Positions 1 to 64,000 of a stretch of 64,000 bases of DNA are shown one piece after another. Source of the stretch: Acanthaster planci. Taxonomy: Eukaryota. Numbering within the stretch: position 1 is the first letter of the stretch; each line of letters starts with the position of its first letter. A model generated the notes under the pieces. The model was not told the DNA's origin, ran no database searches, and worked only from the letters and a program-made list of their open reading frames with translations. The DNA lies in the NCBI RefSeq assembly GCF_001949145.1, contig NW_019091360.1:2788864-2852863 (forward strand), in the 5' to 3' direction. The position numbers and the translations under genes are program-made.

Positions 1-1649
1 TACGCCGGATTGCAGTGCCTCTTCGAGACTAAATTTATTTTGCCATCTACATGTTTATCTAAAGGCTTTTGTGTCATTTGGTTCCTTGGGATTTTGAACA
101 CGAAGCATTTCAATCTAACCATGTACTAGTATATGGACTTCACAGTCCACCAGATCATGACATATACAGGGCACATGTACTGAAACTATTTGGGAACCAT
201 TATTTTTTTGAAGTTTTGCCATGTGCTTTCAGGAATGGAAAGGCTGTTTCTGAGAAAACTAGCACAATGAGAAGACTGACCACGAAATAAACCCTCACAC
301 AGCCGTGCTTCACAACATGTGCTTACTCAGATTTTTGAGTCTCTTATTTCTCAAGTGACCCCCCCCATTTTGAAAATGACCCTGTCAACACCCACCCAGT
401 TTACACCTAACCACTAACTGGCTGTAACGGTAATGGATGCCTTGCCAGTCAATCTTGATTTATATTAGCAGTTAACAACCTCACACCTTTACCTTCGCCA
501 ACTCTCCCCGTTTCTGCTTGACTGATGATCGTCAGGTCATTAACCTCATAAGTTTCTAAGTATTATTTCTGTCTTCATAGACGGAGGCCAGGTGCAGTTC
601 TGTGTCCAAAAGTACAGTGAACTCTCTGTCTTAGAGAAGCGAGGTCGAGCAAAGGGCAGTTAAGTTTGGTATCATGGATGCTCCACAACTGTAAATCACT
701 CGTAAATGTGTCCATGGAGGAAGGAATACATGCAGATGCATCATTCAGGACACCGTGCTCAGCTTAAAAATTATGATTTTTAACAAGTCCACGCAGTTTT
801 ACTGGTATGTTCTTCAACAAGGAACCAAAATGCAACTCCACGTGTCATTTTTCAAAATTTTTAAAAGACCGACTTTGGTCATTTACAAGTAAAACACAAA
901 ATTGCACCTTCAGATTTATAATTAAAGGATTATTTGGTGATAACTAGGCAGACTGTGTCCTTGTAGATGTACATTTGGTTAGCTACTAGTGCAAATCAAA
1001 CAGAGTTGAAGTCGTTAAAAGTAACATGTTTACACCAAATGACTTGATTTAAAAACTTCCCTCAACAGAAAATTGAGCATACATGTATGTATACATGCAT
1101 TTTTCAACAGATGTATTTTCAAACCTTCAGAAAGACCTTGAAAGAAAAATGTGCCCGGGAAAATACCACAAAATTGACGAAAAATGAGACGAAAGATTTG
1201 GCTCTCCTCATTCTCTGTTAAAAATCACTCCCACTATACCAGCAAATCTACATGTACATGTACACGCACCAGGTCTCATACCCTTCAACCATTGAAAATA
1301 ATCTTTTTGTTTGGCTGCCTCAAAAATACACTATGTAATGTGTTCAACATGGTCTTTGGGAACGTCATATTTGACAGCATTTTGATGATGTTACAAAATT
1401 TGGACTGAAAATGTACCGAAAATGCTGTCACATGCACCCTGTAGTGCTTGAAAATTCTATTTACATGTATGATGTTGATTTTGCCGTTCGTTTTGGAGAT
1501 ATCCCTGCTCAAAATTAAAACAAAATTGAGAACTTAGAGCATAACATCTTGAAAATTAGAGCGTGTCGTTTGGAACTGCTGACTTTGGGACCTGATAAAT
1601 TGTGAGACATGTTTTTTAATTGTGTAATTATGGTTTTGATATATGTAGT

Positions 1650-2024
1650 ATGTAAATATCATTAATTTTGGATTTTTGCCCTGCTCGACGTGTGTTATAA
1701 CACTGTATACTCAGTGTTTGCCGCCGAAGGCTTCTGAAAAAACCCACAAGCGTACTCGGGTGGGACTCGAACCCATGACATCCTGATTACTAGTGCAGAC
1801 GTCTTAACCACTCGACCACTGTCAGCTGGCTGGTTTGAGTCAGATGTAGCAGAGGGTACTGCGAAAAACTATTTCCAAGGATGGATTTGCGCTGATTTTT
1901 CCACAAGCCTTCGGGGGCAATCACTGAGTATACAATGTATTATTATACACGTCGGGCAGGGCAAAAATCCAAAATTAATGAACTTCCCCTGGTACAAATC
2001 CATCCTTGGAAATGTAAATATCAT
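1650..2024. mobile_element. tRNA-derived SINE-like element in an inverted (fold-back) arrangement, flanked by a 13-bp direct repeat
   Basis: Minus strand 1752-1820 has an A box (TGGTCGAGTGG) and a B box (GGTTCGAGTCC). 1660-1742 is an imperfect inverted repeat of 1896-1980. ATGTAAATATCAT occurs at 1650-1662 and 2012-2024. Confidence 0.75.
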
Positions 2025-5000
2025 CTTTCACCACAAACAAATCCATTCAAAATTACCACAGGAACATTTACTTCCTGGTAACTTTTAGTTGGCTAGGATC
2101 GACAGGTTATTTATGTCCTTCAAAACTCTTGTTAAGTTGAAAGATGGGCACAGTCATCATTGTTCCTGATATCAGTCATGACTCCCCGCATTTCATCAGA
2201 CATTGTGAATTTATTCACCGCTGTTCACTTCAGAAATGAAACCCCCAAAGTTAACATAAGTGGGCCATACTTTGTGGAACCTGCCTGCTGTCAAGTATGG
2301 GACAACATTGAAATACACTAAAGGTTCTTTGATTGCACATTTGGAGTGATCTAATTAGGGTTTTTTATCCAAACAAAGATGTGAAGTAGAAAAAATTCGT
2401 TAAAATATATAGTAACTTACCATGTGCACTTACTGTACAGTACTAATACAAGTACATGAACAATGTATTTAGGATTATTGATCATCGCCATGCACAGATT
2501 TTACACAACTTTCATGTACATGTAGGGCTACAAAGTCACCAACATTTTTGTGATACAATTTATACATATTTTTAGTTTACAAATTCAGTGGAGGGTATTG
2601 TTGAAGATTCCTACAAAAACATTCTCTTGAGTGTCTTGTACTGGTAGTATCTACCGGTCCTTTACCGGGTACGTTACTTTAGAAAGATGACCTTTAAATT
2701 TCAGCCCCTGTGTTAGTGAGTTCCACAGTAGACCTCAGACACAATGATGTTGTCACACCCCCACAAATCTGTCCAAATTGTATACTTGCATATGTACACA
2801 GTGCATGTGATTGTGATAGTGGGACAGTCCCAGCTGTGCTATATAGCACCACAGATGGGCCAGCCCAACTGTAGCACTGTGTGCCATTGTCTGCCATACA
2901 TTACCTGTACCAGTAAATTACGTCAGTGTCAGTTTGTCTGTATGCGTGGAGAATGTGTAGTTACAGTACATGTACATGTACAATGTAGGTTGTATTTGGG
3001 TCATGGATGAAATACCACGTTGAGGTAATTTTTGATTAATTCTGCTAGATGTGAGTGGCAAAACACGTGAAGGTTGAGAAATTTTCTATAGAAATTTGCA
3101 AAGTACCAGTACATGTCTAAGTAATTGGGCCGGACCTAGTTGGGACCATCCTAACTACATGCACAGTGTTTGTACATGTACATGTACCCGGCAGGTGGGT
3201 AGGCATCCACCAAGGTTAGTTAGGATCTTAGAATAGAAAGTGCCCATGAAAAAAAAAGTGAGGTTGATTTATCGTACACGTAGAAGGTAGGTCTGTTTGA
3301 ACACATTTATTGCAGAGGCCAAGAGGTACGGAAACCCTGCAAGTTGCAACAGGAATTGGAACTGCTGATCTGTAGTAAATGTTTTACGGGTACGTGGAAT
3401 GTGCCACATTCGGGGCAGTTCTTTTGCAAGGTTTGGGGATGGCTTTGAAGGGGATACATGTACATGTATTGCACAAGCTGTGACCATATTGCCCTCTTTG
3501 AAGACAGATGGGCAATTCCACGCAAAGGTGGACACGAGGGTGAAAATTTAAAATTCATCACAAACGAATTTGGTCTCAAATGAATGCTGAGGGTCTATAC
3601 TTTACTGTGTTCATGTTGTAATGTAATTTTTTCATTATTTGGTTGTAAAAATCAATGATTATGTAATTTTTTTTTCCAAAAATGAGGAAAATGATAGGAC
3701 GATGAATTGCACCCTGTGTGTCTAATAAAAATGGAAGTTGGCTGTATTTGTGGTTACATTAAGTGTTCAGATTGTTTAAAGGATATCTGGTCTGTGTTTT
3801 GACCTTTGCGGCATTCGTTATGTTTCAGTGGTCTCAAACATTTTGCCCCACTGGAGTGTCCTTCCGTTAACGTAAAAGTACATGCTTTTAGTATATTTTC
3901 AGATTTGAAGGAAAAAATAATTAAAAAAGACCAATGCAAAGTAAGTTTAGGTAGACCTACAACATCATACCATTAAAGTCATTTTTTTGCCCCCTACTCT
4001 TTTAATTATAGCTAATTAATACTTGCCCTTGGTTGGTAACGGAAGGACCAAAACAGCCGCTGAATTTTGTTATGACTGATGTTGTGACATCAGATCACAA
4101 CTAAAAGTGTTAATAGGCTTTCCAGAGTTATACTGGAGAGCTGATTGCTTTCTTCAGGTATCGATTGTTTTGCTTATTAGACGCCTTTCAGTGCCATACT
4201 CCATCACATGTACTCAGGAAATGAGTGAGTTGTCTTGAACGTGCCCACTTTGTAATGTGTGGTTATTTAACTGTACAGCATTCAGTGTGTCTACAACTTG
4301 ACTGGAGCAGTAAAAGAAATAATCTTCATTGAACAGAACGGTGTACTTACAAATATATTAAATTAAAAACACCCCCCCAAAATTAGAGACTAACCCTAAC
4401 TATGCTGAACCCAACAAGGTTATGCAGGATTTCTGAGGTCCCAAGGGGGTTAGGGATAAATTATATGTAATTAAGGAGCATTTGCCAAGTTTCAGACATG
4501 CTTTGCTTATATGTTCAGTAACACTGAGTACAGTCTATTGAGGACCAAGATTCCATCCAAGTTCCATACATATATACGTACAGGTAATGGAATTTTAAGC
4601 AATTTTAAACAAGCTGACCAGTCTTAAACACATACAACAGTGTATGCACACCAGAGACGTACATGTATAAACGCATAGACCGCCAGGTCCTATCCAAACT
4701 ACAGGGTTTTCGTTATCTGCGTGGCGCCCGACTAAAATCAAAACTATAGGCAAATTCACCCCATGGTGTAGGGAATTTACGCACAGTTGAAGAATTCCAG
4801 CCAGAAAATTCTATGAAGCCATTTTTCAATTGTAATTTTATCTTTTCTGGCTCAATTTATCTGGCTCAAAGGGATTCAAAACAAGGCAGTTGCAACAGTT
4901 GAAAAGAAGAGATACGTGTAAGAGCAACGAAGAGCAAAAAGGAAAAAGTAGGTTGGGAGAACATGTAAACAAATACAGGAAATATAAGTGCATTGCGCGT

Positions 5001-7049
5001 AATGCGCACTGAATGCACTGTCATCTGTCGCTTCGTGCATTGTTTGCCCATACTTTTCAAATTCACGGTTATATGCGAAAGACTAGTGGTCTATGCATTT
5101 ATTTGTCTGTGATGCACACTGTATGTACATGTATGTAACCCCTACAAATGTACATTTAGATTCATGGGAATTGTATGATAACTTACATGTATCCCGTGTA
5201 CATGTGACACCCAATTAAGATAGTGTACATGTTGAATTCATGTTTTGGACAAGTTTTATAACAGGCAAAATCCATTTTGAAACCAATCTGAAACACAATG
5301 ACTATATGAGTAGTCATTCTTTTATATTTTCTATTCGTTACTAGCTGATAATTAGTCACTGGCTTAATTAGTGTTTAATTGGTTGTTTATTGGGATAGTT
5401 TAAACTTAAAAAGATTAGTTTTAAGTCATGTTATATTGTATTACTAGTTAGATTTTTATTAAATTGCACTTTCCAACAAAAATTATCTACAACTTTCACT
5501 GCGTACAGTGTACATTTAGTAGATTGAGCATTCAATTGTCCTTCCGTTACCAAATCTTAATTAATGTTTTTTGTTATTATGAGATTACCAAACATAAATC
5601 AGTCATTTTAAATAAGGCTGAATGTTCACAAAACATCATAGATTGTATTTAGTAACTTTGAAATAACATTGGCAAAGAAACTTCACGGAGTTTTGAGAAA
5701 ATGTGCCATACTTGAAATATCCATGTCGGTTTTGATGTCCTATTCTGACCTCATTAATATGCATAATCTATAAATGACAAATAAGTCTGATCAAAACTTT
5801 GGCGGAATTGAAAGGTTTTAGGTGTCACCATGTATTAACCGTATTAACTTGATTTTAACAAAAAAAGTCTTCGTGATATTGTGTTAAAACATGAAAATGC
5901 TGTCTGAATGTCCTTCTGTTACCATGGAATTGCCCTAGAGCAATATTACTGTGGGTGTAATATACATGTACCTGTACGATCTGGTGCTGTTTACTGGTTA
6001 ACAATTGTGATTTTCTAAGTTCTTGATTGACTGGGAATTAGGCCAACTGATTTCCTGGACCATCCGGCTGTGTACTCTAATAACCACAAGTAAGCGGATC
6101 TACATGTACATGTGCATGTATTTTTAGAGTGGTACGTAGAAACCACAAACATACAAGAAGAACATACATGTATTTTGTGAAATGTTCAATCCGCATTCCC
6201 TTACACTGTTACCTGAAGTTACACAATTTGGGTCTAAACTTTCAGAAACGCGTTTTGAATTTCATCGGAAATCCTGTCTTTCAGGTGGTCTTTTTCAATA
6301 CATTTTTTTCAATTTCCCGTAAAAAAAAACCTGAGCTGTCTCATCCAAGCTATAGGTAAGCTTTACATTATTTTTTTGTTGATACATGTACTTGTACATT
6401 GTAAGTCAGTACCTTAAACACACGTTGAATCCCCTCGCCCAAAAAAAGCCCCATTAACAAAAGTGAGGGAACAATGGCATGTTTGCGATATTTTCAGTGG
6501 GGAAGTCCTGCTGTCACCCCCAGAAGTTGTAAAAAACCAGAAAGGCGGCAACCTTTTAGTGATGTCAGATGTATATTAGACACAGCCCAGGTCATGTGCC
6601 CCCAAGCGCCTTTACTTTCTGGTATATATAAAAGTAGACTAATTGTGGAGTTATTGTAAAAATTTCAGTTTTGTTTATGTGTATGTACATGTCTACCTGT
6701 TGTTATTCTGCAAGCAAGATACGTGTTGTTAGTTACTGGTAAGTTACATAAATAAGGTACATAAATATGGACTCCATTGAACAAAACGGTATTGTGTGCA
6801 GTGGTTGTAGATTTTTTATAAATTTGATTTAAATCATTGTGACTTTAAAATCAAACAATATTGTGCGATTCTTTAAACTGTAAATATACATGTACAGTAG
6901 GCTAACTCCTGTGTGTATACAACAGGTCATTTCTTGGAGATGCTGAAACTTTTAGAGGTGGATTCGACTAAAGTTGAGGAAGTACACTGTACAGTATACA
7001 CAGGACTGGTTATGCCTTTACAAGACTACATGTATGGTTACTCGTACAT

Positions 7050-7320
7050 GGGTCATTCTACAAGGGTAAGGCACTGCTTGTGATGGTGTCAGTTGTTCAT
7101 TGGTTCCGTAAAGAATGAACAGCTATTTCCCTGCATGCGGATTCCAAAATGACGTTGTTGTACATCTTGCAAGGCTGAAGACAGAAGTGTGTGTGATTTT
7201 CACAGAGTACATGTACATGTAATTGTAAATGACGTCATGACAGAGGGGAAAAATTTCGCATGCCCTGGATGTAACAAGTGACACGGTCACAAATTGTGCT
7301 CCTTGTAATTACGGAAATGA
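7050..7320 (+). mobile_element. MITE family 1 copy with eroded right end
   Basis: Colinear similarity to 13387-13651. Confidence 0.75.
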
Positions 7321-9599
7321 AATGTAACCAATTCCCCAACTGTGCTGACGGAGACTGTTCAAAAAACAAATGCACTGGTATACATGTACACGTACACTAC
7401 ATGTACTGGGACCTTTTATTTCAGTGCCACTCGTCTTTAAATTTTATTTCAAATTGAAACAACATCTGAAAAACTGATTTTAGTTTTAGAAGCACCGGGG
7501 TACTTGATTGCAAATTTCAGTTTTATATTTTTCATGTTTATACATTTGCCAGTTTTTAAAAACATTTTTGCATTTCTGTGGTTGACAGATGTACCTTAGC
7601 AAGGTCCATTTCATTTCTCTACACACAGGTTTTTCACATGCCTGAAAACCACACTGTAAAAAAAACCCTCTCCTGTAATGTTAAACAAGCTCGTAAATTA
7701 GAAAGCAATGTCAACCAGCCATCTGTTGTTAGAAAATAGAGAGAGAGAAAAAAAACAACAGGGGTTGTTGCCCCAAATGCATTGTTTGCAAATGAGGGAA
7801 ATGCAGGATAGCAGGACCACAGAATATCCTAAGGGTGAATCATCAGGTACATTGTGATTGTGCATGCACATGTACCCTGTAGGCACTGTATGTCCATCAT
7901 AGAACCAGGTGTCCGGAAACAGGATGTTCACTGGAACAATTAATGTGTAATGTCTGCTGTTGACTGACAGTCAGTGGATGAGTTGTTCACACTTGCACAG
8001 GTGCATTCTGCATGTTCATGTACGTACGTGTATGTAAATGTACATATTGCTACGTGTTTGGTTTTCTGAGAAAATGTGTTCATACCCCGGTGCACGCACT
8101 GTACACAATTTTAATCAATTGTGTTGCACAATGTTCCTTTTCACAAAGTTATGATGAACAACTTAAACAGGTGGACTGATATTTCCTTATACATGGACGG
8201 TAGTTGTCCTATTTGACACGCATTTTATTCATATTGAAACTGTGTACTCTGCTGTATGTACATGTAAATATACCGGTATCATGATGCACAAATTTATGTT
8301 CTTCATGTCATTGCAAAAAGTGAAAACAACTGTGACAAACACTCAAAATAAATTAGCAGTAATTAGAAGGCAACGACCAGGCAGAAAAATCTGCCGGTAC
8401 CCGATATATGTGTGATGGGCATTCATCTTTGTCTTCACTGTGCAAGCAAAATGTTTTGGTTTTTTTTTGAAATTATGGAGAAGTTTTACAAAAAAATTTC
8501 TGTCTTGAAATTTACGTGTACATGTGCAAAACGGAGACAGCTTGTATTCCTTGTTAAGAGACCACAGTTTATACAAACATGTAGAAAGGTTGATTGATGT
8601 ACATTGTAATGGACTGTGCTCTATGTATCATGGGAGTACCCGTGGCTTATTTGCATAATTCACCGTTTCGTGGAAATCCAGCCGCCCATTGTCCAGATTG
8701 CAATTAGTCTGTCAGAGCGACGTCTTGTGAGGAGGCAGTAGGGTACATGTACATGTATTGTGTACAGATAGTCTGAGACAATGCAGTACTTGGGCATTGT
8801 AACAGAAAAAAAATTGCTCAAGCTACAGTACATGTACAAAGGTGTCATTAGATTGTCTGGGTAAGTACTTGTATGTATTATCATGAGGTGGAAGGTGTCT
8901 GGGGACATACCGGTATGTACTAAAATCAACCAAACTTGATTTACAAGTGTAAGAAATGACCAATTCCCAGTTTGTCAGGGGTGCATACATGTACAATTAG
9001 TTTCTCAGTGCTGAGCTTTAATGCCAGACAAGAAATGTACATTGTACAATTCTCTGTTGCACCAAAAGCAAAGTTTAATTTATATATACATGTACATGTT
9101 CATGTGTCGTTGAAAGAAAAAAAAAAAAACAAATTAAAAGAAAAATATTGCATTGACATTTGACAATGCAAAATCATATTTTCACTATTTTTAGCTTTTC
9201 CTTGTTGTAAAACTGGAAATGCTGTAATAAGTGAGGGCAAAAAACTGTTGTGAGTAGGATTTGGGGAATTCGACCCCATCACCGTGTTTATTTGTTCCTG
9301 CATAGTTTTGCAATTTTTTGCATAGCTCTTGCACACAAACTGTCGGGTGGGAGTGCTTATGTGTAGAGTGTACTTTGTACGCTCACATGCCAGTCATGTT
9401 CCACCAACACAATGTGTCCCTTCATGTTTTGCATAGTTTTGCACAATATGCACACCATCAGTAATGCACACACACATGCATGCACTGTACGTACATGATC
9501 ACCTTGAATGCTCACTATTTGCCTTGAATGCTTGCCCGACACGTACACGTACATGTACATGTATGTTACATGCTCGTGCACTGGTACTGTACGTGAGTT

Positions 9600-9934
9600 C
9601 AAGGGGGCGGTCGGTTAAACGTCAACCAGCAGAGAGGAGATTGCCCTTGCTGAACCTTAAGATGACTCATCTTCCATCCCTCATCTCATCTCTTGGAGGA
9701 TGCGGGCCGTGTGTGATGTAAGAGGTAGGATGCTGAGCCGGGAGGGGTTTGTTCTTCCCAGATAAAGGCCTGCTGAGTGGTTGTCGTGTCGTGGCACGTC
9801 TAGTGTTTGGTGCGTTTATATGTTCACTACTTCCAGATAAACAGGATTTGGAGTGGAATATTCTGGCCTCCATATAGTCATCAGCTGTGTGTATATTTTG
9901 CTGTCTTAAAGACAAGAATTCGTCACTCACAAGG
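9600..9934 (+). promoter_or_regulatory. Candidate promoter and non-coding 5' exon of the Bcl-2-family gene
   Basis: GC box GGGGGCGG at ~9603, locally higher GC/CpG, donor-like AAGG|GTAACG at 9935, matching acceptor at 10747 just upstream of the ATG. Confidence 0.3.
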
Positions 9935-10259
9935 GTAACGTTTCCTCTACGGTGTACATGTAGAAGTCAGGGGTACTTAAATTCTGTATCAGTACGGTAG
10001 GTGTACACTCTAGACAGTGTAATCAGTAGACTGTTTAGTTTGGAATTGTTAGTTTCTGCATTTTACACATGTACAGTGCACCTCTTCTGTACATTTTTTT
10101 TTCTTCAAATAAACATCAGCACAAATGTTTGTAGTGATTTGTGTATATGAAGTGAATGCCACACAAATTGTATTGTGTACCACACACATGTACATACATG
10201 ATAATGTAACAAGGCAAAATGTACATGTATGTATGTAAACTTGTACGTGTACATTTCAG

Positions 10260-10332
10260 TTAACCCTAACAGTCCCAAATTCTCCCATTTCAATACGATT
10301 TTACATACACGCCAGGGGCTTAGGGTTTTAAT
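10260..10332. mobile_element. Second copy of the piggyBac-like micro-MITE
   Basis: TTAACCCTAACAGTCCCAAAT..CATTTCAATACGATT..ACATACAC shared with 60504-60571. Confidence 0.6.
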
Positions 10333-10836
10333 ATTCATGTAGTGGTACATTGTACATGTACACCTGTACATTGTACATTGTACCTTTACACATGAACTGG
10401 TACCGTACATGTGCCTAAAAAAGTACATGTACATGTACATGTACGGTTCCTTTTCACATTTTGCAGACAGTCTGAAATTAACGGTATGTTCTTTCAAACC
10501 AACATTCATAATGTCCTAATGTGAATTAAATATACTGTAAATCATGTTAATTGTTACTGGGCCGACCGGTCTGTTGACATTTTCATCTATTGTACATTTA
10601 TACTTTAGTATCATGTATTGGATTCTTATTATTATAGATGACATTTTATTATTTTTGTGACACCAAGTTGTTCTCTATTTGTTATGCTGTTGGTTAGATG
10701 CTGATTTCAATAGATGTTACAGACTTATCTTTTTTGGTTTTGTACAGGCTAATTGATCGATTGTTGTGAAACTGAACTCTAACTGCGTGGTATACTAGTG
10801 ACCTACCAAAGCTGCATTGATTAGCAGTGTGTAACC

Positions 10837-12313
10837 ATGGACTCCACACCAGACACTGGTCACCAGCTGGCAGACGTCCGGCTGAACTCGGCAACAACGC
10901 TGGAGATGGAGACATCCGGAGAGATACCTTACATGGATGCGGACGAGCCCGCTCCATCTCCCCCCTCCTCCCGATCGGGAACCCTAAAGGCCCGGAAAAG
11001 CTCCAAGGGGCGGAGCCCTAAATGCTCCCCACTGATGGTGAACAAGGAGAGCAGCATCCCCATTGTCAAGAAGGAGGCAGAGAAGGTCATGGAGATGTTC
11101 TTGAAGAGGCGGAGCATGAGCATGAACGATGCCATCCTGCAGAAGGAATTCTTCAGTCAGGAACGGAGGAGAAAGAAAGACCGCGCCCCACGGAATAACA
11201 CAGTCTCGATTTGTTCCACAATGAGCACAGACTCCAGCGACTACCGCAACAGTGGAGATTTTGAGGAGGCCACCCTGACAAGAAGCAAGGGGAGCTTCAG
11301 CAGAGCTTTGGAGAACTCTGTTTTGCCGGGAGATGTGCGGCGCGAACAGTCATCGGCAGACGACGAACTGTCATCGTCTGATCATGAAATGGACAAGGAG
11401 AAGTCTCGTTCAGCTCCGTCCACCCTTCGCTTGCAGGTTGGTCGGTTGACCGAGGAAGAACTTGAAAAACTGCGGGAAGCAGGCAATGGCTATGCCCAGC
11501 ATGACAAAGATGGCGTTAAGAAAGATGTGAAGAAGAAGGACTTGCCCAAAAGGCGGAAAAGCCTGCTGGACAAAGCCAAGCAAATCATTCGCTCTCCTAG
11601 CATGCAGAGGAAGCATGACCACTCAGAGGAGAAAGAGGCCCCAGTGGGTCCCGATGAAACCTCGGCCAGTCGATCTAAAGTCCACCAAGAGATGAAGCGT
11701 ACTGGCTTTGCCAACAGACTGAAAAGGACATTCAAACGGGACTCCCGCAAAAGCTCTCTGAAGAGTTGCGAGTCAGAGACAAGGACTCCCACCCCACCAA
11801 ACTCGGCCTCATCAGAATCCAAAGATGGGAGCAAAACAAGGCGATGGCCGAGTTTCCAGCTCAAGAGGAAGCCGCGGAAGAGTGCGTCGACCCCCACCGA
11901 CGATAGCCTGGCCGGGGCTACGCCCTCAGACACAACATCCAATGCTGACTGGGCCTCGGTCAGCGACTACGACCACACCCAGAGCCTGACGGAGTTTGAC
12001 CGGAGGAAGCTCCTAAAGGAGATCCACAATGGCGTCCAGTTGCGCCATGCCCAGCAGGCTACCGGCAGTGATTCTCAGCTCCACGCCCAGAGGGCGGAGA
12101 AGTTACCATCTCGGAGAAGCGCCCCAGAGCCAGAGCACTGTGGGTTGGGCTCTACGGGCACCCAGACCCCCTCCTCAGTCCTTTCCAGCTCCCAGGAGTC
12201 CGGAATGTCATCTGACTGGTCGTCTGGAGGATCAGGCCAGAGGACACAACGGCCCAGGAGCCTGAACTTGACGAGATCAAGGCGGCACGAACGAGCAAGG
12301 CAGGGACTTAATG
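10837..12313 (+). CDS. Bcl-2-family gene coding exon 1 (BH4-like helix, Ser/Lys/Arg-rich disordered region, WH2-like motif)
   Basis: 494-codon GC-rich ORF. Upstream acceptor TTTTGTACAG ends at 10747. Inferred phase-1 GC donor AATG|GCAAGT. Confidence 0.85.
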
Positions 12314-15300
12314 GCAAGTGAACATTTCAAATAATAGTTAAAAATAGAACAATGCATCCAAATCAACAAGGGACATTCCCCCGCAAAATCTCATCACACG
12401 AACATTGCTCATGACATGCTGCAAGAAAAAAATTCCGTAGGGCACAGAATGGGAAACAGTCCCACAGTCATTAAAATTTTGTTATTTCAGTCAATTTTGA
12501 TTTCTCTAGAAATATTTTTACTCTGTTTTGGAGAGAAATGCCCTTCCCAGTATGTTTAAAGAGACAATCATGAGAATCCTGGGAATTTATGTAAAAGAGA
12601 GGATCAGGTTCTGGCATGTGAGAAAAATTTACATACTCGTGCAAGGTAAAGATTCACTTCAGAAAGGGAAGAAAAACCAACACAGTAAAATTACTATTAA
12701 AGATGATGGCCCTCAAAAATACCAAACTGATCTCCATATTAACTAAACTTTTACATGTATGTGTTTAGTGTGGGTATTTGAGAGTTTGACTCCTGCAGTG
12801 GCATCTTGTTTTTACCGTCCTTGTTTTTGATTCACCCATTGTCGTTTTGCTCAGATGTCTTCAAGTTGGACAGGATTACCCCGGGCCATGTCCGCCGTGA
12901 CACGGACACGCGACAGCCCGTCATGCCCACTGCCCAGGATGACATTGACCCGGACCTGGAAACGGATGGGATCAATGACACTGAGGATGACATGAGCGGT
13001 AGGTCTCAATGGAACATTCTTCTTTGGTAATTTACAAGTGTAATATGATTCGTTGGTGGATAGTCAATACTATTGCCCTAAGGTATTTGACCTTGACAAA
13101 CTAGTCCCCGGTATAGGCCAAGGAAATAGTTTGTCAACTTACATGTACCAATTGGGGCTAATATCAACTATTTGCCCGAACTATACTTTAGGAGTGCAAA
13201 AAAACTGTGATTGAAATATGTGTGCTGCCATCTTTTAATATTCAGCTGGGAGGATGTTTTGACGTGGACAGTAACCCTTTGCGACTCTTCCCCAGTTGCT
13301 TTTGAAAGTGCACACCGAGTCTGTGAGGCATACAGTGTACATGTATTCAACATCTGCGTGGATCATGGCCAACGTGCCTGATAAACGGGTCATTCCACAA
13401 GGGTAGGGCACAATTTGTGATGGTGTCAGTTGTGACATCGGTTCTGTAAAAATGAACAGCTATTTTCCTGCATGCGGATTCCAAATTGACATTGTTATAC
13501 ATCTTGCAAGGCTGAATACAGAGGTGGGTGTTATTTTTACAGAGTACATGACCCTCTAATGACCCACTCTGCAGGTCATGACAGACGGTAAAAGTTACCC
13601 ATGCAACAAGGACACCATCACAAATTGTGCCCCAACCTCATGGAATGACCCAAACGGCAATGTACCAGTTGATACATGTGATGGTGAATGGACCCTTTAG
13701 GCCCCGAGCGACATCATTGTCAATGAATATGGCGCCCTCTCTTGTTTGTGCATGGAATCTATTGCTTTATATGCAGTGGTATGCATAAGTGGCATACGGT
13801 AGCACCACTCACCAATAGAATATTGGAATAAAGAATGTGGGAGTTACTGTGATATCTTTGATTTTGTGGCTCCTGTTGTAAGTTCGAGTTTTTTTCTCTT
13901 GACCAAAGAAGAATATCCTCATTTTTAAGTATTTTTGTTGTTCCCCACAGAATAGACAGATTATTGTGTAGGCTTGTGTGTAATTATGATCAGACATTTT
14001 GTCTAGCAAAGGTACTAATTTCACTGAACACGTGCCAAGGCTGCTTAGAATCTGCACTCTTTTTTTTGGCATGGAGCTTTTTAATTTAGATGTATTCTAA
14101 CTGGGGAATGGTATATCTAAAGTCTTTAAACTGAAAAGAAAAAAAGCCTTGATATCTAAATGTACATGTTCATGTATGTCTGTTTGCAGCATAGTGTCCA
14201 GATTTTCATAGAGCACTGATGAGTTTTTCAGGAAAAAAAACAAACTACTATCTGTGCTGGTAGACATGACGCACAAGGTGGAAAAATGTGTACAAAATAC
14301 CTGTGAAATCTGTGTATAAATTTAAACCTGTCAAAGAAGCACAGGATGATGTAATCAAGACGCCATTGATTGTGGAACTTGATGAAGTAGAGGTAGACAA
14401 AAAAAAAATCCGGAAAAAAGAAAGGCTTTGCTGTAACCACACGAAGTCAAAACTTCAGCCGCCTTTGTTTCCCCCGGCAGTTGATGGGGGCAACGAAGAT
14501 GCGACTTTGCAGAGGCCATCCAAGCGGGAGAGGGAGGAATTCTACAAGCGGATCGCCGACCGGCTGGCCCAGATTGGAGACCGGTTTGTGACAGAGTACC
14601 AGGAGGGTCTGGTCGGGGAAGATGAACAGGCCAGGCCCGTTTCCAGACAGCGAGCGAAGGAGCTGGGAGCATCAGCTGTTCCTATGGAAACGAGCGCGGC
14701 GGCAGCCACCGGAAGTACAGGTGAAGTTTACCGACTGCTCTGAATTTTTTGTTGAAAGAATCCATGCGGTGAAGTTTTCACCTTTTGTTTTGCACCTTCC
14801 TACTCTTCTGCAGTGTACCTTACAATAAGGTACACTCAGGAGTTGGCATCCTGTTAAGGTTGACAATAAAGAAAAGTCCAAGCTTCCCTCGACAACTGAG
14901 GGCGCTGTTACTGCAGTGTCAATCAGTGAAGATGCTCTTTGTTTTTACAGTTCAAATTATGAACCCAGAATTGCTCGAAAAAAAACGTCCGAGCAAGTGT
15001 TGCTTGTTGGCTTATTTTCAAATTACTTACACAACAATAAATCACTAAAGAAAAGGAAATTTAGGATGGCAAAAATGAAACAAAAAGTGAATTCTTGTGT
15101 GCCCACATCAATGCAATATTGAGATTTTTCTCCTTGGCCGACATCACAATTGTGCTTATTAATATTTAAATTTGCATTTGCATTGAAAACCCAAAATGAA
15201 AATAAGGTTAATTGAAACACAGGAGAAAAAATGCCCAAGTCAGTTTTTAGCTAAATGTTCAAAATGTTAAGCACAATATCACCCCTCATTCGGAATGCAC

Positions 15301-18300
15301 TTCGTGTTATTACTTAGCAACAGAATTGCTAAAATTCTCGTATACTAGTGGCGTGTGGGATTGCAAGGACAGTTTGTGTCTACATGTACCGTACATGTAC
15401 ACTTACTAAGATTACATTGCTGAGAAATGAATTTCAACTTCTAAAGCAAAACTGTGTTTTTCCCCTTTTTTTGGGGGGGAGGCTTTGAAATCTTTTCTGC
15501 CTTCCTGGTCAGTGTGAGTCTTTATGATTTGACAATGTTTGTCTTTATTGTGGTTCATCTTGTGGATAATTTTTCAGAATCGGATGATAGACTGTTTGAT
15601 AGCATCGGTGGAAGGATACGGGACCATGTGGATGGTTACCGAGTGGTAAGTAATATCAGCCAATCACAGTGAGGCCTGGTTACCGAGCAGCCCTGTCAAA
15701 CCGTTCAAATACATCGCCAGTGATGTTTCTTTGATCGTGTGGAACGTAGGCATCCACAGATTTTCCAGTGGCAAATATGGTCGTCCTGCTTTTAATTCTT
15801 GGTCCAGATGTGTACTGTGTACTCTAAGCAGCAACTAGAGCAAGTCACCTTCCCAATGCCCACCTTCCCCAGCTTCTATCAAATTGCACATGAAATGCTA
15901 AATCACATGCTTCTGAAGCTGAACATGCAGACTTCAAAACTGTCATTTGATACTAACAAGTTTGGAATACAGGTCTCTTTTTTGTATCAAAGGATATGTT
16001 ACAAGATTAATCATACATGTACATATATATGTTTGTAAGTTTAATAATAATTGATTGTTAAAAGAACTGACAATTTTTGAGTGTTTGTGCACATTTGCCA
16101 AAAATGTACGACACTATTTGCTGGATGCTATATTTTTTATTTCATTTTGGATTTGAGTTTGATTAAATTCATAGACTGATTTTTCTCAACATTTCAGTTG
16201 TCTTTTTAAAATCAGAAACCCAATTTATTTGTTAATTGATTATATTACTTTGATTTGATTTGCTTTTTGTGTTGCAATCCCTTCCTTAGATTGATCTGAT
16301 TGTTTTTGAGCTTCTTAGATTAAGTGGCAATCCAATACAATCGCCTTTGTCACCAGATGTAGATATCACCTCGGTACGTTTCAATAAGGTTTCTCATGCC
16401 ATAACGTGGTTCTTACGTGCTTCATCAAGTAGTTAGCTCATGCACTTTGGACACCCACTAACATGAGGTACTTACATTGACACGCCATTTCCACAATTCA
16501 GCTGCAGTCCATCAATTCCTGGTGGTCAGTGTTACTTTCCTTGAGTCCCATATGAGGCAGCTCAGGTTGGATTCCCACCTTGCACACTACGCAGATGGAA
16601 TTAGCACAGTGACACTGCCCTTTACATTCAATGTGATCAAGGTTCAAATCCTGTCACCTTGTGAAATTGATTCGTCCGCCAATTAACTCTGCAGGCTGTT
16701 TTGCCATCATGCCTCCAAAACGGACATATCCTTCATCATCACCTTCTATCAAAGTTTTTGGCTAAAATCTTAAGGTTAAAATTGGCTTAGATATATGCAT
16801 CAGTTCATCAGCACTGTAAGAAATGATAAGAAAAGATACTTAGCCAGTAAGAAATCAAATTTCCGCTGATGAAGTTACTCCTTCCTGACAGTGTATAGAG
16901 TGTTAGGGCAGTTCTGACATGTTAGTGCTTTGCTCACTTTCCACCTTTGCTAAACCCGAGGTTGAAGTCTTCTCTGAAGCACTGTGAGGATTTAGTCAGT
17001 AATTTTGTTAATGTAATCAGCTTTTTCAATTTTCTCTCTAAACAATTGCAGTGAAATCAGTTATATTATCATATTTAGTTTTTCCAAAATAATTGACACT
17101 CCTTGTAGTTAGGGAACCAAGTTTCCTGTTGAATTTTTTCAATCCTCAGCTTCAGTTTCAAATGTCATTTTTGAGAAAGCAAAATCAGAAAACATAAAGT
17201 TGTCTAATCCAAGACCCAAATTTGTTGTATTTTTATTTGGTTCCAACTGTGAATGTTTGAGAAATGAGTCTGTTTGAAAATGGACATGAAGCAGGATAAT
17301 GCAAAGCTGAGTTAAGAATATGGCCCGAGACTGTCTTTGCTTGATGCCATGGTCACAGAAGACAGGATTCTATGCAGACATCTTCATTCCTAACACCCCA
17401 TAACTGATCCTGCGTCATGCGCACACATTCATTCATGCATTTTGCCCTTCCATGAAAACCCGCACAGATGTAGCATATACGTATTTGTGCTGAAGCACAA
17501 GAGGCAAGGGGTGACATTGACAAGCAGGAGTTTGGTATAGCTTGAATTTTCTGTTCACAACGAGTAATCACAAACATTGGTGTACGCTGTCAGAATGCAC
17601 AGTGTACAAGTAACTCTGTGACAAGAATGACTTTGTAACTGAGCAAGTCTTGTTGAGATAGCTAACATGCTGGCTTAACCCATGGAATGTGGGACATCTA
17701 AATTTCGTTAACAATTTCCACACTAATTGTTCCTATTTATAATTCTCTCCCTTCCTCTTGGCCTTACCCGCGCCCTGTATACACACTGCAATTGACTCCA
17801 TTTATGTTGTATCGGTTGGTCTTTGAACCCCCCCTCCCCACACCAAAAACCCCCTCCCAAACATTTCATTTTACCACCGATATCGCTGCCACAAAATGCT
17901 TTCTTCATCCTCTTGTCACTTTGTTGACACTCTCCATTCCCCATTCCATCCTTCTCCATCCCTGCTCGCTCTCTTGAAATTCCCTGATTGTTTTGTCGTA
18001 ATTTTGAAATATTTTGAAAAAAAAATACCCAAACCAACAACCCACTCCCTGATGCTACCCCCCGCGGCCCTCCTCGCCGCTTCACAGCGCTACAACCAAC
18101 GCCTCCACCCCTTCTCGCCACAGTCAATCCTGTCAGTGGTCCGCGACCACACCTACGCCGTCTTCCGCGACACCATGCAGTCGCTTATTGGCCAGGACAC
18201 GGGCTTTGAGCAGCTGGCCTTGGTCTTCAAGTTCACCAAGCTGGCCATGAAGATCGCCCAGCACTATGGCTCCCGGGCCAACGAAATCAAGGACAACAGC

Positions 18301-18818
18301 CTACGGTACATCGGAGATCGCTTTGCTGCCTGGCTGGACAGCCAAGGGGGCTGGGTAAGGACAAAACTGAATGAGACTCTGTCAATGGTAGCCCTCATAG
18401 AAAGTGAATGACTCACAATATACTTTATCTGCCAAGTAGCATGATGCCCAGTGCTGCAGTTAACGTTGTAAGGTTACACCATCCTCAATCCCTCAAAATC
18501 CTAAAATCCAAGTTGTGGGATTTGAAAGATCTGGGTACTATTATGTCAAGTGAATTTCGCATGAAGACTCACTCGTATACTATGCATAAGTGTGATGTGA
18601 TTGATTTTGGAACTTTCTGCAGTCTAGCATTTTGTGCACCAGTGATATTGTGTTTTAATCGATCCAGAAAGATTCTCATGTGAAATGTTGTTTCCACTGA
18701 TATTCAAGTCTTGTTCCCATTTTCTTCCTCTGACATCCTGCAGGGAGCTGTGGTGTATTCCAGTGACTCAGAAGAAGAAGGGGAACAGTCTCATCATGGG
18801 GAATCGGAAATTGATTAA
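10837..18818 (+). CDS. Bcl-2-family protein, BCL2L12/BCL2L14(Bcl-G)/BID-like, ~744 aa, 6 coding exons (whole gene span)
   Basis: join(10837-12313,12855-12998,14481-14720,15578-15645,18124-18354,18744-18818) = 2235 nt with all splice phases compatible. BH3 IADRLAQIGDRF; BH2 FAAWLDSQGGW followed by the phase-0 intron typical of the Bcl-2 family; no C-terminal TM helix; ends ESEID*. Confidence 0.85.
12855..12998 (+). CDS. Bcl-2-family gene exon 2 (contains LETD|G)
   Basis: TTTTGCTCAG acceptor, G|GTAGGT donor, phase 1-1, open frame DVFKLDRITPG...DLETDGINDTEDDMS. Confidence 0.8.
13387..13651 (+). mobile_element. MITE family 1 (~265 bp, ~41-bp TIR GGGTCATTCCA..., 4-bp TSD AAAC)
   Basis: TIRs GGGTCATTCCACAAGGGTAGGGCACAATTTGTGATGGTGTC / GACACCATCACAAATTGTGCCCCAACCTCATGGAATGACCC; further copies at 7050 and 50337. 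Confidence 0.8.
14481..14720 (+). CDS. Bcl-2-family gene exon 3 (BH3 motif)
   Basis: CCCCGGCAG acceptor, ACAG|GTGAAG donor; EEFYKRIADRLAQIGDRFVTEY matches LxxxGD. Confidence 0.88.
15578..15645 (+). CDS. Bcl-2-family gene exon 4 (68 nt)
   Basis: TTTTTCAG acceptor and GTG|GTAAGT donor. This phase 1-0 exon is needed to join exon 3 to exon 5. Reads ESDDRLFDSIGGRIRDHVDGYRV. Confidence 0.75.
18124..18354 (+). CDS. Bcl-2-family gene exon 5 (core helices, BH2)
   Basis: CCACAG acceptor; SILSVVRDHTYAVFRDTM...FEQLALVFKFT...YIGDRFAAWLDSQGGW|GTAAGG. Confidence 0.9.
18744..18818 (+). CDS. Bcl-2-family gene terminal exon 6
   Basis: CCTGCAG acceptor, phase 0, GAVVYSSDSEEEGEQSHHGESEID*. Confidence 0.75.
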   Translation, partial: GAVVYSSDSEEEGEQSHHGESEID

Positions 18819-21326
18819 TGATGTCATTGTGAGATCACTGCTCATTCTTGCAGAAAACTGTCAATTCCTGAAATGAATTTTTGTTACAGGTATCTAAATG
18901 TATATATGTATTTCTTTGAATGTGTCCACACTTAAAGAATAGAACCTTTGCTTCTTTCTCTCCTTTTACTCCCACATGGATTAGAGATGATATTTTTCAA
19001 GTTTGTTTTGTGCTGTACGACTGTACGTTTGTAATTTTGTAAGAGGTAGGCCCAACTTAGGGCTGCTAAATATGCTAAGCCAATTTGTGCTGTACAGAAA
19101 TCGGTAAAAAATCCGTTTACAACGAGTGTACTATACAGTGCATGTTTTGGTGGTTGGTAACCAGTTTTTCTCAGCCTATTCTCTCTTTGCAAAAACTTAT
19201 AGCCGGTTCAGAGAACCAGGAACGACTATAAATGGACCGTGTTTACATGTAATTGTGTGAAGCTAGCAGTTCGATGTTCTTTATATGGTGGCACCTTGCA
19301 AAGAGTGAATACTGTCTAAGCTCCACACATCTGTGGTCTTAGTAGGTCTTTGAAATTAGGTCTTGGCACAAGTTGTCAATGTCCACTTGCCCAACTGGTG
19401 CAACCTGGATCAGACTCCGTGGTGACATGCTCATGAATTTTTTTGAGAATGGTAAAAACTCAGTGAAAAGCACCTTGTCACTGTCGCGATGCAACCTTGC
19501 TGCTAGGCAGCAGCGTTTTTTCCTCCGTGATGTCTCGTAGTGTTTTTCAAATTCTTGAATAAGAATCATGTTTCCACATTTCTTAGGAATCGATTTCCAT
19601 AGATTTGATTCTAGCAAGTCTGCAGCAAATACGGAAGGGCCTGGACATGTCCACGGGCTAATGTATGTGTGATTTCTTTGAATTGTGTGCTGGAAAATTT
19701 TGATTTCAAAGCAGTTTAAGATAAACAGTTCTATCATGATAGAAATCTGTTGTATTTGTTGGGATGGGTTGACCATTGTACAAGTACATGCAACCACCAG
19801 ATAGATGTCTTCTTCCATGTACCTTTTGCCGATGAAGATTGCAATTAATTTGCAGTGGAATTGCAATTCCTGGGTGGAATAGGAGTAGATTCCAAAACTA
19901 CTGGAATCGCTGAGCACAAATGTTTCTGCAGTGTGACACCTATCAGCACCAGTCTTCAATGCAGTCTTAAAAGCGAGACTTGATAACCAGTTCCGAGGCA
20001 TTTGTTTTCCACTGACCTTGCTCAGACATACCTCGCTTGTCATTAGCTCTGAACTTTCCTGGTTGTTCTGTCTCATACCCTGAATCCAAGTACAGGTTTA
20101 TTTGTTTCATTTCTTTAAGTCACATGTTTCATTTCCACTGTTGGCAGGGCACAGTTTGTAAATAAGGAATGCTTCACCACAATAGATTTTGGAAATGTGA
20201 TCCTTAATTTTTTTGTTTATGTTTTTGTCAATGTACGGAACATGACTTACCTAAAATCCAGTATTCATATACCAGATCTTTATACACGTGTAATTTGTAA
20301 CTCAGATGGTTAATAAACTTGTACATATTCTGTAAGATATCTTGAATTTTAAGAGTGATACATATAAAAAAGTATATCAATCTTTATGAAACGTAGAGTG
20401 GAAATTGATGTACAAACCAGATCAGCTGCAATTAACAATTATTTGGTTATGTACTTAGACGTATGTTTATTCAGGTGTTATTGACCATGGAATTTATGTC
20501 ATTACTTTGATTTTAGTATTTGAAACTTTGTTTTAAATTTCTAGTGCTTGTATTGATTTTCGCTCGCGCATTTTAGAAGACAAATTTTGGCAAGTATGAT
20601 AATATATGTACTGCTCGTGTTAGCCTTGTTTTCCTGGATATTGAAAAAAGAGCCATACTTAATCTGCCCAAAATGTCACAGTGTATTGTAACCAAATGTA
20701 CAAACTTCTGGTAAATTTCATGTTATCACAGCTATAACAGGAATGAACTGTAAAGTACTGATTCCATCAAATTCATGCTAATTGATTTCTTGGATTTTAG
20801 AGTAATTGGGTCTGGGATAATTATTTTCAAAATAATATGAGCCTTTCTGACATCAAAAATAAAATACAGTTCGATGAATTTTGATCCACATTTTGAAATT
20901 TAATGACAGTGGTGCATATTTGCATCATTAGTAACATCTGCTTGTTGTCTTGAAACGGTGCCAAGTTTGAGGCAGCATTATAAACACTCGGCTCTGTTAC
21001 ACACAGTACCATTCTTGGCCAATTTTCATTTTAAGTACCTGGGAATCCTATTTAATATTCACAGTACATTGTGACTGTGACATTTGAACTGCCTGTTTTC
21101 AACAATGATCTCATTGTTGTTCCTGGCAATGATCCATCATTGCCACTAAATCTGATAGTCGTAGCATGATCCAACAAGGCCTTTTGCTTTGTTGCCATCA
21201 AAGTGGTCAAAAGTATCGTGCACTTAACTAAGCCATGTGGTATAATGTGTCATGTGCATGTAGATCCAGTGTTTGCATTCCGTACCAACTGATTTTAGAT
21301 GACATGTTCATTGAATCGTTCCCATG

Positions 21327-21864
21327 GATTAAGTCAAGCAAAGAATATTTGGTGTTGAGTATTCTCATTCATTGCTGCTTGGTGACTGCAAGCCTTTTTC
21401 AAAACATCTCATGATGCTTTGACGACGGTTTATTCTCGGCATAAAGATTTCTGATCTTTTGGCTAATCTACCAGTCAGATCTATTGAGGGGGGCACTAAC
21501 TTTTTTGATGTTGTTGGAACTTTGACAAACTTTGAGATCTCTTGCTCCAGGACAGTGAGTAATACTCCAAAGCACCTGTTTCTTCTTGTTGATTGAGTCA
21601 AGCAAAGAATATTTGGTGTTGAGTATTCTCATTCATTGCTGCTTGGTGACTGCAAGCCTTTTTCAAAACATCTCATGATGCTTTGACGACGGTTTATTCT
21701 CGGCATAAAGATTTCTGATCTTTTGGCTAATCTACCAGTCAGATCTATTGAGGGGGGCACTAACTTTTTTGATGTTGTTGGAACTTTGACAAACTTTGAG
21801 ATCTCTTGCTCCAGGACAGTGAGTAATACTCCAAAGCACCTGTTTCTTCTTGTTGATTGAGTCA
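21327..21864. repeat. Near-perfect 264-bp direct tandem duplication
   Basis: Identical ORF peptides at 21365-21601 and 21629-21883; period 264; GATTRAGTCA at 21327, 21591 and 21855. Confidence 0.95.
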
Positions 21865-24061
21865 GGTTTGAAATACTGGACACTGGGGGATTCAGCTGGG
21901 TAAAGCATGCATCAGGGGCCTAGTCTGTTGACTGCAAACACTTTGATGAAGAAACCTAACTCTACAGGGCCTTAGAATTCATCAACATCTCCAGAATCCC
22001 AAAAGCCAAGCTTTCAAGATCCTTAGTAAAGTCTTACTTTGTGTACCTTAAGTTACAGAATTTTTTCCCTAATGCAAATCAGGTTCTGAAATTTGCCAAC
22101 TGTGCCCGAATTGTCCACCCATCATGCACATATTTACTAGCAATTTCTTTCTTTTTTATAAATTTTTTGACATCGTTTTATGACCAGATTTGTTTTTGTC
22201 AGTTCACTTTGTTAAACAAAGTGAGTATTCCCTACACCCTGTGAGATTCAATGTCGTGTCAGTTACGTGCCTTTTGACTAAAAATTTTCATTTAAATTTC
22301 TTCCTCTTGATATTTAATCCATTCAGAATTGTAAATACATGGACTGTATCTCAGCCACTCCACTGGTTTTTAGAACCGTTACATTTACATGTACAATTTT
22401 ATGTACATTATACATGTATCTCCTGCCATGTGCGAAAACTTCCCACTACATTTATATGTGATAAAAATTCCACAAATTTAAAGAAGTACTTTTTTCAGTA
22501 CCTTCTTTTAACAAAGTGGTGACCTTTTTAACGCATCACTTATTCATGCGGTACATTTTAACAGTCTGTAATTTGTCATGGTTATGTGTAAGATGTATCA
22601 TTCGGTCAGTTCTTTAAAGAAATTGTGAGTTTCCTCAAGGGTAGTTTGCTGTTTTGTTTGTTTTTTTTCTTTCAGCATTCAAGTTTGCAAATCAAAAATG
22701 TGAATAGTGACACACCGTTCCATCATGAGTTCAGATTTGTGGGAATATCCAGCGCCATCAGAAATGTGAATTTTGTAGGTAAAAACTTTAACACTGCGAC
22801 ACTAGTATCTTTAAAATGAGCGTGATATACTGTATTTGTAAAGGTCATGAAGGATTTTTGGTGCTCAAGTATGCCTGGATCTTATATGTTAGAAGGGAAG
22901 TTATAAAGAAATGGCTTGTTAGAGACTGTAGAAATTGCGCCCCCATTTTTATAAGAATTGTAATATAATCCCTGTAGAAAATGCCATTTTCATGAGTACA
23001 TATGATGTAGGGATCGTCTTTAAGAACGTAAACTGTATAAAGATGTCAAGAGTACTTAGTGTACATGTATATTCCATATTGTAGAGTACTACATATTTAT
23101 TTCTAAGATATGTTTGTCTTCTGTTTTTAAATGCTGCATTTGAGAACTGAAGTGAATTTTTCACAGTTTTGATTTCATGGTAATCGACGGTTATGAGCTT
23201 GGACAAAATTTTGTTCGAATCTATCATTTTTCCTGCGTGGTACAAATTACCTATTATGCTGAAAATGTGTCACACAAGATTTGTGCCTATTTTTGGGTGT
23301 GGAGAAAGGGTTAGTAAGGGTCAACACAATTGAGTTACTGGCCTGTGTGGAGATTTATTATTTGCTCATAATGTTCTGCTTTGCAAAAATGGGTTACCAG
23401 TGTAAATGCCATGCAATGTCTTTTGCAGCTGGTACTCGGTAGATGTTCGTCAAGCATCTGGCGTTTAGCCTGAGGAGAATTTCCCTCTTTGTGAAGTTGC
23501 ACTTGGGGTCAGGAATGAACAATTTTTGTCCAAGACGAAACTTAAGTAATGTGCAGGTGTGCTTAATCACGATATTAAGGAGAGAACCAATTTGCAAGTT
23601 GTTTGGGAATGTTAGGCAGCTGTAAGTGAACCATGGACCAATGATGCATATTTCTGCAATCCTGCTTTTAAAGTAGAGGGCCATTTATGTCCCACTTTAG
23701 TGGAAAAAAGAATGGGATTGAGCTTTTGAAGCTACTGCAATATTGTGTTCAAAACATGTTAAGATATAATTTTAGAATGAGCAGATATGTCAGTCCATGC
23801 ATACATGCATGTGGTATCCAAGCAAGCTTCTTTTGGCATGGCTCACAGCCAGTTGTGCTTGATATTCATGAAACTTGTTTTGCTGTGTAGTTAAAAGTTG
23901 CATTAAAGATGGAATTAAAGACGAATTGAAAAGGAACAAAGAGCTTTATTGGCCCTGCATGTTATTTTCTTCCCAGATTAAATATGTTTTTGAAGTATAG
24001 AGATTCCTTGTGTAAACATTTTACTGTCATATCCACCGTCCTTCGGAGAAAACCTACGGGG

Positions 24062-24185
24062 CTCTTTTTGGTGAGCTGCAAAGCAAGTGCGAGCCTTTGT
24101 AATACCGATATCCGTCTTCTGTCCGTCCGTCGGGGCTGCCGGCCGGCCGTCTGGCCGTCCTTCCTCAAATGTTAAAGTTTTTCCT
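24062..24185 (+). mobile_element. Helentron/DINE-1-like non-autonomous element fragment
   Basis: T-rich start, short sub-terminal sequence, then a (GTCC/GGCC)n microsatellite, the layout typical of HINE/DINE-1 elements. Confidence 0.45.
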
Positions 24186-24654
24186 TGCAGATGTTAAAAT
24201 GTGACATTGATTGCTTGTTTGCTTCTTGGAATTCTGTCTGTAATTAAATAGTCTCATATGGCATTAATGCTTAGAAACTTATGAATTTAATGAAAAATTA
24301 TAAAAGTTGAATGTTAAAGTTTTTAGTTGTATTGTGTACTTAACCTGTAGTACATACAGTACATACATGTATGTACTGAGCATTCCTGTAATGCACATGT
24401 ATGTATGTACATGTATGTGTAGACAGTGTTCAGACACATACAAATGTACATATGCAGCATGTGGGAAAATGTAAGGGGTGGGGAGGACTCCAAGTGACAG
24501 ATTAAGATGTTTGTTGGGGGAGGGGTATCTGTAGGAGGAGGATCATGGGGACAAGGTACATGTATGTAGAAAGTGGATGAAATGCTGGATAAGGTTAGTG
24601 TAATGGTTGGGCTGGATAAGTGGGATGATGGGACAGCCAGAATAAGAAGTGAAG

Positions 24655-24845
24655 GGAATGATGGGAAGGGGTTGGATTAGAAGCTGGATGGTATGATGGG
24701 AAGGGGTTGGATTAGAAGCTGGATGGTATGATGGGAAGGGGTTGGATTAGAAGCTGGATGGGATGATGGGAAGGGGTTGGATTAGAAGCTGGATGGTATG
24801 ATGGGNAAGGGGTTGGATTAGAAGCTGGATGGGATGATGGGGTTG
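24655..24845. repeat. G-rich 35-bp minisatellite, ~5 copies (contains an N)
   Basis: Unit TGATGGGAAGGGGTTGGATTAGAAGCTGGATGGKA. Confidence 0.9.
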
Positions 24846-26189
24846 CATACAAAGTGCTGAACTGTACATGTACTTTAGAGGAATTTTAATTATGCACCAT
24901 CCATCAAACTCACAAATGCACTGCTTAGATAATGATCCAGGTCTAGTCTGACTGTACTGGACCCACATTCTTTCGGCATTCCTCTCTCCTGTAAAGAACT
25001 GTGAAGCTTTCGTACCTGTATCCCCCTTGGTGGTGGTCTTTGTTGATCTACCTTAAAATTATAGGCACCTTTCAACACACAGTGTGCACACAGCACTGAC
25101 GAGGTTTTTTTCTCCTAGAGTACAATGAATTTTATTGCTAAGGTTGATAAAATATCTTGTACATGTGTATTGCAGTCGTATGTCGACCACTCTTGTTAAC
25201 AAATTTTTGATGAAGCTTTGTTAGTATTTTCTTGTTTAATTTAGTTGCCATATTTGTATAACTTAGATGTCTCTTCCCTGTTATTACAAGAAAGAAATTT
25301 AAATTCATAACAAGCAGCGGGCCATGGCAGCTTTGCTGTTCTAGTTTCTGACCATGAAATGGACCAAAATTACAAGCTTATTAGATCTGCTTGTGATGCA
25401 CTTTGAAAAACTATGCTGTGAAGAACCAGGTGCTTCAAAGTATGAGCTAAATGTGAAACTTGTCTGTGGGAGTTACTACAGGGTTATTGAGTGTGCAAAG
25501 TTGAAAATCGTTGCACGGAACATTGCAAAAGGAATAATTCTCTTCACTTCACAAATGCGTGAATGTTAAAGACAGGAAAAAAAGGTACTGGCCATTGGAG
25601 TAATGGATTAAAAACCATGTTTTTCAAAGTGACTTCAATGTATTGCAGTGCGTAGCACGATGGCAGTGTGTTACACAGTGGTGTAGTGAAGGCATTTTCA
25701 TTTAGGGAGGGTGCCACAGTCAATTTGCCAACATTGTAACTTATTCGCCAACCTCGTGTCGTGTAAAATTCTCGAAGTGATCCGTGGTACGCACCCTCCC
25801 CCAAATCTCCCCGGTCACTACGCCCCTGGTGTTACATGTGACTTCTGTTTACTGATTTTTCAGCTGTATTATGTGTGACATTGGAAAACTGTTCACATTA
25901 ATCAAACTGCAACCTAAATGAGAACGAAATTAGATGAACCATTCCATTGTTTGAAGTTCTCTCTGAGCATTGAATGGGTTTGTGTGTCCATGATTGTCAG
26001 TTTCAGAAGCAAGTGTTTGACACAGTGTTAATTGGTACCAAACTTGAATCTTTTGGGCTGTGTGTGTGAGGTGTTGTAATCACTTGAATTATTTAGAAGT
26101 TCCGTGGATTGCATCTTATTACAAGACAAATATACTTGAAACTGTGGATGCAGCAAATACGTTGATATTTACACATATATGTGTTGTAT

Positions 26190-26385
26190 TCGAGTCCAAG
26201 TCCCTGTAGGTCCATCACAAGTCCATCACAAGTCAATCAGTCTTAGTTCACAAGGTTTTCAAATGAGCTATGACAAAAAGATTCTTTTGTCATTGTTCAC
26301 AATGTTACTTTTGACTGGCCTTGTGGAAGGGACTTGTGACTGGCCTTGTGAAGGGTCTTGTGACCGGACTTGTGATGGACTCAGA
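26190..26385. repeat. Fold-back element of ACAAGTCC/GGACTTGT subrepeats; relative at ~48885-49095
   Basis: CACAAGTC repeats on the left and GACTTGTG repeats on the right, at both loci. Confidence 0.5.
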
Positions 26386-27259
26386 TACATGCAACTTTGA
26401 GAAATGTTTACCAAGTCCGTAAGTATAGTGCATGTTTTCTGCCCTTTATCATGGTTACTTTGAAGACTGATACCATCATTTTTTCCTGTCAAACTTTTGT
26501 AAACACAGACAAGCCCTGTGTCCTGTCTTCAGACAGATATGGACCGCTGGTTTTCCTTCATTTTGGTTGTCTCTGTTAAACATGATAGGGGCAGTGCACC
26601 CTTATCTTGTAGCACTTGTTGGCATGTTTCCAATTTTGCATGCATTTGCAAAATGTAGTTGGTATATCAACATTTCAACCGACACAAATAACAGATTACC
26701 TCAGCCAGTAAAGTTGAGAACATTATTTAGTTTCAGTGACTTATTGAAGGCCCCTACATCAGTCATCCCAATCTTTAGGTGGGGTACAGTAATTGTGTGT
26801 ACAAAACAAGTGCCTGCCATATATGGCTGTTATCGCCAACAAAGTAACAAACACTAGCTCCTTCAAACAAATGCATAAACTGTCATGCCAACTTGGCCAT
26901 GAATGTAAATGTGCAATTCAGGCTGGTAACACTATTAATTTTTATATTTTACTTCCTGAATAGAGGAAACTTGGGGGGGGAAATAACAAAATGACCCCTG
27001 GACTAGTGCATTAGTTGCCATGGCAACACAACACAGTCCTCATTGTACCTAATTTTGCCTCATCCCGCCCACCAGCAACTCCCCAAATTTTGGATGGTAC
27101 CCTGTTCCTGTGCTCTGAGAGTTGGCAGTATCCAAACCTTGGTTGGAGGCCAGTTGGCTTTTGTTGGAAGAAGCAAATCAGGATGTTGACTGTTCTGTTG
27201 TCATGGTTTCATCTACCGGTACCTGGGAGAAATCTGAAATGGCTGTGCAATTGGCTGTT

Positions 27260-27525
27260 GCTATTCAACTTGCAGTCACATGCTAGTAACAGGTGTTTTG
27301 TTGATAGTAACCTGTTAGGCTTTATAAGCGGTCTGTATCTTTGAAATTTGAGTAGTTGGTGAAAACTGCTTGTGAAGAGACCTTTGCTCAATTTGACTTT
27401 GCAGGTTTGGAGTGATTTTGTAGCAGTGGCAAAATAAGAACCTTGAATACAATCCCTTCACCTATATAGAATTGAACCAGTCTCTTCCCATTTGGCTTGA
27501 ATATAAATTTATTTCCACAAAAGAG
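27260..27525 (+). promoter_or_regulatory. Putative core promoter and non-coding exon of TGM-A
   Basis: TTTATAAG TATA-like element at ~27321 and donor ACAAAAGAG|GTAAGT at 27526, both conserved at the paralogous position in front of TGM-B. Confidence 0.5.
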
Positions 27526-27659
27526 GTAAGTAAGTAATACATGTTTCTTGGCATTTTCAATAGCATTTTAATTTGACCTGCTGGTAGAAATGGAAATACA
27601 GAAGAGCACAAGCTCTTTTTGACCTTCACTGATGTACATAATTATAAACATACAGAAAG

Positions 27660-27790
27660 TTGTCTGGAGGCTTGTGAAAAAAAATCCAAGTTTAGTTGGG
27701 TGGGACTCGAACACATTACCTCCTGTTTGCTAGTGCAGGGGTCTCACCACTCAACTACTAAGCTTGCTGGGTCTGACAGTTCGATTCCAA
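27660..27790 (-). mobile_element. Degenerate copy of the same tRNA-derived SINE in the first intron of TGM-A
   Basis: GGGTGGGACTCGAAC...CTAGTGCAG..GTCT..CCACTC matches 1757-1820. Confidence 0.6.
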
Positions 27791-28028
27791 TGAGCAGTTG
27801 GTATTGTTCTCAACCTTACCACATTAAAGATGTAGTTTTTTGGCATAGAGTAGATGTGAATTTTTATATTGAAGACTTGTGAAATTGAATTTGGATATCA
27901 GTCTCGAAGATTTCTTGATCAATATAAGTTATTGCAGAGGAGAACTACATGTTCCTAAAGAAACTGTCTTTAGATTTGATAGGAACTGTAGCATGTTCCT
28001 ATTAAATTGTTTCATATTTCAGTTAGAG

Positions 28029-28230
28029 ATGGGGACTCGCAGCAACACCCAGCTGAAAATCCAGAAATTAGACACAAAACTGAAGAGCAACCTGCACAGG
28101 CACAAGACTGACGAGCTGGACGAAGTGGATTGGTTGGTTGTCAGGCGAGGACAACCATTCCAGCTTGACCTGACCCTGAACCGCCCATACAACAACAGCA
28201 CTGATGTCCTTGAATTTGACTTTCAAACAG
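28029..28230 (+). CDS. TGM: TGM-A coding exon 1
   Basis: [10 protein letters not shown]...[11 protein letters not shown]...DFQT G|GTATGC. Confidence 0.88.
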
Positions 28231-31200
28231 GTATGCAAAGACCGAGCAATATTTTTAAAGTTCACAAACCTCTTTGCAGGCATAAAATTAATAGACTTAG
28301 TAGTGTCTGCTGTGTTACCACACTTTGGGGAACAAAAATGTGATATTTTGTGTAGAAATCTTCCAGATAATGACATCTGAATGTATGGTATCTCCTTTTC
28401 AATCTCAAATAAAATGTATTTATTCAGGTTTTAGAAGCACAAATATATTTTCTCTTTCAACTTGAGTTTAAAGTCGGATTCATGCATAATAATCAACTGA
28501 ATTTTATTTGTCCAATTGATTTTCTTCAGGTAAAATGGCACTGAATTCCTTTGCCCCTGCATATTTTGCACCTTTTTTCAGAAAACATTTCAATGCTTTG
28601 TAAGTTTTTCACAAAATGTGTCTCTTTTGTGATTTCTCAGGAAAAACCAAGAATTTCCGGAGGGGGACGCACGTCGTTGTGTCAATCGGTGAGCAAGACC
28701 TGCCTCTAGCCAGAGGATGGAAGGTGCAAGTTGATGAAGAGAAGAACAACACACTCACTGTGTCCATCGCTGCCTCTCCTGATGCACCGGTGGGAAAGTA
28801 TTCCCTTGCTGTGCGAACTGTAGTGAAGTCAAGTGAGCCAGTTTTTGTTCCTTGAAAAGAAATTAGAGCAATCTGTTAATGCCAAAGAATGATTTGGAAA
28901 GTGCACCATGCCAAATTTTTTTTGTTGCCATGCAAAATACAGAGAAAATGTTACAATTTTTCTGGGGGGGGCATGCCCAAGTAGAAGTCCGCCTCTCCCC
29001 CCATGTCTTATATGTACATGTACACAATCAGTGTACAAGCCACAATTCACTTGCTTTCAGTGCCCCTCTTGAAAGAAAAAAAGGGTGAACCCCGGATGGC
29101 CCTGCAGAACTTTTTTCACCCCAGTTTCACCCCTCGGTGACTCAAACCTGAGATGTTTCATTCTCTTCTCTTAATTGTCAGTCAAAGCAGAGGACTCATT
29201 CAAGGAGCCTCGCCCAATTTATGTCCTCTTTAATGCCTGGTGTGAGGAGGATCAAGTCTACCTGGTACGGGAAGAAGAACGAAGGGAGTACGTGCTAAAT
29301 GAGAAGGGTTACATCTGGTACGGCAACTCAAATCAAATTGGCAGGATGGCCTGGGGTTTCAACCAGTTTGAAAAGGGTGTCTTTGAGGCAGTTATGTACC
29401 TACTAGAAACTCATGTAAGTGTCAGAGATAGACCCAGGTTGTATTTGAAAATTATGTGCTGATGCACTTAGGGCTGCGAAAGGTGCACCCTTAACCAAAT
29501 ATCTGGTGATACATAATCGATATGGGATCCATAGTATTTTTATTTCCTGAAGCCTTTGCAAGTACCTACACAACCCTTCTTAAGGGAGAAACAATTTTAT
29601 TTGATCTTATTTTATTGTTAACATGCATATTTAAATAATACAGTGGACTCTGCTTTGTTCATAATACAGTAGAAATGAATACACTATAATAAATAACGTG
29701 GGGTCCACACAAAATTCATTCATTCTGGGAGTCATTCGGTAGCCGGTGTCGTTCCCAGTTCCATCCTGTTAAATGTGCAGCAGCCTGCTTGCCTCTTTTT
29801 TTTGGCCCATCTCATGGTTGGGGGAAGAGTAGGGAGAATTCCGCCCCCAAGAAAAAAACTTTGTCGTCCCCCTCCCCGAACACTCATCAAATTTGAACTC
29901 AATCTGACTTACTGTTTTGTTGTTACGGTCATTTGAAGTTGAAGGCCTCGTGCTTGTTCACTCATGTGCATCAAGCATGTCAATGGAAAATGTGTACATT
30001 TTTGGCTGACCTGCCTCAGCAAAATGGCAATTTTCACTAAATCAAGTTTAATAAAGTAACAAGATATTACTTTAAGAAATGAAGATTCAACGTGTAGAAA
30101 TGCACTGTGGCGATATCAGGTACCGTTTTCTGGCTCTTCTAGGATTTAGTAGTGTAATGTGACCTGTTGCAATTGTTAGTCAATAACAAATGGAATGTTT
30201 GACCTTGTCAATTGTTTTGCGTAGAAACAAATTCCAAATCACTCTGCCTTGTTGCTGACTTTTGTCACATATCATCAACATTCATCAACAATCGCAGATG
30301 AATTTTGATCATTATTTGCAATGAAGTATAGTGCTAATAGAATTTGTGTTAATTCTGGCAACTTTTTTGAATGTAGTTATGTGAATTCAAGTCGCAATCA
30401 ATTACAGTAGGATTGTTTGACTTTATAAAAGGTGGGTGAATATGAACGTGGAAGCTCTGTCCTGGTCTCTCGTTCCATGTCAGCTGCTGTGAATTCCCAG
30501 GATGATAATGGAGTCTTGACTGGACGTTGGGGAGGCAACTACAAGCCTCATGTGAATCCATCCTTCTGGACTGGCAGCCAGCGCATTTTGGAGGTAGATG
30601 AAAAATAATCATTACAATGAAACTGTTGATTCTGATGCAGTCATCGCTGTACATGTGGATTGCAATGTGACTGTTAGTAGTGAAAGCCTGTGTATGACCA
30701 GCAAAAAAAATTGCGGAGTACTTCTGATGTCATTTAAGGGCATTGCTCAGGGCTTTCTCAGAAGTCTTGAAAAACAAAGACAAGTTGCTCAATGGATCAC
30801 CATGATCATGCAAAATACTAGTGCAGATGTGTCATTGGCCCCTGTGTAGTCTTGATTCAAGACGTTCTTTTGCGATACAGACTTAAAATACCTGCTGCCA
30901 GCTCCCTCTGCAAGCACAAATCATACACATAGCTCTCTGCACATGCAGTCCACAAACCCGACTGACTTACGTAAAGAGGTGCCAGTTGCCCAGTGCAGTA
31001 ATGGAGCACATGTGGCGGGCACTAACTAGTTGACCGCATACATTGGTGACAGATCTGACTTACCACACAAACCTGACTTACCCACAAACCGCTCCCCGTC
31101 ATGATTGAATGCACTGCCGGTGAAAGCCCTCTATTGGTGGTTTGTATGCCGTGCACCAAGACTACGATCCTGAACAAACTAGTTGGAACACCATGTGGGA

Positions 31201-34200
31201 AGCGCGGTGAAAAGATCCCCCTCGCTACCATTCAATGTTGCAGTCATTTACTGGACCAAGATTAAGCCGAGCTTACCCAATGAGAAACAACATTGACAGG
31301 GGAGAGGGGGAGGCATGTTCCAATGAGATTTGTCCAGGATTGTAGCCCTTGTGGTATTATTGTAAGAGAGGTCTTGAGGGTAGGCCAGCTTGGATATTAA
31401 TGGAACAAAGTCATTTTCTTTTTCAATAAACATCAGTATCAAGGCAGCTAGGTGGTCTTTTTAAAGTTACCTCTGGCAAAAGAGTGTAACATACATGTAC
31501 ATCTAGGTATATATACAAAAGCATTTGTTGCAAAAAGTTGACAAGAAGCCTTCAACTTTCTCACCTCTCCAACAGAAAACTATTTACTGGCCTGTTGCTT
31601 TGACACTGTTTTGATTTAATTAATTAAAAAAAGAGCTGTTTTTCAGCTGTGTCCTGATGGATCTTTGTGAAGTAGCATGGCATATTTGTGAAGACATCTG
31701 TTTGAGTCTGTCTGTGAAGTTTCAATTCAATCCGACAGAGTTTTGATTTCAAGGTCAGTTATAGTTTACACTCTAACATTTGTCAGCATGTGAACTGGGC
31801 GCATGCTCATGGCATAGGAAAATGTCACAATCTGTAGGCAGCCTTTCTTGAATAAATGGGCAGTATTTAAGAACAGCGCATACGTGTATGATTTACACAA
31901 AATTGCTGTCAAATCACTGTAAGACATCGTTATGACCCCCCTCCCAAGCTTTTTCATGTTGCAAAGTCCAGCTGGGAGGATTCATAAAAAAAGCCATGCC
32001 TTCTTGTTTGCTGTTGTTTCCCGAGTTCACTTGGTCAGTTTTTATCTCTTTCAAACTATACAGGAGCATTTCAAGACCAAAAATCCTGTCCGTTATGGCC
32101 AGTGCTGGGTGTTCTCTGGAGTCCTCACCACTGTGCTTCGATGTCTTGGCATTCCTACCAGGAGCGTCACCAACTTTGATTCAGCCCATGACACCAATGA
32201 CAGCCTGACCATTGTAAGTTTAACACTGGGCTACTTTAATTTAGCCACTATTTAAGGCCCCACACAAGAAATCAAATCCAAGTATATACACCTTTGTGTG
32301 TCATTTAACCCCATTTTCAATTCAAATGGTGTATGAGAGCTTTTTGTTTTATATGCTAATAAAACTTTACATATTCCCGACCACAATTATACCATGCCCA
32401 AAATTAGATATATGGACACCATTACTTTCTGGATCTTTTGTTATTTTGCACTCCCAAATTTTGTTTTTTATATGCCAGTTTTTTGTTTCAGTTCCTGAGA
32501 ATAGGTCAGTTAAAGATTTGTCAAAAATACTTTCAGTGAGCAAATTTTGGATGGATAGTTTGAGTAGAAAACTGATTTTTTATAAACAGTGTCTCCCCGG
32601 AATGAAATCACAGTTCACTCATTTTTTTGGAAAAACATGGAAAGTTTTAAGTGTTTCAAAATAACCAGTGAAGATTTGGTGTGGTAATGCAGCCAACATT
32701 TTATCTTATTTCACCATCTCATTTCCCCAATGTCCGCTACAGGATGTGTATTTTTGATGAGAACAATGAAATAGTAAATTCCATGGAACACGAAATCTGG
32801 AATTTCCATGTCTGGAATGAAGCCTGGATGAGCCGGCCAGACCTCCCACCAGGCTACGGTGGATGGCAAGCCGTTGATGCTACACCCCAAGAAACCAGTG
32901 GCCGTATGTATACTATGTGATCCTTTAGTCCAACTCTGTAAAGGACTGCCGTCTACTAGTTGTGGTATATCTTAAACAGTCAGTAGTTTTGGCCAACGTG
33001 AAATATTACACCTCACCCGGGTCGTGTTTGTTGTTGAGTAATACAGCCTGTAAAGTGGTTGAAAGTGGTGTTCTTCTTTTTTCATGTTGTGAAGCAGTTG
33101 CAATTATTTGTAAATGTAGAAAAGTTTGTCCCCTTTTCAGAAGCAGGATTTAAAAGTTATTTTTTTTCTGTCTAATTTTAAATGCGAGTTTAAAGTTTAG
33201 GGAAATATTTTACAGCCCCTTATATCCTGTATCAGTCTTTTGACTGATTACTCTGTGCCTACTGGCATCCAATTTCTGTAGTTTTCATTTCCAACTGAAC
33301 ATATTTTATATGTTGACCTGAGGAAAAGAAATCCTTTTCCGGATTGTCATTCACCCTAAAAACAAATGATTTTCAGGCTGCAGGGAAAAAGGAAATGTTA
33401 AAGTTGTTACTGTCAGTGATCAAATGCAGAAATTTTGCTGACTAAAATCTCTAATTTTCTTTGAAATCAATTGTTTTGTGATGTTGTGGTGTTTTACTAG
33501 GTATCTTCCGCTGTGGTCCGTGCCCTGTTAGTGCCATCAAACAGGGCCAAGTCTACTATCCCTATGACACAAAATTTGTCTTTGCAGAAGTCAATGCAGA
33601 CATCGTTCACCTGCGGGTGAGTGAAAGTCTGTGTACTGTACCAGATAAGTTTGGTAGTCATAAGTTTCAGTCTTTGTCTCTCGGGGGCAAATCTGTGTAC
33701 ATTTTTCAGATTTTGTTGTAGTTGAGAAATATTCTTTGATCAAGTGTTCCTTTTTATAAATGCAAATTTTGTAACCATTGGTGGTTGTGGAATGCGTGTG
33801 ACCCTGGTGATGATGATGTTGAAATGCACAAATCTCTTGAGTAATGAGTCACTAATTTTTGTGACTCAAGTTGAGTCATTGTAATGCAATAACTCGAGTT
33901 GAGCCATAAGGCAAAAATCTTGAGTCGAGTCGAGTGTTTAGCTTGAGTCAATTTGAGTCACCAGTATTTGAATGCAAAACAAAATTTGTAAAAGGGGAGA
34001 AAATCATTTAAAAAATTTACCTGTGGGTTTCTACATATACATGTGGTCACATCACATCGAACTCTTACTAATCGTTGCACATAACAGGAACATAAAGTGG
34101 CGCTATAACCCGCTGCAAATATTTTTTTGCGAGGAAGTTTGCTTTCACGTTTCAGACTCGAGTCATTTAACTTTCACCTGAGAGTTGAGACAGGTGTTGT

Positions 34201-37200
34201 GATAAGGGACTGGAATCAAGTCAAGTCATTTGCTTGCAGTGACTGTAGTGGAGTTGAGTCATTTACCCTGTTGGGACTCAAGTCGAGTCCTCAAAAATTA
34301 TGACATGAGTCGTTATAACTCTGCATCTGCACGACAATGTTAAACTTAAATTTTTCTGCATATATATATACATGTATATATACTGCAGTTTCCATGTGAA
34401 ACAAATGAAAGTATTATGTGAATCCTTTTCTGAGCACACTTATTAATAAGTAATTTCTTCTTATGTTGACAAGTCTTTTGAGGGATCATGTTCTGTCATT
34501 CCAGGTCAAAAGAGACGGTAAACTTCAAGTGATAAAATTGAATAAAACGCATGTGGGGAAGAAGATAAGCACAAAAGCATTGGGCTCAAAAGACAGGCAG
34601 GATTTAACATCAGAGTACAAGTACTCTGAAGGTAAGCATGGTTTCAAAAGCCATGAACAAATTACCATTTATCTTTAAACACTTGTACCAATACCTTCTA
34701 AACCTGTGAATATTTATTTACTGATCTGAGAAATCAAAAGTGCCATTTGTCCACCTGCTCTTCAGGCTCCCAGGCCGAAAGAGCTGCTGTCAAAATTGCA
34801 GCGTCGTATGGAGCCACACCCTGGATTTATGACTCTCCCAAGTATGCAGAGGATGTACATGTTAAGCTTGGAGTCTCAGACTTGAACAAATACGTCGGAG
34901 AGGATTTCAGCCTCAAAGTTCCTCTGGCCAACAAAAGCCAAGAAAAGAGATCGGTTTCAATCACGCTCATCTTGCAAGTGGTGCATTACTACGGTATGGC
35001 CAAAGTTCTGCTGAACTTACTTTTGTTAAGTTGCATCCAATAACACTGCATTCCATTTTATGGGCACAGCTTAATTTTGTTTAATCCCTTCTTCGTGTGA
35101 TGTCAATCAATAACCATGATCTGGCAAACATTTCTACTCTGCTAATGTGATGAAGTCAGCTTAGGTTAGTTAACAAAGAAATATTGGTGCTTTTAGCTTT
35201 TCACAGGAAAACCCCAAATGTGTGAAGTGACAAATCTGACTCTTTAGTTGGTAAAATGAAACCTTAGTAAAATTATGGTAAAGCACTCCTGTACTTGTTT
35301 TTTTTTGTTCAGGTGTGTTGGCTGCCAAAATCAAGAAGATGGATAAGAAGTTCCAACTTGGACCTGGTCAAAGTGATCAGATCACTATGAGTGTTAATGC
35401 TGATGAGTATCTGGACAAGATGGTGGACCAGTCTGCATTCAAAGTCTTCCTCCTCGGCCATGTTGATGTAATTTATCATATTGATTACGTTTACCCACAG
35501 GTGTACCTTTAGTAGCATTAATACATTCACCCAAGTCTCTGTTCACTCCCCCAATCATTTAGACCAGGTCACCCCCCATCATTGCTATAATTAACTCAAG
35601 GCAAAAGTTAGTTATTCCAAGTTTATCTGAATCAATAGTAGGAGGGCCTGACGTTTTGATCCTACAAGAATCTTTTTCAGTTTTTATGTTATGGCACTTT
35701 TTTCTGACATTTTGTTTTCGAGATTTGATCTATGCCATTGTTGCAACACATATTTCACTTGCTTTCCTCCTGTTGTCCCCATTACAATGTGCTGATACTC
35801 CAATTTTAAAAAGTACCATGTAATTTAAACAGACAAGTTTACTTTTTCCATTCCGATAGAGTAATAATTGTATTTTACCATAAATAAACAGCTTGAGCTG
35901 CACTTAAGCCCGAGTACTAAGAACCAGCAGTATAAACAGGTCCTTGCACACTCACAGATTCACAACCCTGAGTACGCTTTACAAGATGAGTAACAAACAC
36001 AGAAAGGAAAATGAAGCGGAAACAAAAATCAGAGAAGACTCATGGTCGTTTAAATTTGCTCCCCATCAGGAGACTGGCCAGGCCTTTGTAGAGGAGGAAA
36101 ACTTCCGTCTGCGCACCCCTGACCTTGACGTCAAGCTGTTGCGTCCAGCAGCCAAAGACGTGCGTGTCGGCATGCCTGTTGAAGTGGAGCTGAGTCTGCG
36201 AAATCCCCTGAAGAAGAAGAAGCTGACAGCCTGTGAGGTCACCGTGGAAGGGGCAGGGCTCTTGCCTCCCCGTGTCATGAAGCAGAAGTTAGTTTAGCCT
36301 GGCAGTTGGGATTTGTACATGTATCTCAAAAACATAGGGTTGGGGGTTTGAATCCAGCAGCCTGCTACATGTTGTGACCTTGGGCAAGTCACTTTACTCC
36401 CATTTTGCCTCTTTCTGTCTTGAAGTATATAAATGGGTCGCTGTGAGGGCTGGTATGGTTGTTATGTTTGATTAGCTTTCTGCACCTGAAATGGCAGCCT
36501 TGATCTGTAAACTTCCCCGGGAGCTGAGATGGTTTAGGAATGTTTCTTCTGGGTTCAGTTTGGAGGGATAATGATGGATACATCCGCTTTGTAAGTGTCC
36601 ATTATTATCACTATTGTTGTTACTCTTCGTGGCTAGCATCGGAGGTTTTCCCTAGCTTGCTCAAATGTTCATCTTAAGGACAGTTGTCATCCATTGTGCT
36701 GTCCACCAAGATTTATAGGCACCTTGTTTCTGCTCACTTTTACAGGATTTCAGCTGGCAAAATTTTGAATAATGGCCAAAGTTTATTTGCTCATTTTGCA
36801 TATGCTTTAACATTCAGTACTGGTTAAGAATTTTTTTCTCACCATTGCTCATATTTCTGTGTAGAAGTATTTTCGCGAATGCATTTGCCATCTTACTTCT
36901 GGAACTGTGCCTGGGGAAACTTGTCAACCCCTCCTCCCAAAACATTCAATTATTAAAAGGTGCAAAAAAAGAAAAGCAAAGCAAAAGGAATGAAGAAAGG
37001 GAAAATGTAATCATGAAAATGAAAATCACCAATTAGCTTGAAAATACCTTGGAATTGGCCCACCTCCAATGCAAACATTTTGCCAGTTTGCTGCTGATGA
37101 GTTCTTTGCTTCCTGTGTAAAAATTCCTTGCGATTTGATGATGTGCAGTATGAATAAAACCTGAGCACTCAATTTGTGTATTCGGTCAGAGTCACTGTAC

Positions 37201-37494
37201 CTGCTATCGTATTAAATATTCTGCTCCTTTGATGGTTTTAGTAACTACAAAACCCGCCATAATGTGATCACATTAATCATCTCACTGCTTCTCATATGTG
37301 GTGTCTGTTTGTGTAGTTCTCAGTTTTCTGTGAAATGTCATTACAGGGATGTTGCGGTGGGCCAGACGCTCACTCTGAAGGTTGACTTCAAACCAAGGAA
37401 AGCTGGTGAACGCACTCTCATTGCCACATTTGAATCGGATCAACTCGCCCAGGTGACCGGGGAGCTGGATTTGAAAGTCCTGAAAGCCAAGTAA
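28029..37494 (+). CDS. TGM: Protein-glutamine gamma-glutamyltransferase (transglutaminase) paralog A, ~693 aa if a +1 frameshift at 32751-32755 is corrected (possible pseudogene or assembly error)
   Basis: 12 GT-AG exons: 28029-28230,28641-28832,29191-29414,30432-30593,32064-32213,32743-32903,33501-33616,34505-34631,34766-34993,35313-35467,36070-36287,37347-37494. Total 2083 nt = 3n+1. Motifs [52 protein letters not shown]. Confidence 0.93.
28641..28832 (+). CDS. TGM: TGM-A exon 2
   Basis: [12 protein letters not shown]...[15 protein letters not shown] boundaries, phase 1-1. Confidence 0.88.
29191..29414 (+). CDS. TGM: TGM-A exon 3
   Basis: [16 protein letters not shown]...[13 protein letters not shown]...WGFNQFE; CAT|GTAAGT donor. 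Confidence 0.9.
30432..30593 (+). CDS. TGM: TGM-A exon 4 (not in the ORF track)
   Basis: [54 protein letters not shown], phase 0-0. Confidence 0.9.
32064..32213 (+). CDS. TGM: TGM-A exon 5 (catalytic Cys)
   Basis: [36 protein letters not shown]. Confidence 0.95.
32743..32903 (+). CDS. TGM: TGM-A exon 6 (catalytic His and Asp; frameshift near 5' end)
   Basis: [33 protein letters not shown]; an extra T in TATTTTTGA gives an in-frame TGA at 32755. Confidence 0.9.
33501..33616 (+). CDS. TGM: TGM-A exon 7
   Basis: [35 protein letters not shown]. Confidence 0.92.
33830..34325. repeat. Degenerate element rich in GACTCGAGTC/TTGAGTCA subrepeats (TGM-A intron 7)
   Basis: Many dispersed GAGTCA/CTCGAG palindromic units; not seen in the matching TGM-B intron. 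Confidence 0.5.
34505..34631 (+). CDS. TGM: TGM-A exon 8
   Basis: [27 protein letters not shown]. Confidence 0.92.
34766..34993 (+). CDS. TGM: TGM-A exon 9
   Basis: GSQAERAAV...[19 protein letters not shown]...VHYYG. Confidence 0.9.
35313..35467 (+). CDS. TGM: TGM-A exon 10
   Basis: VLAAKIKK...[21 protein letters not shown]. Confidence 0.9.
36070..36287 (+). CDS. TGM: TGM-A exon 11
   Basis: [19 protein letters not shown]...[22 protein letters not shown]. Confidence 0.92.
36330..36620 (+). mobile_element. CORE/MIR-like SINE remnant
   Basis: B-box-like GGTTTGAATCC followed by TGTGACCTTGGGCAAGTCACTT (CORE-like hairpin) and an ATT-repeat tail. Confidence 0.5.
37347..37494 (+). CDS. TGM: TGM-A terminal exon 12
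   Basis: [48 protein letters not shown]. Confidence 0.92.
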
Positions 37495-38582
37495 TTCAGC
37501 TAGTGCCAAGACAACAGAGGGCGCTGTATCAGACACGTTCAGAAGTGATGAGATTTGATCAAACTAGTAGTTAACTCATAGTTAATGTGTTACAGATGGT
37601 GGTTGATTTTATAAGATTTAGTTTGATTTGAAGATGTAAAATGAAGTTATTTTTTGTTGAAGTAGGGTTTTCAAATCTTTGTTGCATCGCCATGTCCTGC
37701 CTTTGCCAGTTTAGTACCCCATTTTACTCTGGAGTTTTTACTTGAAAAACCCCAAATTTTCCATAAAATGCCAACCGACATACAGTTGACCCAAAGATTG
37801 AAAAATCTTCATTTAATTTGAACACTGTAGACCAGCAAGTGGTTTCAGGGTCAGAGATGAAGTTGAGATAACTAAAGTTGATTATGTCAGTCCTTTTCAT
37901 GAAATCTGGGGGACAGGCTGTCTGCTCAATGTGGTTGAAGCAACCGTTGGTAACCAGGGATCCCACCAGCTGTCATAAGCTGGTCTCCACTTTCCAATTA
38001 GTTCTAACTTTGTTGACTAATACATGTTCAAAAAACTTAAAGCAGTTAGATGGGAAACTGTAGATCTCCATGGACGATGATCGAGCCAAATAAAAGTACG
38101 AGGGGGGATCTAAAGACACAAGTTCAGTTTGGTTTTGCTAAGCCTCTGCTAATAGGCACTTCCAGGTCATTCTATATGTACCTTGAATGGCCATCATAAA
38201 ATTAGTACTGAGGCATAAGACAATCGGGCTTAATTTCAGAGTGCTGCTTAACAGCAAGAGGGTGTTTAAGCCTAAAGGGACTAGTTGCTGAAGTCACTAG
38301 CATAATCAAAGAAGTTCGGTGTAGTGTGTAGTCATATCCACATCATAAAATATCGCTTAGCAGCAATATGAGTTGATGTTGCAGTAAGCCCAAGTTTGGT
38401 TGTTTCATGAAAACTACTGTAGGCTGGTAGGTGGTTACATCACACGAATACAAACATGTAAATGAAAAGATGGAGGACACATGCATCAATGCACACCGCA
38501 TCCATATTTATGAACATAAATGGTAACACTTTCGACGTCTCTCTCCCCATCAACAACGCTGGCATTGAAAACAAGAATACAA

Positions 38583-38678
38583 TTAAACCTTGTTCTCCTC
38601 TTGACGGCTTGACAGTTAAACCTCGTTCTCCTCTTGACAGCTTGACAGTTAAACCTCGTTCTTCTCTTGACGGCTTGA
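38583..38678. repeat. 33-bp tandem repeat, 3 copies
   Basis: TTAAACCTCGTTCTCCTCTTGACGGCTTGACAG units. Confidence 0.9.
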
Positions 38679-38769
38679 ATTGAAGTAAAAAAAGGTCCTT
38701 TCAGATCCTTTGGGGCAGATAACATTGTTCAAGTCTAAGTAGTGATAATCGTTGTTATGCCTATCTATG

Positions 38770-40100
38770 TCTAAAATTTACCCAGGAGTATGTGGATTGA
38801 AATAATTTTGTACACAGATGTATTTGCTTTACAAAAATTCTGGATCTGTCTCTAGATACATTTGTTGTTTTTATGACTGAGTATTAAGCCAAGATGTTTT
38901 GCTATAAACATTACCAAATGAAGTTAAATGTCCAGTTTTTAGGAATCGGTGTCATAATAATTGCAAGATATTACTGAGAAGCTTTGTAAAGGCTTGGTGT
39001 TCAAAAAGCACACCGCAACATTATTGAAAAAGAATTTGAGCTTGTTCAAGTCTGAGTAATGAATGCAGGTTCAGTTTCCACATTATGAGTCGTCATCCAC
39101 TTTTGTGTCCACACGGAATATTTCCTAAAAGTAACTAGCAGGATATATGCATGTATTAGTGGAATCAGCTGTGTAGATCACTCGTAGAGTGGACAGTTTT
39201 GTCTGGAGCAAGACTAATTAAGCTGAGCTTTTGTACTCAAAAGGGGAGGAAGTTTGTCCTTCAAGTCATGTGAACTCATTACAAGATGTTGTCATACTCA
39301 GTTAAAAGCATAAAAAATTATGTAGGAGTTTGAAAATCTGCATAATGCTGGAATTGTTGTTATGGTTATTGATTGCTAGAATGTACTTTCAAGTGTGTGG
39401 ATTGAAAAAATTTGTACACATACATAATTGTTTTATTGTAGCAAAAAAATATGCATCCACCTCTGGATACAGTTGTTTTATAACTGAAATTGAGCCAAGA
39501 TGTTCTGCTCTGAATATTACCAAATGTTAAGGTGTCTAATTTCAAAACTTAGTGTCATGTTGATTGAAGGTATTATTAAAAAACTTTTGAAAGTTTTGGT
39601 GTGTAAAAACTACACTGCAGTGATATTGAGAAAAATAGCTTGTCAAAAACAGAAGAATCAGTGAAGGTTCAGTCTGAAAATTACTGGTTATCATCCACTT
39701 TTCATCCTCGAGTACTATTGCTTTAAAGCAACCAACAGGTTATATGAAAAATATCTGAAACTATTTGTGTAGATCACCCATTAGGTGGACAACTTTGTCA
39801 GGAGCAACACAAGGCTCAGCTTTTTTTCTCAAAAGGGAGGAACTGTTTTTGTTTGTGTGTGAACTTGTTACAAGATGTTGTCATACTCAGTCAAAATATA
39901 AAAAATAAACTTGAAGTGTGAAAATCTGCAAAATGCTGGAATTGTTATGGCTGTCGATTGCTTAAATGTACCTTCTCATGGGTGGATTGAAATAAGTTTT
40001 ACAGAGCTATAATTATATAATTCTAGCAAAAAAATTTCGATCTGCCCATAGATACTGTTTTATAAGTGAAATGAGCTAAGATGTTCGTTTATAAATATTA
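38770..40100. repeat. Diverged ~590-600-bp tandem repeat, ~2.3 copies, between the TGM paralogs
   Basis: GTGGATTGAAA at ~38792, 39397 and 39982; CAAGATGTTGTCATACTCAG at 39282 and 39871. Confidence 0.8.
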
Positions 40101-41419
40101 TCGCACAATATCCTTTATGTTTTGTGTTGGTTAAATTCAATTTTTGTTTGTTGCTATTTTTTAGCCTTTTTAAAGATTGTTTTACCAAGAATTGTTAACT
40201 TGATTTTTTTTTATTTTCTAGTGAAAATTTCTTTGTCGATGAAAATATTCCCAAATGTTTGACAGTATTACTATTTTGCAGTGTTAACCTCAAAACAGCA
40301 GGTTTTTCAACCATCTTACAGCTGGGGAGGGATAGATTCCACCCCAAGAACTCAGCTGTCCCACGGTCATTCCCATCTTTTTCAAAGCTGGCTTGCACAT
40401 TAAGACACTCATTCTCAGTATGAATGTGAAGCTTTCAAGTCAGTCCAAGTTGTGGTCTTGTAAGACAGTCCACAAAAATTGACATCATGTGATGCTATCC
40501 TGTGATGTTTTTTCTTGATCCTTAAATTTTTGTAGAAATTCCTCAGACTTTGTAGGCTGTGAGTTGACATGTTTGGAACACATATCGGAAGTGTACTTTT
40601 TTTCTTTCTTTGTAAATGTTAGAAAGCCCTGTGTCCTGTTTTGGGTTAAACATGGACCTTTATTCTGTGTCAATTTTTTGGTTGTCTCTGCTGAAACTGA
40701 TACGGCAATGCACCCTTTCCTTTAGCACCAAACAATTTTACTTGGTATGTTTCCGAACTTGCATGCATTGGAAAACTGCAGTCGGCATACCAACTTATCA
40801 ACAGGCATAAACAGCAGATTACTTCAGCCTCAGTGTAAAGTTGAGACATGATCTAATTTTAGTGAATTATTAGAGGCCACAGCATCTGTCCTCCCAAATC
40901 CTTTGATGGGGTAAAGTGATAGTGTGTACCAAATATTCACATACCTTAATTGGCTGTTATCGCTGACTCAAGTAACGAATACAAGCTCATTGAAATGAGT
41001 GCACAAACTGTTATGCCAACTCGGTCATACATGTACGTAGGTGTGCAACTTGGGCTGATTATACCCTATTGATAATCAAGTCAGGGTTCCTGAATAGAGA
41101 TTTCAAGGACAACAGCTTAGCCACTGGCCTAGTGGATCAGTCGTCTTGACAACTCCAAACAGTTCTCTTTGTACCTGATTTTGCCCCATCCCACGCACAA
41201 TCAATTCCCAAAACAAGCACTGACGGCTGTGCTGTCCTTGTTCACTAAGGGCTGACAGTAATCTCGCAAAGTAAACCTTGAATCGAGGCCAGCCAGCTTT
41301 TGTTGGGGACAAGTACATGTAAATCGTGTTGGTGACTATGCTGTTAATTGACTATACTGTTGTCAAGGTTAACATCTGTCCATTTAGAGAAATCGGTAAT
41401 GGCAATGCATCATGGCTTT

Positions 41420-41630
41420 GATCGCTATTCAACTTGTAGTCACTTGTGCTAGTAACGAAGGTGGTTTGTTGATAGTAACGAGTTAGGCTTCATAAGCAGT
41501 ATGCACCTGTGATTTTGCAGCTCTGGCAAGTGAGGTTACATGTATTTGATAGAACCATCCCTTCACCATTTTGGCCTGGCAGAATCTGATCCTGTTTTGC
41601 TCTGAATATCAACTTATATCTACAAAAGAG
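41420..41630 (+). promoter_or_regulatory. Putative core promoter and non-coding exon of TGM-B
   Basis: GTTGATAGTAAC..GTTAGGCTTCATAAG block and donor ACAAAAGAG|GTAAGT at 41631, homologous to 27290-27531. Confidence 0.5.
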
Positions 41631-41789
41631 GTAAGTTGTTCATGTGTTGTGACATTGCTACATGTAAAAGTATTTTTAATTTTAACTTGTAGCACTTGGA
41701 ATTTCTTTATTAGCACTTGCTAAAAACTGTTGCTAGACAACGAAGCCTTTACAGAAGATAAGCTGGTTTTTACCCTCCGTGTACATATA

Positions 41790-41965
41790 TTTATGAGCAC
41801 TGTATACTCAGTTTTGTCTGAGGGATTATGAAAAATTTCCACATGTACCGGGGATGGGACTTGAACTCAACCTCCTACTTGCAAGTACAGAGGTCTTACC
41901 ACTTGTCCACTGAGGTCACCAAGGTCAGCTGGCTGGTTTGAGGCAGATGAGCAGTGAGTGGGTAT
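41790..41965 (-). mobile_element. Degenerate copy of the same tRNA-derived SINE in the first intron of TGM-B
   Basis: CACTGTATACTCAG...GGGACTTGAAC...GTCAGCTGGCTGGTTTGAG matches 1700-1860. Confidence 0.65.
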
Positions 41966-42256
41966 TTCACCAAACTTTAAGAGGCAATATTTGAAGACTT
42001 CTTGCGAATTTGAATGTGAATTTGTATTGTTCATTGAAGCTTCAGCTTGAGAGGGAAACTACATGATCTAAATTCTTTTCAGAACTCACTCAAAAAAAAG
42101 AGATATATCCATATGGTGCTACCACAAACCTATCTAGTTTACTTGTTACCTCCACCATGAAAAGCTTCAAATCTCATCTAAAGGAAATGTCTTTAAATGT
42201 TTATATTATGACCTAGCACTTTTGTAAATTTCTTATGATTCAATTTGTGAATAGAG

Positions 42257-42638
42257 ATGGGGACTGCATCAAGCAGACGGGCTGCAGGGAGTACTGGTCC
42301 TTCCTCAGATGTTGTTTGGATTGGCCCAAGAAATTATGTGACCAGAATGGAGCCAAGACGCTACCATTTCTTTGATGGTGATGAGGCTCGTCGGCCCTCC
42401 CGTATTAACCCAGCCCTGGAGGAGAGGCGGACCCCAACACCGCCTCCCACCGATGCCCAGCTGAAGGTTGAGAACTGCAACTTGCAGCCAGCAAGCAACA
42501 AGTTCTTGCACTACACTGCTGAGCTGGACGAAGTGGATTGGTTAGTTGTCAGGCGAGGACAACCATTCCAGCTTGACCTGACCCTGAACCGCCCATATGA
42601 CAAGAGCACCGATGATATCAAATTTGACTTTCAGACAG
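42257..42638 (+). CDS. TGM: TGM-B coding exon 1
   Basis: MGTASSRR...[11 protein letters not shown]...DFQT G|GTATGC. Confidence 0.9.
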
Positions 42639-45600
42639 GTATGCAAAAATTAAACAATGTTTTAACATTGTTAACCTTAATCTTGGCATTAAAAGACTCA
42701 GTGTCTTGTTTGTTATGCTTTTAGGAAGAACAATTTGATTCTATGTAGAAATCTGTATATCTTCAAGTTGACATATCATAACTTTCTTCCTTTTGTGCAA
42801 AGCATTGGAAATAGCACTTCCTTATTTTCATCTCTCAAGTTGTGAGTTAGGATGCCTTTGACATTGTATTACAGCTAAAGTTGATGATGTACATTCGCGC
42901 CCAACAAAAGTCAGGGGTAATTTTGCATATTCCTGCAATCTATCCGTGACATTTTACCCGTCATCAAAATTTATCATTGTACATTTCCCCCATTGCGGCA
43001 GGAAGCACCAAGAATTTCCAGAAGGGAACACAGGTGCTGGTGTCTATTCGGGATCCACGCCCATCTTTAGCTGGAGGATGGAAGGCAGAAATCAAAGAGG
43101 AGAAGGAGAACACGCTGACGGTGTCCGTCACTGCATCTGCCAGTGCTCTAGTAGGAAAATACCACCTCACTGTGCGGACCACTGTCAAATCAGGTGAGGA
43201 AGAATTGAATTCTTCAGAAACCTTGGAGCAAACTCCTTTGGTCACTGCCAAAAAACCTTCAGGAAATTACAACACTGTGTCAATTTTTTCTGACTTGTGA
43301 AAATTGTAGGGGACTTAACACAGCTTTTCTCTTGGGTACATCGGGGAATCTGCCGGTATAACTCAAGCCCCTCCCCTCCCTCTTTAATTTGAAATTTTGA
43401 AATGTACACAGCCTATGCACTAGCCACAGTTAATTCAGTGCCCCCTTGAAAAAATGGATGCATCTGTGAGTGTCCCCCCCTGTTACACCACTCGGTGACT
43501 CAAACATTAGACGTTTCATTCTGTCCTCTTAATTATCTGTTGAAGCAGAGGACTCCAACCAACCCCAGAATCACTCATTCAAGGAACATCGTCCGATCTG
43601 TCTCCTCTTTAATGCCTGGTGTGAGGAGGATCAAGTCTACCTGGACAAGGAGGAGGAACGGAAGGAGTATGTGTTGAATGAGAGGGGTTACATCTGGTAC
43701 GGCAACTCAAGACAGCTGGGCAAGAGACCCTGGGGTTTCGACCAGTTTGAAAAGGGTGTCTTTGACGCGGTCATGTACCTACTAGAAACTCATGTAAGTG
43801 TCAAGGGTAGACCCAGTGAGTGGTTCAGAATTCTGTGGTGGGAAAAGAGTCAGGGCTGAGATGGGTACACTTTTAACCAAATACCTGATGGAAAGTTATG
43901 GGCACAGGATTCTTTTATTTTATTACCCAAATCTCTGCCAAAGATTTTGTTGCACAATTACTGAAAACTTGTTTTGCATTCCAAAAATACACTTGACTCC
44001 GCCTTATTACTGATTATTGTAAAAATAAACAATTTCTGATGAAACTTGATCATTGTTCTTAATGAAATGTAGTGTGTATAGAATTTGTGTTAATTCAACT
44101 AACATTTTGAATAAAGATATGGGAATTTAATTAGTAATCAATAAGAGTGGGATTGTTTGCTTTTTATGAAAGGTTGATCAGTATGAACGTGGAAGTTCTG
44201 TCCTGGTCTCTCGTTCCATGTCAGCTGCTGTGAATTCCCAGGATGATAATGGAGTCTTGAGTGGACGTTGGGATGGCAACTACAAGCCTCATGCTAGTCC
44301 ATCCTCGTGGTCAGGCAGCCAGCATATTCTTGAGGTTATATATAAATATGACATGGTTTTAGGGTGGATTGTCAATTATAGCTCCCTGAGGTATTAGATG
44401 TTGACAAACTAGGGGTATGTATTCATCAAGCACCATTTTTCTGAAAGTTTTGCTGGATACATTAGTTGAACTCAATTTTGTGTAACCTTTCTGCTAGAAC
44501 GATGTCTGAATGCTCTCAAAGTATTATTATATATATTACTATTATTATAGTATACTTATTATTATATGTAGTATAGTATTATTACTATATATATTATCTA
44601 TTGCCTCTAAAAATGATGAGGGCGGGTGTAGCACTAAACTGGAACGATTTTAAAATTTAGTACGGTGTCTGAATGTTTTTATCTATAATGCTTTCAGCTT
44701 TAGCAAGTGCAGTTGAGCAGACGTTCCAAGTTACCCTGAGAAACAGAGTAAAATCATATTGAGTTGAACTCCATTTTAAGTTTGTGACCACCGTGAAGTG
44801 ATGAGCAACCTTTTAAAGTTTCACAGATGTAGCTAAAACTTTTTCTGAACACAACTGAGGCAAAGAAGTTTGTCATTTTCCAATCCTACGAGAAGCTACA
44901 ATTGACTATCCACCAGAAATAAACCATACACCACGTACATATTTATTTTCCATTACAATTTCAGAGCCTAAACCTCATTGCCCTGAAAAATGGGCATTTG
45001 AGGCTGCAACCCTTCAAATATTGGTCATTCCAATACTGTCCACCTTCTATATGGAAGGTTTGACAACTATAAATACTACCCAGACAATATCACCACCACT
45101 TTTTTCTGAAGGAAACAGACCCCTCGATATAAATGTTATTTTCTCAGTGGACCACTCATCCAGTTGGTTTGTTGACAAGTTCATCTTTTCATAGTTTCAA
45201 CCTTATCTTAAACTATACAGGAGCACTTCAAGACCAAAAGTCCAGTTCGTTATGGCCAGTGCTGGGTGTTCTCTGGTGTCCTCACCACCGTGCTTCGATG
45301 TCTTGGCATTCCCGCCAGGAGTGTCACCAACTTTGCATCTGCCCATGACACCGACAACAGTCTGACCATTGTAAGTTTTGACTTTGGCTCCCTCTGTTGT
45401 AAGCTTTTGAGTTGGACAACTCTAACAACCCAGTTAAGTGACCTTTAAAGGGTATATCGAATATAAGTTTGAAATAACTATATGCCTATTTTAGAAATTG
45501 ACTTTTGTCACTCTCCATGGGCTATATTGCTCACTTTAGCACTTTTTATGAAATTTTAAAACCCCTGAAAATGCACCCTTGTGTCCCATTTAAAACTTTT

Positions 45601-48600
45601 TTAAAACAATAGTTGATTTTATAGTTTAAAGGTTTTTACTTTATTTTTACCCCACTAACTTCAGAGTTTTAGAACATATCACTTTCCCCCACAGAAACAT
45701 GTCTTGCTAATTACCAAAAGATTAGGGGAACTGTTGACATGTGGAATTATTGTGTTATTTTCAGGAAAGCAAATGGCATACATACACAGAAGTAACACTC
45801 TTACTACGAAGAAATAGCTTTTGTTTTAATGTGTACACATGTACAGGTTTTCTTCCCATGTAATCTTATTTTATAATCACGTTTCCTCTGAATACTCGTC
45901 ACAGGACAGGTACTATGATGAGAATGGTGAGAGGATGAAACAATACGAGAGTGACTCCATCTGGAATTTCCATGTCTGGAATGAAGCTTGGATGAGCCGG
46001 CCAGATGTCCCACCAGGCTATGGCGGATGGCAAGCCGTTGACGCTACACCCCAAGAAACCAGTGGGGGTAAGAGGAGAATGTGACATGGTTACTAGAAAT
46101 TTACGTTGAAGTTTCATGAAGTTTTAAATGTAAAAGAGCCAACTTTTGGAGGGCCACCTCATGGCTGGAGAAGGGGATCTTCCCCAGAGCTCTGCTGTCC
46201 TTTGCCTGAATTTTTTAGGTGAATTTAGAATTGCGAAAACAAGTCTTTGTGTCTGTCTTTCTTCTTTTGGATAATACTTCTCTGAACTTGTTATAAAATC
46301 ACTGCAGTAAATAAGCAGAAAGACAGTACTCAGCATCATTTTATTCATGGATAGGACTGCGACTTCTTTTCTTTCTGAAGTATATATTTTTTACCAGGAC
46401 TTCAGACAAGTATTACCACAACGTGATCACATGGATCAATGTCATTGAGCAAAGCCTGCCTGAAGAGCCACTCTTTAATTGAATTTAATTCACAGATATC
46501 TACCGTGCTGGTCCGTGCTCCGTTAGTTCCATCAAACAGGGCCAAGTGTACTATCCCTACGACGCAAGATTTGTCTTTGCTGAAGTCAATGGAGACATTG
46601 TTAACTGGCAGGTGTGTCAAGGTCTATCTAACTAGGTGCTGTTTCTGATGACTTTGGCAGTTGTGGTCTTCGATCTTTGTCTTTCTGTTGCAAATCAGTT
46701 TCTACTACGCAGATATTCTTGTCAAAGTTGATAAGCCTTTCAAGATTAAGTATAGTATACATTTTGACTGCTTTGAGTTTGCCTTTGGAAAATAGAATGC
46801 TTTATGGATCACTGAGGGAGGCTAGTTTTATTATACTACTAGATAATAAAGTCAATGTCTCCCACCTCTCCTACAGATTCGGCTTGATTAATTGATGACT
46901 GATTATTTGATCTAAATACATTTATTTGAATGAGAAATTTGTTGAAAATTTACCAGTACTTTTCAAAACCACCTCTTCACAAAATGTTTGAACCAGACTG
47001 CTTAGCACTAGCACTTCAGAATGTGTGCATTGCTCACACTAATACTCATTTCCATGTTGTGCCAGAGGTCATGTTTATCCTTTTTTGGTTGCTACATTCA
47101 TAGATATAGTTCTTTTGGCCGTGCATAGCAAGAGAGTGGAAATAGTGCATGCCATGTGACCAGCTGTCACCCAATCATGATACAGAATCTGTCGGCGAGG
47201 TGTGATAATTCTACCTGTTTACTGCTAATTAAATGTTCTGTCGCTCGAATGATAATGACATACGCACATTCCCACAACTAGAGATGTGGCCAAGCTGTGC
47301 ACTGCTGAATTGCTTTTCTTAGCACAGTGCTCATACACAGGGTTCATTCAAACCCAATTATGGTTTCCCCAAGATCGGCCACCATTGCAGTGGGAACGTA
47401 AGTGGTAAACAACTGTTGGGGGGAGGGGAATGGTTACATCATTTATCCTGTGCTGTGTATGGCAGTTGTTATCTTTTTTTGTCATTGCTTAAAAGGTCTG
47501 TCTACAGCCTAAATAGTGTGAGCAGCACCACAATCTTTGTCTGTGGCAATGGCCGGTATACATTAGGTCACAGGAGTTGTTTGAGGTTACCCTTGGCAAG
47601 AGAAAATCCGTCACAGATTGAAGAATTCATTGTTTTGCTGATTTTGTGGTGTCCTTCCAGGTCAAAAACGACCATGAGTTTGAGGTGATGAGCATCAAAA
47701 AAAGCAGTGTGGGGAAGAACATAAGCACAAAAGCAGTGGGCTCAAGGGACAGACAGGATCTTACACGGGAGTACAAGCACCCTGAAGGTAAGTGTGATTT
47801 TGAAAGGGCCCATGTGATACGATTGTTTTTTTCTGATATCTGTCGTCTATGCAATTTTACATTCTCTTTCTACTTTTTTGTCTGAAAACTATTCGACATC
47901 TTTTGGTGTTAAATATATTGAAAAGTGCACTTTTCAAACATGATATTATACATGCTTTTCCAGACAACTAATGGTGCTGTTGCCATGGTGTCATCAAGGG
48001 AAGACACATTTCAGTACATATTTCTTTCTCTTAAAATTGTGCATCCAAAATTTGCTCATTGAAACATTACAGAGAAAAGGTTGCTAATTGGCTCATCGCC
48101 ATGTACCGTCTCGGCATCACCAAGAAAATATTCGGACAACAAAATATTAAAAATCCAGTAGTTTCTTGTGCACGAATCAATGGAACTTGGAGGCTTTCTC
48201 GATGATGTGACACCATGGTTTTGCCTATCCTATTTGCTTCCAACACCATAAAACCAGAAAAACCTGTAGGCATAGCTGACTAACATGATAATATAATTCA
48301 TTTCAAAGGTTAGTCATAGTTGCAGTGATTTTTTTCTTGTTACAAGTCCATTCATGAGACCACAGGGAACAGGGCAAACAAGGACATAGGAAGTATTTCT
48401 TGTGCAATGGAGACATTGTTAACTGGCAGGTGTGTCAAGGCCTATCTGTCTAGGTGCTGTTTCTGACGACTTTGGCAGTGATTTCACAGACGTTTATAGC
48501 AATTTAAAATATTCTGTTCAGCGCTTGCGTCAGTATGTGTTGCACCCCTGGTTGTTTTTCATTCTCTAAATCTGGTTTAGTAGAATTTATCCTTGTCCAT

Positions 48601-51600
48601 CTACTCTTCAGGCTCTGCAGCGGAAAGAGCTGCCGTCAAAACTGCAGTTTCTTTCGGCACCAGTCCGTGGGTATACGACCATCCTGAGAACACAGAGGAT
48701 GTACATGCTGAGCTTGAATTGCCAGACCTGTGGGTCGGGGCAGATTTTGAAGTCAAAGTCCCTCTAACTAATAGGAGCCAAGAAAACAGATCAGTGTCGA
48801 TCACCGTCATCGTGCAAGTGGTATACTACACTGGTATGATTGCTTTTGTTTCTTATGGGGACACTACCTCAGGCTGTAGTGTTGTGAAGTCTCTCACAAG
48901 TCTTCGCACAAGCCTCTACACAAATCTTGTTACAAGTCCATTCATAAGACCACAGGTAACAGAGTGAACAAGGACATAGGAAGTATTTCTTGTGGCACAG
49001 TTCATTTGAATAGCATGTAACTTGACTGAAGACTGGATGACCAGGGCCTCTGATGGACTTGTTGTGGACTTGTAGGGACTTGTGATAGACTCAACTCAGT
49101 ATATCACTTTTAGGCTGGTGCATCCAAACAAATTGTACTTTTTCTGTCTTTTTCGAGGGATGTGGCTTTATTTTGGGGACTTTCACTGTTTCAGAAGGTT
49201 GGAAGGAAAGATAAAGAAACAGACGCCTCCTAAAATGCCTTAGAATCTTTACTTTTCAATTTTTTTGCTCCTTTTTGTTACAGGGGCATAACCTCTGCCA
49301 TCGGCAAGAAATCAGTGTAGTTAAAGGAAAGTTCAGTAAAAAGTGCAGTAGTTTACTTCCCTACTTGTTTTGGTTCTGTGTTTTGTTCAGGTGTATTGGC
49401 TGCCAAAATCAAGAAGATGGATAAGAAGTTCCAACTTGGACCTGGTCAAAGTGATCAGATAACTATGAGTGTTAATGCTGATGAGTATCTGGACAAGATG
49501 GTGGACCAGTCTGCATTCAAAATCTTCCTCCTCGGCCATGTTGATGTAATGTACCATGTTCTACCCTAGCACATGCAGCATGTCCCTCCGCCCCCCCCCC
49601 AAACAAACAAAACTGCGACCCAAAGGAGACATTTCTTTTCCCCAAAATTAGTCGTCAGAAAATGTTGTTTTGAGTACAAAATTGAAGCTCAGAGTGTGAT
49701 CTTTTCAGAATTAGGGAGTTCATTCAAATCTGATGATGCGTTGCTGAGATAATCTTCATTACATAAGACAATTGCTTTTTTGTCCTGACGTGCAGCATCA
49801 ACTTTTTGGAAATATGTTTTTTTCCGGAAGTGTTTGCACAGTGTGATGCGAATAATTTAAAAACAGTTTTTTGGCCAAAATTTTTAATGTTGATTAAAAT
49901 TAATTTATTTAAACCCAATGCAGTCAAAACTAAACTGGGGGCATGATTACGGATGGTAATTTACAGATTTGAATTCAGTTTTTGAAAGAGAAATATATTT
50001 AAAACACCCCATTGAATTGTACAAAGTATTACTTGTCTTGCATAATTGAAAAAACTCTGCAATGCTTTGTTAACACAATATGAGCTTGAAATGAAATGTC
50101 CAGTATCGGTAGAAAAATATTATAAGTTCTGTCCTGATTCCAAATTAGTGTTTCCTGAGTATTAATTTGTGAGAAGAATGGATATTACATTTGGGTTGCA
50201 TTTTTGCAGATCACGCTGTATATATTCACCCAGCCACTCCACCATAAGTTTTCAAACCTGCCCCTCCCTGTGTTGTAACATATTTATTTTACTTAAAGTC
50301 AAGCAGAGCCAAAAGTTAAGTTGTCCAAGGTGAAATGGGTCATTCCGTGAGGTTAGGGCACACTTTGTGATGGTGTCCTTGTTACATCCAAAACTTTTAC
50401 CACCTATCATGACCTCCAGAGTAGGTCATTTACTATGTAAAAATAACACACACTTCTGCATACAGCCTTGCAAGATGTATAACAATGTCAGTTTGGACTC
50501 CACCTACAGGGAAACAGTTGTTCATTTTTACGGAACCCATGTAACAATGGACACCATCACAAATAAACCTCATGGAATGACCCAAATTGCAAACTTGTGC
50601 CAAGCTACTTGTGCAGCGTTTGTGTGTGTCTTTGATTTGCAAACCCTTTTGTAACTTCACGACTTTATATCAACTTCAAGCTTGGCATGTGGCTTGGTCT
50701 TGGTGTCCGGATTTTTTCTTTATAAGTTAATGTTGTGGTCATTATTGTTAAAACAATTTTTCTGCCAAATTCTGCATGTAGTACTGGGTGATGTCCATAT
50801 TGATCCCCTCAGTTCAGCGATTCTCATGTACACACACAGAAGCAAGAGCTTAGTCCGTGGAGGTAGAGCCCTCAAGTAGCCTTGCACAGTGGCTAGGCAT
50901 TGTAGCAAATATTTCTCTGTGACATTATCTTGGATTTTCCAAAAATAACAATGATTCAGTAAGCATTGTTACACAAATCTTGAAAAAATGACCACCATGG
51001 GTCAAAATTTGTGAAATTCAACTGTGTGAAGGACTGTTGTTGTAGAATCTTTCCCTTTTCAACTTTGACTTTTTCCAAATGACCACCATGGGTGAGCATT
51101 TGTGAAATTCAACTTTGTAAAGGACTGTGGTTGAAGTATCTTGTCCTTTTAAACTTTGACTTTTTTGGTCATAATGAAATCTGCACCTGGTACCATAGTA
51201 CAATTAAAACCATCAGAAAGTGGTTAACAGAAAGAACAAACCTCAAAACTAATATGAAAAAAAACAAAATAAACACGCAAAAAGAAAGAAAATTTAATGT
51301 CTTCTAAATTGGCTTCCCACCAGGAGACTGGCCAGGCCTTTGTAGAAGAGGAAGACTTCCGTCTGCGTACCCCTGACCTTGACGTCAAGCTGTTGCGCCC
51401 GGCGGCCAATGACGTGCGTGTCGGCGAGCCAGTTGAAGTAGAGCTGAATCTATCCAATCCCCTGAAGAAGAATCTGACGAACTGTGAGGTCACCGTGGAA
51501 GGGGCAGGATTGTTGCCTCCCCGTGTCATGAAGCAGAAGTGAGTACCCAGATTTAGAGGTTTCCTCCTGATCATTATTAGGCCTCGCTCTTTAAATATTA

Positions 51601-51994
51601 AACTCAAGAACAGTGGGTTCTCCATTGCACTGTCAATCAGAGATAGAAACTTGGTATCTACTTCAGCAAAGTAGCAGCTAAATATGCAATTTTGAAAGTA
51701 CTTCTTTACGGTGTTTTCTCAGGATTTCAGCTTTTTTGTATCTAGGAGTAACTGTGTCATCGTGTGATACTTTGATATCATTTATCAGGCGCTAATATTG
51801 GAATCTGTTTGTGTAATACTCTGTTTTGCTTGCAATATTGCAACAGGGACGTTGTGGGTAGTGGAACGCTCACTCTGAAGGTCGACTTCAAACCTCGGAA
51901 AGCCGGGGAGAGGACACTAGTTGCCACCTTTGATTCAGATCAACTCTCCCAGGTGACCGGTGAGCTGGATTTAAACGTTCTGAAGGCCGAGTGA
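42257..51994 (+). CDS. TGM: Transglutaminase paralog B, intact, ~758 aa
   Basis: 12 GT-AG exons: 42257-42638,43002-43193,43549-43793,44173-44334,45221-45370,45905-46067,46496-46611,47661-47787,48612-48833,49391-49545,51324-51538,51847-51994. Total 2277 nt, in frame. Catalytic Cys (GQCWV), His (NFHVW) and Asp (VDATPQE) present. Confidence 0.95.
43002..43193 (+). CDS. TGM: TGM-B exon 2
   Basis: [11 protein letters not shown]...[10 protein letters not shown]. Confidence 0.88.
43549..43793 (+). CDS. TGM: TGM-B exon 3
   Basis: [16 protein letters not shown]...WGFDQFE. Confidence 0.9.
44173..44334 (+). CDS. TGM: TGM-B exon 4
   Basis: [37 protein letters not shown]...WSGSQHILE. Confidence 0.9.
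45221..45370 (+). CDS. TGM: TGM-B exon 5 (catalytic Cys)
   Basis: [36 protein letters not shown]. Confidence 0.95.
45905..46067 (+). CDS. TGM: TGM-B exon 6
   Basis: DRYYDENGE...[13 protein letters not shown]...[13 protein letters not shown]. Confidence 0.95.
46496..46611 (+). CDS. TGM: TGM-B exon 7
   Basis: [38 protein letters not shown]. Confidence 0.92.
47661..47787 (+). CDS. TGM: TGM-B exon 8
   Basis: [27 protein letters not shown]. Confidence 0.92.
48612..48833 (+). CDS. TGM: TGM-B exon 9
   Basis: GSAAERAAV...[15 protein letters not shown]...VYYTG. Confidence 0.9.
49391..49545 (+). CDS. TGM: TGM-B exon 10
   Basis: Near-identical to 35313-35467. Confidence 0.9.
50337..50583 (-). mobile_element. 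MITE family 1 copy, inverted, TSD AAAT
   Basis: AAAT-GGGTCATTCC...GGAATGACCC-AAAT; the internal sequence is the reverse complement of the 13387 copy. Confidence 0.8.
51324..51538 (+). CDS. TGM: TGM-B exon 11
   Basis: [19 protein letters not shown]...[19 protein letters not shown]. Confidence 0.92.
51847..51994 (+). CDS. TGM: TGM-B terminal exon 12
   Basis: [48 protein letters not shown]. Confidence 0.92.
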
Positions 51995-53574
51995 TGTGGT
52001 TTGTGCTAAGGCAAAGGAAGTTGCTGTATCAGACACATTCAGCAGTCAACTCAGTCAGTTACTATGGGAAAAATGATGGTTAATTTCATAAGATGTAATT
52101 GCCTTAAAATGTAGTTATAAAATGGGTTTTGTGTGTTCAAAGCCAGGTTTTGAAACTCAGTTGAATTGAATCTGTCTCCTACTTGCCTGAATTTAATCCC
52201 TTGTCTGTGGAGTTTCATGCTCAATGAAAAAGAGGAAAGAAAATCTTACAGGGAAACACTGACCAGTGGTTGACCCAAAGATGGAAAATTTCCATTTACC
52301 TTGAATGTTGTAGGCCTGAAAGTGAATTTAATTTTCACGGAGAAAGCTTGAGATGTTAGTTGTTACCATGAAATCTGAAGGTCCTGGTTCCCTAGTACAT
52401 GTACATTTTGGCTGGCATAACATATTGATAACCAGGATCCACCTACATTCTTCCTCTCTGATCTCCAATTGCCAACTGGTTCAAACTTTGTCGACTAGTA
52501 TAAATTCTTAAAGAATAGCACAGTCAGATGAGTGAATGGTTCTTGATTGATGTTGATCAGAGTCAAATAGTGTACCAGAGAGATCAAAAGTCACAGGATC
52601 AGCCCAGTTTTGCTAAGCCACTGCTGTATATTGGCATTACTGATGTCACTGATGCTGCCTGAATGTCAGTGAGTGCAGTAGACTTTTATAGCCACTGGGC
52701 CCAATATCCCAGCACTGATAAACAGCCACTTTGTGCTTATAGAGCTTCCAAGTACATTGTATTTCATTGAAATGGATAAGTGGCAAGCACGTCAAAAACA
52801 AGCTAAAGCCTAGAGGGACAAGTTGCTTGATTAATTAAACCGGCAATGTATCAATGGAACTCTCCTGCACTTGCTACCATTACCGACAGGTACTTACAGA
52901 TCCTCTTCTAATTGTAGGCCTTGATAGGCCTCTTTAATTAAACTTTCATACATCTTCTTTTTATATTCATATGTCATAGTGCTGGACATCTCTATACTTG
53001 TTTTCTGCATTGTGTTCTGGTATAATAAACACAATTTTCATGCTGACTGTTACGCAGTACAGTGAAAGTGGTCCCTTACAATTTGATCAACACTAGGCTA
53101 ATGGTGGATGGATCAAGGGCACTTGCATCGTTGCACATACTATCCAATTTTTTGTTCCAGAAATCCTAACTGTAGTTGTACATGTATGTATCTTTTCCCT
53201 TCTACAATGACATCTAAGAAGGGGCAAATTTAAACTCGGTTCTCCTTTTTTTGGCTTGAACCAATTAAAAAAACAGTACTTTCTTGATCCATTAAGGCAG
53301 CTTAGATTGTTTGAGACTGAGTAATTAGTGCAGGTTCAATTTCAAAATCACTGTTTATCATTCAGTTTTCTTGTCCACAAGTAATATTGCCTATAAGCAA
53401 CTACCATTATGTATGCATTCAGGAGTAGAATCCAATGTGTGGCTCATGCTTGGGGTGAAAAAAAAGAAAATGTTTTCAAAAACAAAAAGCTCAATTTACT
53501 GTTTTCAATACAAATGAAAACTCAAAACGTGGCTCTGGCGACTTTTCACATTTTCACAGAGCGTTTCACATTTG

Positions 53575-53672
53575 TGTGTTATTTTGTAAAACCATTGCGT
53601 TATTTTGCAAAACTTTTGCGTTATTTCGCGAAACTATTGTGTTATTTCACAAAACTATTGCATTATATCGCA
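53575..53672. repeat. 21-bp tandem repeat, 4-5 copies
   Basis: GTTATTTYRYRAAACYWTTGY units. Confidence 0.8.
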
Positions 53673-56600
53673 ATAAAAAAATGTACTTTTAAAACCTAGC
53701 ACGACTGGGTTTTTGTAGAAAAGAAAGTACATTTAGACAATATTTTGTTGAAAAGAGCTGTGAAAAGAAGACAAACCCCCCCTCACAGTAAAGAAGTCTG
53801 CAAAAGAGAACTGTTAAAACGAAATTGAAGCAGCAATCTACACTCATATTCAACTACGTGTAATAGAGTCTGGAACGCTTGCAAGTACTGAGAGTTCCTT
53901 CTATTGGAAGAACGGTTTCAATCCTTCAAGAGGGGAAGTTCAGAGGAGCTGTATCACTAATGTAAAGTGTAAAGGTCCGAAAGTAGAACTCACTATATGC
54001 CTCTGTGTCAAATAAATAGTTAGTTTTTTATCGTTGCATTCCATATCTCAAAATGTGTTTTTCAGTCTGAAATATAGGTAAAAGCTTTCATATGCATTTG
54101 AGTTTTGTCTGTTTTTTGAAGTAAAATAAGGAAATTATTGTAGACTAAGTCTACACAATGCATGTATATGTGCTGCTCATATGTGCTGTTATTGTATAAA
54201 AACTAAATTGTGTTTTAACACAAAAAGAGTCCATTATAGAGAAATGATCATGAAGTCATAATTAAGTCGGCATCTGAGAAATGTCTTTTGTAATCACTGT
54301 CTCTCCAAATTGAACTTTTATTAGCTTCAAGCTAATTTACTCAGATCACCAATACATAATGCGGACGCAAATAGCAGTAACTTTGAATCCTGTAAGATAA
54401 AAACAGGTGATTGAAAATTTAAAAACATTGTGGTGTATAATTGCACTATTAATTACATTTTTTCTCTTATTGGGTTTCATATGTTAAACTGTCATTTTAT
54501 TGGATGCAGTAGCTAATAAAATTCGCTTCATGCAACATCTGCAAACAAATAATAGGATGTTTTCATTTTGATGGAACATTTAGCATTTGCTTTGTACAGT
54601 TTGCCTAAACAGTCTCTTTCAGTATTTGTGTTAGTTTTAAGTAGTATTTTTGAAGAAATGTTGTTATCGTAACTGCTTTGTTTTACTGCTACCTTTAGTG
54701 ACCCTTCATAGCTAATTAACTTCAATTAAGATTAAAGTTAATTTGCTAGAAACTATCGAGGAGGTAATACCAGAATTTTGTGTGCATTTCTGCTTGGAAA
54801 ATATTGTACTGTGCATTCTAACCTTTTACATGTCGGTGGAGAATAAAACTTGTATATGTGGAATTTACACTTGAAACTAAAGTGCCCCTGTCTTCTGTTT
54901 TGTTTGAATGAAACAACATTTCCTATGTATGTGCCATGGGAGTTGTCACATGTCAAATTAAATTCATTTTAAACATGCCATGATAGTTGAGTGTAAAAAA
55001 CCCCAACAGTTTATCTATTTTCCTTGTCAGCTATATCCGAGATTTTGTATGAACTACAGTGTAGGGGGCACAGATTTTTTCTTGTCGCTCTCACAAGGCA
55101 AGTAGAAGTCATTTTTATTCAACTTACTTGGCTATTCTTTAATTTATGCACGCCTACAACTTAATATTTTAAACATTTTGTTTTGGTAAAATGTAAAGGG
55201 GCAGCTATTTCCCATTTAAGCCTTTCGTCTAAACTGATAGGAAGATCGAGTCCCCCTAGGTATTTGCCTCAGTTTTCGCATATTATTACTTATTAACATT
55301 TTTTTAATCATTTATTGTTTGTAATACTTTTTTCGGTCTACGTCTACCGGATGTAGACTACAGGCACTAAATTGTTATTTTAATTGGCCACCACAGTGCC
55401 TTTTCCGACCTTTTTCCAGCAGACGATAAATATCAAGTACCTAGACGTCTCAGCATTATTTGGAATCCTATGCACAAACAGTGCCCAACCATCACTTAGC
55501 GCACGCGCACTAAATTTGAAAAGAGAACGCCACACGAGGAGAGTCTTCTTGCGGTAAGTTTTTACATGACCAAAATGCTGGTTTTACCCTCTTAATGACC
55601 GAAAATGTACTTTTTGTTTGCCTCCTCTCATTTCTGATGCATTAGTGGAGTGCTTGGATAAACTATTTCGACAAGGACATGTAGTTAATTGAAACAAAAT
55701 AGACCTACTCGTAACTCTATTATCGCGGTATTGAATTTTGCGTTGCCAGTGAGTTCCCAAAACTGAGTTAAAAAGTCTGCAAGTTTCCGTAAGTTTTAAT
55801 AATGTTTGACAAAAGATGTAATTTTTCCAAATTTTCTAAATTTTCCTTCACCGTGTCAGTGTTATTTCTAACACCGCCCTGCCCTTGGATATCTGTTGCT
55901 GCCCGGGGTTCCCATACGTATATCACTTCCCAAAGGACCAAAGGTATCTAAAGTCTGAGACACATTTTAACCGTGAAAGTGCCCATTTTTTTGGAAGTCA
56001 AAATAAGGGCTTCTGCGTAAAGCGTGCCCCAATCTCTTTTACAATAGACTTGTATCAATCGTACTTTTACCGGAAAGAGTTCCATATACTGCCACTTGAC
56101 ACTCTGTCGACCCCGGAAGACTGGGCGCAAAAATTGTAAGTGTTTTCTAAGTAAAGGACTTGGATTTTCCCTCCTAAATCATGTAAATTGAACTTTTCTT
56201 GACATGTTTTTGCTCTCTGATGGCTTATACATGTAAGTCACTGTAGGGAATAATTACTGGTGTCCGTATAAGGAACTCATTCCCTTTTACCCTCAGGGGC
56301 AATTAATAGCGAATGATTACGTTGGCATTTTTGTCACAATTTTTTTTTCTCTTCTTACAAAACTAGAAGAATTTTTCAGTGGATATTTAGAATTTTTAAA
56401 CTTAATTTTAGATTAAATAGTTCAGGTCCAATGATATAGTTATAAATCTCAGTGAACTGGAATTCACAATGCAAACACTTTTAACAATTGTTTCAGATAA
56501 TGATAAAAGAATGAGTCCTCCAAGAAAATGAAATTTGCGGTATCCGAATATTTATTATTCCTTCGGCAAACACCAATGAATGTCAAAGTTGTTGCTGCAT

Positions 56601-59600
56601 TTAAGATTTGGGTAAAAAGTTCAGGTGAAAAAAATGACGTTATTCCATGCCGGATTAATAAGTGTAAGGTGACACACTGCAGTTATTCCCATCTCTGTCT
56701 TTCTGTGAAGGGTATCTTTAAGGAGAAGACTGGAAAATATAGAGTAAATTACACATAAATGGAAATTTATCACAAATTGAAGTTATTTTGTTTTCTCTGA
56801 AAACTAAATCATTGTGTTTATCCTCATTTATTTATAAACAAAGTGCTGTAAAGGCCATTGTAGAAACTATTTCTTGATACCGTGATAATAGAGACTCTAC
56901 CTTTGCTTGTATATGGTGAGTGGGCAGATTTTCTAAGCTACATTGTATTGTGGAGGAAAATAAATTGAATCACAAACAAAATCATATGAATCAATTTAAA
57001 AAGTAAGAGCTAAAAGGACAGGGTAATTCATGAAGGTGAGTGAGCAATCCTTGTTTCGATCTGCAAATGTGATAACTACCCCAATAATATAGTAACCTAT
57101 CCTACATGTACGGTACACTTACTTGTACATCAAGACCTACAATACATTGTACCATATGTAGCTTTGATGCCAGTCTTCAGTACACTATTACAACTGATGT
57201 CCAGGTTTGACTTCTGTGTAACACAACCCAAAAGTTTACAAAAATTTATTATAGTTTTACCTTTACCATGTTTACAAAGAAACCAGGGCAAGAGTTCCAC
57301 ATACATATACCTGTACGACAACACTTAAAGCCCCTGTGGGCAAACCTATGAAACTTGTCTGAAAACACCATTTTCTAAGCTTAGCAATATTTTTATTTCA
57401 TTTTTTAAGGACATGTAATCAGTTTCTGAATGCTTTTATAACTTTTAAGGGAAACTTAGTTTTGTCTGAATGAGAAACTCTGGAATGTTGCATTTCAGGC
57501 ATGTCTGGCAAAAAATTCCATATGTCACAAGTTACCATAATTCACACATTTACGCGTACGTGTACCTACTTTGACCCCAATTTTTTCTTAAAGCCCCCCC
57601 CAAAAAGAGTCAGTCTATGGTCAGTGCGCGTCGATTTTGAACGTGCGCGTCACTTTTGGTTTCCATTTTTTCCTCTAAATTTTCAAAACAGCACTTTCTA
57701 TTTCTGCACCACATAAATGTTTGCGAGTAGGAGTCCTGGCCACAAGTCTGAAGGGCAATTTGTTCAAGAAACCAGATGAATCTGGGTAGCTTGTACCTGG
57801 TGATAGATCTGTTACGACTGCGTAATGTTGATGTTGAACATAAACAGTAGACCATGGGTAGGTTACATGTACAAGTTGCAGCCAGCTGATATCAATAATG
57901 GCGGCATGACGTGCGACGTGCTACTACTAGCCTTTGTTCTTTGATTAAATATGCCACTCATTTTCGTGTCCGTTGCCAATCTTAAAAAGCCACCCCCCCC
58001 CAAAAAAAGCTGCATCAATTCTGGAACTTTGGTCTGACCAGAGACTGAAAATTTTTTTTGTGGCCTAAACAAAATTTTTTTGTGGCTTTTCTTTCACTAC
58101 CACTGCATGTAGTTGAAATGTGACTAAAATCCCAGATGAAATACATGTATTTTGAAGAACCCATCATCATTGAAGAGATAGGAATGCTGTTATCTGCAGA
58201 TGAATCAAATCGCCTGTAGTAAAACTTGCGTCACCTTACGCATGTCCTGTAAATGCCAGATGGTGCCTCTTGAGTTAGGAACAATTTTTGTGCTTAGTTT
58301 GGTGATACATTTTGAGAAAAAACACTTTTATTTGCCATATCTTGAGTTCTCACCACTTCCTCTTTCTCGTTCTCCTAGTTTATCAATTTTGCAATTTAAT
58401 TTCAAGTTCCAGAAAATCTTTATTTTTTCAAATAAATTGCAATTGGCCTTAATTCGAGTAATTAATCTGGATAGTATTAACAAAACTTCTCTTTGTCTGT
58501 TAGTAGAAAAAAGTTTTTAAAAAGTGCTGAGATCCGTGCCCATTGGCAAAAGAAATCTCAAACTGTAAAGTGCACTGTTTTCAGACTCCATATTTTTGAT
58601 AACGCCCTCAATAGTTAGTAAAAGTTAATTGAAGTCATCACTACATGTAAGTGTCAGTATCGGATGTCCAAACTGTTCAAGAGCGCACAGTGATCATTCA
58701 CCAGTTTTGTAGACAATTTCGTCTGTGGAGTAGATCTTTACTTTTTATTTCTTGATTCTCCCTCAGGTTGATGAGAGACACAGCCATCATCACTATTGTA
58801 GATGCCTGCAGAAGGGATGCCCTGTCCACTTAGAGCAAGAGTTCTTGAATTTTTTAAACTGGTAAGATATTTCAGCGTACTTCTGACTGAAGTTTATTTG
58901 AAAATTGGCAATCCTTTAATATCACGATTCATAAAGCGTTATTCACTGCCATTGTTGGAACATTCTAAAAACCAATGTAGCTAGGAATGCCTTAGGGAAG
59001 GGTACACACTGAAAACCAGTGAGTCTGTAAGTCAGAAGCTAGTGGATCATCACTTGGCGGCAATTTGGAATTTTCCTAAATTAGTTTACTGTTCACATGT
59101 TGGCTATTTCTGGTGATGAAGCCAAGAGTTTTTCTAAAGTGCGCATTGCACTGTAACTCAAGCCTGAAGAAATGTGCAACTCCTCAGGTCATAAATGCAG
59201 GGTCTTTCTTTACCAATCCAATCCAGACACTTGACCCTCCCATAAGCCAAATCATGTTCCCAGAATAAAGTCTTACAGTACATGTCCCTGGGCAAAAGGA
59301 AGGAAACTAAATTTTTAACATGATATCTTAAACAGTTTCCTGTTAAATTGTTTCAGTGGCTGGGAGTTATACCACATGTTGGCTGGTTTATTTGGGTACC
59401 ATCTTTGAAGGCCTATAACTTCTTGTTCAGTACAGTTAAATCTCCTAATTATAAGTCAAACCTCAGGGAAGAGAGAAAATCAAATTTGAGTTATCTGATG
59501 TGAAGGTTAAGGCAAAAAGGCACTTAAAATATTTGCGTTTGTTTGAGAGTAGCATTTTATGGTATTGTATTTGGACATCAAACTAATTCACAGGACATGT

Positions 59601-59969
59601 TCCACTTGAAAAACCCTGGTTGAACTTATCACGGTTGAACGTGTAATAGGAAAGTCTGGTAATTTGGTGGTTTTTATGTCCAATAAAGGCACAAAGGTGA
59701 AATGCATTAAAGACCAACTCCAACGCAGCTAAAGGCCAGAAGAGCCAAGTCTAATAAAAGTGCCACACATCAATATCTCCCTTGCAATACATGTTTATTA
59801 AAACACAGTGTTTGTACCCATTTTTCCTCTGAGTCCAGTCTAGTATTGTAAAAATGGACGTGTCGTCACGACTCATTAGCATCTAACAAATATTGATTTT
59901 TGTGATGTATTACCGTAGAGAGGAAATACATGTACATGTACATTGTACCACTGTGTGCGCGCTTTAGGC

Positions 59970-60111
59970 ATGCATAGCACCTGTAGCCACGGTCGACAGC
60001 TTGAACATGAAGAATGCTCTCATTCTTCACAAACTCGAAGAATTTCAATCCTGGTTCTTTCGCAGAATTTCTTATGCATGTATGTCCACCAATAATGCAA
60101 GATTTTGGCAT
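59970..60111 (-). pseudogene. Degenerate THAP zinc-finger N-terminus (transposon-derived or pseudogene)
   Basis: MPKSCIIGGHTCIRNSAKEPGLKFFEFVKNE...QAVDR resembles the THAP pattern MPxxCxxxxC...FFxFPkd...W..av.R, but the conserved Pro and Trp are lost. Confidence 0.55.
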
Positions 60112-60507
60112 TATTGCTAATCATGAAGAAAGGAGCACAAACTCTTGATGGAAAAGAGATAATGCCACACAGTAGACCCGGCACAAAGATCGATCCCTGG
60201 TACGCAGCGCACGCACATGTAGCTTCATGTTCATGCACATGTACATTCGTAGCGCAACCAGTCGTGCCACGGATACTAGTTTCACTGTTTCTCTGGTATT
60301 ACATCATTCAAATTTTGTTTTTCAACGATGCCGCCAGCGGTCAGATTGTGGAAATTTTTCATAAACTCAAAGACACCGTTCAAAACTTTTACAAAAATAC
60401 AGACGCGATACAGACATGAATTGGCAATGAATATATGATTTATTACACACTAAACACAATAATAGTTTCTTTTCAAAACTTTTAAAACCGTTGGAGTTGG
60501 TCTTTAA

Positions 60508-60567
60508 CCCTAACAGTCCCAAATCCTCCAATTTCAATACGATTACATACACCCTAGGATGTTAGGG
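60508..60567. mobile_element. 60-bp piggyBac-like micro-MITE (TTAA-CCCTAACA...TGTTAGGG-TTAA)
   Basis: TTAA TSD and CCC/GGG termini; a second copy lies at ~10264-10326. Confidence 0.65.
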
Positions 60568-61771
60568 TTAAATCAATTTATTTAAATCATGGATTTAAAA
60601 ATCGTGATTTAATTCACTCAAGAATTTAAAAATCAAATGTTGAATAAATACTGTACATACATGTATACTTCTTTTTAGTTTGATAGTTGAAAAGAAAAAT
60701 TGGCTAAATTTTATACATGTATACTGTTTTTCCAAAGATTAAAAAAGTTCTTTTGATTAATGGGAAAAATAGGTACATGTACGTGGGGAGAATCCTTCGG
60801 ATTTGAAACCTGGTGGAAAGTGGATGTTTACAGATTACAAAGTCAGCAAAAAATTAAATCAAAGAACCCTGCTTTCCACTCTGTATGCAATATTGCTCTC
60901 AGTAATTCATACCTTGTAGTTTGTTTCACATGTACATGTTTACGTGTAGTATACCAGAGATGGGGGTTAGTTGAAATGATATCACAAAAATGTCTATATC
61001 AGATTTTATTTCAGAAACAGTTATTAAACCCATCCATTAGGCGGGCTCTGACATCAATGAACCAATGTCAGATCACTTATTGCAACCAGATCTGCGTGAA
61101 AAAAACAGGCCTAAATTTGTCTCCTCTCTGACTCCTGTTGGTGGCAGTTTCTTTCATAGAATCTTATTCTTTCAATGGAAGGAGTTACGTCAGTTAAACA
61201 GAGTGTAGGGTTTAACATTATGAGATTTCAGCTTAAGAAAGCTGAAAATTTGTTGCTCGGCAAATCAGGTTTGAATTAAATTTCATCTGACTTTGAGCAC
61301 TCAATTTTTCTGGTGAATTGTACCTGTATGTGCTTTGAAAGATGTGTGAAGGTGTGGCACAACATACAGGAAAGTATCTTTTTCTTGTCCACATTCAAAA
61401 ATGGATTATTGGTTTGATTACATGTATTTCTTTGATTGTCCCTTAGGTTGAGGAGAACAACTGCTTACATACATGTGCTTGCCTGTAGAAGCTAGGGGTG
61501 CTCTGTTTATCTGGAACATCAGTTCGTGGACTTGTCCTAAAGGTAAGATTCTGTACATGTTAATATTTCTGACTGGAGTTGGAAATTGAAATGTGAGATT
61601 TGAATTTGAAAGTTGGCATTCATTTTGTATCATGATTTAAACTTTTAAGCATCATGAAAATGTTTTGGCCAGGAAGAAAGCTTACGAGACATAAGTGTAC
61701 ACATTGAAAACTGGTGAGATGCTTCTCACCAGTTTTCAGCGTAGCGGATTGTCACTTAATGAAACATACAT

Positions 61772-62006
61772 GGGTAATTCCAGAAATTAGGGCTCCATTT
61801 TTTGTGTGTCCCTGTTACATTTGAAATATGATTGATTTTGTAAGTTCAGAACACATTTTCTAATTTCCAAGAGCGATAAATTAATGCAAATTACCTGCCA
61901 AATAAATAGTAATAGTTTGAAAACAATTCTGGTGTGATTTCCATGTCAAATAACAAAGGTCATGTGTAAGACGGACATAAAATGTCCCTAATTTCTGGAA
62001 TTACCT
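61772..62006. mobile_element. MITE family 2 (20-bp TIR GGTAATTCCAGAAATTAGGG, TSD ACAT)
   Basis: Perfect inverted termini flanked by ACAT on both sides. Confidence 0.75.
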
Positions 62007-63029
62007 ACATACATGTACATACGTGTACATGCACTAGTACATTTATCTTATTACATGAATCACTACAGTAAAATCTCATTAAGTTGAACCTTAGCAAAAT
62101 CGAGCAAAAAGTGAGATACCCAAACTTTAAGTGAAGCTAATAGTTCCAAATATGTTGGCAGATGAGTCGATAGGCAAGCTATATAATAACAGTATACATT
62201 GGGTTTCACTCAAGATTGCATTCTGATTTTTTTGATGTCTTTTTCTTGTCACTTATAAGTGGTGCATTTCTGATCATAATAAACATCATTTTGCGCTGTT
62301 TTAATATTTTCTGAACCAAAGAGCATGTTTTACCAACAACAGTGAGGGATCTCCCCTGTATCACATCGCATTTTGCAATATGTTTGGGTAATTCTGCGAT
62401 CCTTTTTCATAATTACATCACAGTTGCCAGATGCAATTGGCAATATAATTTGCAGTGGATATTTCCAATCAAAGAATGAAAAAAATCCTGGAAGATCTTT
62501 GATAAATACGGTAGTTACATGTACCTGAACAATTATTAGTAGAATAAGTCAAAATAGGATGAAAATCCCACAGCGTGATCACTGTACCATTCCGCAGTGA
62601 CCACTGCACGAAATGTATGTACATACATGTATGTAGGCAGGCTGTACATGCTACACGGGTATTTCTGATTGCCCTAATTGGCTTAACCCGACATTTTTGC
62701 CACACCAGCTCCAAAAAGTCTAGGATGTGATGTACAATGTGTATGCTCCATAACGTACTTAAATTCCTCCACTACATGTACCTTCAACACTGTCCCATCG
62801 CCTGTGGCGCCTGCTGTGTCTTCAGTGTTGAAGGCTAACCTGTCTACTTGTCAATTTTAATTTCAGGTTTTTGCCCTTACCTGACGTCTATTCATAAACA
62901 CTGTATACTCAGTGCTATACTCAGTAGCTCTGAGAATACAGTGTTTATGAAAATATGTTGTATTTTGGGTAAGGCAAAACCTGTAATTACGATTGACGTC
63001 TCCCTGACGCAGAGTACATCTTGAAATAC

Positions 63030-63560
63030 ATGTAGTTTGTTGCCTTGTTGTACTGCAATCATCAGGAGCTCAAAGTACCGGGTCTCTCCATCAGGAGAGA
63101 GCACCTTGGCACAAGCACATGTACTCTCGTAGCCCTCTACTGTACAACCGTCAAGGCACCTTCTGCAGAACTCCATACATGAATATTCATGTATGTGTAT
63201 CATTTCCCTCTATGCACCATGGTTGTGAAATTGATACAGGTGTATCGACACTTCTGGTAGGCTTTGCACTTATTCCCTCTTTCTAATATTCTGGGTGCCA
63301 CTGTCCATTGAATTGTCGTATGCTTTTGCCAAGTTCTGAGCAGAGGATCAAAGGCAGGCCGTAGTCAATGGAGCAACATCCTGTATTATATGAAGATCTT
63401 GGCAATGAGGGCACTAATATGTATATATTGTATGAAATATAATTGGAATTCTAAGAATATAATGAAGTGCAAGTCTTCAGAGGGCTTGCATTCCTTTCCT
63501 TGCGATGGGCATGCAAACCAGTCAATATATTCAAAGCTTTTTTGCCGTGATATTCAAATA
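63030..63560 (-). mobile_element. Decayed non-LTR retrotransposon (LINE) reverse transcriptase fragment
   Basis: Minus-strand pieces ISALIAKIF..RMLL..LRPAFDPLLR, VHRGK and AKVLSPDGETRYFELL..VQQG match LINE RT motifs, interrupted by stops and frameshifts. Confidence 0.8.
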
Positions 63561-64000
63561 AGTCAACGTGCATGGCCCCAGTATATAAACCAAGGCAGGA
63601 TGGCGTGAGGCATCTTTTCTGAGAGGCAAATTAAGAAAGAAGCCAGTAACTAGTAGATTCAGGGTGGGAAAACCTATCCTTGCTCGATTCATGCTGAAAG
63701 TGGGGTGGGAAACCGCTTTAACTTGTACTATAATTATTATTTATAGAATTTCAATTATATTTCATACATTGACATAATTTAGGAATTCTATCACATAACA
63801 TTTGTACAAGTCTTCAAAGGGTTTGCATGTTCAAAGCTGAAGGAGACTGTAATAAACGACAAATGGAGTCCAAACACAGTGGCATATACGTCAGTTATAT
63901 TGATGGGTTCATCGGCTTTATGTATTTAGAACTGCTTTTCCAAATGATGGTTCTTCCACTGCTCTGAGACAAAAATGAGCAAAGGTATTAACCTTTGTCC

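What the first reader, a model, noticed from the sequence alone, without database searches (positions are those of the whole stretch)
10837..18818. Invertebrate Bcl-2-family protein combining a WH2 actin-binding motif with a BID-like caspase-activated BH3 module and a Bcl-G-like core
Seen: the spliced ~744-aa protein has a BH4-like helix (VKKEAEKVMEMFLKRR), ~450 aa of disordered sequence containing a WH2-like motif, then LETD|G, BH3 IADRLAQIGDRF, core helices, BH2 WLDSQGGW, no TM, and a SEID C-terminus. Known: BID is activated when caspase-8 cleaves a loop before BH3; BCL2L12/14/15 have BH3 and BH2 without a TM; WH2 motifs bind G-actin. Inference: an apoptosis regulator tethered to or sensing actin, whose pro-death C-terminal half is released by caspase cleavage. 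I do not know of this architecture having been described.
Basis: partly seen in the sequence, partly recalled or inferred. Interest (0 to 1): 0.85.

Follow-up and report, generated by a model that had tools for sequence, protein, structure and literature searches.

The report
Starfish long Bcl-G-like Bcl-2 protein
A crown-of-thorns starfish gene makes a 744-residue protein in which, as RNA reads show, a long low-complexity front half is spliced to a Bcl-2-type cell-death domain that has no membrane anchor; it belongs to an unnamed family found across invertebrates, is likely the counterpart of vertebrate Bcl-G/Bfk, and is predicted to be released by caspase cutting.

Summary
The window is Acanthaster planci. 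RNA contigs and raw reads join exon 10837-12313 to the downstream exons, giving exactly 744 aa (NCBI model LOC110985049 X2, 756 aa, uses another acceptor that reads also support). LETD|G, IADRLAQIGDRF, WLDSQGGW, no TM and SEID-COOH are all present.

Two labels change. A 111-sequence family profile matches Bcl-xL at E 2.8e-11. It puts IADRLAQIGDRF on Bcl-xL's first helix (the BH4 position), and puts a second, degenerate BH3 (LFDSIGGRIRDHVDG, small exon 15578-15645) on the true BH3 helix.

The protein is not a one-off. A profile search found 120 relatives in echinoderms, hemichordates, amphioxus, molluscs, brachiopod, bryozoan, nemertean, annelid and priapulid; every name found says "uncharacterized" or "hypothetical".

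Caspase-type xExD|G motifs 27-50 aa before the first BH3 occur in 17 of 51 members (3.1 expected). The acidic x-[LIVM]-D C-terminus occurs in 31 of 46; human Bcl-G's EEVD end binds TPR proteins.

The WH2-like motif is below the Pfam threshold and confined to echinoderms.

Verdict: interpretation partly supported; a new variant of a known kind (Bcl-G/Bfk class).

The parts
9531..9722 (+). 5'UTR exon
   Evidence: RNA contig piece and joint 9722>10746
10746..12313 (+). First coding exon (ATG at 10837): 492 codons of conserved low-complexity N-terminal half; ends at a GC donor (G|GCAAGT)
11065..11112 (+). It lies outside the Bcl-2 fold.
   Evidence: Conserved in all 6 echinoderm proteins, in crinoid and hemichordate; position
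11401..11418 (+). KSRSAP (aa 189-194) within the invariant SRSAPSTLR block. It resembles a 14-3-3 mode-1 site (the motif is recalled, not tested).
   Evidence: Invariant run in alignment A1
11998..12054 (+). WH2-like motif DRRKLLKEIHNGVQLRHAQ (aa 388-406)
   Evidence: Pfam WH2 E 0.004-0.008, 16-17 bits, below the 23.1 threshold; conservation pattern
12855..12998 (+). Exon with the invariant GLNDV/TPGHVRR block and an acidic stretch
   Evidence: Joints; alignment
12956..12967 (+). LETD (aa 527-530) followed by Gly: caspase-type site, 38 aa before the first BH3 motif
   Evidence: sequence; recurrence in the family
14481..14720 (+). Exon with the BH3-A helix and the start of the flexible linker
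14552..14587 (+). BH3-A: IADRLAQIGDRF (aa 565-576). It has a BID-like BH3 signature but is aligned to the first helix (BH4 position) of Bcl-xL.
15578..15645 (+). Small exon ESDDRLFDSIGGRIRDHVDGYRV: the helix at the structural BH3 (alpha2) position, with a degenerate BH3 (Val in place of Gly)
   Evidence: joints
16290..16373 (+). Alternative 28-aa cassette exon (IDLIVFELLRLSGNPIQSPLSPDVDITS), inserted after the alpha2 helix
   Evidence: Joints 15644>16289 (6 reads) and 16372>18123 (6 reads); homologous insert in Asterias P0003
18088..18354 (+). Core exon (alpha3-alpha7, BH1-like GFEQLALVFKF, BH2). It has two acceptors, 18088 (756-aa form) and 18124 (744-aa form), and ends exactly after the GGW Trp codon.
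18331..18354 (+). BH2 motif WLDSQGGW (aa 725-732)
18744..18818 (+). Last coding exon: 24-aa acidic tail GAVVYSSDSEEEGEQSHHGESEID plus the stop codon. It takes the place of the TM exon of classical Bcl-2 genes. The 3'UTR runs on to about 20309.
18804..18815 (+). C-terminal SEID-COOH, an EEVD-like motif
   Evidence: Invariant in 6 of 6 echinoderm proteins; family statistics; human Bcl-G EEVD data

Best explanation
The gene encodes an RNA-confirmed 744/756-aa cytosolic protein: a conserved low-complexity N-terminal half spliced to a C-terminal Bcl-2-family domain with BH2 and no membrane anchor. It is a member of an unnamed bilaterian family that is likely the invertebrate counterpart of vertebrate Bcl-G/Bfk.

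Shown:
- the splicing and the isoforms;
- homology of the family to Bcl-2 proteins;
- the order of parts: IDR, caspase-type site, BH3-A helix, ~35-aa flexible linker, second (alpha2) BH3 helix, core, BH2, acidic tail ending S-E-I-D;
- the phyletic spread of the family.

Inferred mechanism:
1. At rest, the BID-like BH3-A helix would pack on the core as helix alpha1.
2. The basic N half (59 kDa, pI 9.5) would hold the acidic C-terminal module (25 kDa, pI 4.9) in check. It would also tether it through short motifs: RRxS and [RK]SxSxP phosphosites and, in echinoderms, a WH2-like helix that may bind G-actin.
3. The SEID-COOH end would dock to dicarboxylate-clamp TPR proteins, as the EEVD end of human Bcl-G does.
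4. Caspase cleavage after LETD530 would free the intact 214/226-aa Bcl-2 module. Its invariant BH3-A would then engage multidomain Bcl-2 proteins.
For: Splicing and isoforms.

Bcl-2 homology:
- The family profile A3 (111 sequences) hits Bcl-xL 7wjh_A at E 2.8e-11, aligned over chain residues 4-154.
- Pfam Bcl-2 matches 91 of 111 members at E<=0.01. Two of the 47 family proteins exceed the gathering score.
- The AF2 model on A3 has core residues 160-245 at pLDDT 93-98.
- In a search of 48,161 chains, rows 1-16 are all Bcl-2-family proteins: Bcl-xL Z 8.3, rmsd 2.5, 90 aligned; human BFK Z 8.1, rmsd 2.1, 84 aligned, 21% identity, the highest identity in the list.
- The exon ends exactly after GGW. 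This is the conserved Bcl-2-family exon boundary (review PMC8998228, passage read).

Bcl-G/Bfk class:
- The nearest named ESM-Atlas clusters are BCL2L14 (0.86, 0.85) and BCL2L15 (0.85) (a lead only).
- There is no NWGR and no TM.
- Human Bcl-G ends in EEVD and loses AIP/FKBP51 binding when its last 5 residues are deleted; Asp0 and Val-1 are the anchor residues (PMC6212638, passages read).
- In the family, 31 of 46 long members end in x-[DEF]-[LIVM]-[DE], and 20 of those in S/T-E-[LIVM]-D.

Caspase site: xExD[GSA] lies within 75 aa before BH3-A in 17 of 51 members against 3.1 expected from shuffles. The strict motif occurs in 10 of 51 against 0.4 expected. Positions run from -15 to -50, and 16 of the 17 members have one at -27 to -50. 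The motifs (LETDG, LEVDG, DEVDG, IETDG, IEVDG, VEIDG) come from several phyla. Human Bfk has a DEVD site in the loop before its BH3 (PMC8814693, passages read).

BH3-A:
- KRIADRLA is invariant, and the following IGD is identical in all 6 echinoderm proteins.
- It shares 7 of 10 residues with the BID BH3 printed in PMC8814693.
- Pfam BID scores 23.4 bits on the C-terminal piece.
Against: - No vertebrate Bcl-G or Bfk sequence could be aligned here. None of the 20 named proteins among the 30 hits looked up is a vertebrate protein, so orthology rests on indirect evidence.
- The A. planci protein is itself below Pfam's Bcl-2 threshold (22.9-25.6 bits against 31.4).
- The structural Z of about 8 is only slightly above unrelated helical rows (6.8), and Foldseek found no match with E<=0.001.
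- The model does not place helices alpha1 and alpha2 with confidence (pTM 0.44; alpha2 pLDDT 53-77).
- 34 of 51 members lack the caspase-type motif. These include holothurians, Diadema, hemichordates and amphioxus.
- 15 of 46 long members lack the acidic-[LIVM]-[DE] end.
- WH2 is below threshold and lineage-restricted.
- Mammalian Bcl-G's role in apoptosis is disputed (review PMC10244440, passages read; the title 'Bcl-G acquitted of murder!' was seen only in the listing).
Confidence: 0.55

Rival explanations
1. It is a Bcl-G-like scaffold with no death-ligand role. The Bcl-2 fold is inert, as full-length Bfk is; IADRLAQIGDRF is only the structural first helix; the LETD-type motif is an acidic linear motif that caspases do not use. 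The protein would then act as a phospho-regulated hub in trafficking, cytoskeletal or inflammatory signalling, with TPR co-chaperone docking at the C-terminus.
For: - BH3-A aligns to the BH4/alpha1 position of Bcl-xL.
- The NWGR motif is absent. Full-length human Bfk, which also lacks NWGR and the groove, binds neither a BH3 peptide nor other family members (PMC8814693).
- Recent studies have undermined the apoptotic role of Bcl-G (PMC10244440).
- Holothurians keep DLE[AT]QG without the P1 Asp, as expected of a binding motif rather than a cleavage site.
- 131 of the 196 invariant columns lie in the N half.
Against: - The G-D pair of BH3-A, which contacts the receptor groove in known BH3 ligands (recalled), is kept in 34 of the 51 members listed.
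- Motifs typical of caspases (DEVDG, IETDG, LEVDG, VEIDG) are enriched about 25-fold under the strict pattern.
Confidence: 0.3
2. It is primarily an actin regulator. The WH2-like helix and the basic N half bind G-actin or F-actin, and the Bcl-2-like domain is a regulatory appendage; this is the reader's 'actin sensing' idea taken as the main function.
For: - Pfam WH2 hits at E 0.004-0.076 in 3 of 3 asteroids.
- UniRef names the Patiria orthologue 'WH2 domain-containing'.
- The helix part ([DE]R[RQ]K[LM][LIV]x[ED][IM]xxG) is kept in asteroids, holothurians, Diadema and three unnamed records.
Against: - All scores are below the 23.1-bit threshold.
- The LKKV-like part is LR[HRQ]A only in asteroids, LRS[SP] or LRRS in the holothurian rows and the unnamed records that keep the motif, and lost in Diadema.
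- The motif was not found in crinoid, hemichordate, amphioxus or any protostome member by regex. Pfam WH2 at E<=0.01 hit none of the 50 proteins and only 1 of the 111 members of A3.
- There is a single WH2-like copy and no other actin-related domain.
Confidence: 0.1
3. It is an annotation or assembly artefact: two neighbouring genes (an IDR gene and a small Bcl-2-like gene) wrongly fused.
For: In four unnamed database records (P0004, P0005, P0007, P0008) the gene model stops after the first exon, and many hits are single-exon fragments.
Against: - Spliced reads cross 12313>12855 in four runs: 2 contig runs, plus raw reads with 4 and 8 reads.
- One 4009-nt contig spans all the exons.
- The same architecture is present in 6 echinoderm species and in other phyla.
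Confidence: 0.02

Closest known systems
Bcl-G (BCL2L14), vertebrates
   Same: - BH3 plus BH2 without BH1/NWGR and without TM.
- An N-terminal extension before the fold.
- The protein ends shortly after BH2 in an acidic x-E-[VI]-D-COOH. Human Bcl-G ends in EEVD and binds AIP/FKBP51 through its last 5 residues (PMC6212638).
- It is among the nearest named ESM-Atlas clusters.
   Different: - The starfish protein is 744-756 aa against 327 aa.
- It carries an extra BID-like BH3 motif on the first helix.
- Its alpha2 BH3 is degenerate.
- It has a WH2-like motif.
- No direct alignment to Bcl-G could be made here.
Bfk (BCL2L15), crystal structure 7ccl
   Same: - Best structural match by sequence identity: Z 8.1, rmsd 2.1 over 84 residues, 21% identity.
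- BH3 + BH2, no NWGR, no TM.
- A caspase-type site in a flexible stretch before a BH3 helix (PMC8814693).
   Different: - Bfk is 163 aa and has no long IDR.
- Its DEVD site lies between alpha1' and the alpha2 BH3, inside the fold. Here the site lies before the first helix, so the whole fold would be released.
BID
   Same: - BH3-A shares 7 of 10 residues with the BID BH3.
- A caspase-type site lies about 38 aa upstream.
- The Pfam BID model aligns aa 514-586 to its positions 43-106 at 19.7-23.4 bits.
- PDB BID 1ddb is a weak hit, E 0.35.
   Different: - All scores are below the Pfam threshold of 25.
- BID has no BH2; this protein has one.
- The BID-like motif sits one helix earlier than the structural BH3.
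- According to review PMC8998228, Bid first appears in cartilaginous fishes.
Bcl-xL / Bcl-2 (multi-motif pro-survival proteins)
   Same: - Best sequence-profile match, E 2.8e-11.
- Same order of parts: first helix, long flexible loop, BH3 helix, core, BH2.
- Same exon boundary after GGW.
   Different: - No NWGR (GFEQ in the starfish; W-x-Q-[LIV]-A in most relatives).
- No TM exon.
- The first helix carries a BH3 signature instead of a BH4 signature.
- A 540-aa N-terminal extension.
WH2 domain proteins (WASP/WAVE, thymosin-beta4 class)
   Same: The pattern LLxEIxxGxQLR[HRQ]A in asteroids resembles the WH2 helix plus LKKV motif (the consensus is recalled; Pfam hits).
   Different: - Below threshold.
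- A single copy.
- The basic motif is degenerate outside asteroids.
- Not tested on actin.

Membership tests
Bcl-2 family (Bcl-2 fold, Pfam PF00452) | Significant sequence-profile similarity to solved Bcl-2 homologues | tested here: met
   The A3 family profile against PDB gives Bcl-xL at E 2.8e-11, 46.7 bits, aligned over chain residues 4-154. Pfam Bcl-2 matches 91 of 111 members at E<=0.01. The A. planci protein alone scores 22.9-25.6 bits, below the 31.4 threshold.
Bcl-2 family (Bcl-2 fold, Pfam PF00452) | Helical bundle fold around a central hairpin | tested here: met
   The AF2 model has its core at pLDDT 93-98. In the VIA wide search, rows 1-16 of 48,161 chains are all Bcl-2-family proteins, Z 8.3-6.9. 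Caveats: unrelated helical rows follow at Z 6.8, and Foldseek's best E is 0.069.
Bcl-2 family (Bcl-2 fold, Pfam PF00452) | BH2 motif W-x4-GGW with the exon boundary right after the GGW tryptophan | tested here: met
   WLDSQGGW lies at 18331-18354, and the exon ends at 18354 by RNA joints. The boundary rule is quoted from PMC8998228.
Bcl-2 family (Bcl-2 fold, Pfam PF00452) | BH1 with the NWGR motif | tested here: not met
   GFEQLALVFKF stands where Bcl-xL has NWGRIVAFFSF. Bcl-G, Bfk and BID also lack NWGR.
Bcl-2 family (Bcl-2 fold, Pfam PF00452) | C-terminal transmembrane anchor (many members, not all) | tested here: not met
   The highest KD19 is 0.84. The tail is 24 acidic residues.
Bcl-G/Bfk class (BCL2L14, BCL2L15) | BH3 and BH2 only, with no BH1 and no TM | tested here: met
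Bcl-G/Bfk class (BCL2L14, BCL2L15) | Hsp70/Hsp90-like acidic C-terminus (EEVD in human Bcl-G) that binds dicarboxylate-clamp TPR proteins | tested here: inconclusive
   The motif is present: SEID-COOH is invariant in 6 of 6 echinoderm proteins, and 31 of 46 long family members end in acidic-[LIVM]-[DE]. The anchors Asp0 and the aliphatic -1 residue follow PMC6212638. Binding was not tested.
Bcl-G/Bfk class (BCL2L14, BCL2L15) | Direct sequence homology or orthology with vertebrate BCL2L14/15 | tested here: inconclusive
   No vertebrate sequence was obtainable. The support is indirect: the ESM-Atlas lead and the BFK structural match at 21% identity. No vertebrate name appeared among the 30 hits looked up.
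BID (Pfam PF06393) | Pfam gathering score | tested here: not met
   19.7 bits for the full-length protein and 23.4 bits for the C-terminal piece, against 25. 7 of 111 members match at E<=0.01.
BID (Pfam PF06393) | Caspase site in the loop just before the BH3 helix of the fold | tested here: inconclusive
   LETD|G lies 38 aa before BH3-A. However, BH3-A aligns to the first helix of the fold, not to the BH3 helix.
WH2 domain (Pfam PF02205) | Pfam gathering score / helix plus LKKV motif | tested here: not met
   13.2-17.2 bits against 23.1 in three asteroids and no hit elsewhere. The LKKV-like part is LR[HRQ]A in asteroids only.
WH2 domain (Pfam PF02205) | Binds G-actin | not testable with these tools
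   No actin sequence was available for a complex prediction, and no assay could be run.
   The helix lies about 470 aa upstream of the fold. The alpha1 position is taken by the IADRLAQIGDRF helix.

The most novel reading that the evidence does not exclude
This unnamed bilaterian family is the long-sought invertebrate ancestor of the vertebrate BID/Bfk/Bcl-G group. On this reading, a caspase-released Bcl-2 module with a BID-type BH3 and a chaperone-style EEVD-like docking tail already existed in the bilaterian ancestor. Eleutherozoan echinoderms then wired it to the actin cytoskeleton through a newly evolved WH2 motif.
Probability: 0.2. Interest if true: 0.8.

Novelty: new variant of a known kind. 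Interest (0 to 1): 0.55.

Why it matters
- The evolutionary reach of Bcl-G is listed as an open question in its own review (PMC10244440). BID is said to appear only with cartilaginous fishes (PMC8998228).
- A conserved, expressed and entirely unnamed family covers three bilaterian superclades. It combines a BID-type BH3, a recurrent caspase-type site, a Bfk-like core and a Bcl-G-type EEVD-like end. It would give these three 'orphan' vertebrate proteins a common invertebrate relative and a testable ancestral mechanism.
- It also flags the acidic C-terminus, not a TM helix, as the likely targeting device of this branch of the Bcl-2 family.
- For echinoderm biology, it adds one Bcl-2-fold gene. 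The surveys whose passages I read do not name it among the A. planci repertoire (7 Bcl-2 proteins and one 350-aa BH3-only candidate).

Tried and rejected
- AF2 on the 6-sequence echinoderm alignment A2 gave an unusable model (mean pLDDT 39.3). It was replaced by the 111-sequence run.
- Complex prediction with the BH3-A helix (residues 55-98 of the piece) against the core (124-252) returned no answer: score 0.02 against a mark of 0.34, the alignments were not used, and the partner folded poorly. It counts neither for nor against packing.
- The search for homologous proteins gave little beyond the first search. The C-terminal 264 aa at near lengths found 1 hit, a 165-aa fragment. The A3 profile found 9 hits, with nothing outside echinoderms apart from unnamed records.
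- The ESM Atlas gave no usable hit for residues 1-500.
- phmmer of the core exon alone against PDB found only an unrelated designed repeat protein at E 0.29.
- Foldseek against PDB found no match with E<=0.001.
- The genome search 'own': no genome is held for this window, so paralogues in A. planci were not surveyed.
- The look-up of sequencing runs listed no RNA holder. The raw RNA runs offered under the same species label were laid instead.
- Earlier-findings look-ups by place, sequence and words returned nothing.
- Literature. Search 'WH2 + BH3 + Bcl-2 family + actin' gave 14 papers, none on such a protein by title or abstract. Search 'Bcl-G/BCL2L14/evolution/invertebrate' and search 'echinoderm/Bcl-2 family/BH3-only/sea urchin' gave no description of this family. 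PMC11463336 does not mention Bcl-G or BCL2L13.
- The deep branches of the domain tree were unresolved (11 of 23 inner branches open; long-branch warning for amphioxus, the bryozoan and the outgroups). No orthology claim is drawn from it. Priapulus P0085 and Diadema P0124 dropped out of that tree because my BH2 regex missed them.
- The first BH2 regex was wrong and was redone.

Full report
WHAT IS THERE

The window comes from the crown-of-thorns starfish. The 492-codon ORF that starts at 10837 is 100% identical to NCBI 'uncharacterized protein LOC110985049 isoform X2 [Acanthaster planci]' (P0001, 756 aa).

I laid two transcriptome-contig runs and two raw RNA-seq runs on 6000-22000. One 4009-nt contig runs from a 5'UTR exon (9531-9722) through 10746-12312, 12854-12997, 14480-14717, a 70-nt piece (15575-15644), 18123-18353 and 18743-20309. 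Raw reads also show every joint. The disputed joint between exon 1 and the 'BH' exons has 4 reads in X12 and 8 in X16.

A script that joined the RNA-supported exons gave 744 aa. That equals P0001 without RYNQRLHPFSPQ; P0001 uses an acceptor 36 nt upstream, at 18088. Four further raw runs support both acceptors and a third form:
- acceptor 18124: 11 reads;
- acceptor 18088: 6 reads;
- a 28-aa cassette exon 16290-16373: 6 reads into it, all from X12, and 6 reads out of it.

A homologous insert is present in the Asterias protein.

All are present (positions):
- helix VKKEAEKVMEMFLKRR, 77-92;
- WH2-like LLKEIHNGVQLRHA, 392-405;
- LETD|G, 527-531;
- IADRLAQIGDRF, 565-576;
- WLDSQGGW, 725-732;
- SEID at the C-terminus.

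No window of 19 residues exceeds a Kyte-Doolittle mean of 0.84, so there is no TM helix. Two weak, TM-bearing hits from the same search reach 2.0-2.2.

The N half (1-545) is 79% polar or disorder-promoting residues, 18% K+R and 14% Ser. It has no Pfam domain above threshold. I did not run a dedicated disorder predictor.

IT IS A FAMILY, NOT A ONE-OFF

Full-length orthologues with the same order of parts exist in Patiria, Asterias, Diadema, Apostichopus and Holothuria. The six proteins share 196 invariant columns, 131 of them in the N half.

I searched a profile of the C-terminal 264 aa against 1.84 billion representative proteins. It found 120 proteins at E<=0.001 and 56 at E<=1e-10, many of them 450-1055 aa long with the match at the C-terminus.

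I looked up 30 of the 120, and 20 carried a name. Every name was 'uncharacterized' or 'hypothetical':
- crinoid Antedon;
- hemichordates Saccoglossus and Glandiceps;
- amphioxus;
- bivalves Potamilus, Mizuhopecten, Dreissena and Crassostrea;
- gastropods Gigantopelta, Patella and Pomacea;
- brachiopod Lingula;
- bryozoan Watersipora;
- nemertean Tubulanus;
- leech Helobdella;
- Priapulus.

No vertebrate name appeared.

An HMM of the full-length echinoderm alignment detects N-terminal homology only in deuterostomes: the crinoid (positions 75-404), both hemichordates and, weakly, amphioxus (E 5e-5). It detects none in protostomes.

A maximum-likelihood tree of the domain recovers the echinoderm classes in the expected order, with the crinoid outside echinoids, holothurians and asteroids. 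It places two short Dreissena paralogues with the long Dreissena gene. The deep nodes stay open (two rows were dropped by my regex).

IS IT A BCL-2 FOLD, AND WHICH HELIX IS WHICH?

The starfish protein alone is below Pfam's thresholds: Bcl-2 22.9 bits against 31.4, BID 19.7 against 25, WH2 16.3 against 23.1. The family evidence is much stronger:
- Pfam Bcl-2 matches 91 of 111 aligned members at E<=0.01.
- Two members exceed the gathering score.
- The 111-sequence profile hits Bcl-xL in the PDB at E 2.8e-11, aligned over chain residues 4-154.

From my own knowledge this is the BH4/alpha1 helix.
- A second motif, 'LExEIxxCLRxxGDR', lies on Bcl-xL's ...AVKQALREAGDEF, which is its BH3/alpha2.
- W-x-Q-[LIV]-A-x-x-F lies on NWGRIVAFF (BH1).
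- WIxxQGGW lies on BH2.

Spacing agrees. The second motif sits about 95 aa before BH2, as BH3 does in Bcl-G (BH3 212-226, BH2 308-315; PMC10244440). The first motif sits about 160 aa before BH2.

In echinoderms the second motif is degenerate (IGGRIRDHVDG, with Val where BH3 has Gly). It is encoded by the small exon 15578-15645. A canonical second BH3 is present in 32 of 46 long members and missing in 14, among them 7 echinoderm rows.

AlphaFold2 on the 111-sequence alignment gave mean pLDDT 70.2 and pTM 0.44:
- the BH3-A helix at pLDDT about 90;
- a linker below 50;
- the alpha2 helix at 53-77;
- the core (residues 160-245 of the piece) at 93-98.

Foldseek found only Bcl-2 proteins among its listed rows, but none at E<=0.001 (best 0.069). 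VIA-align against 48,161 chains listed Bcl-2-family proteins in rows 1-16. Bcl-xL scored Z 8.3 (rmsd 2.5, 90 aligned) and human BFK scored Z 8.1 (rmsd 2.1, 84 aligned, 21% identity, the highest in the list). Unrelated helical proteins follow from Z 6.8. Taken alone this margin is thin; together with the profile E-value it is sufficient.

Gene structure adds an independent mark. The core exon ends exactly after the Trp codon of GGW. This is the exon boundary conserved from sponges to mammals (PMC8998228, passage read). Classical members encode the TM helix in the next exon; here that exon encodes 24 acidic residues.

CLOSEST CLASS

The protein has BH3 plus BH2, no NWGR and no TM. These are the traits of Bcl-G (BCL2L14) and Bfk (BCL2L15). 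The ESM-Atlas feature search named BCL2L14 (0.86, 0.85) and BCL2L15 (0.85) clusters among its five listed rows (a lead, not a test).

The most telling shared trait is the C-terminus. SEID-COOH is invariant in the six echinoderm proteins. Of 46 long family members with a BH2-like motif:
- 20 end in S/T-E-[LIVM]-D;
- 11 more end in another x-[DEF]-[LIVM]-[DE];
- 15 end otherwise;
- the tails are 8-44 aa long and contain no hydrophobic run.

I recalled that human Bcl-G ends in EEVD and then found it in print. PMC6212638 (passages read) states three things. BclG has the C-terminal EEVD of Hsp70/Hsp90. [quoted passage not shown] Asp0 and Val-1 are the general anchor residues for the TPR clamp.

The family's conserved end therefore fits a known, experimentally supported docking motif of its presumed vertebrate relative. 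I could not obtain a vertebrate Bcl-G or Bfk sequence with the tools, so orthology remains an inference.

THE CASPASE IDEA

For it:
- BH3-A shares 7 of 10 residues with the BID BH3 as printed in PMC8814693.
- The Pfam BID model aligns aa 514-586 (site plus helix) to its positions 43-106, scoring 23.4 bits on the C-terminal piece against a threshold of 25.
- Caspase-type motifs recur at the same place. Among 51 members with a BH3-A and at least 40 aa upstream, 17 carry xExD[GSA] within 75 aa (3.1 expected from shuffles). Ten carry [DL]E[VITLH]D[GSA] (0.4 expected). Sixteen of the 17 have a motif at -27 to -50. Examples are LETDG and LELDG in asteroids, LEVDG in the crinoid, and DEVDG, IETDG, IEVDG, VEIDG and DEIDG in protostome members.
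- Human Bfk likewise has a DEVD site before its BH3.

Against it:
- 34 of 51 members lack such a motif.
- Holothurians keep DLE[AT]QG without the P1 Asp. Diadema, hemichordates and amphioxus have nothing comparable.
- The rows are related, so the enrichment is not a probability.
- BH3-A sits at the first-helix position. Cleavage at D530 would therefore release a complete 214/226-aa Bcl-2 module (25 kDa, pI 4.9) from a 59-kDa basic N half (pI 9.5). BID and Bfk, by contrast, are cut inside the fold.

THE WH2 IDEA

Pfam WH2 hits the three asteroid proteins at E 0.004-0.076 (13-17 bits, threshold 23.1). UniRef names the Patiria protein 'WH2 domain-containing'.

The helix part of the motif is kept in asteroids, holothurians, Diadema and three unnamed records. 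The basic LKKV-like part is LR[HRQ]A only in asteroids, LRS[SP] or LRRS in the holothurian rows and the unnamed records that keep the motif, and lost in Diadema.

My regex found no WH2-like motif in the crinoid, hemichordate, amphioxus or protostome members. Pfam at E<=0.01 hit none of the 50 proteins scanned and 1 of the 111 members of A3. It is a plausible, lineage-restricted actin-binding motif, but it is unproven.

THE 'BH4-LIKE' HELIX

The helix at aa 77-92 is conserved in echinoderms, the crinoid and hemichordates. It lies about 470 aa before the fold, so it cannot be the fold's alpha1. Its function is unknown. It is followed by an invariant LKRRS.

The N half also holds invariant blocks (GTLKA, ADDELSS, SRSAPSTLR, RSPS, TPTD, GLNDV, TPGH) and two [RK]SxSxP sites. 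From recall, these resemble 14-3-3 mode-1 sites.

MOST LIKELY MECHANISM (confidence 0.55 for the whole; the identity part is much higher)

This is a cytosolic Bcl-G/Bfk-class protein whose Bcl-2 module is held by a phospho-regulated, basic, motif-rich N half.
- BH3-A would be packed as alpha1 at rest (inferred).
- The SEID end would dock to TPR-clamp proteins (inferred by analogy).
- Caspase cleavage at LETD530 would release the module (inferred from motif recurrence).
- The invariant BH3-A would then act on multidomain relatives (inferred).
- Alternative splicing at the alpha2-alpha3 junction gives three RNA-supported forms and would tune the module.

The main rival (0.3) is that the fold is inert, BH3-A is purely structural, and the protein serves non-apoptotic scaffolding, as is now argued for mammalian Bcl-G.

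NOVELTY

I found no paper or database name for this family (searches; look-ups). The review whose passages I read counts 7 Bcl-2 proteins and a 350-aa BH3-only candidate in A. planci, and dates BID to cartilaginous fishes.

The protein is a new variant of a known kind. It is a long, tandem-BH3, EEVD-tailed relative of Bcl-G/Bfk, spread across Bilateria, with an echinoderm-specific WH2-like motif.

Noticed in passing
window 27873-36297 and 42251-51000, + strand: Two tandem transglutaminase genes lie downstream. Pfam hits: Transglut_N at E 3e-15 in ORFs 27873-28343 and 42251-42724, Transglut_core in 31923-32255, and Transglut_C (below threshold) in 48584-48967.
   Followed up: partly
window 10260-10445 and 13450-13655: Short stretches in the 5' region and in intron 2 reach very high RNA contig depth (up to about 1400-10000). 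They have many loose ends and 'opposite strands' joints between the two places. They look like copies of an expressed interspersed repeat in inverted orientation.
   Followed up: no
window 12313/12314: The first coding intron uses a GC donor (AATG|GCAAGT), confirmed by spliced reads in four runs.
   Followed up: yes
window 19339-20097, - strand: A 252-aa stop-free frame lies antisense to the 3'UTR. It has no Pfam match at E<=0.001. It may be chance or an old mobile-element remnant.
   Followed up: partly
window ~9400-10520: Runs of a TACATG-type simple repeat, seen as YMYMYM / HVHVHV in the ORF translations.
   Followed up: no
related proteins P0032 (Tubulanus) and P0043: These two family members end in -GTQV instead of S-E-[LIV]-D. 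From recall, this looks like a class I PDZ-binding end, so the C-terminal docking motif may have been swapped in some lineages.
   Followed up: no
related proteins P0025, P0039, P0054 (Dreissena polymorpha): Beside the 859-aa form, Dreissena has two short paralogues (166 and 211 aa), with neighbouring LOC numbers. They group with the long form in the tree at 97/93 support. This is a lineage-specific long/short pair reminiscent of Bcl-G and Bfk.
   Followed up: partly
weak hits P0124 (Diadema, 495 aa), P0125, P0127: These proteins have a single IAxRIAxIGD-type BH3, a BH2, a long tail and a TM helix. Their Pfam Bcl-2 scores are above threshold for P0124 and P0127 (45.5 and 43.3 bits) and below it for P0125 (28.9). 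From recall they resemble BCL2L13 (Bcl-rambo) and may be the nearest outgroup.
   Followed up: partly
window 12855-12930 (aa 493-520): The block GLNDV-x-KLD-x2-TPGHVRRD just before the acidic LETD stretch is invariant or nearly so in all six echinoderm proteins. I know of no motif that matches it.
   Followed up: no

What the first reader, a model, noticed from the sequence alone, without database searches (positions are those of the whole stretch)
11998..12051. WH2-like actin-monomer-binding motif inside the Bcl-2-family protein
DRRKLLKEIHNGVQLRHA fits the WH2 pattern: an amphipathic helix RxxLLxxIxxG followed by an LKKV/LRHV-type motif, as in WASP/WAVE/Spire/JMY. It is the only ordered-looking island in the latter part of an otherwise low-complexity exon. 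Actin binding is inferred.
Basis: partly seen in the sequence, partly recalled or inferred. Interest (0 to 1): 0.75.

Follow-up and report, generated by a model that had tools for sequence, protein, structure and literature searches.

The report
Actin-binding motif in starfish Bid-like protein
A crown-of-thorns starfish protein of the Bcl-2 cell-death family carries a short WH2-type motif in a long loop predicted to be floppy; the motif likely binds actin and would link this likely Bid-like death regulator directly to the cytoskeleton.

Summary
11998-12051 (+) encodes DRRKLLKEIHNGVQLRHA, residues 388-405 of an expressed Acanthaster planci protein (LOC110985049). Pfam WH2 is its only match but scores under the cut-off (22.2 of 23.1 bits). 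A profile from 8 orthologues finds 7 WH2 chains among 12 PDB hits. The WH2 anchors are kept in sea stars, sea cucumbers and two unnamed records. Sea urchins keep only the helix, and the crinoid and non-echinoderms have nothing there. Folding with actin gave weak support (0.59; best control 0.02), possibly from memory of solved WH2 complexes. The host protein is not a canonical Bcl-2 but Bid/Bfk/Bcl-G-like. Its predicted helix 1 (residues 74-92) folds onto the C-terminal core. The motif therefore lies in a predicted ~460-residue loop, upstream of a caspase-type LETD|G site and a Bid-like BH3. Best reading (0.65): one actin-binding WH2, not a nucleator. Bolder reading (0.25): an actin tether that caspase cleavage removes from the BH3 fragment. 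UniRef already names the Patiria orthologue 'WH2 domain-containing protein'; my searches found no paper on it. Binding is untested.

The parts
11998..12051 (+). WH2-like motif DRRKLLKEIHNGVQLRHA (aa 388-405): helix R389-L392-L393-I396, G399, then LRHA in the LKKV position
11983..11997 (+). SLTEF, likely the N-cap that extends the WH2 helix; S383 and the E/D at 386 are kept in all 16 eleutherozoan-type rows, urchins included
9531..9724 (+). 5' non-coding exon (start = end of the contig, not a mapped start site)
   Evidence: contig; splice sites read
10748..12313 (+). exon 2; ATG at 10837; encodes aa 1-492 (helix 1 and most of the loop)
11056..11112 (+). predicted helix alpha1 (pseudo-BH4 position, aa 74-92), which folds back on the C-terminal core in the model
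   Evidence: pLDDT 85-94; VIA-align ranges ~72-744 over whole Bcl-2 chains; conserved in most of 50 family members
11548..11589 (+). basic-hydrophobic segment KRRKSLLDKAKQII, conserved across the bilaterian family (KKKSxFKRAxERL); membrane binding is a guess
11689..11733 (+). second basic-hydrophobic segment EMKRTGFANRLKRTF
12250..12270 (+). RPRSLNL; RP..L kept in all 20 deuterostome rows; resembles a MAPK docking motif (label recalled)
12314..12854 (+). GC-AG intron (donor GCAAGT)
   Evidence: joint 12312/12854 in 15 raw RNA reads from 3 runs and a contig
12855..12998 (+). exon 3
12956..12970 (+). LETD|G (aa 527-531), caspase-type site ~40 aa before the BH3; cleavage inferred
14481..14720 (+). 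exon 4
14552..14587 (+). Bid/Bfk-like BH3 IADRLAQIGDRF (aa 565-576) in the predicted helix 555-586
   Evidence: Bfk BH3 peptide quoted in PMC8814693
15578..15645 (+). exon 5 (placed from a 70-nt unlisted piece of the contig and GT-AG sites)
18124..18354 (+). exon 6, Bcl-2 core helices and BH2 (WLDSQGGW), no NWGR motif; isoform X2 (P0001) starts this exon 36 nt earlier
18744..18818 (+). last coding exon to the stop; acidic tail ending ESEID, no transmembrane helix; 3' UTR runs to at least 20309

Best explanation
Residues 388-405 form a single WASP-type WH2-like motif that likely binds one actin monomer, and it sits in the predicted ~460-residue disordered loop between helix 1 and the BH3 helix of a likely Bid/Bfk/Bcl-G-type Bcl-2 protein of the crown-of-thorns starfish. 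Shown: the sequence, the spliced and expressed gene, the register against solved WH2 peptides, and the taxon pattern. Predicted: the helix and the fold topology. Inferred from established WH2 structures: L392, L393 and I396 would pack in the actin subdomain 1/3 cleft and L402-R403 would run along the actin surface. With one copy and no central/acidic VCA segment after it, it would bind or tether actin rather than nucleate filaments. It likely arose inside this loop in the sea star/sea cucumber/urchin ancestor and lost its LRHA half in sea urchins.
For: The 36-aa fragment's only Pfam match is WH2 (22.2 bits, E 1.1e-4); 4 of 8 orthologue fragments hit WH2, best E 6e-5, and no other family. The single sequence against the PDB ranks two N-WASP WH2 chains first (E 0.018, 0.4), in identical register with RDALLDQIRQGIQLKKV. 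The 8-orthologue profile gives 12 hits at E<=10, 7 of them WH2 chains: N-WASP x2 (best E 3.3e-5), VopL, INF2, WAVE2, MIM and WASP. R389, K391, I396, G399, L402 and R403 are invariant in those 8, while 398 and 401 vary. The core LLxxIxxGxxL[KR] occurs in 26 of 93 stored family entries, all from sea stars, sea cucumbers or P0004/P0005-type records; it occurs in 0.015% of exon shuffles (pattern written after seeing the alignment). Folding with a metazoan-type actin: score 0.59, best of 3 controls 0.02, runs share >=78% of contacts, partner pLDDT >=57; verdict weak support. That mark was reached by 51 of 78 solved and 2 of 108 mismatched pairs, but at <=0.60 by only 5 of the 78 and by all 4 passing mismatches of 180. 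UniRef names the Patiria orthologue 'WH2 domain-containing protein'. Loop position.
Against: No Pfam score for this protein reaches the curated cut-off of 23.1; on whole proteins only 3 of 11 hit WH2 at all. The same profile also hits 4 DSN1 entries (E 0.008-0.025, one stretch, above several true WH2s) and a ribosomal protein. The single sequence also gives 21 DAPK1 rows. Chance helix matches at this level therefore exist. All 6 urchin-type rows keep SLNDxERRxL..EMR but lack the LRxA part. The 5-sequence urchin profile finds no WH2 in the PDB (0 of 2 hits) or Pfam (0 of 5), so the helix can be kept without the WH2 signature. Position 394, polar in the solved WH2s seen here, is L, I or V in 11 of 16 rows, hinting at a wider binding face. 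The motif is not more conserved than the rest of the exon: 58% of windows scored as high (though MAFFT misplaced the LR columns there). The complex score is in the range the tool calls more often wrong than right unless the guess was likely beforehand. WH2-actin is a textbook pair, so the pass may be memory; peptides and disordered chains were not calibrated, and the actin was a stand-in.
Confidence: 0.65

Rival explanations
1. The conserved unit is an amphipathic docking helix (SLxE/DxERRxL..E/DI/M) for a partner other than actin, one of many short motifs in this loop. The WH2-like GxxLR tail in sea stars and sea cucumbers is a partial coincidence.
For: Urchins keep the helix almost invariant but not the tail. 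Position 394 is hydrophobic in 11 of 16 rows. Unrelated helices (DSN1, DAPK1) score like WH2s. The loop holds many equally conserved motifs. The family outside these echinoderms has no such motif: every stored entry outside the 39 top rows scores <=3.8 bits.
Against: G399, L402 and R403 are invariant across 8 non-urchin orthologues at exactly WH2 spacing, which a helix-only function does not explain. 7 of 12 PDB hits are WH2s from six different proteins. The actin complex scores 0.57 above its best control (weak).
Confidence: 0.25
2. The motif binds actin but works as part of an actin-assembly module (WASP/Spire-like nucleation or Arp2/3 activation), or binds filaments as an SFM/Lifeact-type helix.
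For: The tail of the protein is acidic, and oligomerisation could cluster single WH2s (speculation). JMY and WHAMM link WH2-based actin assembly to intrinsic apoptosis (PMC8084344, abstract).
Against: There is one WH2 only, and single-WH2 proteins are judged unlikely nucleators (PMC3849942). No central helix or acidic-Trp segment follows it; the only nearby-acid Trp at the C-terminus is the BH2 Trp (read from sequence). The spacing plus the C-terminal L-basic segment is the WH2 pattern, not the SFM one (PMC13364712, passages).
Confidence: 0.07
3. The helix is a second, BH3-like or intramolecular helix that packs on the protein's own Bcl-2 core.
For: It is a predicted amphipathic helix in a Bcl-2-fold protein.
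Against: The BH3 Gly-Asp positions read His-Asn or Arg-Arg. Neither Pfam nor the PDB gives a BH3 hit for it, whereas the true BH3 pulls 5 Bid peptides among 6 hits. 58 of 97 stored family entries lack the helix, and many of them keep the same Bcl-2 core.
Confidence: 0.03

Closest known systems
WH2 motifs of N-WASP, WASP, WAVE2, MIM, INF2, VopL (Pfam PF02205)
   Same: Same register: R..LL..I..G..L-basic. It lies in a predicted disordered region, and the predicted complex with actin is weakly supported.
   Different: It scores below the Pfam cut-off. It is a single copy with no C/A, poly-proline or I-BAR context. It ends LRHA/LRRA/LRSS instead of LKKV/T, sits in a Bcl-2-fold protein and is confined to part of the echinoderms.
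Bfk (BCL2L15) and Bid
   Same: Bcl-2 fold without NWGR or a TM anchor; a Bid-like BH3 (5 Bid peptides among 6 hits, E 0.6-1.8; Pfam BID E 7e-4, below cut-off); helix 1 covering the core; a caspase-type site in the loop before the BH3. Bfk 7ccl: Z 13.7, rmsd 3.2, 127 aligned, 21% identity, the highest identity listed but tied in Z with Bak, BOK and a sponge BHP2. Bfk features from PMC8814693.
   Different: The loop is ~460 residues with many conserved motifs, against ~19 in Bfk. No WH2 or actin binding appears in the Bfk passages read. Orthology was not tested, as no vertebrate sequence was in hand.
Bcl-G (BCL2L14) / BCL2L12
   Same: BH3+BH2 without BH1; the ESM Atlas ranks BCL2L14 clusters 2nd and 3rd (0.86, 0.85) and BCL2L15 4th for the C-terminal domain, a lead only.
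   Different: The 2023 BCL-G review has 0 occurrences of 'actin' or 'invertebrate' in its main text; Bcl-G binds TRAPP and is not clearly pro-apoptotic (PMC10244440, passages).
Bmf (and Bim) cytoskeletal sequestration
   Same: A BH3-bearing protein held on the actin cytoskeleton and released on a death signal (PMC3414384, passages): the functional analogue of the bolder reading.
   Different: Bmf is BH3-only and is held through the myosin V motor complex, not by a direct actin-binding motif or a caspase cut.

Membership tests
WH2 motif | Amphipathic helix with hydrophobic LL..I | tested here: met
   L392-L393-I396; helix 386-406 at pLDDT ~80; I396 invariant in 8 of 8
WH2 motif | L-basic-x-V/T/A segment at WASP spacing after the helix | tested here: met
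   LRHA, 5 residues after I396, in register with N-WASP LKKV; LR in 8 of 8 non-urchin fragments; last residue A in sea stars, S/P/Q elsewhere; absent in 6 of 6 urchin-type rows
WH2 motif | Pfam PF02205 gathering score (23.1 bits) | tested here: not met
   16.3 (whole protein), 17.1 (exon), 20.8 and 22.2 (fragments). WH2 motifs are known to be missed by standard profiles (PMC4314737).
WH2 motif | Lies in a disordered region | tested here: met
   pLDDT <50 for 344-378 and 406-472; prediction only
WH2 motif | Predicted docking on actin | tested here: inconclusive
   weak support: 0.59 vs best control 0.02; agreement >=78%, pLDDT >=57; no interface given; may be memory of solved WH2-actin complexes
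WH2 motif | Measured G-actin binding | not testable with these tools
   needs a bench assay
WASP/Spire/Cobl-type nucleator | Tandem WH2s or a WH2-C-A module | tested here: not met
   one motif per protein; no C/A segment seen after it
Bcl-2 family | Bcl-2 helical fold with BH2 | tested here: met
   family profile hits Bcl-xL/Bcl-2/Bax at E 4.5e-9 to 2e-7 (best 60 of 135 shown); VIA-align top rows Z 13-14.4, rmsd ~3, ~130-140 aligned; Pfam Bcl-2 E 1.3e-4 but 22.9 bits, under the 31.4 cut-off; Foldseek no E<=0.001, though all 45 listed rows are Bcl-2 folds
Canonical multi-domain Bcl-2 (Bcl-xL/Bax type) | NWGR BH1 motif and C-terminal TM anchor | tested here: not met
   TGFEQLA at the NWGR position; tail is acidic, ESEID
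Bid/Bfk/Bcl-G clade | Bid-type BH3 in helix 2 | tested here: met
   IADRLAQIGDRF vs Bid IARHLAQVGDSM and Bfk IAGRLRMLGDQF; individual E-values are weak
Bid/Bfk/Bcl-G clade | Caspase site in the alpha1-alpha2 loop | tested here: inconclusive
   LETD|G present. [EVIT][TVIL]DG lies within 75 aa before the BH3 in 15 of 50 members (1.7 expected from shuffles) and [VITL]DG in 26 of 50 (6.4 expected); both patterns are post hoc and both are absent in the 2 sea-cucumber and 4 urchin rows. Cleavage untested.
Bid/Bfk/Bcl-G clade | Phylogenetic placement with vertebrate BID/BCL2L15/BCL2L14/BCL2L12 | not tested
   none of the hits I could name was vertebrate (20 of the 109 hits looked up by name there); the tree has invertebrates only

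The most novel reading that the evidence does not exclude
Sea stars have a Bid-like Bcl-2 protein that binds actin directly through a WH2 motif in its giant alpha1-alpha2 loop. A caspase cut at LETD|G would separate the actin-bound N-terminal part (inhibitory helix 1 plus WH2) from a tBid-like BH3 fragment, making one protein a direct switch between actin state and mitochondrial apoptosis. It would belong to an overlooked, widespread invertebrate Bid/Bfk/Bcl-G-like family.
Probability: 0.25. Interest if true: 0.8.

Novelty: new variant of a known kind. Interest (0 to 1): 0.5.

Why it matters
The links between actin and Bcl-2 proteins in the papers I read are indirect (Bmf through myosin V; JMY/WHAMM through Arp2/3). 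A Bcl-2-fold protein with its own WH2 would be a direct link. It is testable with one peptide, in animals (Patiria, sea cucumbers) that are standard models for oocyte actin, oocyte apoptosis and regeneration (general knowledge). The pattern across the family is absent in the crinoid, complete in sea stars and sea cucumbers, half lost in urchins. That is a natural series for asking whether a WH2 can arise afresh, which PMC13364712 (passage) says WH2 did not do. Tempering this: the motif call is already in an automatic database name, it is lineage-restricted, and binding is unproven.

Tried and rejected
No whole genome is held for this window, so paralogues and the starfish's own actin were not examined. 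A metazoan-type actin from a metagenome contig (L077, 372 of 376 identical to PDB 4jhd_B Actin-5C) stood in. Giant-virus actins were too divergent to serve as the actin chain. The first structure model (9 sequences, pTM 0.18) did not fold the core and was not used for fold search. Foldseek gave no hit at E<=0.001. The ESM Atlas gave no usable hit for the motif region, which shows nothing. The recalled loose WH2_2 pattern was rejected as uninformative (46 of 93 entries; 25-36% of shuffles). BH3 reading of the helix rejected (see rivals). DSN1 and DAPK1 matches are taken as chance helix matches; the DSN1 stretch has a Pro inside the helix and no LR tail. The window-identity ranking is weakened by MAFFT gaps at the LR columns. 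No run that holds the stretch is on record as RNA; expression rests on the laid raw reads. The earlier-findings look-ups returned nothing. Paper searches for a Bcl-2 protein with a WH2, or for invertebrate Bcl-G/Bfk/Bid, found no paper describing this protein or motif; these cover open-access full text only and I read listings, not all hits. Table S1 of PMC4314737 (list of divergent WH2s) was not opened and could bear on prior notice.

Full report
Gene and organism. The motif lies in a 498-codon open frame at 10825-12321 (+). Exon 2 (492 aa) matches Acanthaster planci LOC110985049 (XP_022101591.1) at 100%. A 4,009-nt contig of run X1 gives exons at about 9531-9724, 10748-12313, 12855-12998, 14481-14720, a 70-nt unlisted piece that fits 15578-15645, 18124-18354 and 18744 onward. 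The six coding exons translate to 744 aa, identical to isoform X3 (P0014). The intron after exon 2 is GC-AG, seen in 15 raw reads from 3 RNA runs; these runs also cover the motif at low depth.

The motif. 11998-12051 is DRRKLLKEIHNGVQLRHA, residues 388-405. Pfam WH2 is the best match, at 16.3-22.2 bits depending on the piece, always under the 23.1 cut-off. Against the PDB the 36-aa piece ranks two N-WASP WH2 chains first (E 0.018, 0.4), in the same register as RDALLDQIRQGIQLKKV; the other 21 of 23 rows are DAPK1, a chance helix. A recalled ELM-type WH2_1 pattern matches; 0.10% of 20,000 exon shuffles do.

Conservation. Orthologues fall into three states. Complete: sea stars (LL.EIHNGV.LR.A), two unnamed ENA records P0004/P0005 (LL.EIHQGVHLRS; class not determined) and sea cucumbers (M[LV]IDIRRG[IV]HLR.S). 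Helix only: 6 of 6 urchin-type rows (Diadema x2, Lytechinus, Strongylocentrotus and two unnamed), e.g. SLNDAERRRLIIEMRQARRE. Absent: the crinoid Antedon, hemichordates, amphioxus, molluscs, Lingula, annelids and Priapulus (names). Scored with the motif profile, 28 of 97 stored entries give 67-75 bits (the profile was built from some of them), 11 urchin-type entries give 19-34 and the other 58 give <=3.8. None of 45 further family proteins hits Pfam WH2 at E<=0.5. In the 8 complete fragments R389, K391, I396, G399, L402 and R403 are invariant. Their profile finds 12 PDB sequences at E<=10: 7 WH2 chains (N-WASP x2, VopL, INF2, WAVE2, MIM, WASP), 4 DSN1 entries and 1 ribosomal protein. The urchin profile finds no WH2. 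Against the WH2 reading, the exon as a whole is about as conserved as the motif, urchins keep the helix without the tail, and position 394 is hydrophobic in 11 of 16 rows.

Complex with actin. Residues 378-420 were folded with a metazoan-type actin from locus L077 (372 of 376 identical to 4jhd_B). The score was 0.59 (runs 0.58-0.60) against a best control of 0.02; the runs agree in at least 78% of contacts and partner pLDDT is at least 57. The alignments were not used and no interface was given. The tool calls this weak support: the mark was reached by 51 of 78 solved and 2 of 108 mismatched pairs, but at 0.60 or under by only 5 of those 78 and by all 4 mismatches that passed (of 180). Peptides are uncalibrated, and WH2-actin is a solved pair, so the pass shows likeness rather than binding.

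The host protein. The family profile matched 109 representatives at E<=0.001, many of them 450-930 aa invertebrate proteins. They share an N-terminal helix (E[AT]..[VI]L[ED].FL), a KKKSxFKRA segment, a BH3 (IA.RLA.IGD), a BH2 (W...QGGW) and usually an acidic tail such as ESEID or DSELD. With 50 sequences the model gives pLDDT 85-94 for helix 74-93, 87-93 for helix 555-586 and 89-97 for most of 651-730 (pTM 0.47). VIA-align spans model residues ~72-744 on whole Bcl-2 chains (sponge BHP2 Z 14.4, BOK 14.0, BAK 13.7, BFK 13.7 with the highest identity, 21%). Helix 74-93 is therefore predicted to be alpha1, and residues ~95-554, with the WH2, form the alpha1-alpha2 loop. The BH3 exon piece pulls 5 Bid peptides among 6 PDB hits (E 0.6-1.8) and resembles the Bfk BH3 quoted in PMC8814693. 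NWGR and a TM anchor are missing. The Atlas points to BCL2L14 and BCL2L15 clusters (0.85-0.86, a lead only). In Bfk and Bid a caspase cut in this loop removes the inhibitory helix 1 (PMC8814693, abstract and passages). Here LETD|G lies 40 residues before the BH3 leucine. A similar site is enriched just before the BH3 in the family (15 of 50 vs 1.7 expected; looser pattern 26 of 50 vs 6.4; both patterns post hoc), but it is missing in the sea-cucumber and urchin rows. WH2 and site therefore coincide only in the sea stars sampled.

Mechanism. Shown: sequence, expression, WH2 register, taxon pattern. Predicted: loop position and weak docking on actin. Inferred: the helix enters the subdomain 1/3 cleft, where WH2s bind (PMC13364712, passages), and the LRHA segment extends along actin. 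One WH2 is unlikely to nucleate (PMC3849942, first of two parts). I put actin binding at 0.65. The cellular role I favour is a tether or sensor: WH2 and the basic amphipathic segments would hold the uncleaved protein at cortex or membranes, and cleavage would free the BH3 half. This is like Bmf's release from myosin V (PMC3414384, passages) but direct; I put it at 0.25. A non-apoptotic, trafficking-type role like Bcl-G's (PMC10244440, passages) is also open.

Novelty. WH2 motifs and Bid/Bfk-type proteins are both known. UniRef already names the Patiria orthologue 'WH2 domain-containing protein', so the motif call exists as automatic annotation. Six paper searches (open-access full text, listings read) found no description of the combination. 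A survey that counts 7 Bcl-2 proteins in A. planci has no mention of Bcl-G, BCL2L14, BCL2L12 or Bfk in its main text (PMC8998228, passages); whether this gene is among its 7 was not checked. Other papers seen: PMC4314737 (first of two parts), PMC3034019 (passages), PMC8084344 (abstract and outline). ELM patterns, the MAPK docking label and caspase preferences are recalled, not from a call.

Verdict. A real, moderately well supported WH2-like motif in an unexpected host: new variant of a known kind, interest 0.5.

Noticed in passing
window 11056-18818; P0038-P0141: The host belongs to a widespread invertebrate family (echinoderms, hemichordates, amphioxus, molluscs, brachiopod, annelids, priapulid) of Bid/Bfk/Bcl-G-like proteins with loops of 100-600 residues; all 20 looked up are unnamed, uncharacterised or given unrelated names. 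Its tie to vertebrate Bid/Bfk was not tested by a tree.
   Followed up: partly
window 12956-12970: Caspase-type LETD|G 40 residues before the BH3; a hydrophobic-D-G site is enriched there across the family (26 of 50 vs 6.4 expected) but is lost in sea cucumbers and urchins.
   Followed up: partly
window 15578-15645; e.g. P0039, P0041, P0057: A second BH3-like LRxxGD segment follows the first in hemichordates and molluscs and aligns to the Bcl-xL BH3; in echinoderms it has drifted (IRDHVD).
   Followed up: partly
window 12314-12854: GC-AG intron supported by 15 raw RNA reads from 3 runs; gene callers that miss it run the exon on to a false stop, as in P0004, P0005, P0007 and P0008.
   Followed up: yes
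window 18744-18818: C-terminal ESEID / ETEVD / DSELD tail conserved in most of 50 members; resembles EEVD-type TPR-binding ends (recalled).
   Followed up: no
window 12250-12270, 11548-11589, 11689-11733: Other conserved loop motifs: RPxSLxL (MAPK-docking-like, label recalled) and basic-hydrophobic helices that may bind membranes.
   Followed up: no
P0006, P0007, P0157-P0159: Sea-urchin-type orthologues carry a 60-130-residue E/K/R-rich insert in the loop, the likely source of names such as 'trichohyalin-like' and 'SAFB-like'.
   Followed up: no
window ~27870-36300 and ~42250-51720 (+): Two tandem transglutaminase genes: Transglut_N at 27873-28340 and 42251-42721, core at 31923-32252, C-terminal pieces at 35908-36294 and 48584-48964.
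   Followed up: partly
window 11983-11984: An allele in run X19 has AG>TC, which keeps Ser383 (AGC to TCC), the predicted helix cap.
   Followed up: no
window ~1690-1990, 4390-4900, 7120-7290, 10260-10330, 13430-13650: Short interspersed repeats with high RNA read depth from other loci; the copies near 7120 and 13450 are related.
   Followed up: no

Follow-up and report, generated by a model that had tools for sequence, protein, structure and literature searches.

The 64,000-nucleotide stretch of Acanthaster planci DNA analysed here (contig NW_019091360.1; hereafter the window, in whose positions all coordinates are given) contains LOC110985049, a transcribed gene of six exons on the forward strand (window 10837-18818). 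With a GC donor at 12313, the spliced frame is open and encodes 744 or 756 aa. The features of the gene are as follows (a slash within a motif marks a predicted or known scissile bond).

10837..12313, + strand: exon 1, residues 1-492, with the start codon, helix alpha1, and most of a long low-complexity linker; GC donor
11056..11118, + strand: helix alpha1 (pseudo-BH4), residues 74-94, E..KVMEMFLKR
11401..11418, + strand: KSRSAP in the linker, a putative 14-3-3-like phospho-motif
12855..12998, + strand: exon 2, phase 1-1, holding the caspase-type site
12956..12970, + strand: LETD/G, predicted caspase site with P1 D530, based on starfish conservation and family enrichment
14481..14720, + strand: exon 3, phase 1-1, holding BH3-A
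14522..14614, + strand: BH3-A helix, residues 555-585, with L569, G573, and D574
15578..15645, + strand: exon 4, with BH3-B, a second BH3-like helix that is degenerate in echinoderms (IRDHVD)
16290..16436, + strand: alternative exon (RefSeq isoforms X1 and X4), giving a 691-aa isoform without the core when translated through to its stop
18088..18354, + strand: exon 5, with the alpha3-alpha7 core, a BH1 region without NWGR (GFEQL), and the first half of BH2
18744..18818, + strand: exon 6, with the remainder of BH2, an acidic tail ending in ESEID, and the stop

RNA support was taken from reads of four raw runs carrying the same species label. The joins 12313/12855 (16 reads), 12998/14481 (27 reads), and 18354/18744 (24 reads) were each present in all four runs, 14720/15578 was present in two (7 reads), and 15645/16290 was present in one (6 reads). 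The join between exons 4 and 5 is based on RefSeq isoforms X2 and X3 and was absent among the RNA joins listed for these runs. Intron 1 (12313-12855) is a GC-AG intron in phase 1, and the frame stays open with the GC donor alone; a GT donor five bases farther on (12318) was tried and rejected, given that it breaks the frame (15 stops) and that the RNA reads use the GC donor. Exon 5, which has a second acceptor at 18124, was 100% identical to isoform X2 (756 aa), and the sequence of this isoform agreed with the spliced gene model by inspection. Intron 2 also contains an inverted repeat (13387-13651; 41-nt arms, 183 nt apart) that is likely MITE-like and comes with numerous repeat-derived reads.

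The site and BH3-A occur together in all five RefSeq isoforms of the gene. Isoforms with the Bcl-2 fold (744 to 772 aa) are anchorless, and in the 691- and 644-aa splice products (X4 and X5), alpha1, the site, and the two BH3 helices are retained and the core and BH2 are lost. Bcl-G likewise has short splice forms without the core, and by this analogy the X4 and X5 products may be BH3-only-like proteins reminiscent of short Bcl-G.

The motif order in the protein is alpha1, linker, site, BH3-A, BH3-B, core, and BH2, with a mostly unstructured linker of ~460 aa that closes with LETD/G. The first-pass annotation, which had described only the site and the BH3, missed these surroundings (i.e., a multi-motif Bcl-2 protein with alpha1 upstream and the core and BH2 downstream). 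SRSAP is invariant across seven echinoderm proteins, and [RK][SA]x[ST]xP-type motifs follow alpha1 in many homologs (RSKTMP, KSKSAP, and RAKSLP; a tally without a chance control). We take KSRSAP to be a 14-3-3-type motif, reminiscent of that of BAD. A weak WH2-like helix was also seen in the linker (window 12007-12069; residues 391-411; pLDDT about 80); the WH2 match was under the cut-off (E, 0.004 to 0.008) in three of the seven echinoderm proteins, and the UniRef name of the Patiria ortholog is "WH2 domain-containing protein." The ESEID C terminus lies at window 18801-18815, and ends of the [ED][ILV][DE] type (SELD, SEID, or xEVD) were present in 26 of 42 long homologs. Such an end resembles ligands of TPR clamps (the EEVD end of Hsp70/90) or the end of a caspase product, and it could be a docking signal that replaces a membrane tail.

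Helix alpha1 had a pLDDT of 86 to 95 in an AlphaFold model, and model residues 73 to 78 are where the alignments to the BAK, Bcl-xL, and Bfk structures start. The KVMEMFL of alpha1 agrees partially with the ECIxNxLxxxFL given in PMC8814693, in the terminal hydrophobic-xxx-FL alone. Pfam Bcl-2 matched the exon 5 region (E, 1.2e-5) and, under the cut-off, residues 643-732 (E, 1.3e-4). BH2 reads WLDSQGGWG and is split by an intron directly after the TGG of GGW, an intron position described as a hallmark of the Bcl-2 family (PMC7527217). NWGR is absent (the BH1 region reads GFEQ), and no C-terminal transmembrane anchor was found (highest 19-residue hydropathy, 0.84). Across 40 homologs, the Arg of NWGR is missing in all, the Trp of BH1 is retained in 26, W725 of BH2 in 36, and G731 in all 40. 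Bid and Bfk, too, lack this Arg and have no canonical groove, a point of likeness; they also lack the BH1 Trp, a point of difference (PMC8814693).

These homologs come from a profile of seven echinoderm proteins, which recovered 108 representatives at an E value of ≤0.001. Forty-two of these were ≥370 aa, and counts on 40 exclude P0127 (a different, tail-anchored protein) and P0131 (which lacks BH3-A). The family covers echinoderms, hemichordates, amphioxus, molluscs, and a brachiopod, and all ten named members (from a sea urchin, a crinoid, two hemichordates, amphioxus, three bivalves, a gastropod, and Lingula) are annotated as uncharacterized or hypothetical. Identity among members is low even in the core (median, 34%). 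The BH3-A motif L-x-x-h-[GA]-D was found in 37 of 40 homologs, BH3-B was canonical-like in 26 of 40, and an iterated profile detected alpha1 in 32 of the 42 long sequences (iE of the best reversed control, 2.9). Vertebrate members were absent among the 108 representatives; a further profile search for vertebrate relatives, which was word limited and is not evidence of absence, returned 8 invertebrate-like hits only.

The first-pass annotation had read LETD/G, a second Asp-Gly, and a BID-like BH3 across the splice between exons 2 and 3. This reading was accurate in its letters: LETD/G, MSVD/G (straddling the 12998/14481 junction), and the BH3 are encoded as it wrote them, and its spacing of ~38 aa compares with a measured 39 residues from P1 D530 to the BH3-A Leu (L569). 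LE[TLA]D/G was present in four of four starfish species, with D-L-E-x-D-G 39 to 43 aa ahead of the BH3 Leu, and almost every flanking position within 519-548 varies among these species, so that D-L-E-x-D-G forms a conserved island. P0059, a fragment, likewise has LETDG. Both sea cucumbers retain DLExxG with Gln at P1, and sea-urchin-type proteins have VVRD/C or LVRD/G at the site; BH3-A is nearly unchanged in both groups. The expected conservation of LETD across orthologs thus held within starfish and gave way in the sea cucumbers, where the Asp is lost. The second Asp-Gly, proposed to parallel the second site of BID, is absent in all three other starfish species (Patiria and both Asterias), and that parallel is not supported. 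Myristoylation of the newly exposed Gly fared no better: GINDTE matches a loose pattern and the Asterias equivalent does not, and the pattern fits the Gly after the site in 8 of 22 family sites versus 33 of 152 other Gly residues.

A strict motif, [LIVD]ExD/[GSA], occurred 15 to 65 aa before BH3-A in 10 of the 40 homologs, compared with an expectation of 1.1 ± 1.0 (maximum, 6) in 2,000 composition-preserving shuffles of the same segment, and in 8 of 285 upstream tiles. In this 15- to 65-aa segment, which like the [VIT]DG motif was picked post hoc after the sequences had been viewed, [VIT]DG was present in 21 of 40 homologs (3.5 expected) and DG in 29 (16.4 expected), the 40 not being independent because they are related. 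EG, GD, and [VIT]EG controls had no enrichment in the same segment of the 40 homologs, and 16 of 40 had no [VIT]D[GS] there. An unwindowed histogram of [VIT]DG gave 22 occurrences 20 to 59 aa before BH3-A and 0 to 3 per other 20-aa bin up to 300. Taken with its retention in all four starfish species, the enrichment of the strict motif bears out the claim that a caspase-type site is present beyond chance. Residues P4 to P2 are in line with caspase preferences, and IETD, DEVD, and LEVD are among the family sites. The preference for caspase-8 that had been read from the starfish site is not supported for the family, in which P4 is Leu, Ile, or Val in 11 of 40 and Asp in 10 of 40. In a tree of the 42 long hits (without vertebrate rows), site-bearing members were dispersed among echinoderm, hemichordate, and amphioxus branches and branches that contain molluscs. 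Three mussel-like fragments (P0130, P0132, and P0154) have LEID/G and DE[VI]D/G before BH3-A, five or six residues apart; judged by their sequences, these would be an initiator-type site beside an executioner-type site.

The AlphaFold model was built on a 50-row alignment, and its mean pLDDT was only 57.7 because 408 residues fall under 50; confident helices span residues 74-94, 555-585 (BH3-A; pLDDT, 89 to 94), and 654-747, with a weaker helix at 622-648. Structural alignment over residues ~73-740 matched BAK (Z, 15.7; rmsd, 2.7; 134 aligned), Bcl-xL (Z, 15.5), and Bfk (Z, 14.2; rmsd, 3.7; 132 aligned). The model has the eight-helix Bcl-2 fold (Z of 14 to 15.7 versus BAK, Bcl-xL, BOK, and Bfk), with Z-scores that tie across Bcl-2 subfamilies. 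Given that the alignment runs from ~73 to ~740, the N-terminal helix is alpha1 and the site lies within an enormous alpha1-alpha2 linker, which separates alpha1 from the remainder of the fold; Bid and Bfk have their sites in the same place (PMC8814693). For domain-swapped poxviral folds (topology described in PMC7022251), the alignment begins where BH3-A does, at model residue 555/556. A model of residues 531-756 matched a Bcl-2 fold over 649-741 only, with neither BH3 helix in a Bcl-2 slot; its best row was Bfk (Z, 8.4; rmsd, 2.0; 83 aligned; 22% identity), within 1 of Bcl-xL and others. Foldseek gave no E value of ≤0.001 for either model, all top rows being Bcl-2 folds, and BID was not among the matches listed in the VIA-align tables, which does not count against it.

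Co-folding of BH3-A as a separate chain with alpha1 plus the core scored 0.83 (best control, 0.58), with ≥91% of contacts shared between runs and a partner pLDDT of ≥75. Of 78 solved pairs, 51 reached the co-fold mark, as did 2 of 108 mismatched pairs (39 of 65 and 2 of 126, respectively, for eukaryotes); the job is unlike the calibration set, and a pass may reflect likeness to solved Bcl-2 folds. BH3-A contacted alpha1 (84-91, including 84, 87, and 88), alpha5 (683-691), and BH2 (732-739), contacts that we read, by the register of the Bcl-2 sequence alignment, as the alpha2 position. BH3-A is thus predicted by the models, three runs with shared training data, to occupy the alpha2 slot, covered by alpha1, and to undock once alpha1 is removed.

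Family profiles and sequence alignments gave a different register, with BH3-B on the BH3 of Bcl-2 and BH3-A on its alpha1/BH4. The best family-profile scores went to Bcl-xL and to Bcl-2 (E of 4e-13 to Bcl-xL), and BID and Bfk were not among the best 60 of 152 and the best 60 of 161 matches. A profile weighted on BH3-A matched mouse BID over residues 75-185 (E, 3.7e-4), level with BAK and below Bcl-2. A search of exon 3 against PDB gave five hits, and the only BH3 peptides among them were those of BID (E, 1.2 to 1.6). Pfam BID (PF06393) matched residues 514-586 (loop plus BH3; E, 7e-4), under the cut-off. The description of the BH3 as BID-like therefore stands, and the PF06393 search that had been suggested did yield a match, which at 19.7 bits falls short of the gathering score of 25.

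Among known proteins, the proposed working mode is most like those of Bfk and BID, with Bcl-G and Bfk as nearer leads to relationship than BID. Bfk (BCL2L15; PDB 7CCL) shares the Bcl-2 fold, has BH3 and BH2, and lacks NWGR and a membrane tail, and it had the top sequence identity (21 to 22%) among the Bcl-2-fold structural matches. It also has a caspase site (DEVD41/S) in the alpha1-BH3 loop, cleavage of which frees its BH3 (PMC8814693). Differences are its length (about 163 aa versus about 750 aa in the starfish protein, with the ~460-aa linker and two BH3-like helices), the distance from the site to the BH3 Leu (16 versus 39 aa), the site itself (DEVD/S versus LETD/G), and Z-scores that are level with BOK, BAK, and Bcl-xL. 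BID, first reported in cartilaginous fish and considered to have arisen in jawed vertebrates (PMC8998228), shares the order of alpha1, caspase-site loop, and BH3, the character of BH3-A, and the P1' Gly. The starfish protein departs from BID in having BH2 and the BH2 intron, in its second BH3, and in the length of its linker, and the second site and myristoylation are not conserved in the family. The top Atlas leads were Bcl-G (BCL2L14)/BCL2L12; feature searches with the starfish and a scallop member both ranked Bcl-G first and Bfk clusters next (0.85 to 0.88; leads only). Bcl-G and BCL2L12 have a long basic linker, an extra helix, and an acidic C-terminal end. Bcl-G has BH3 and BH2 without BH1 (PMC10244440), and caspase activation was not found in the available portions of the literature on Bcl-G. 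Bcl-rambo (BCL2L13) differs in having a C-terminal membrane anchor, whereas the family described here is anchorless and has BH3-A and the site; the tail-anchored P0127, which matches the family core (probability, 96%), is by our guess a rambo. Rambo, Bcl-G, and Bfk are the proteins with which Bid is reported to cluster (PMC7527217), and corals are known to have rambo (PMC4715348); the BID-like clade is therefore not restricted to vertebrates.

LOC110985049 likely encodes a caspase-gated, tandem-BH3 invertebrate branch of this BID-like clade, with predicted cleavage and binding. On balance, we lean toward an anchorless Bcl-2 protein that likely belongs to the BID/Bfk/Bcl-G branch and in which a predicted caspase cut at LETD/G would free BH3-A and promote mitochondrial apoptosis. 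We regard as unlikely, but worth serious consideration, a Bcl-G-like nonapoptotic scaffold in which hydrophobic-x-x-[DQ]-G is a docking motif, BH3-A is structural, and action proceeds via linker motifs and the acidic C terminus. The DLExxG of sea cucumbers with Gln at P1, the conserved linker motifs and C-terminal ends, Bcl-G as first Atlas lead for starfish and scallop members (0.87 to 0.88, below 0.9 and thus leads only), and the doubt cast on Bcl-G's pro-apoptotic activity, its killing role having been undermined in mice (PMC10244440), all point this way; the specific enrichment of Asp at P1 with Gly at P1' (but not of EG or GD), the caspase-like P4 to P2 residues, and a solvent-side Asp of BH3-A retained in 37 of 40 homologs argue against it.

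The sequence register described above suits another reading, to which we give a small probability: BH3-A as an alpha1/BH4-like helix and BH3-B as alpha2, so that a cut would only remove a regulatory N-terminal region and expose no killer BH3. MCL-1 has caspase sites in its N-terminal region, and both the canonical-like BH3-B in the majority of homologs and the sites with Asp at P4, which suit executioner caspases, fit such trimming. However, a separate conserved alpha1 occupies the alpha1 slot in the full model and is touched by BH3-A in the co-fold model, the alpha1 slot is not filled by BH3-A in the truncated model, and the NWGR Arg and a membrane tail are absent. A direct invertebrate ortholog of BID, the identity proposed at first, we consider very improbable. 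It draws on the Pfam BID match over loop and BH3 (with 5 of 50 family members matching BID at an E value of 0.05), the BID peptides hit by exon 3, and the profile match to mouse BID; every BID score is nevertheless under the Pfam cut-off, and 44 of the 50 members match Pfam Bcl-2 instead. The tandem BH3 and 460-aa linker are unlike BID, the Atlas leads go to Bcl-G/Bfk, and the two genes downstream (see below) offer no synteny support. BH2 and its intron are present here, and BID is described as lacking BH2 (PMC8814693).

For the preferred reading, i.e., caspase-gated release of BH3-A, the conserved position of the site just before the BH3 means that a cut likely frees the helix, as happens with BID and Bfk of vertebrates. 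In those two proteins, alpha1 packs on alpha2, alpha5, and alpha6, and cleavage frees alpha2 (PMC8814693). In the uncut starfish protein, alpha1 would cover BH3-A, as the models predict; a caspase cut at D530 would then separate alpha1 from BH3-A, and upon release of alpha1 the C-terminal fragment could present BH3-A to pro-survival Bcl-2 proteins or to BAX/BAK. The freed BH3 would lead to mitochondrial apoptosis, with membrane targeting possibly via alpha5-alpha6 and without myristoylation. The acting caspase may be an initiator (e.g., caspase-8) in starfish, judging from LETD, and the DxVD of many relatives would fit executioners, as for Bfk.

Such a family hints that a protease-to-mitochondrion link is older than vertebrates. 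More tentatively, and with somewhat less than even confidence, we suggest that it is an undescribed bilaterian-wide, tandem-BH3, caspase-activated family that represents the ancestral state of vertebrate BID, Bfk, and Bcl-G, with an amplification step (in starfish, the caspase-8-type LETD/G) that predates the protostome-deuterostome split. Molluscs are reported to lack Apaf-1 (PMC10959488), and a death output there is therefore not assured. Echinoderms have been reported to show cytochrome-c-dependent caspase activation.

No description of the family was found in the literature searched, which did not cover subscription journals. A lophotrochozoan survey gives only BAX/BAK/BOK and pro-survival clades in its available portion (PMC11463336), and the Lingula and scallop accessions searched were absent from its supplement. 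A count for A. planci gave seven Bcl-2 proteins plus a BH3-only candidate of 350 aa (PMC8998228), among which the LOC110985049 protein may be included. The "uncharacterized" annotation, the sub-cut-off Pfam scores in starfish, and the 460 residues between alpha1 and the core would explain why the family was overlooked. Existing surveys leave a gap, namely, a caspase route to mitochondria in invertebrates with both caspase-8 and MOMP machinery, and the family is a concrete and cheap-to-test candidate for the caspase-to-mitochondrion link in echinoderms. Of the feature first noticed, the core (a conserved site together with a BH3 that is predicted to be buried) has gained support; the second site, myristoylation, identity with BID, and exclusivity for caspase-8 have not.

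Downstream of the gene, a perfect 264-nt tandem duplication (window 21327-21854; 100% identity) is either a recent event or an assembly artefact. Farther along lie two tandem transglutaminase genes on the + strand (window about 27873-37563 and 42251-51991), both with Pfam matches to the Transglut_N, core, and C domains.
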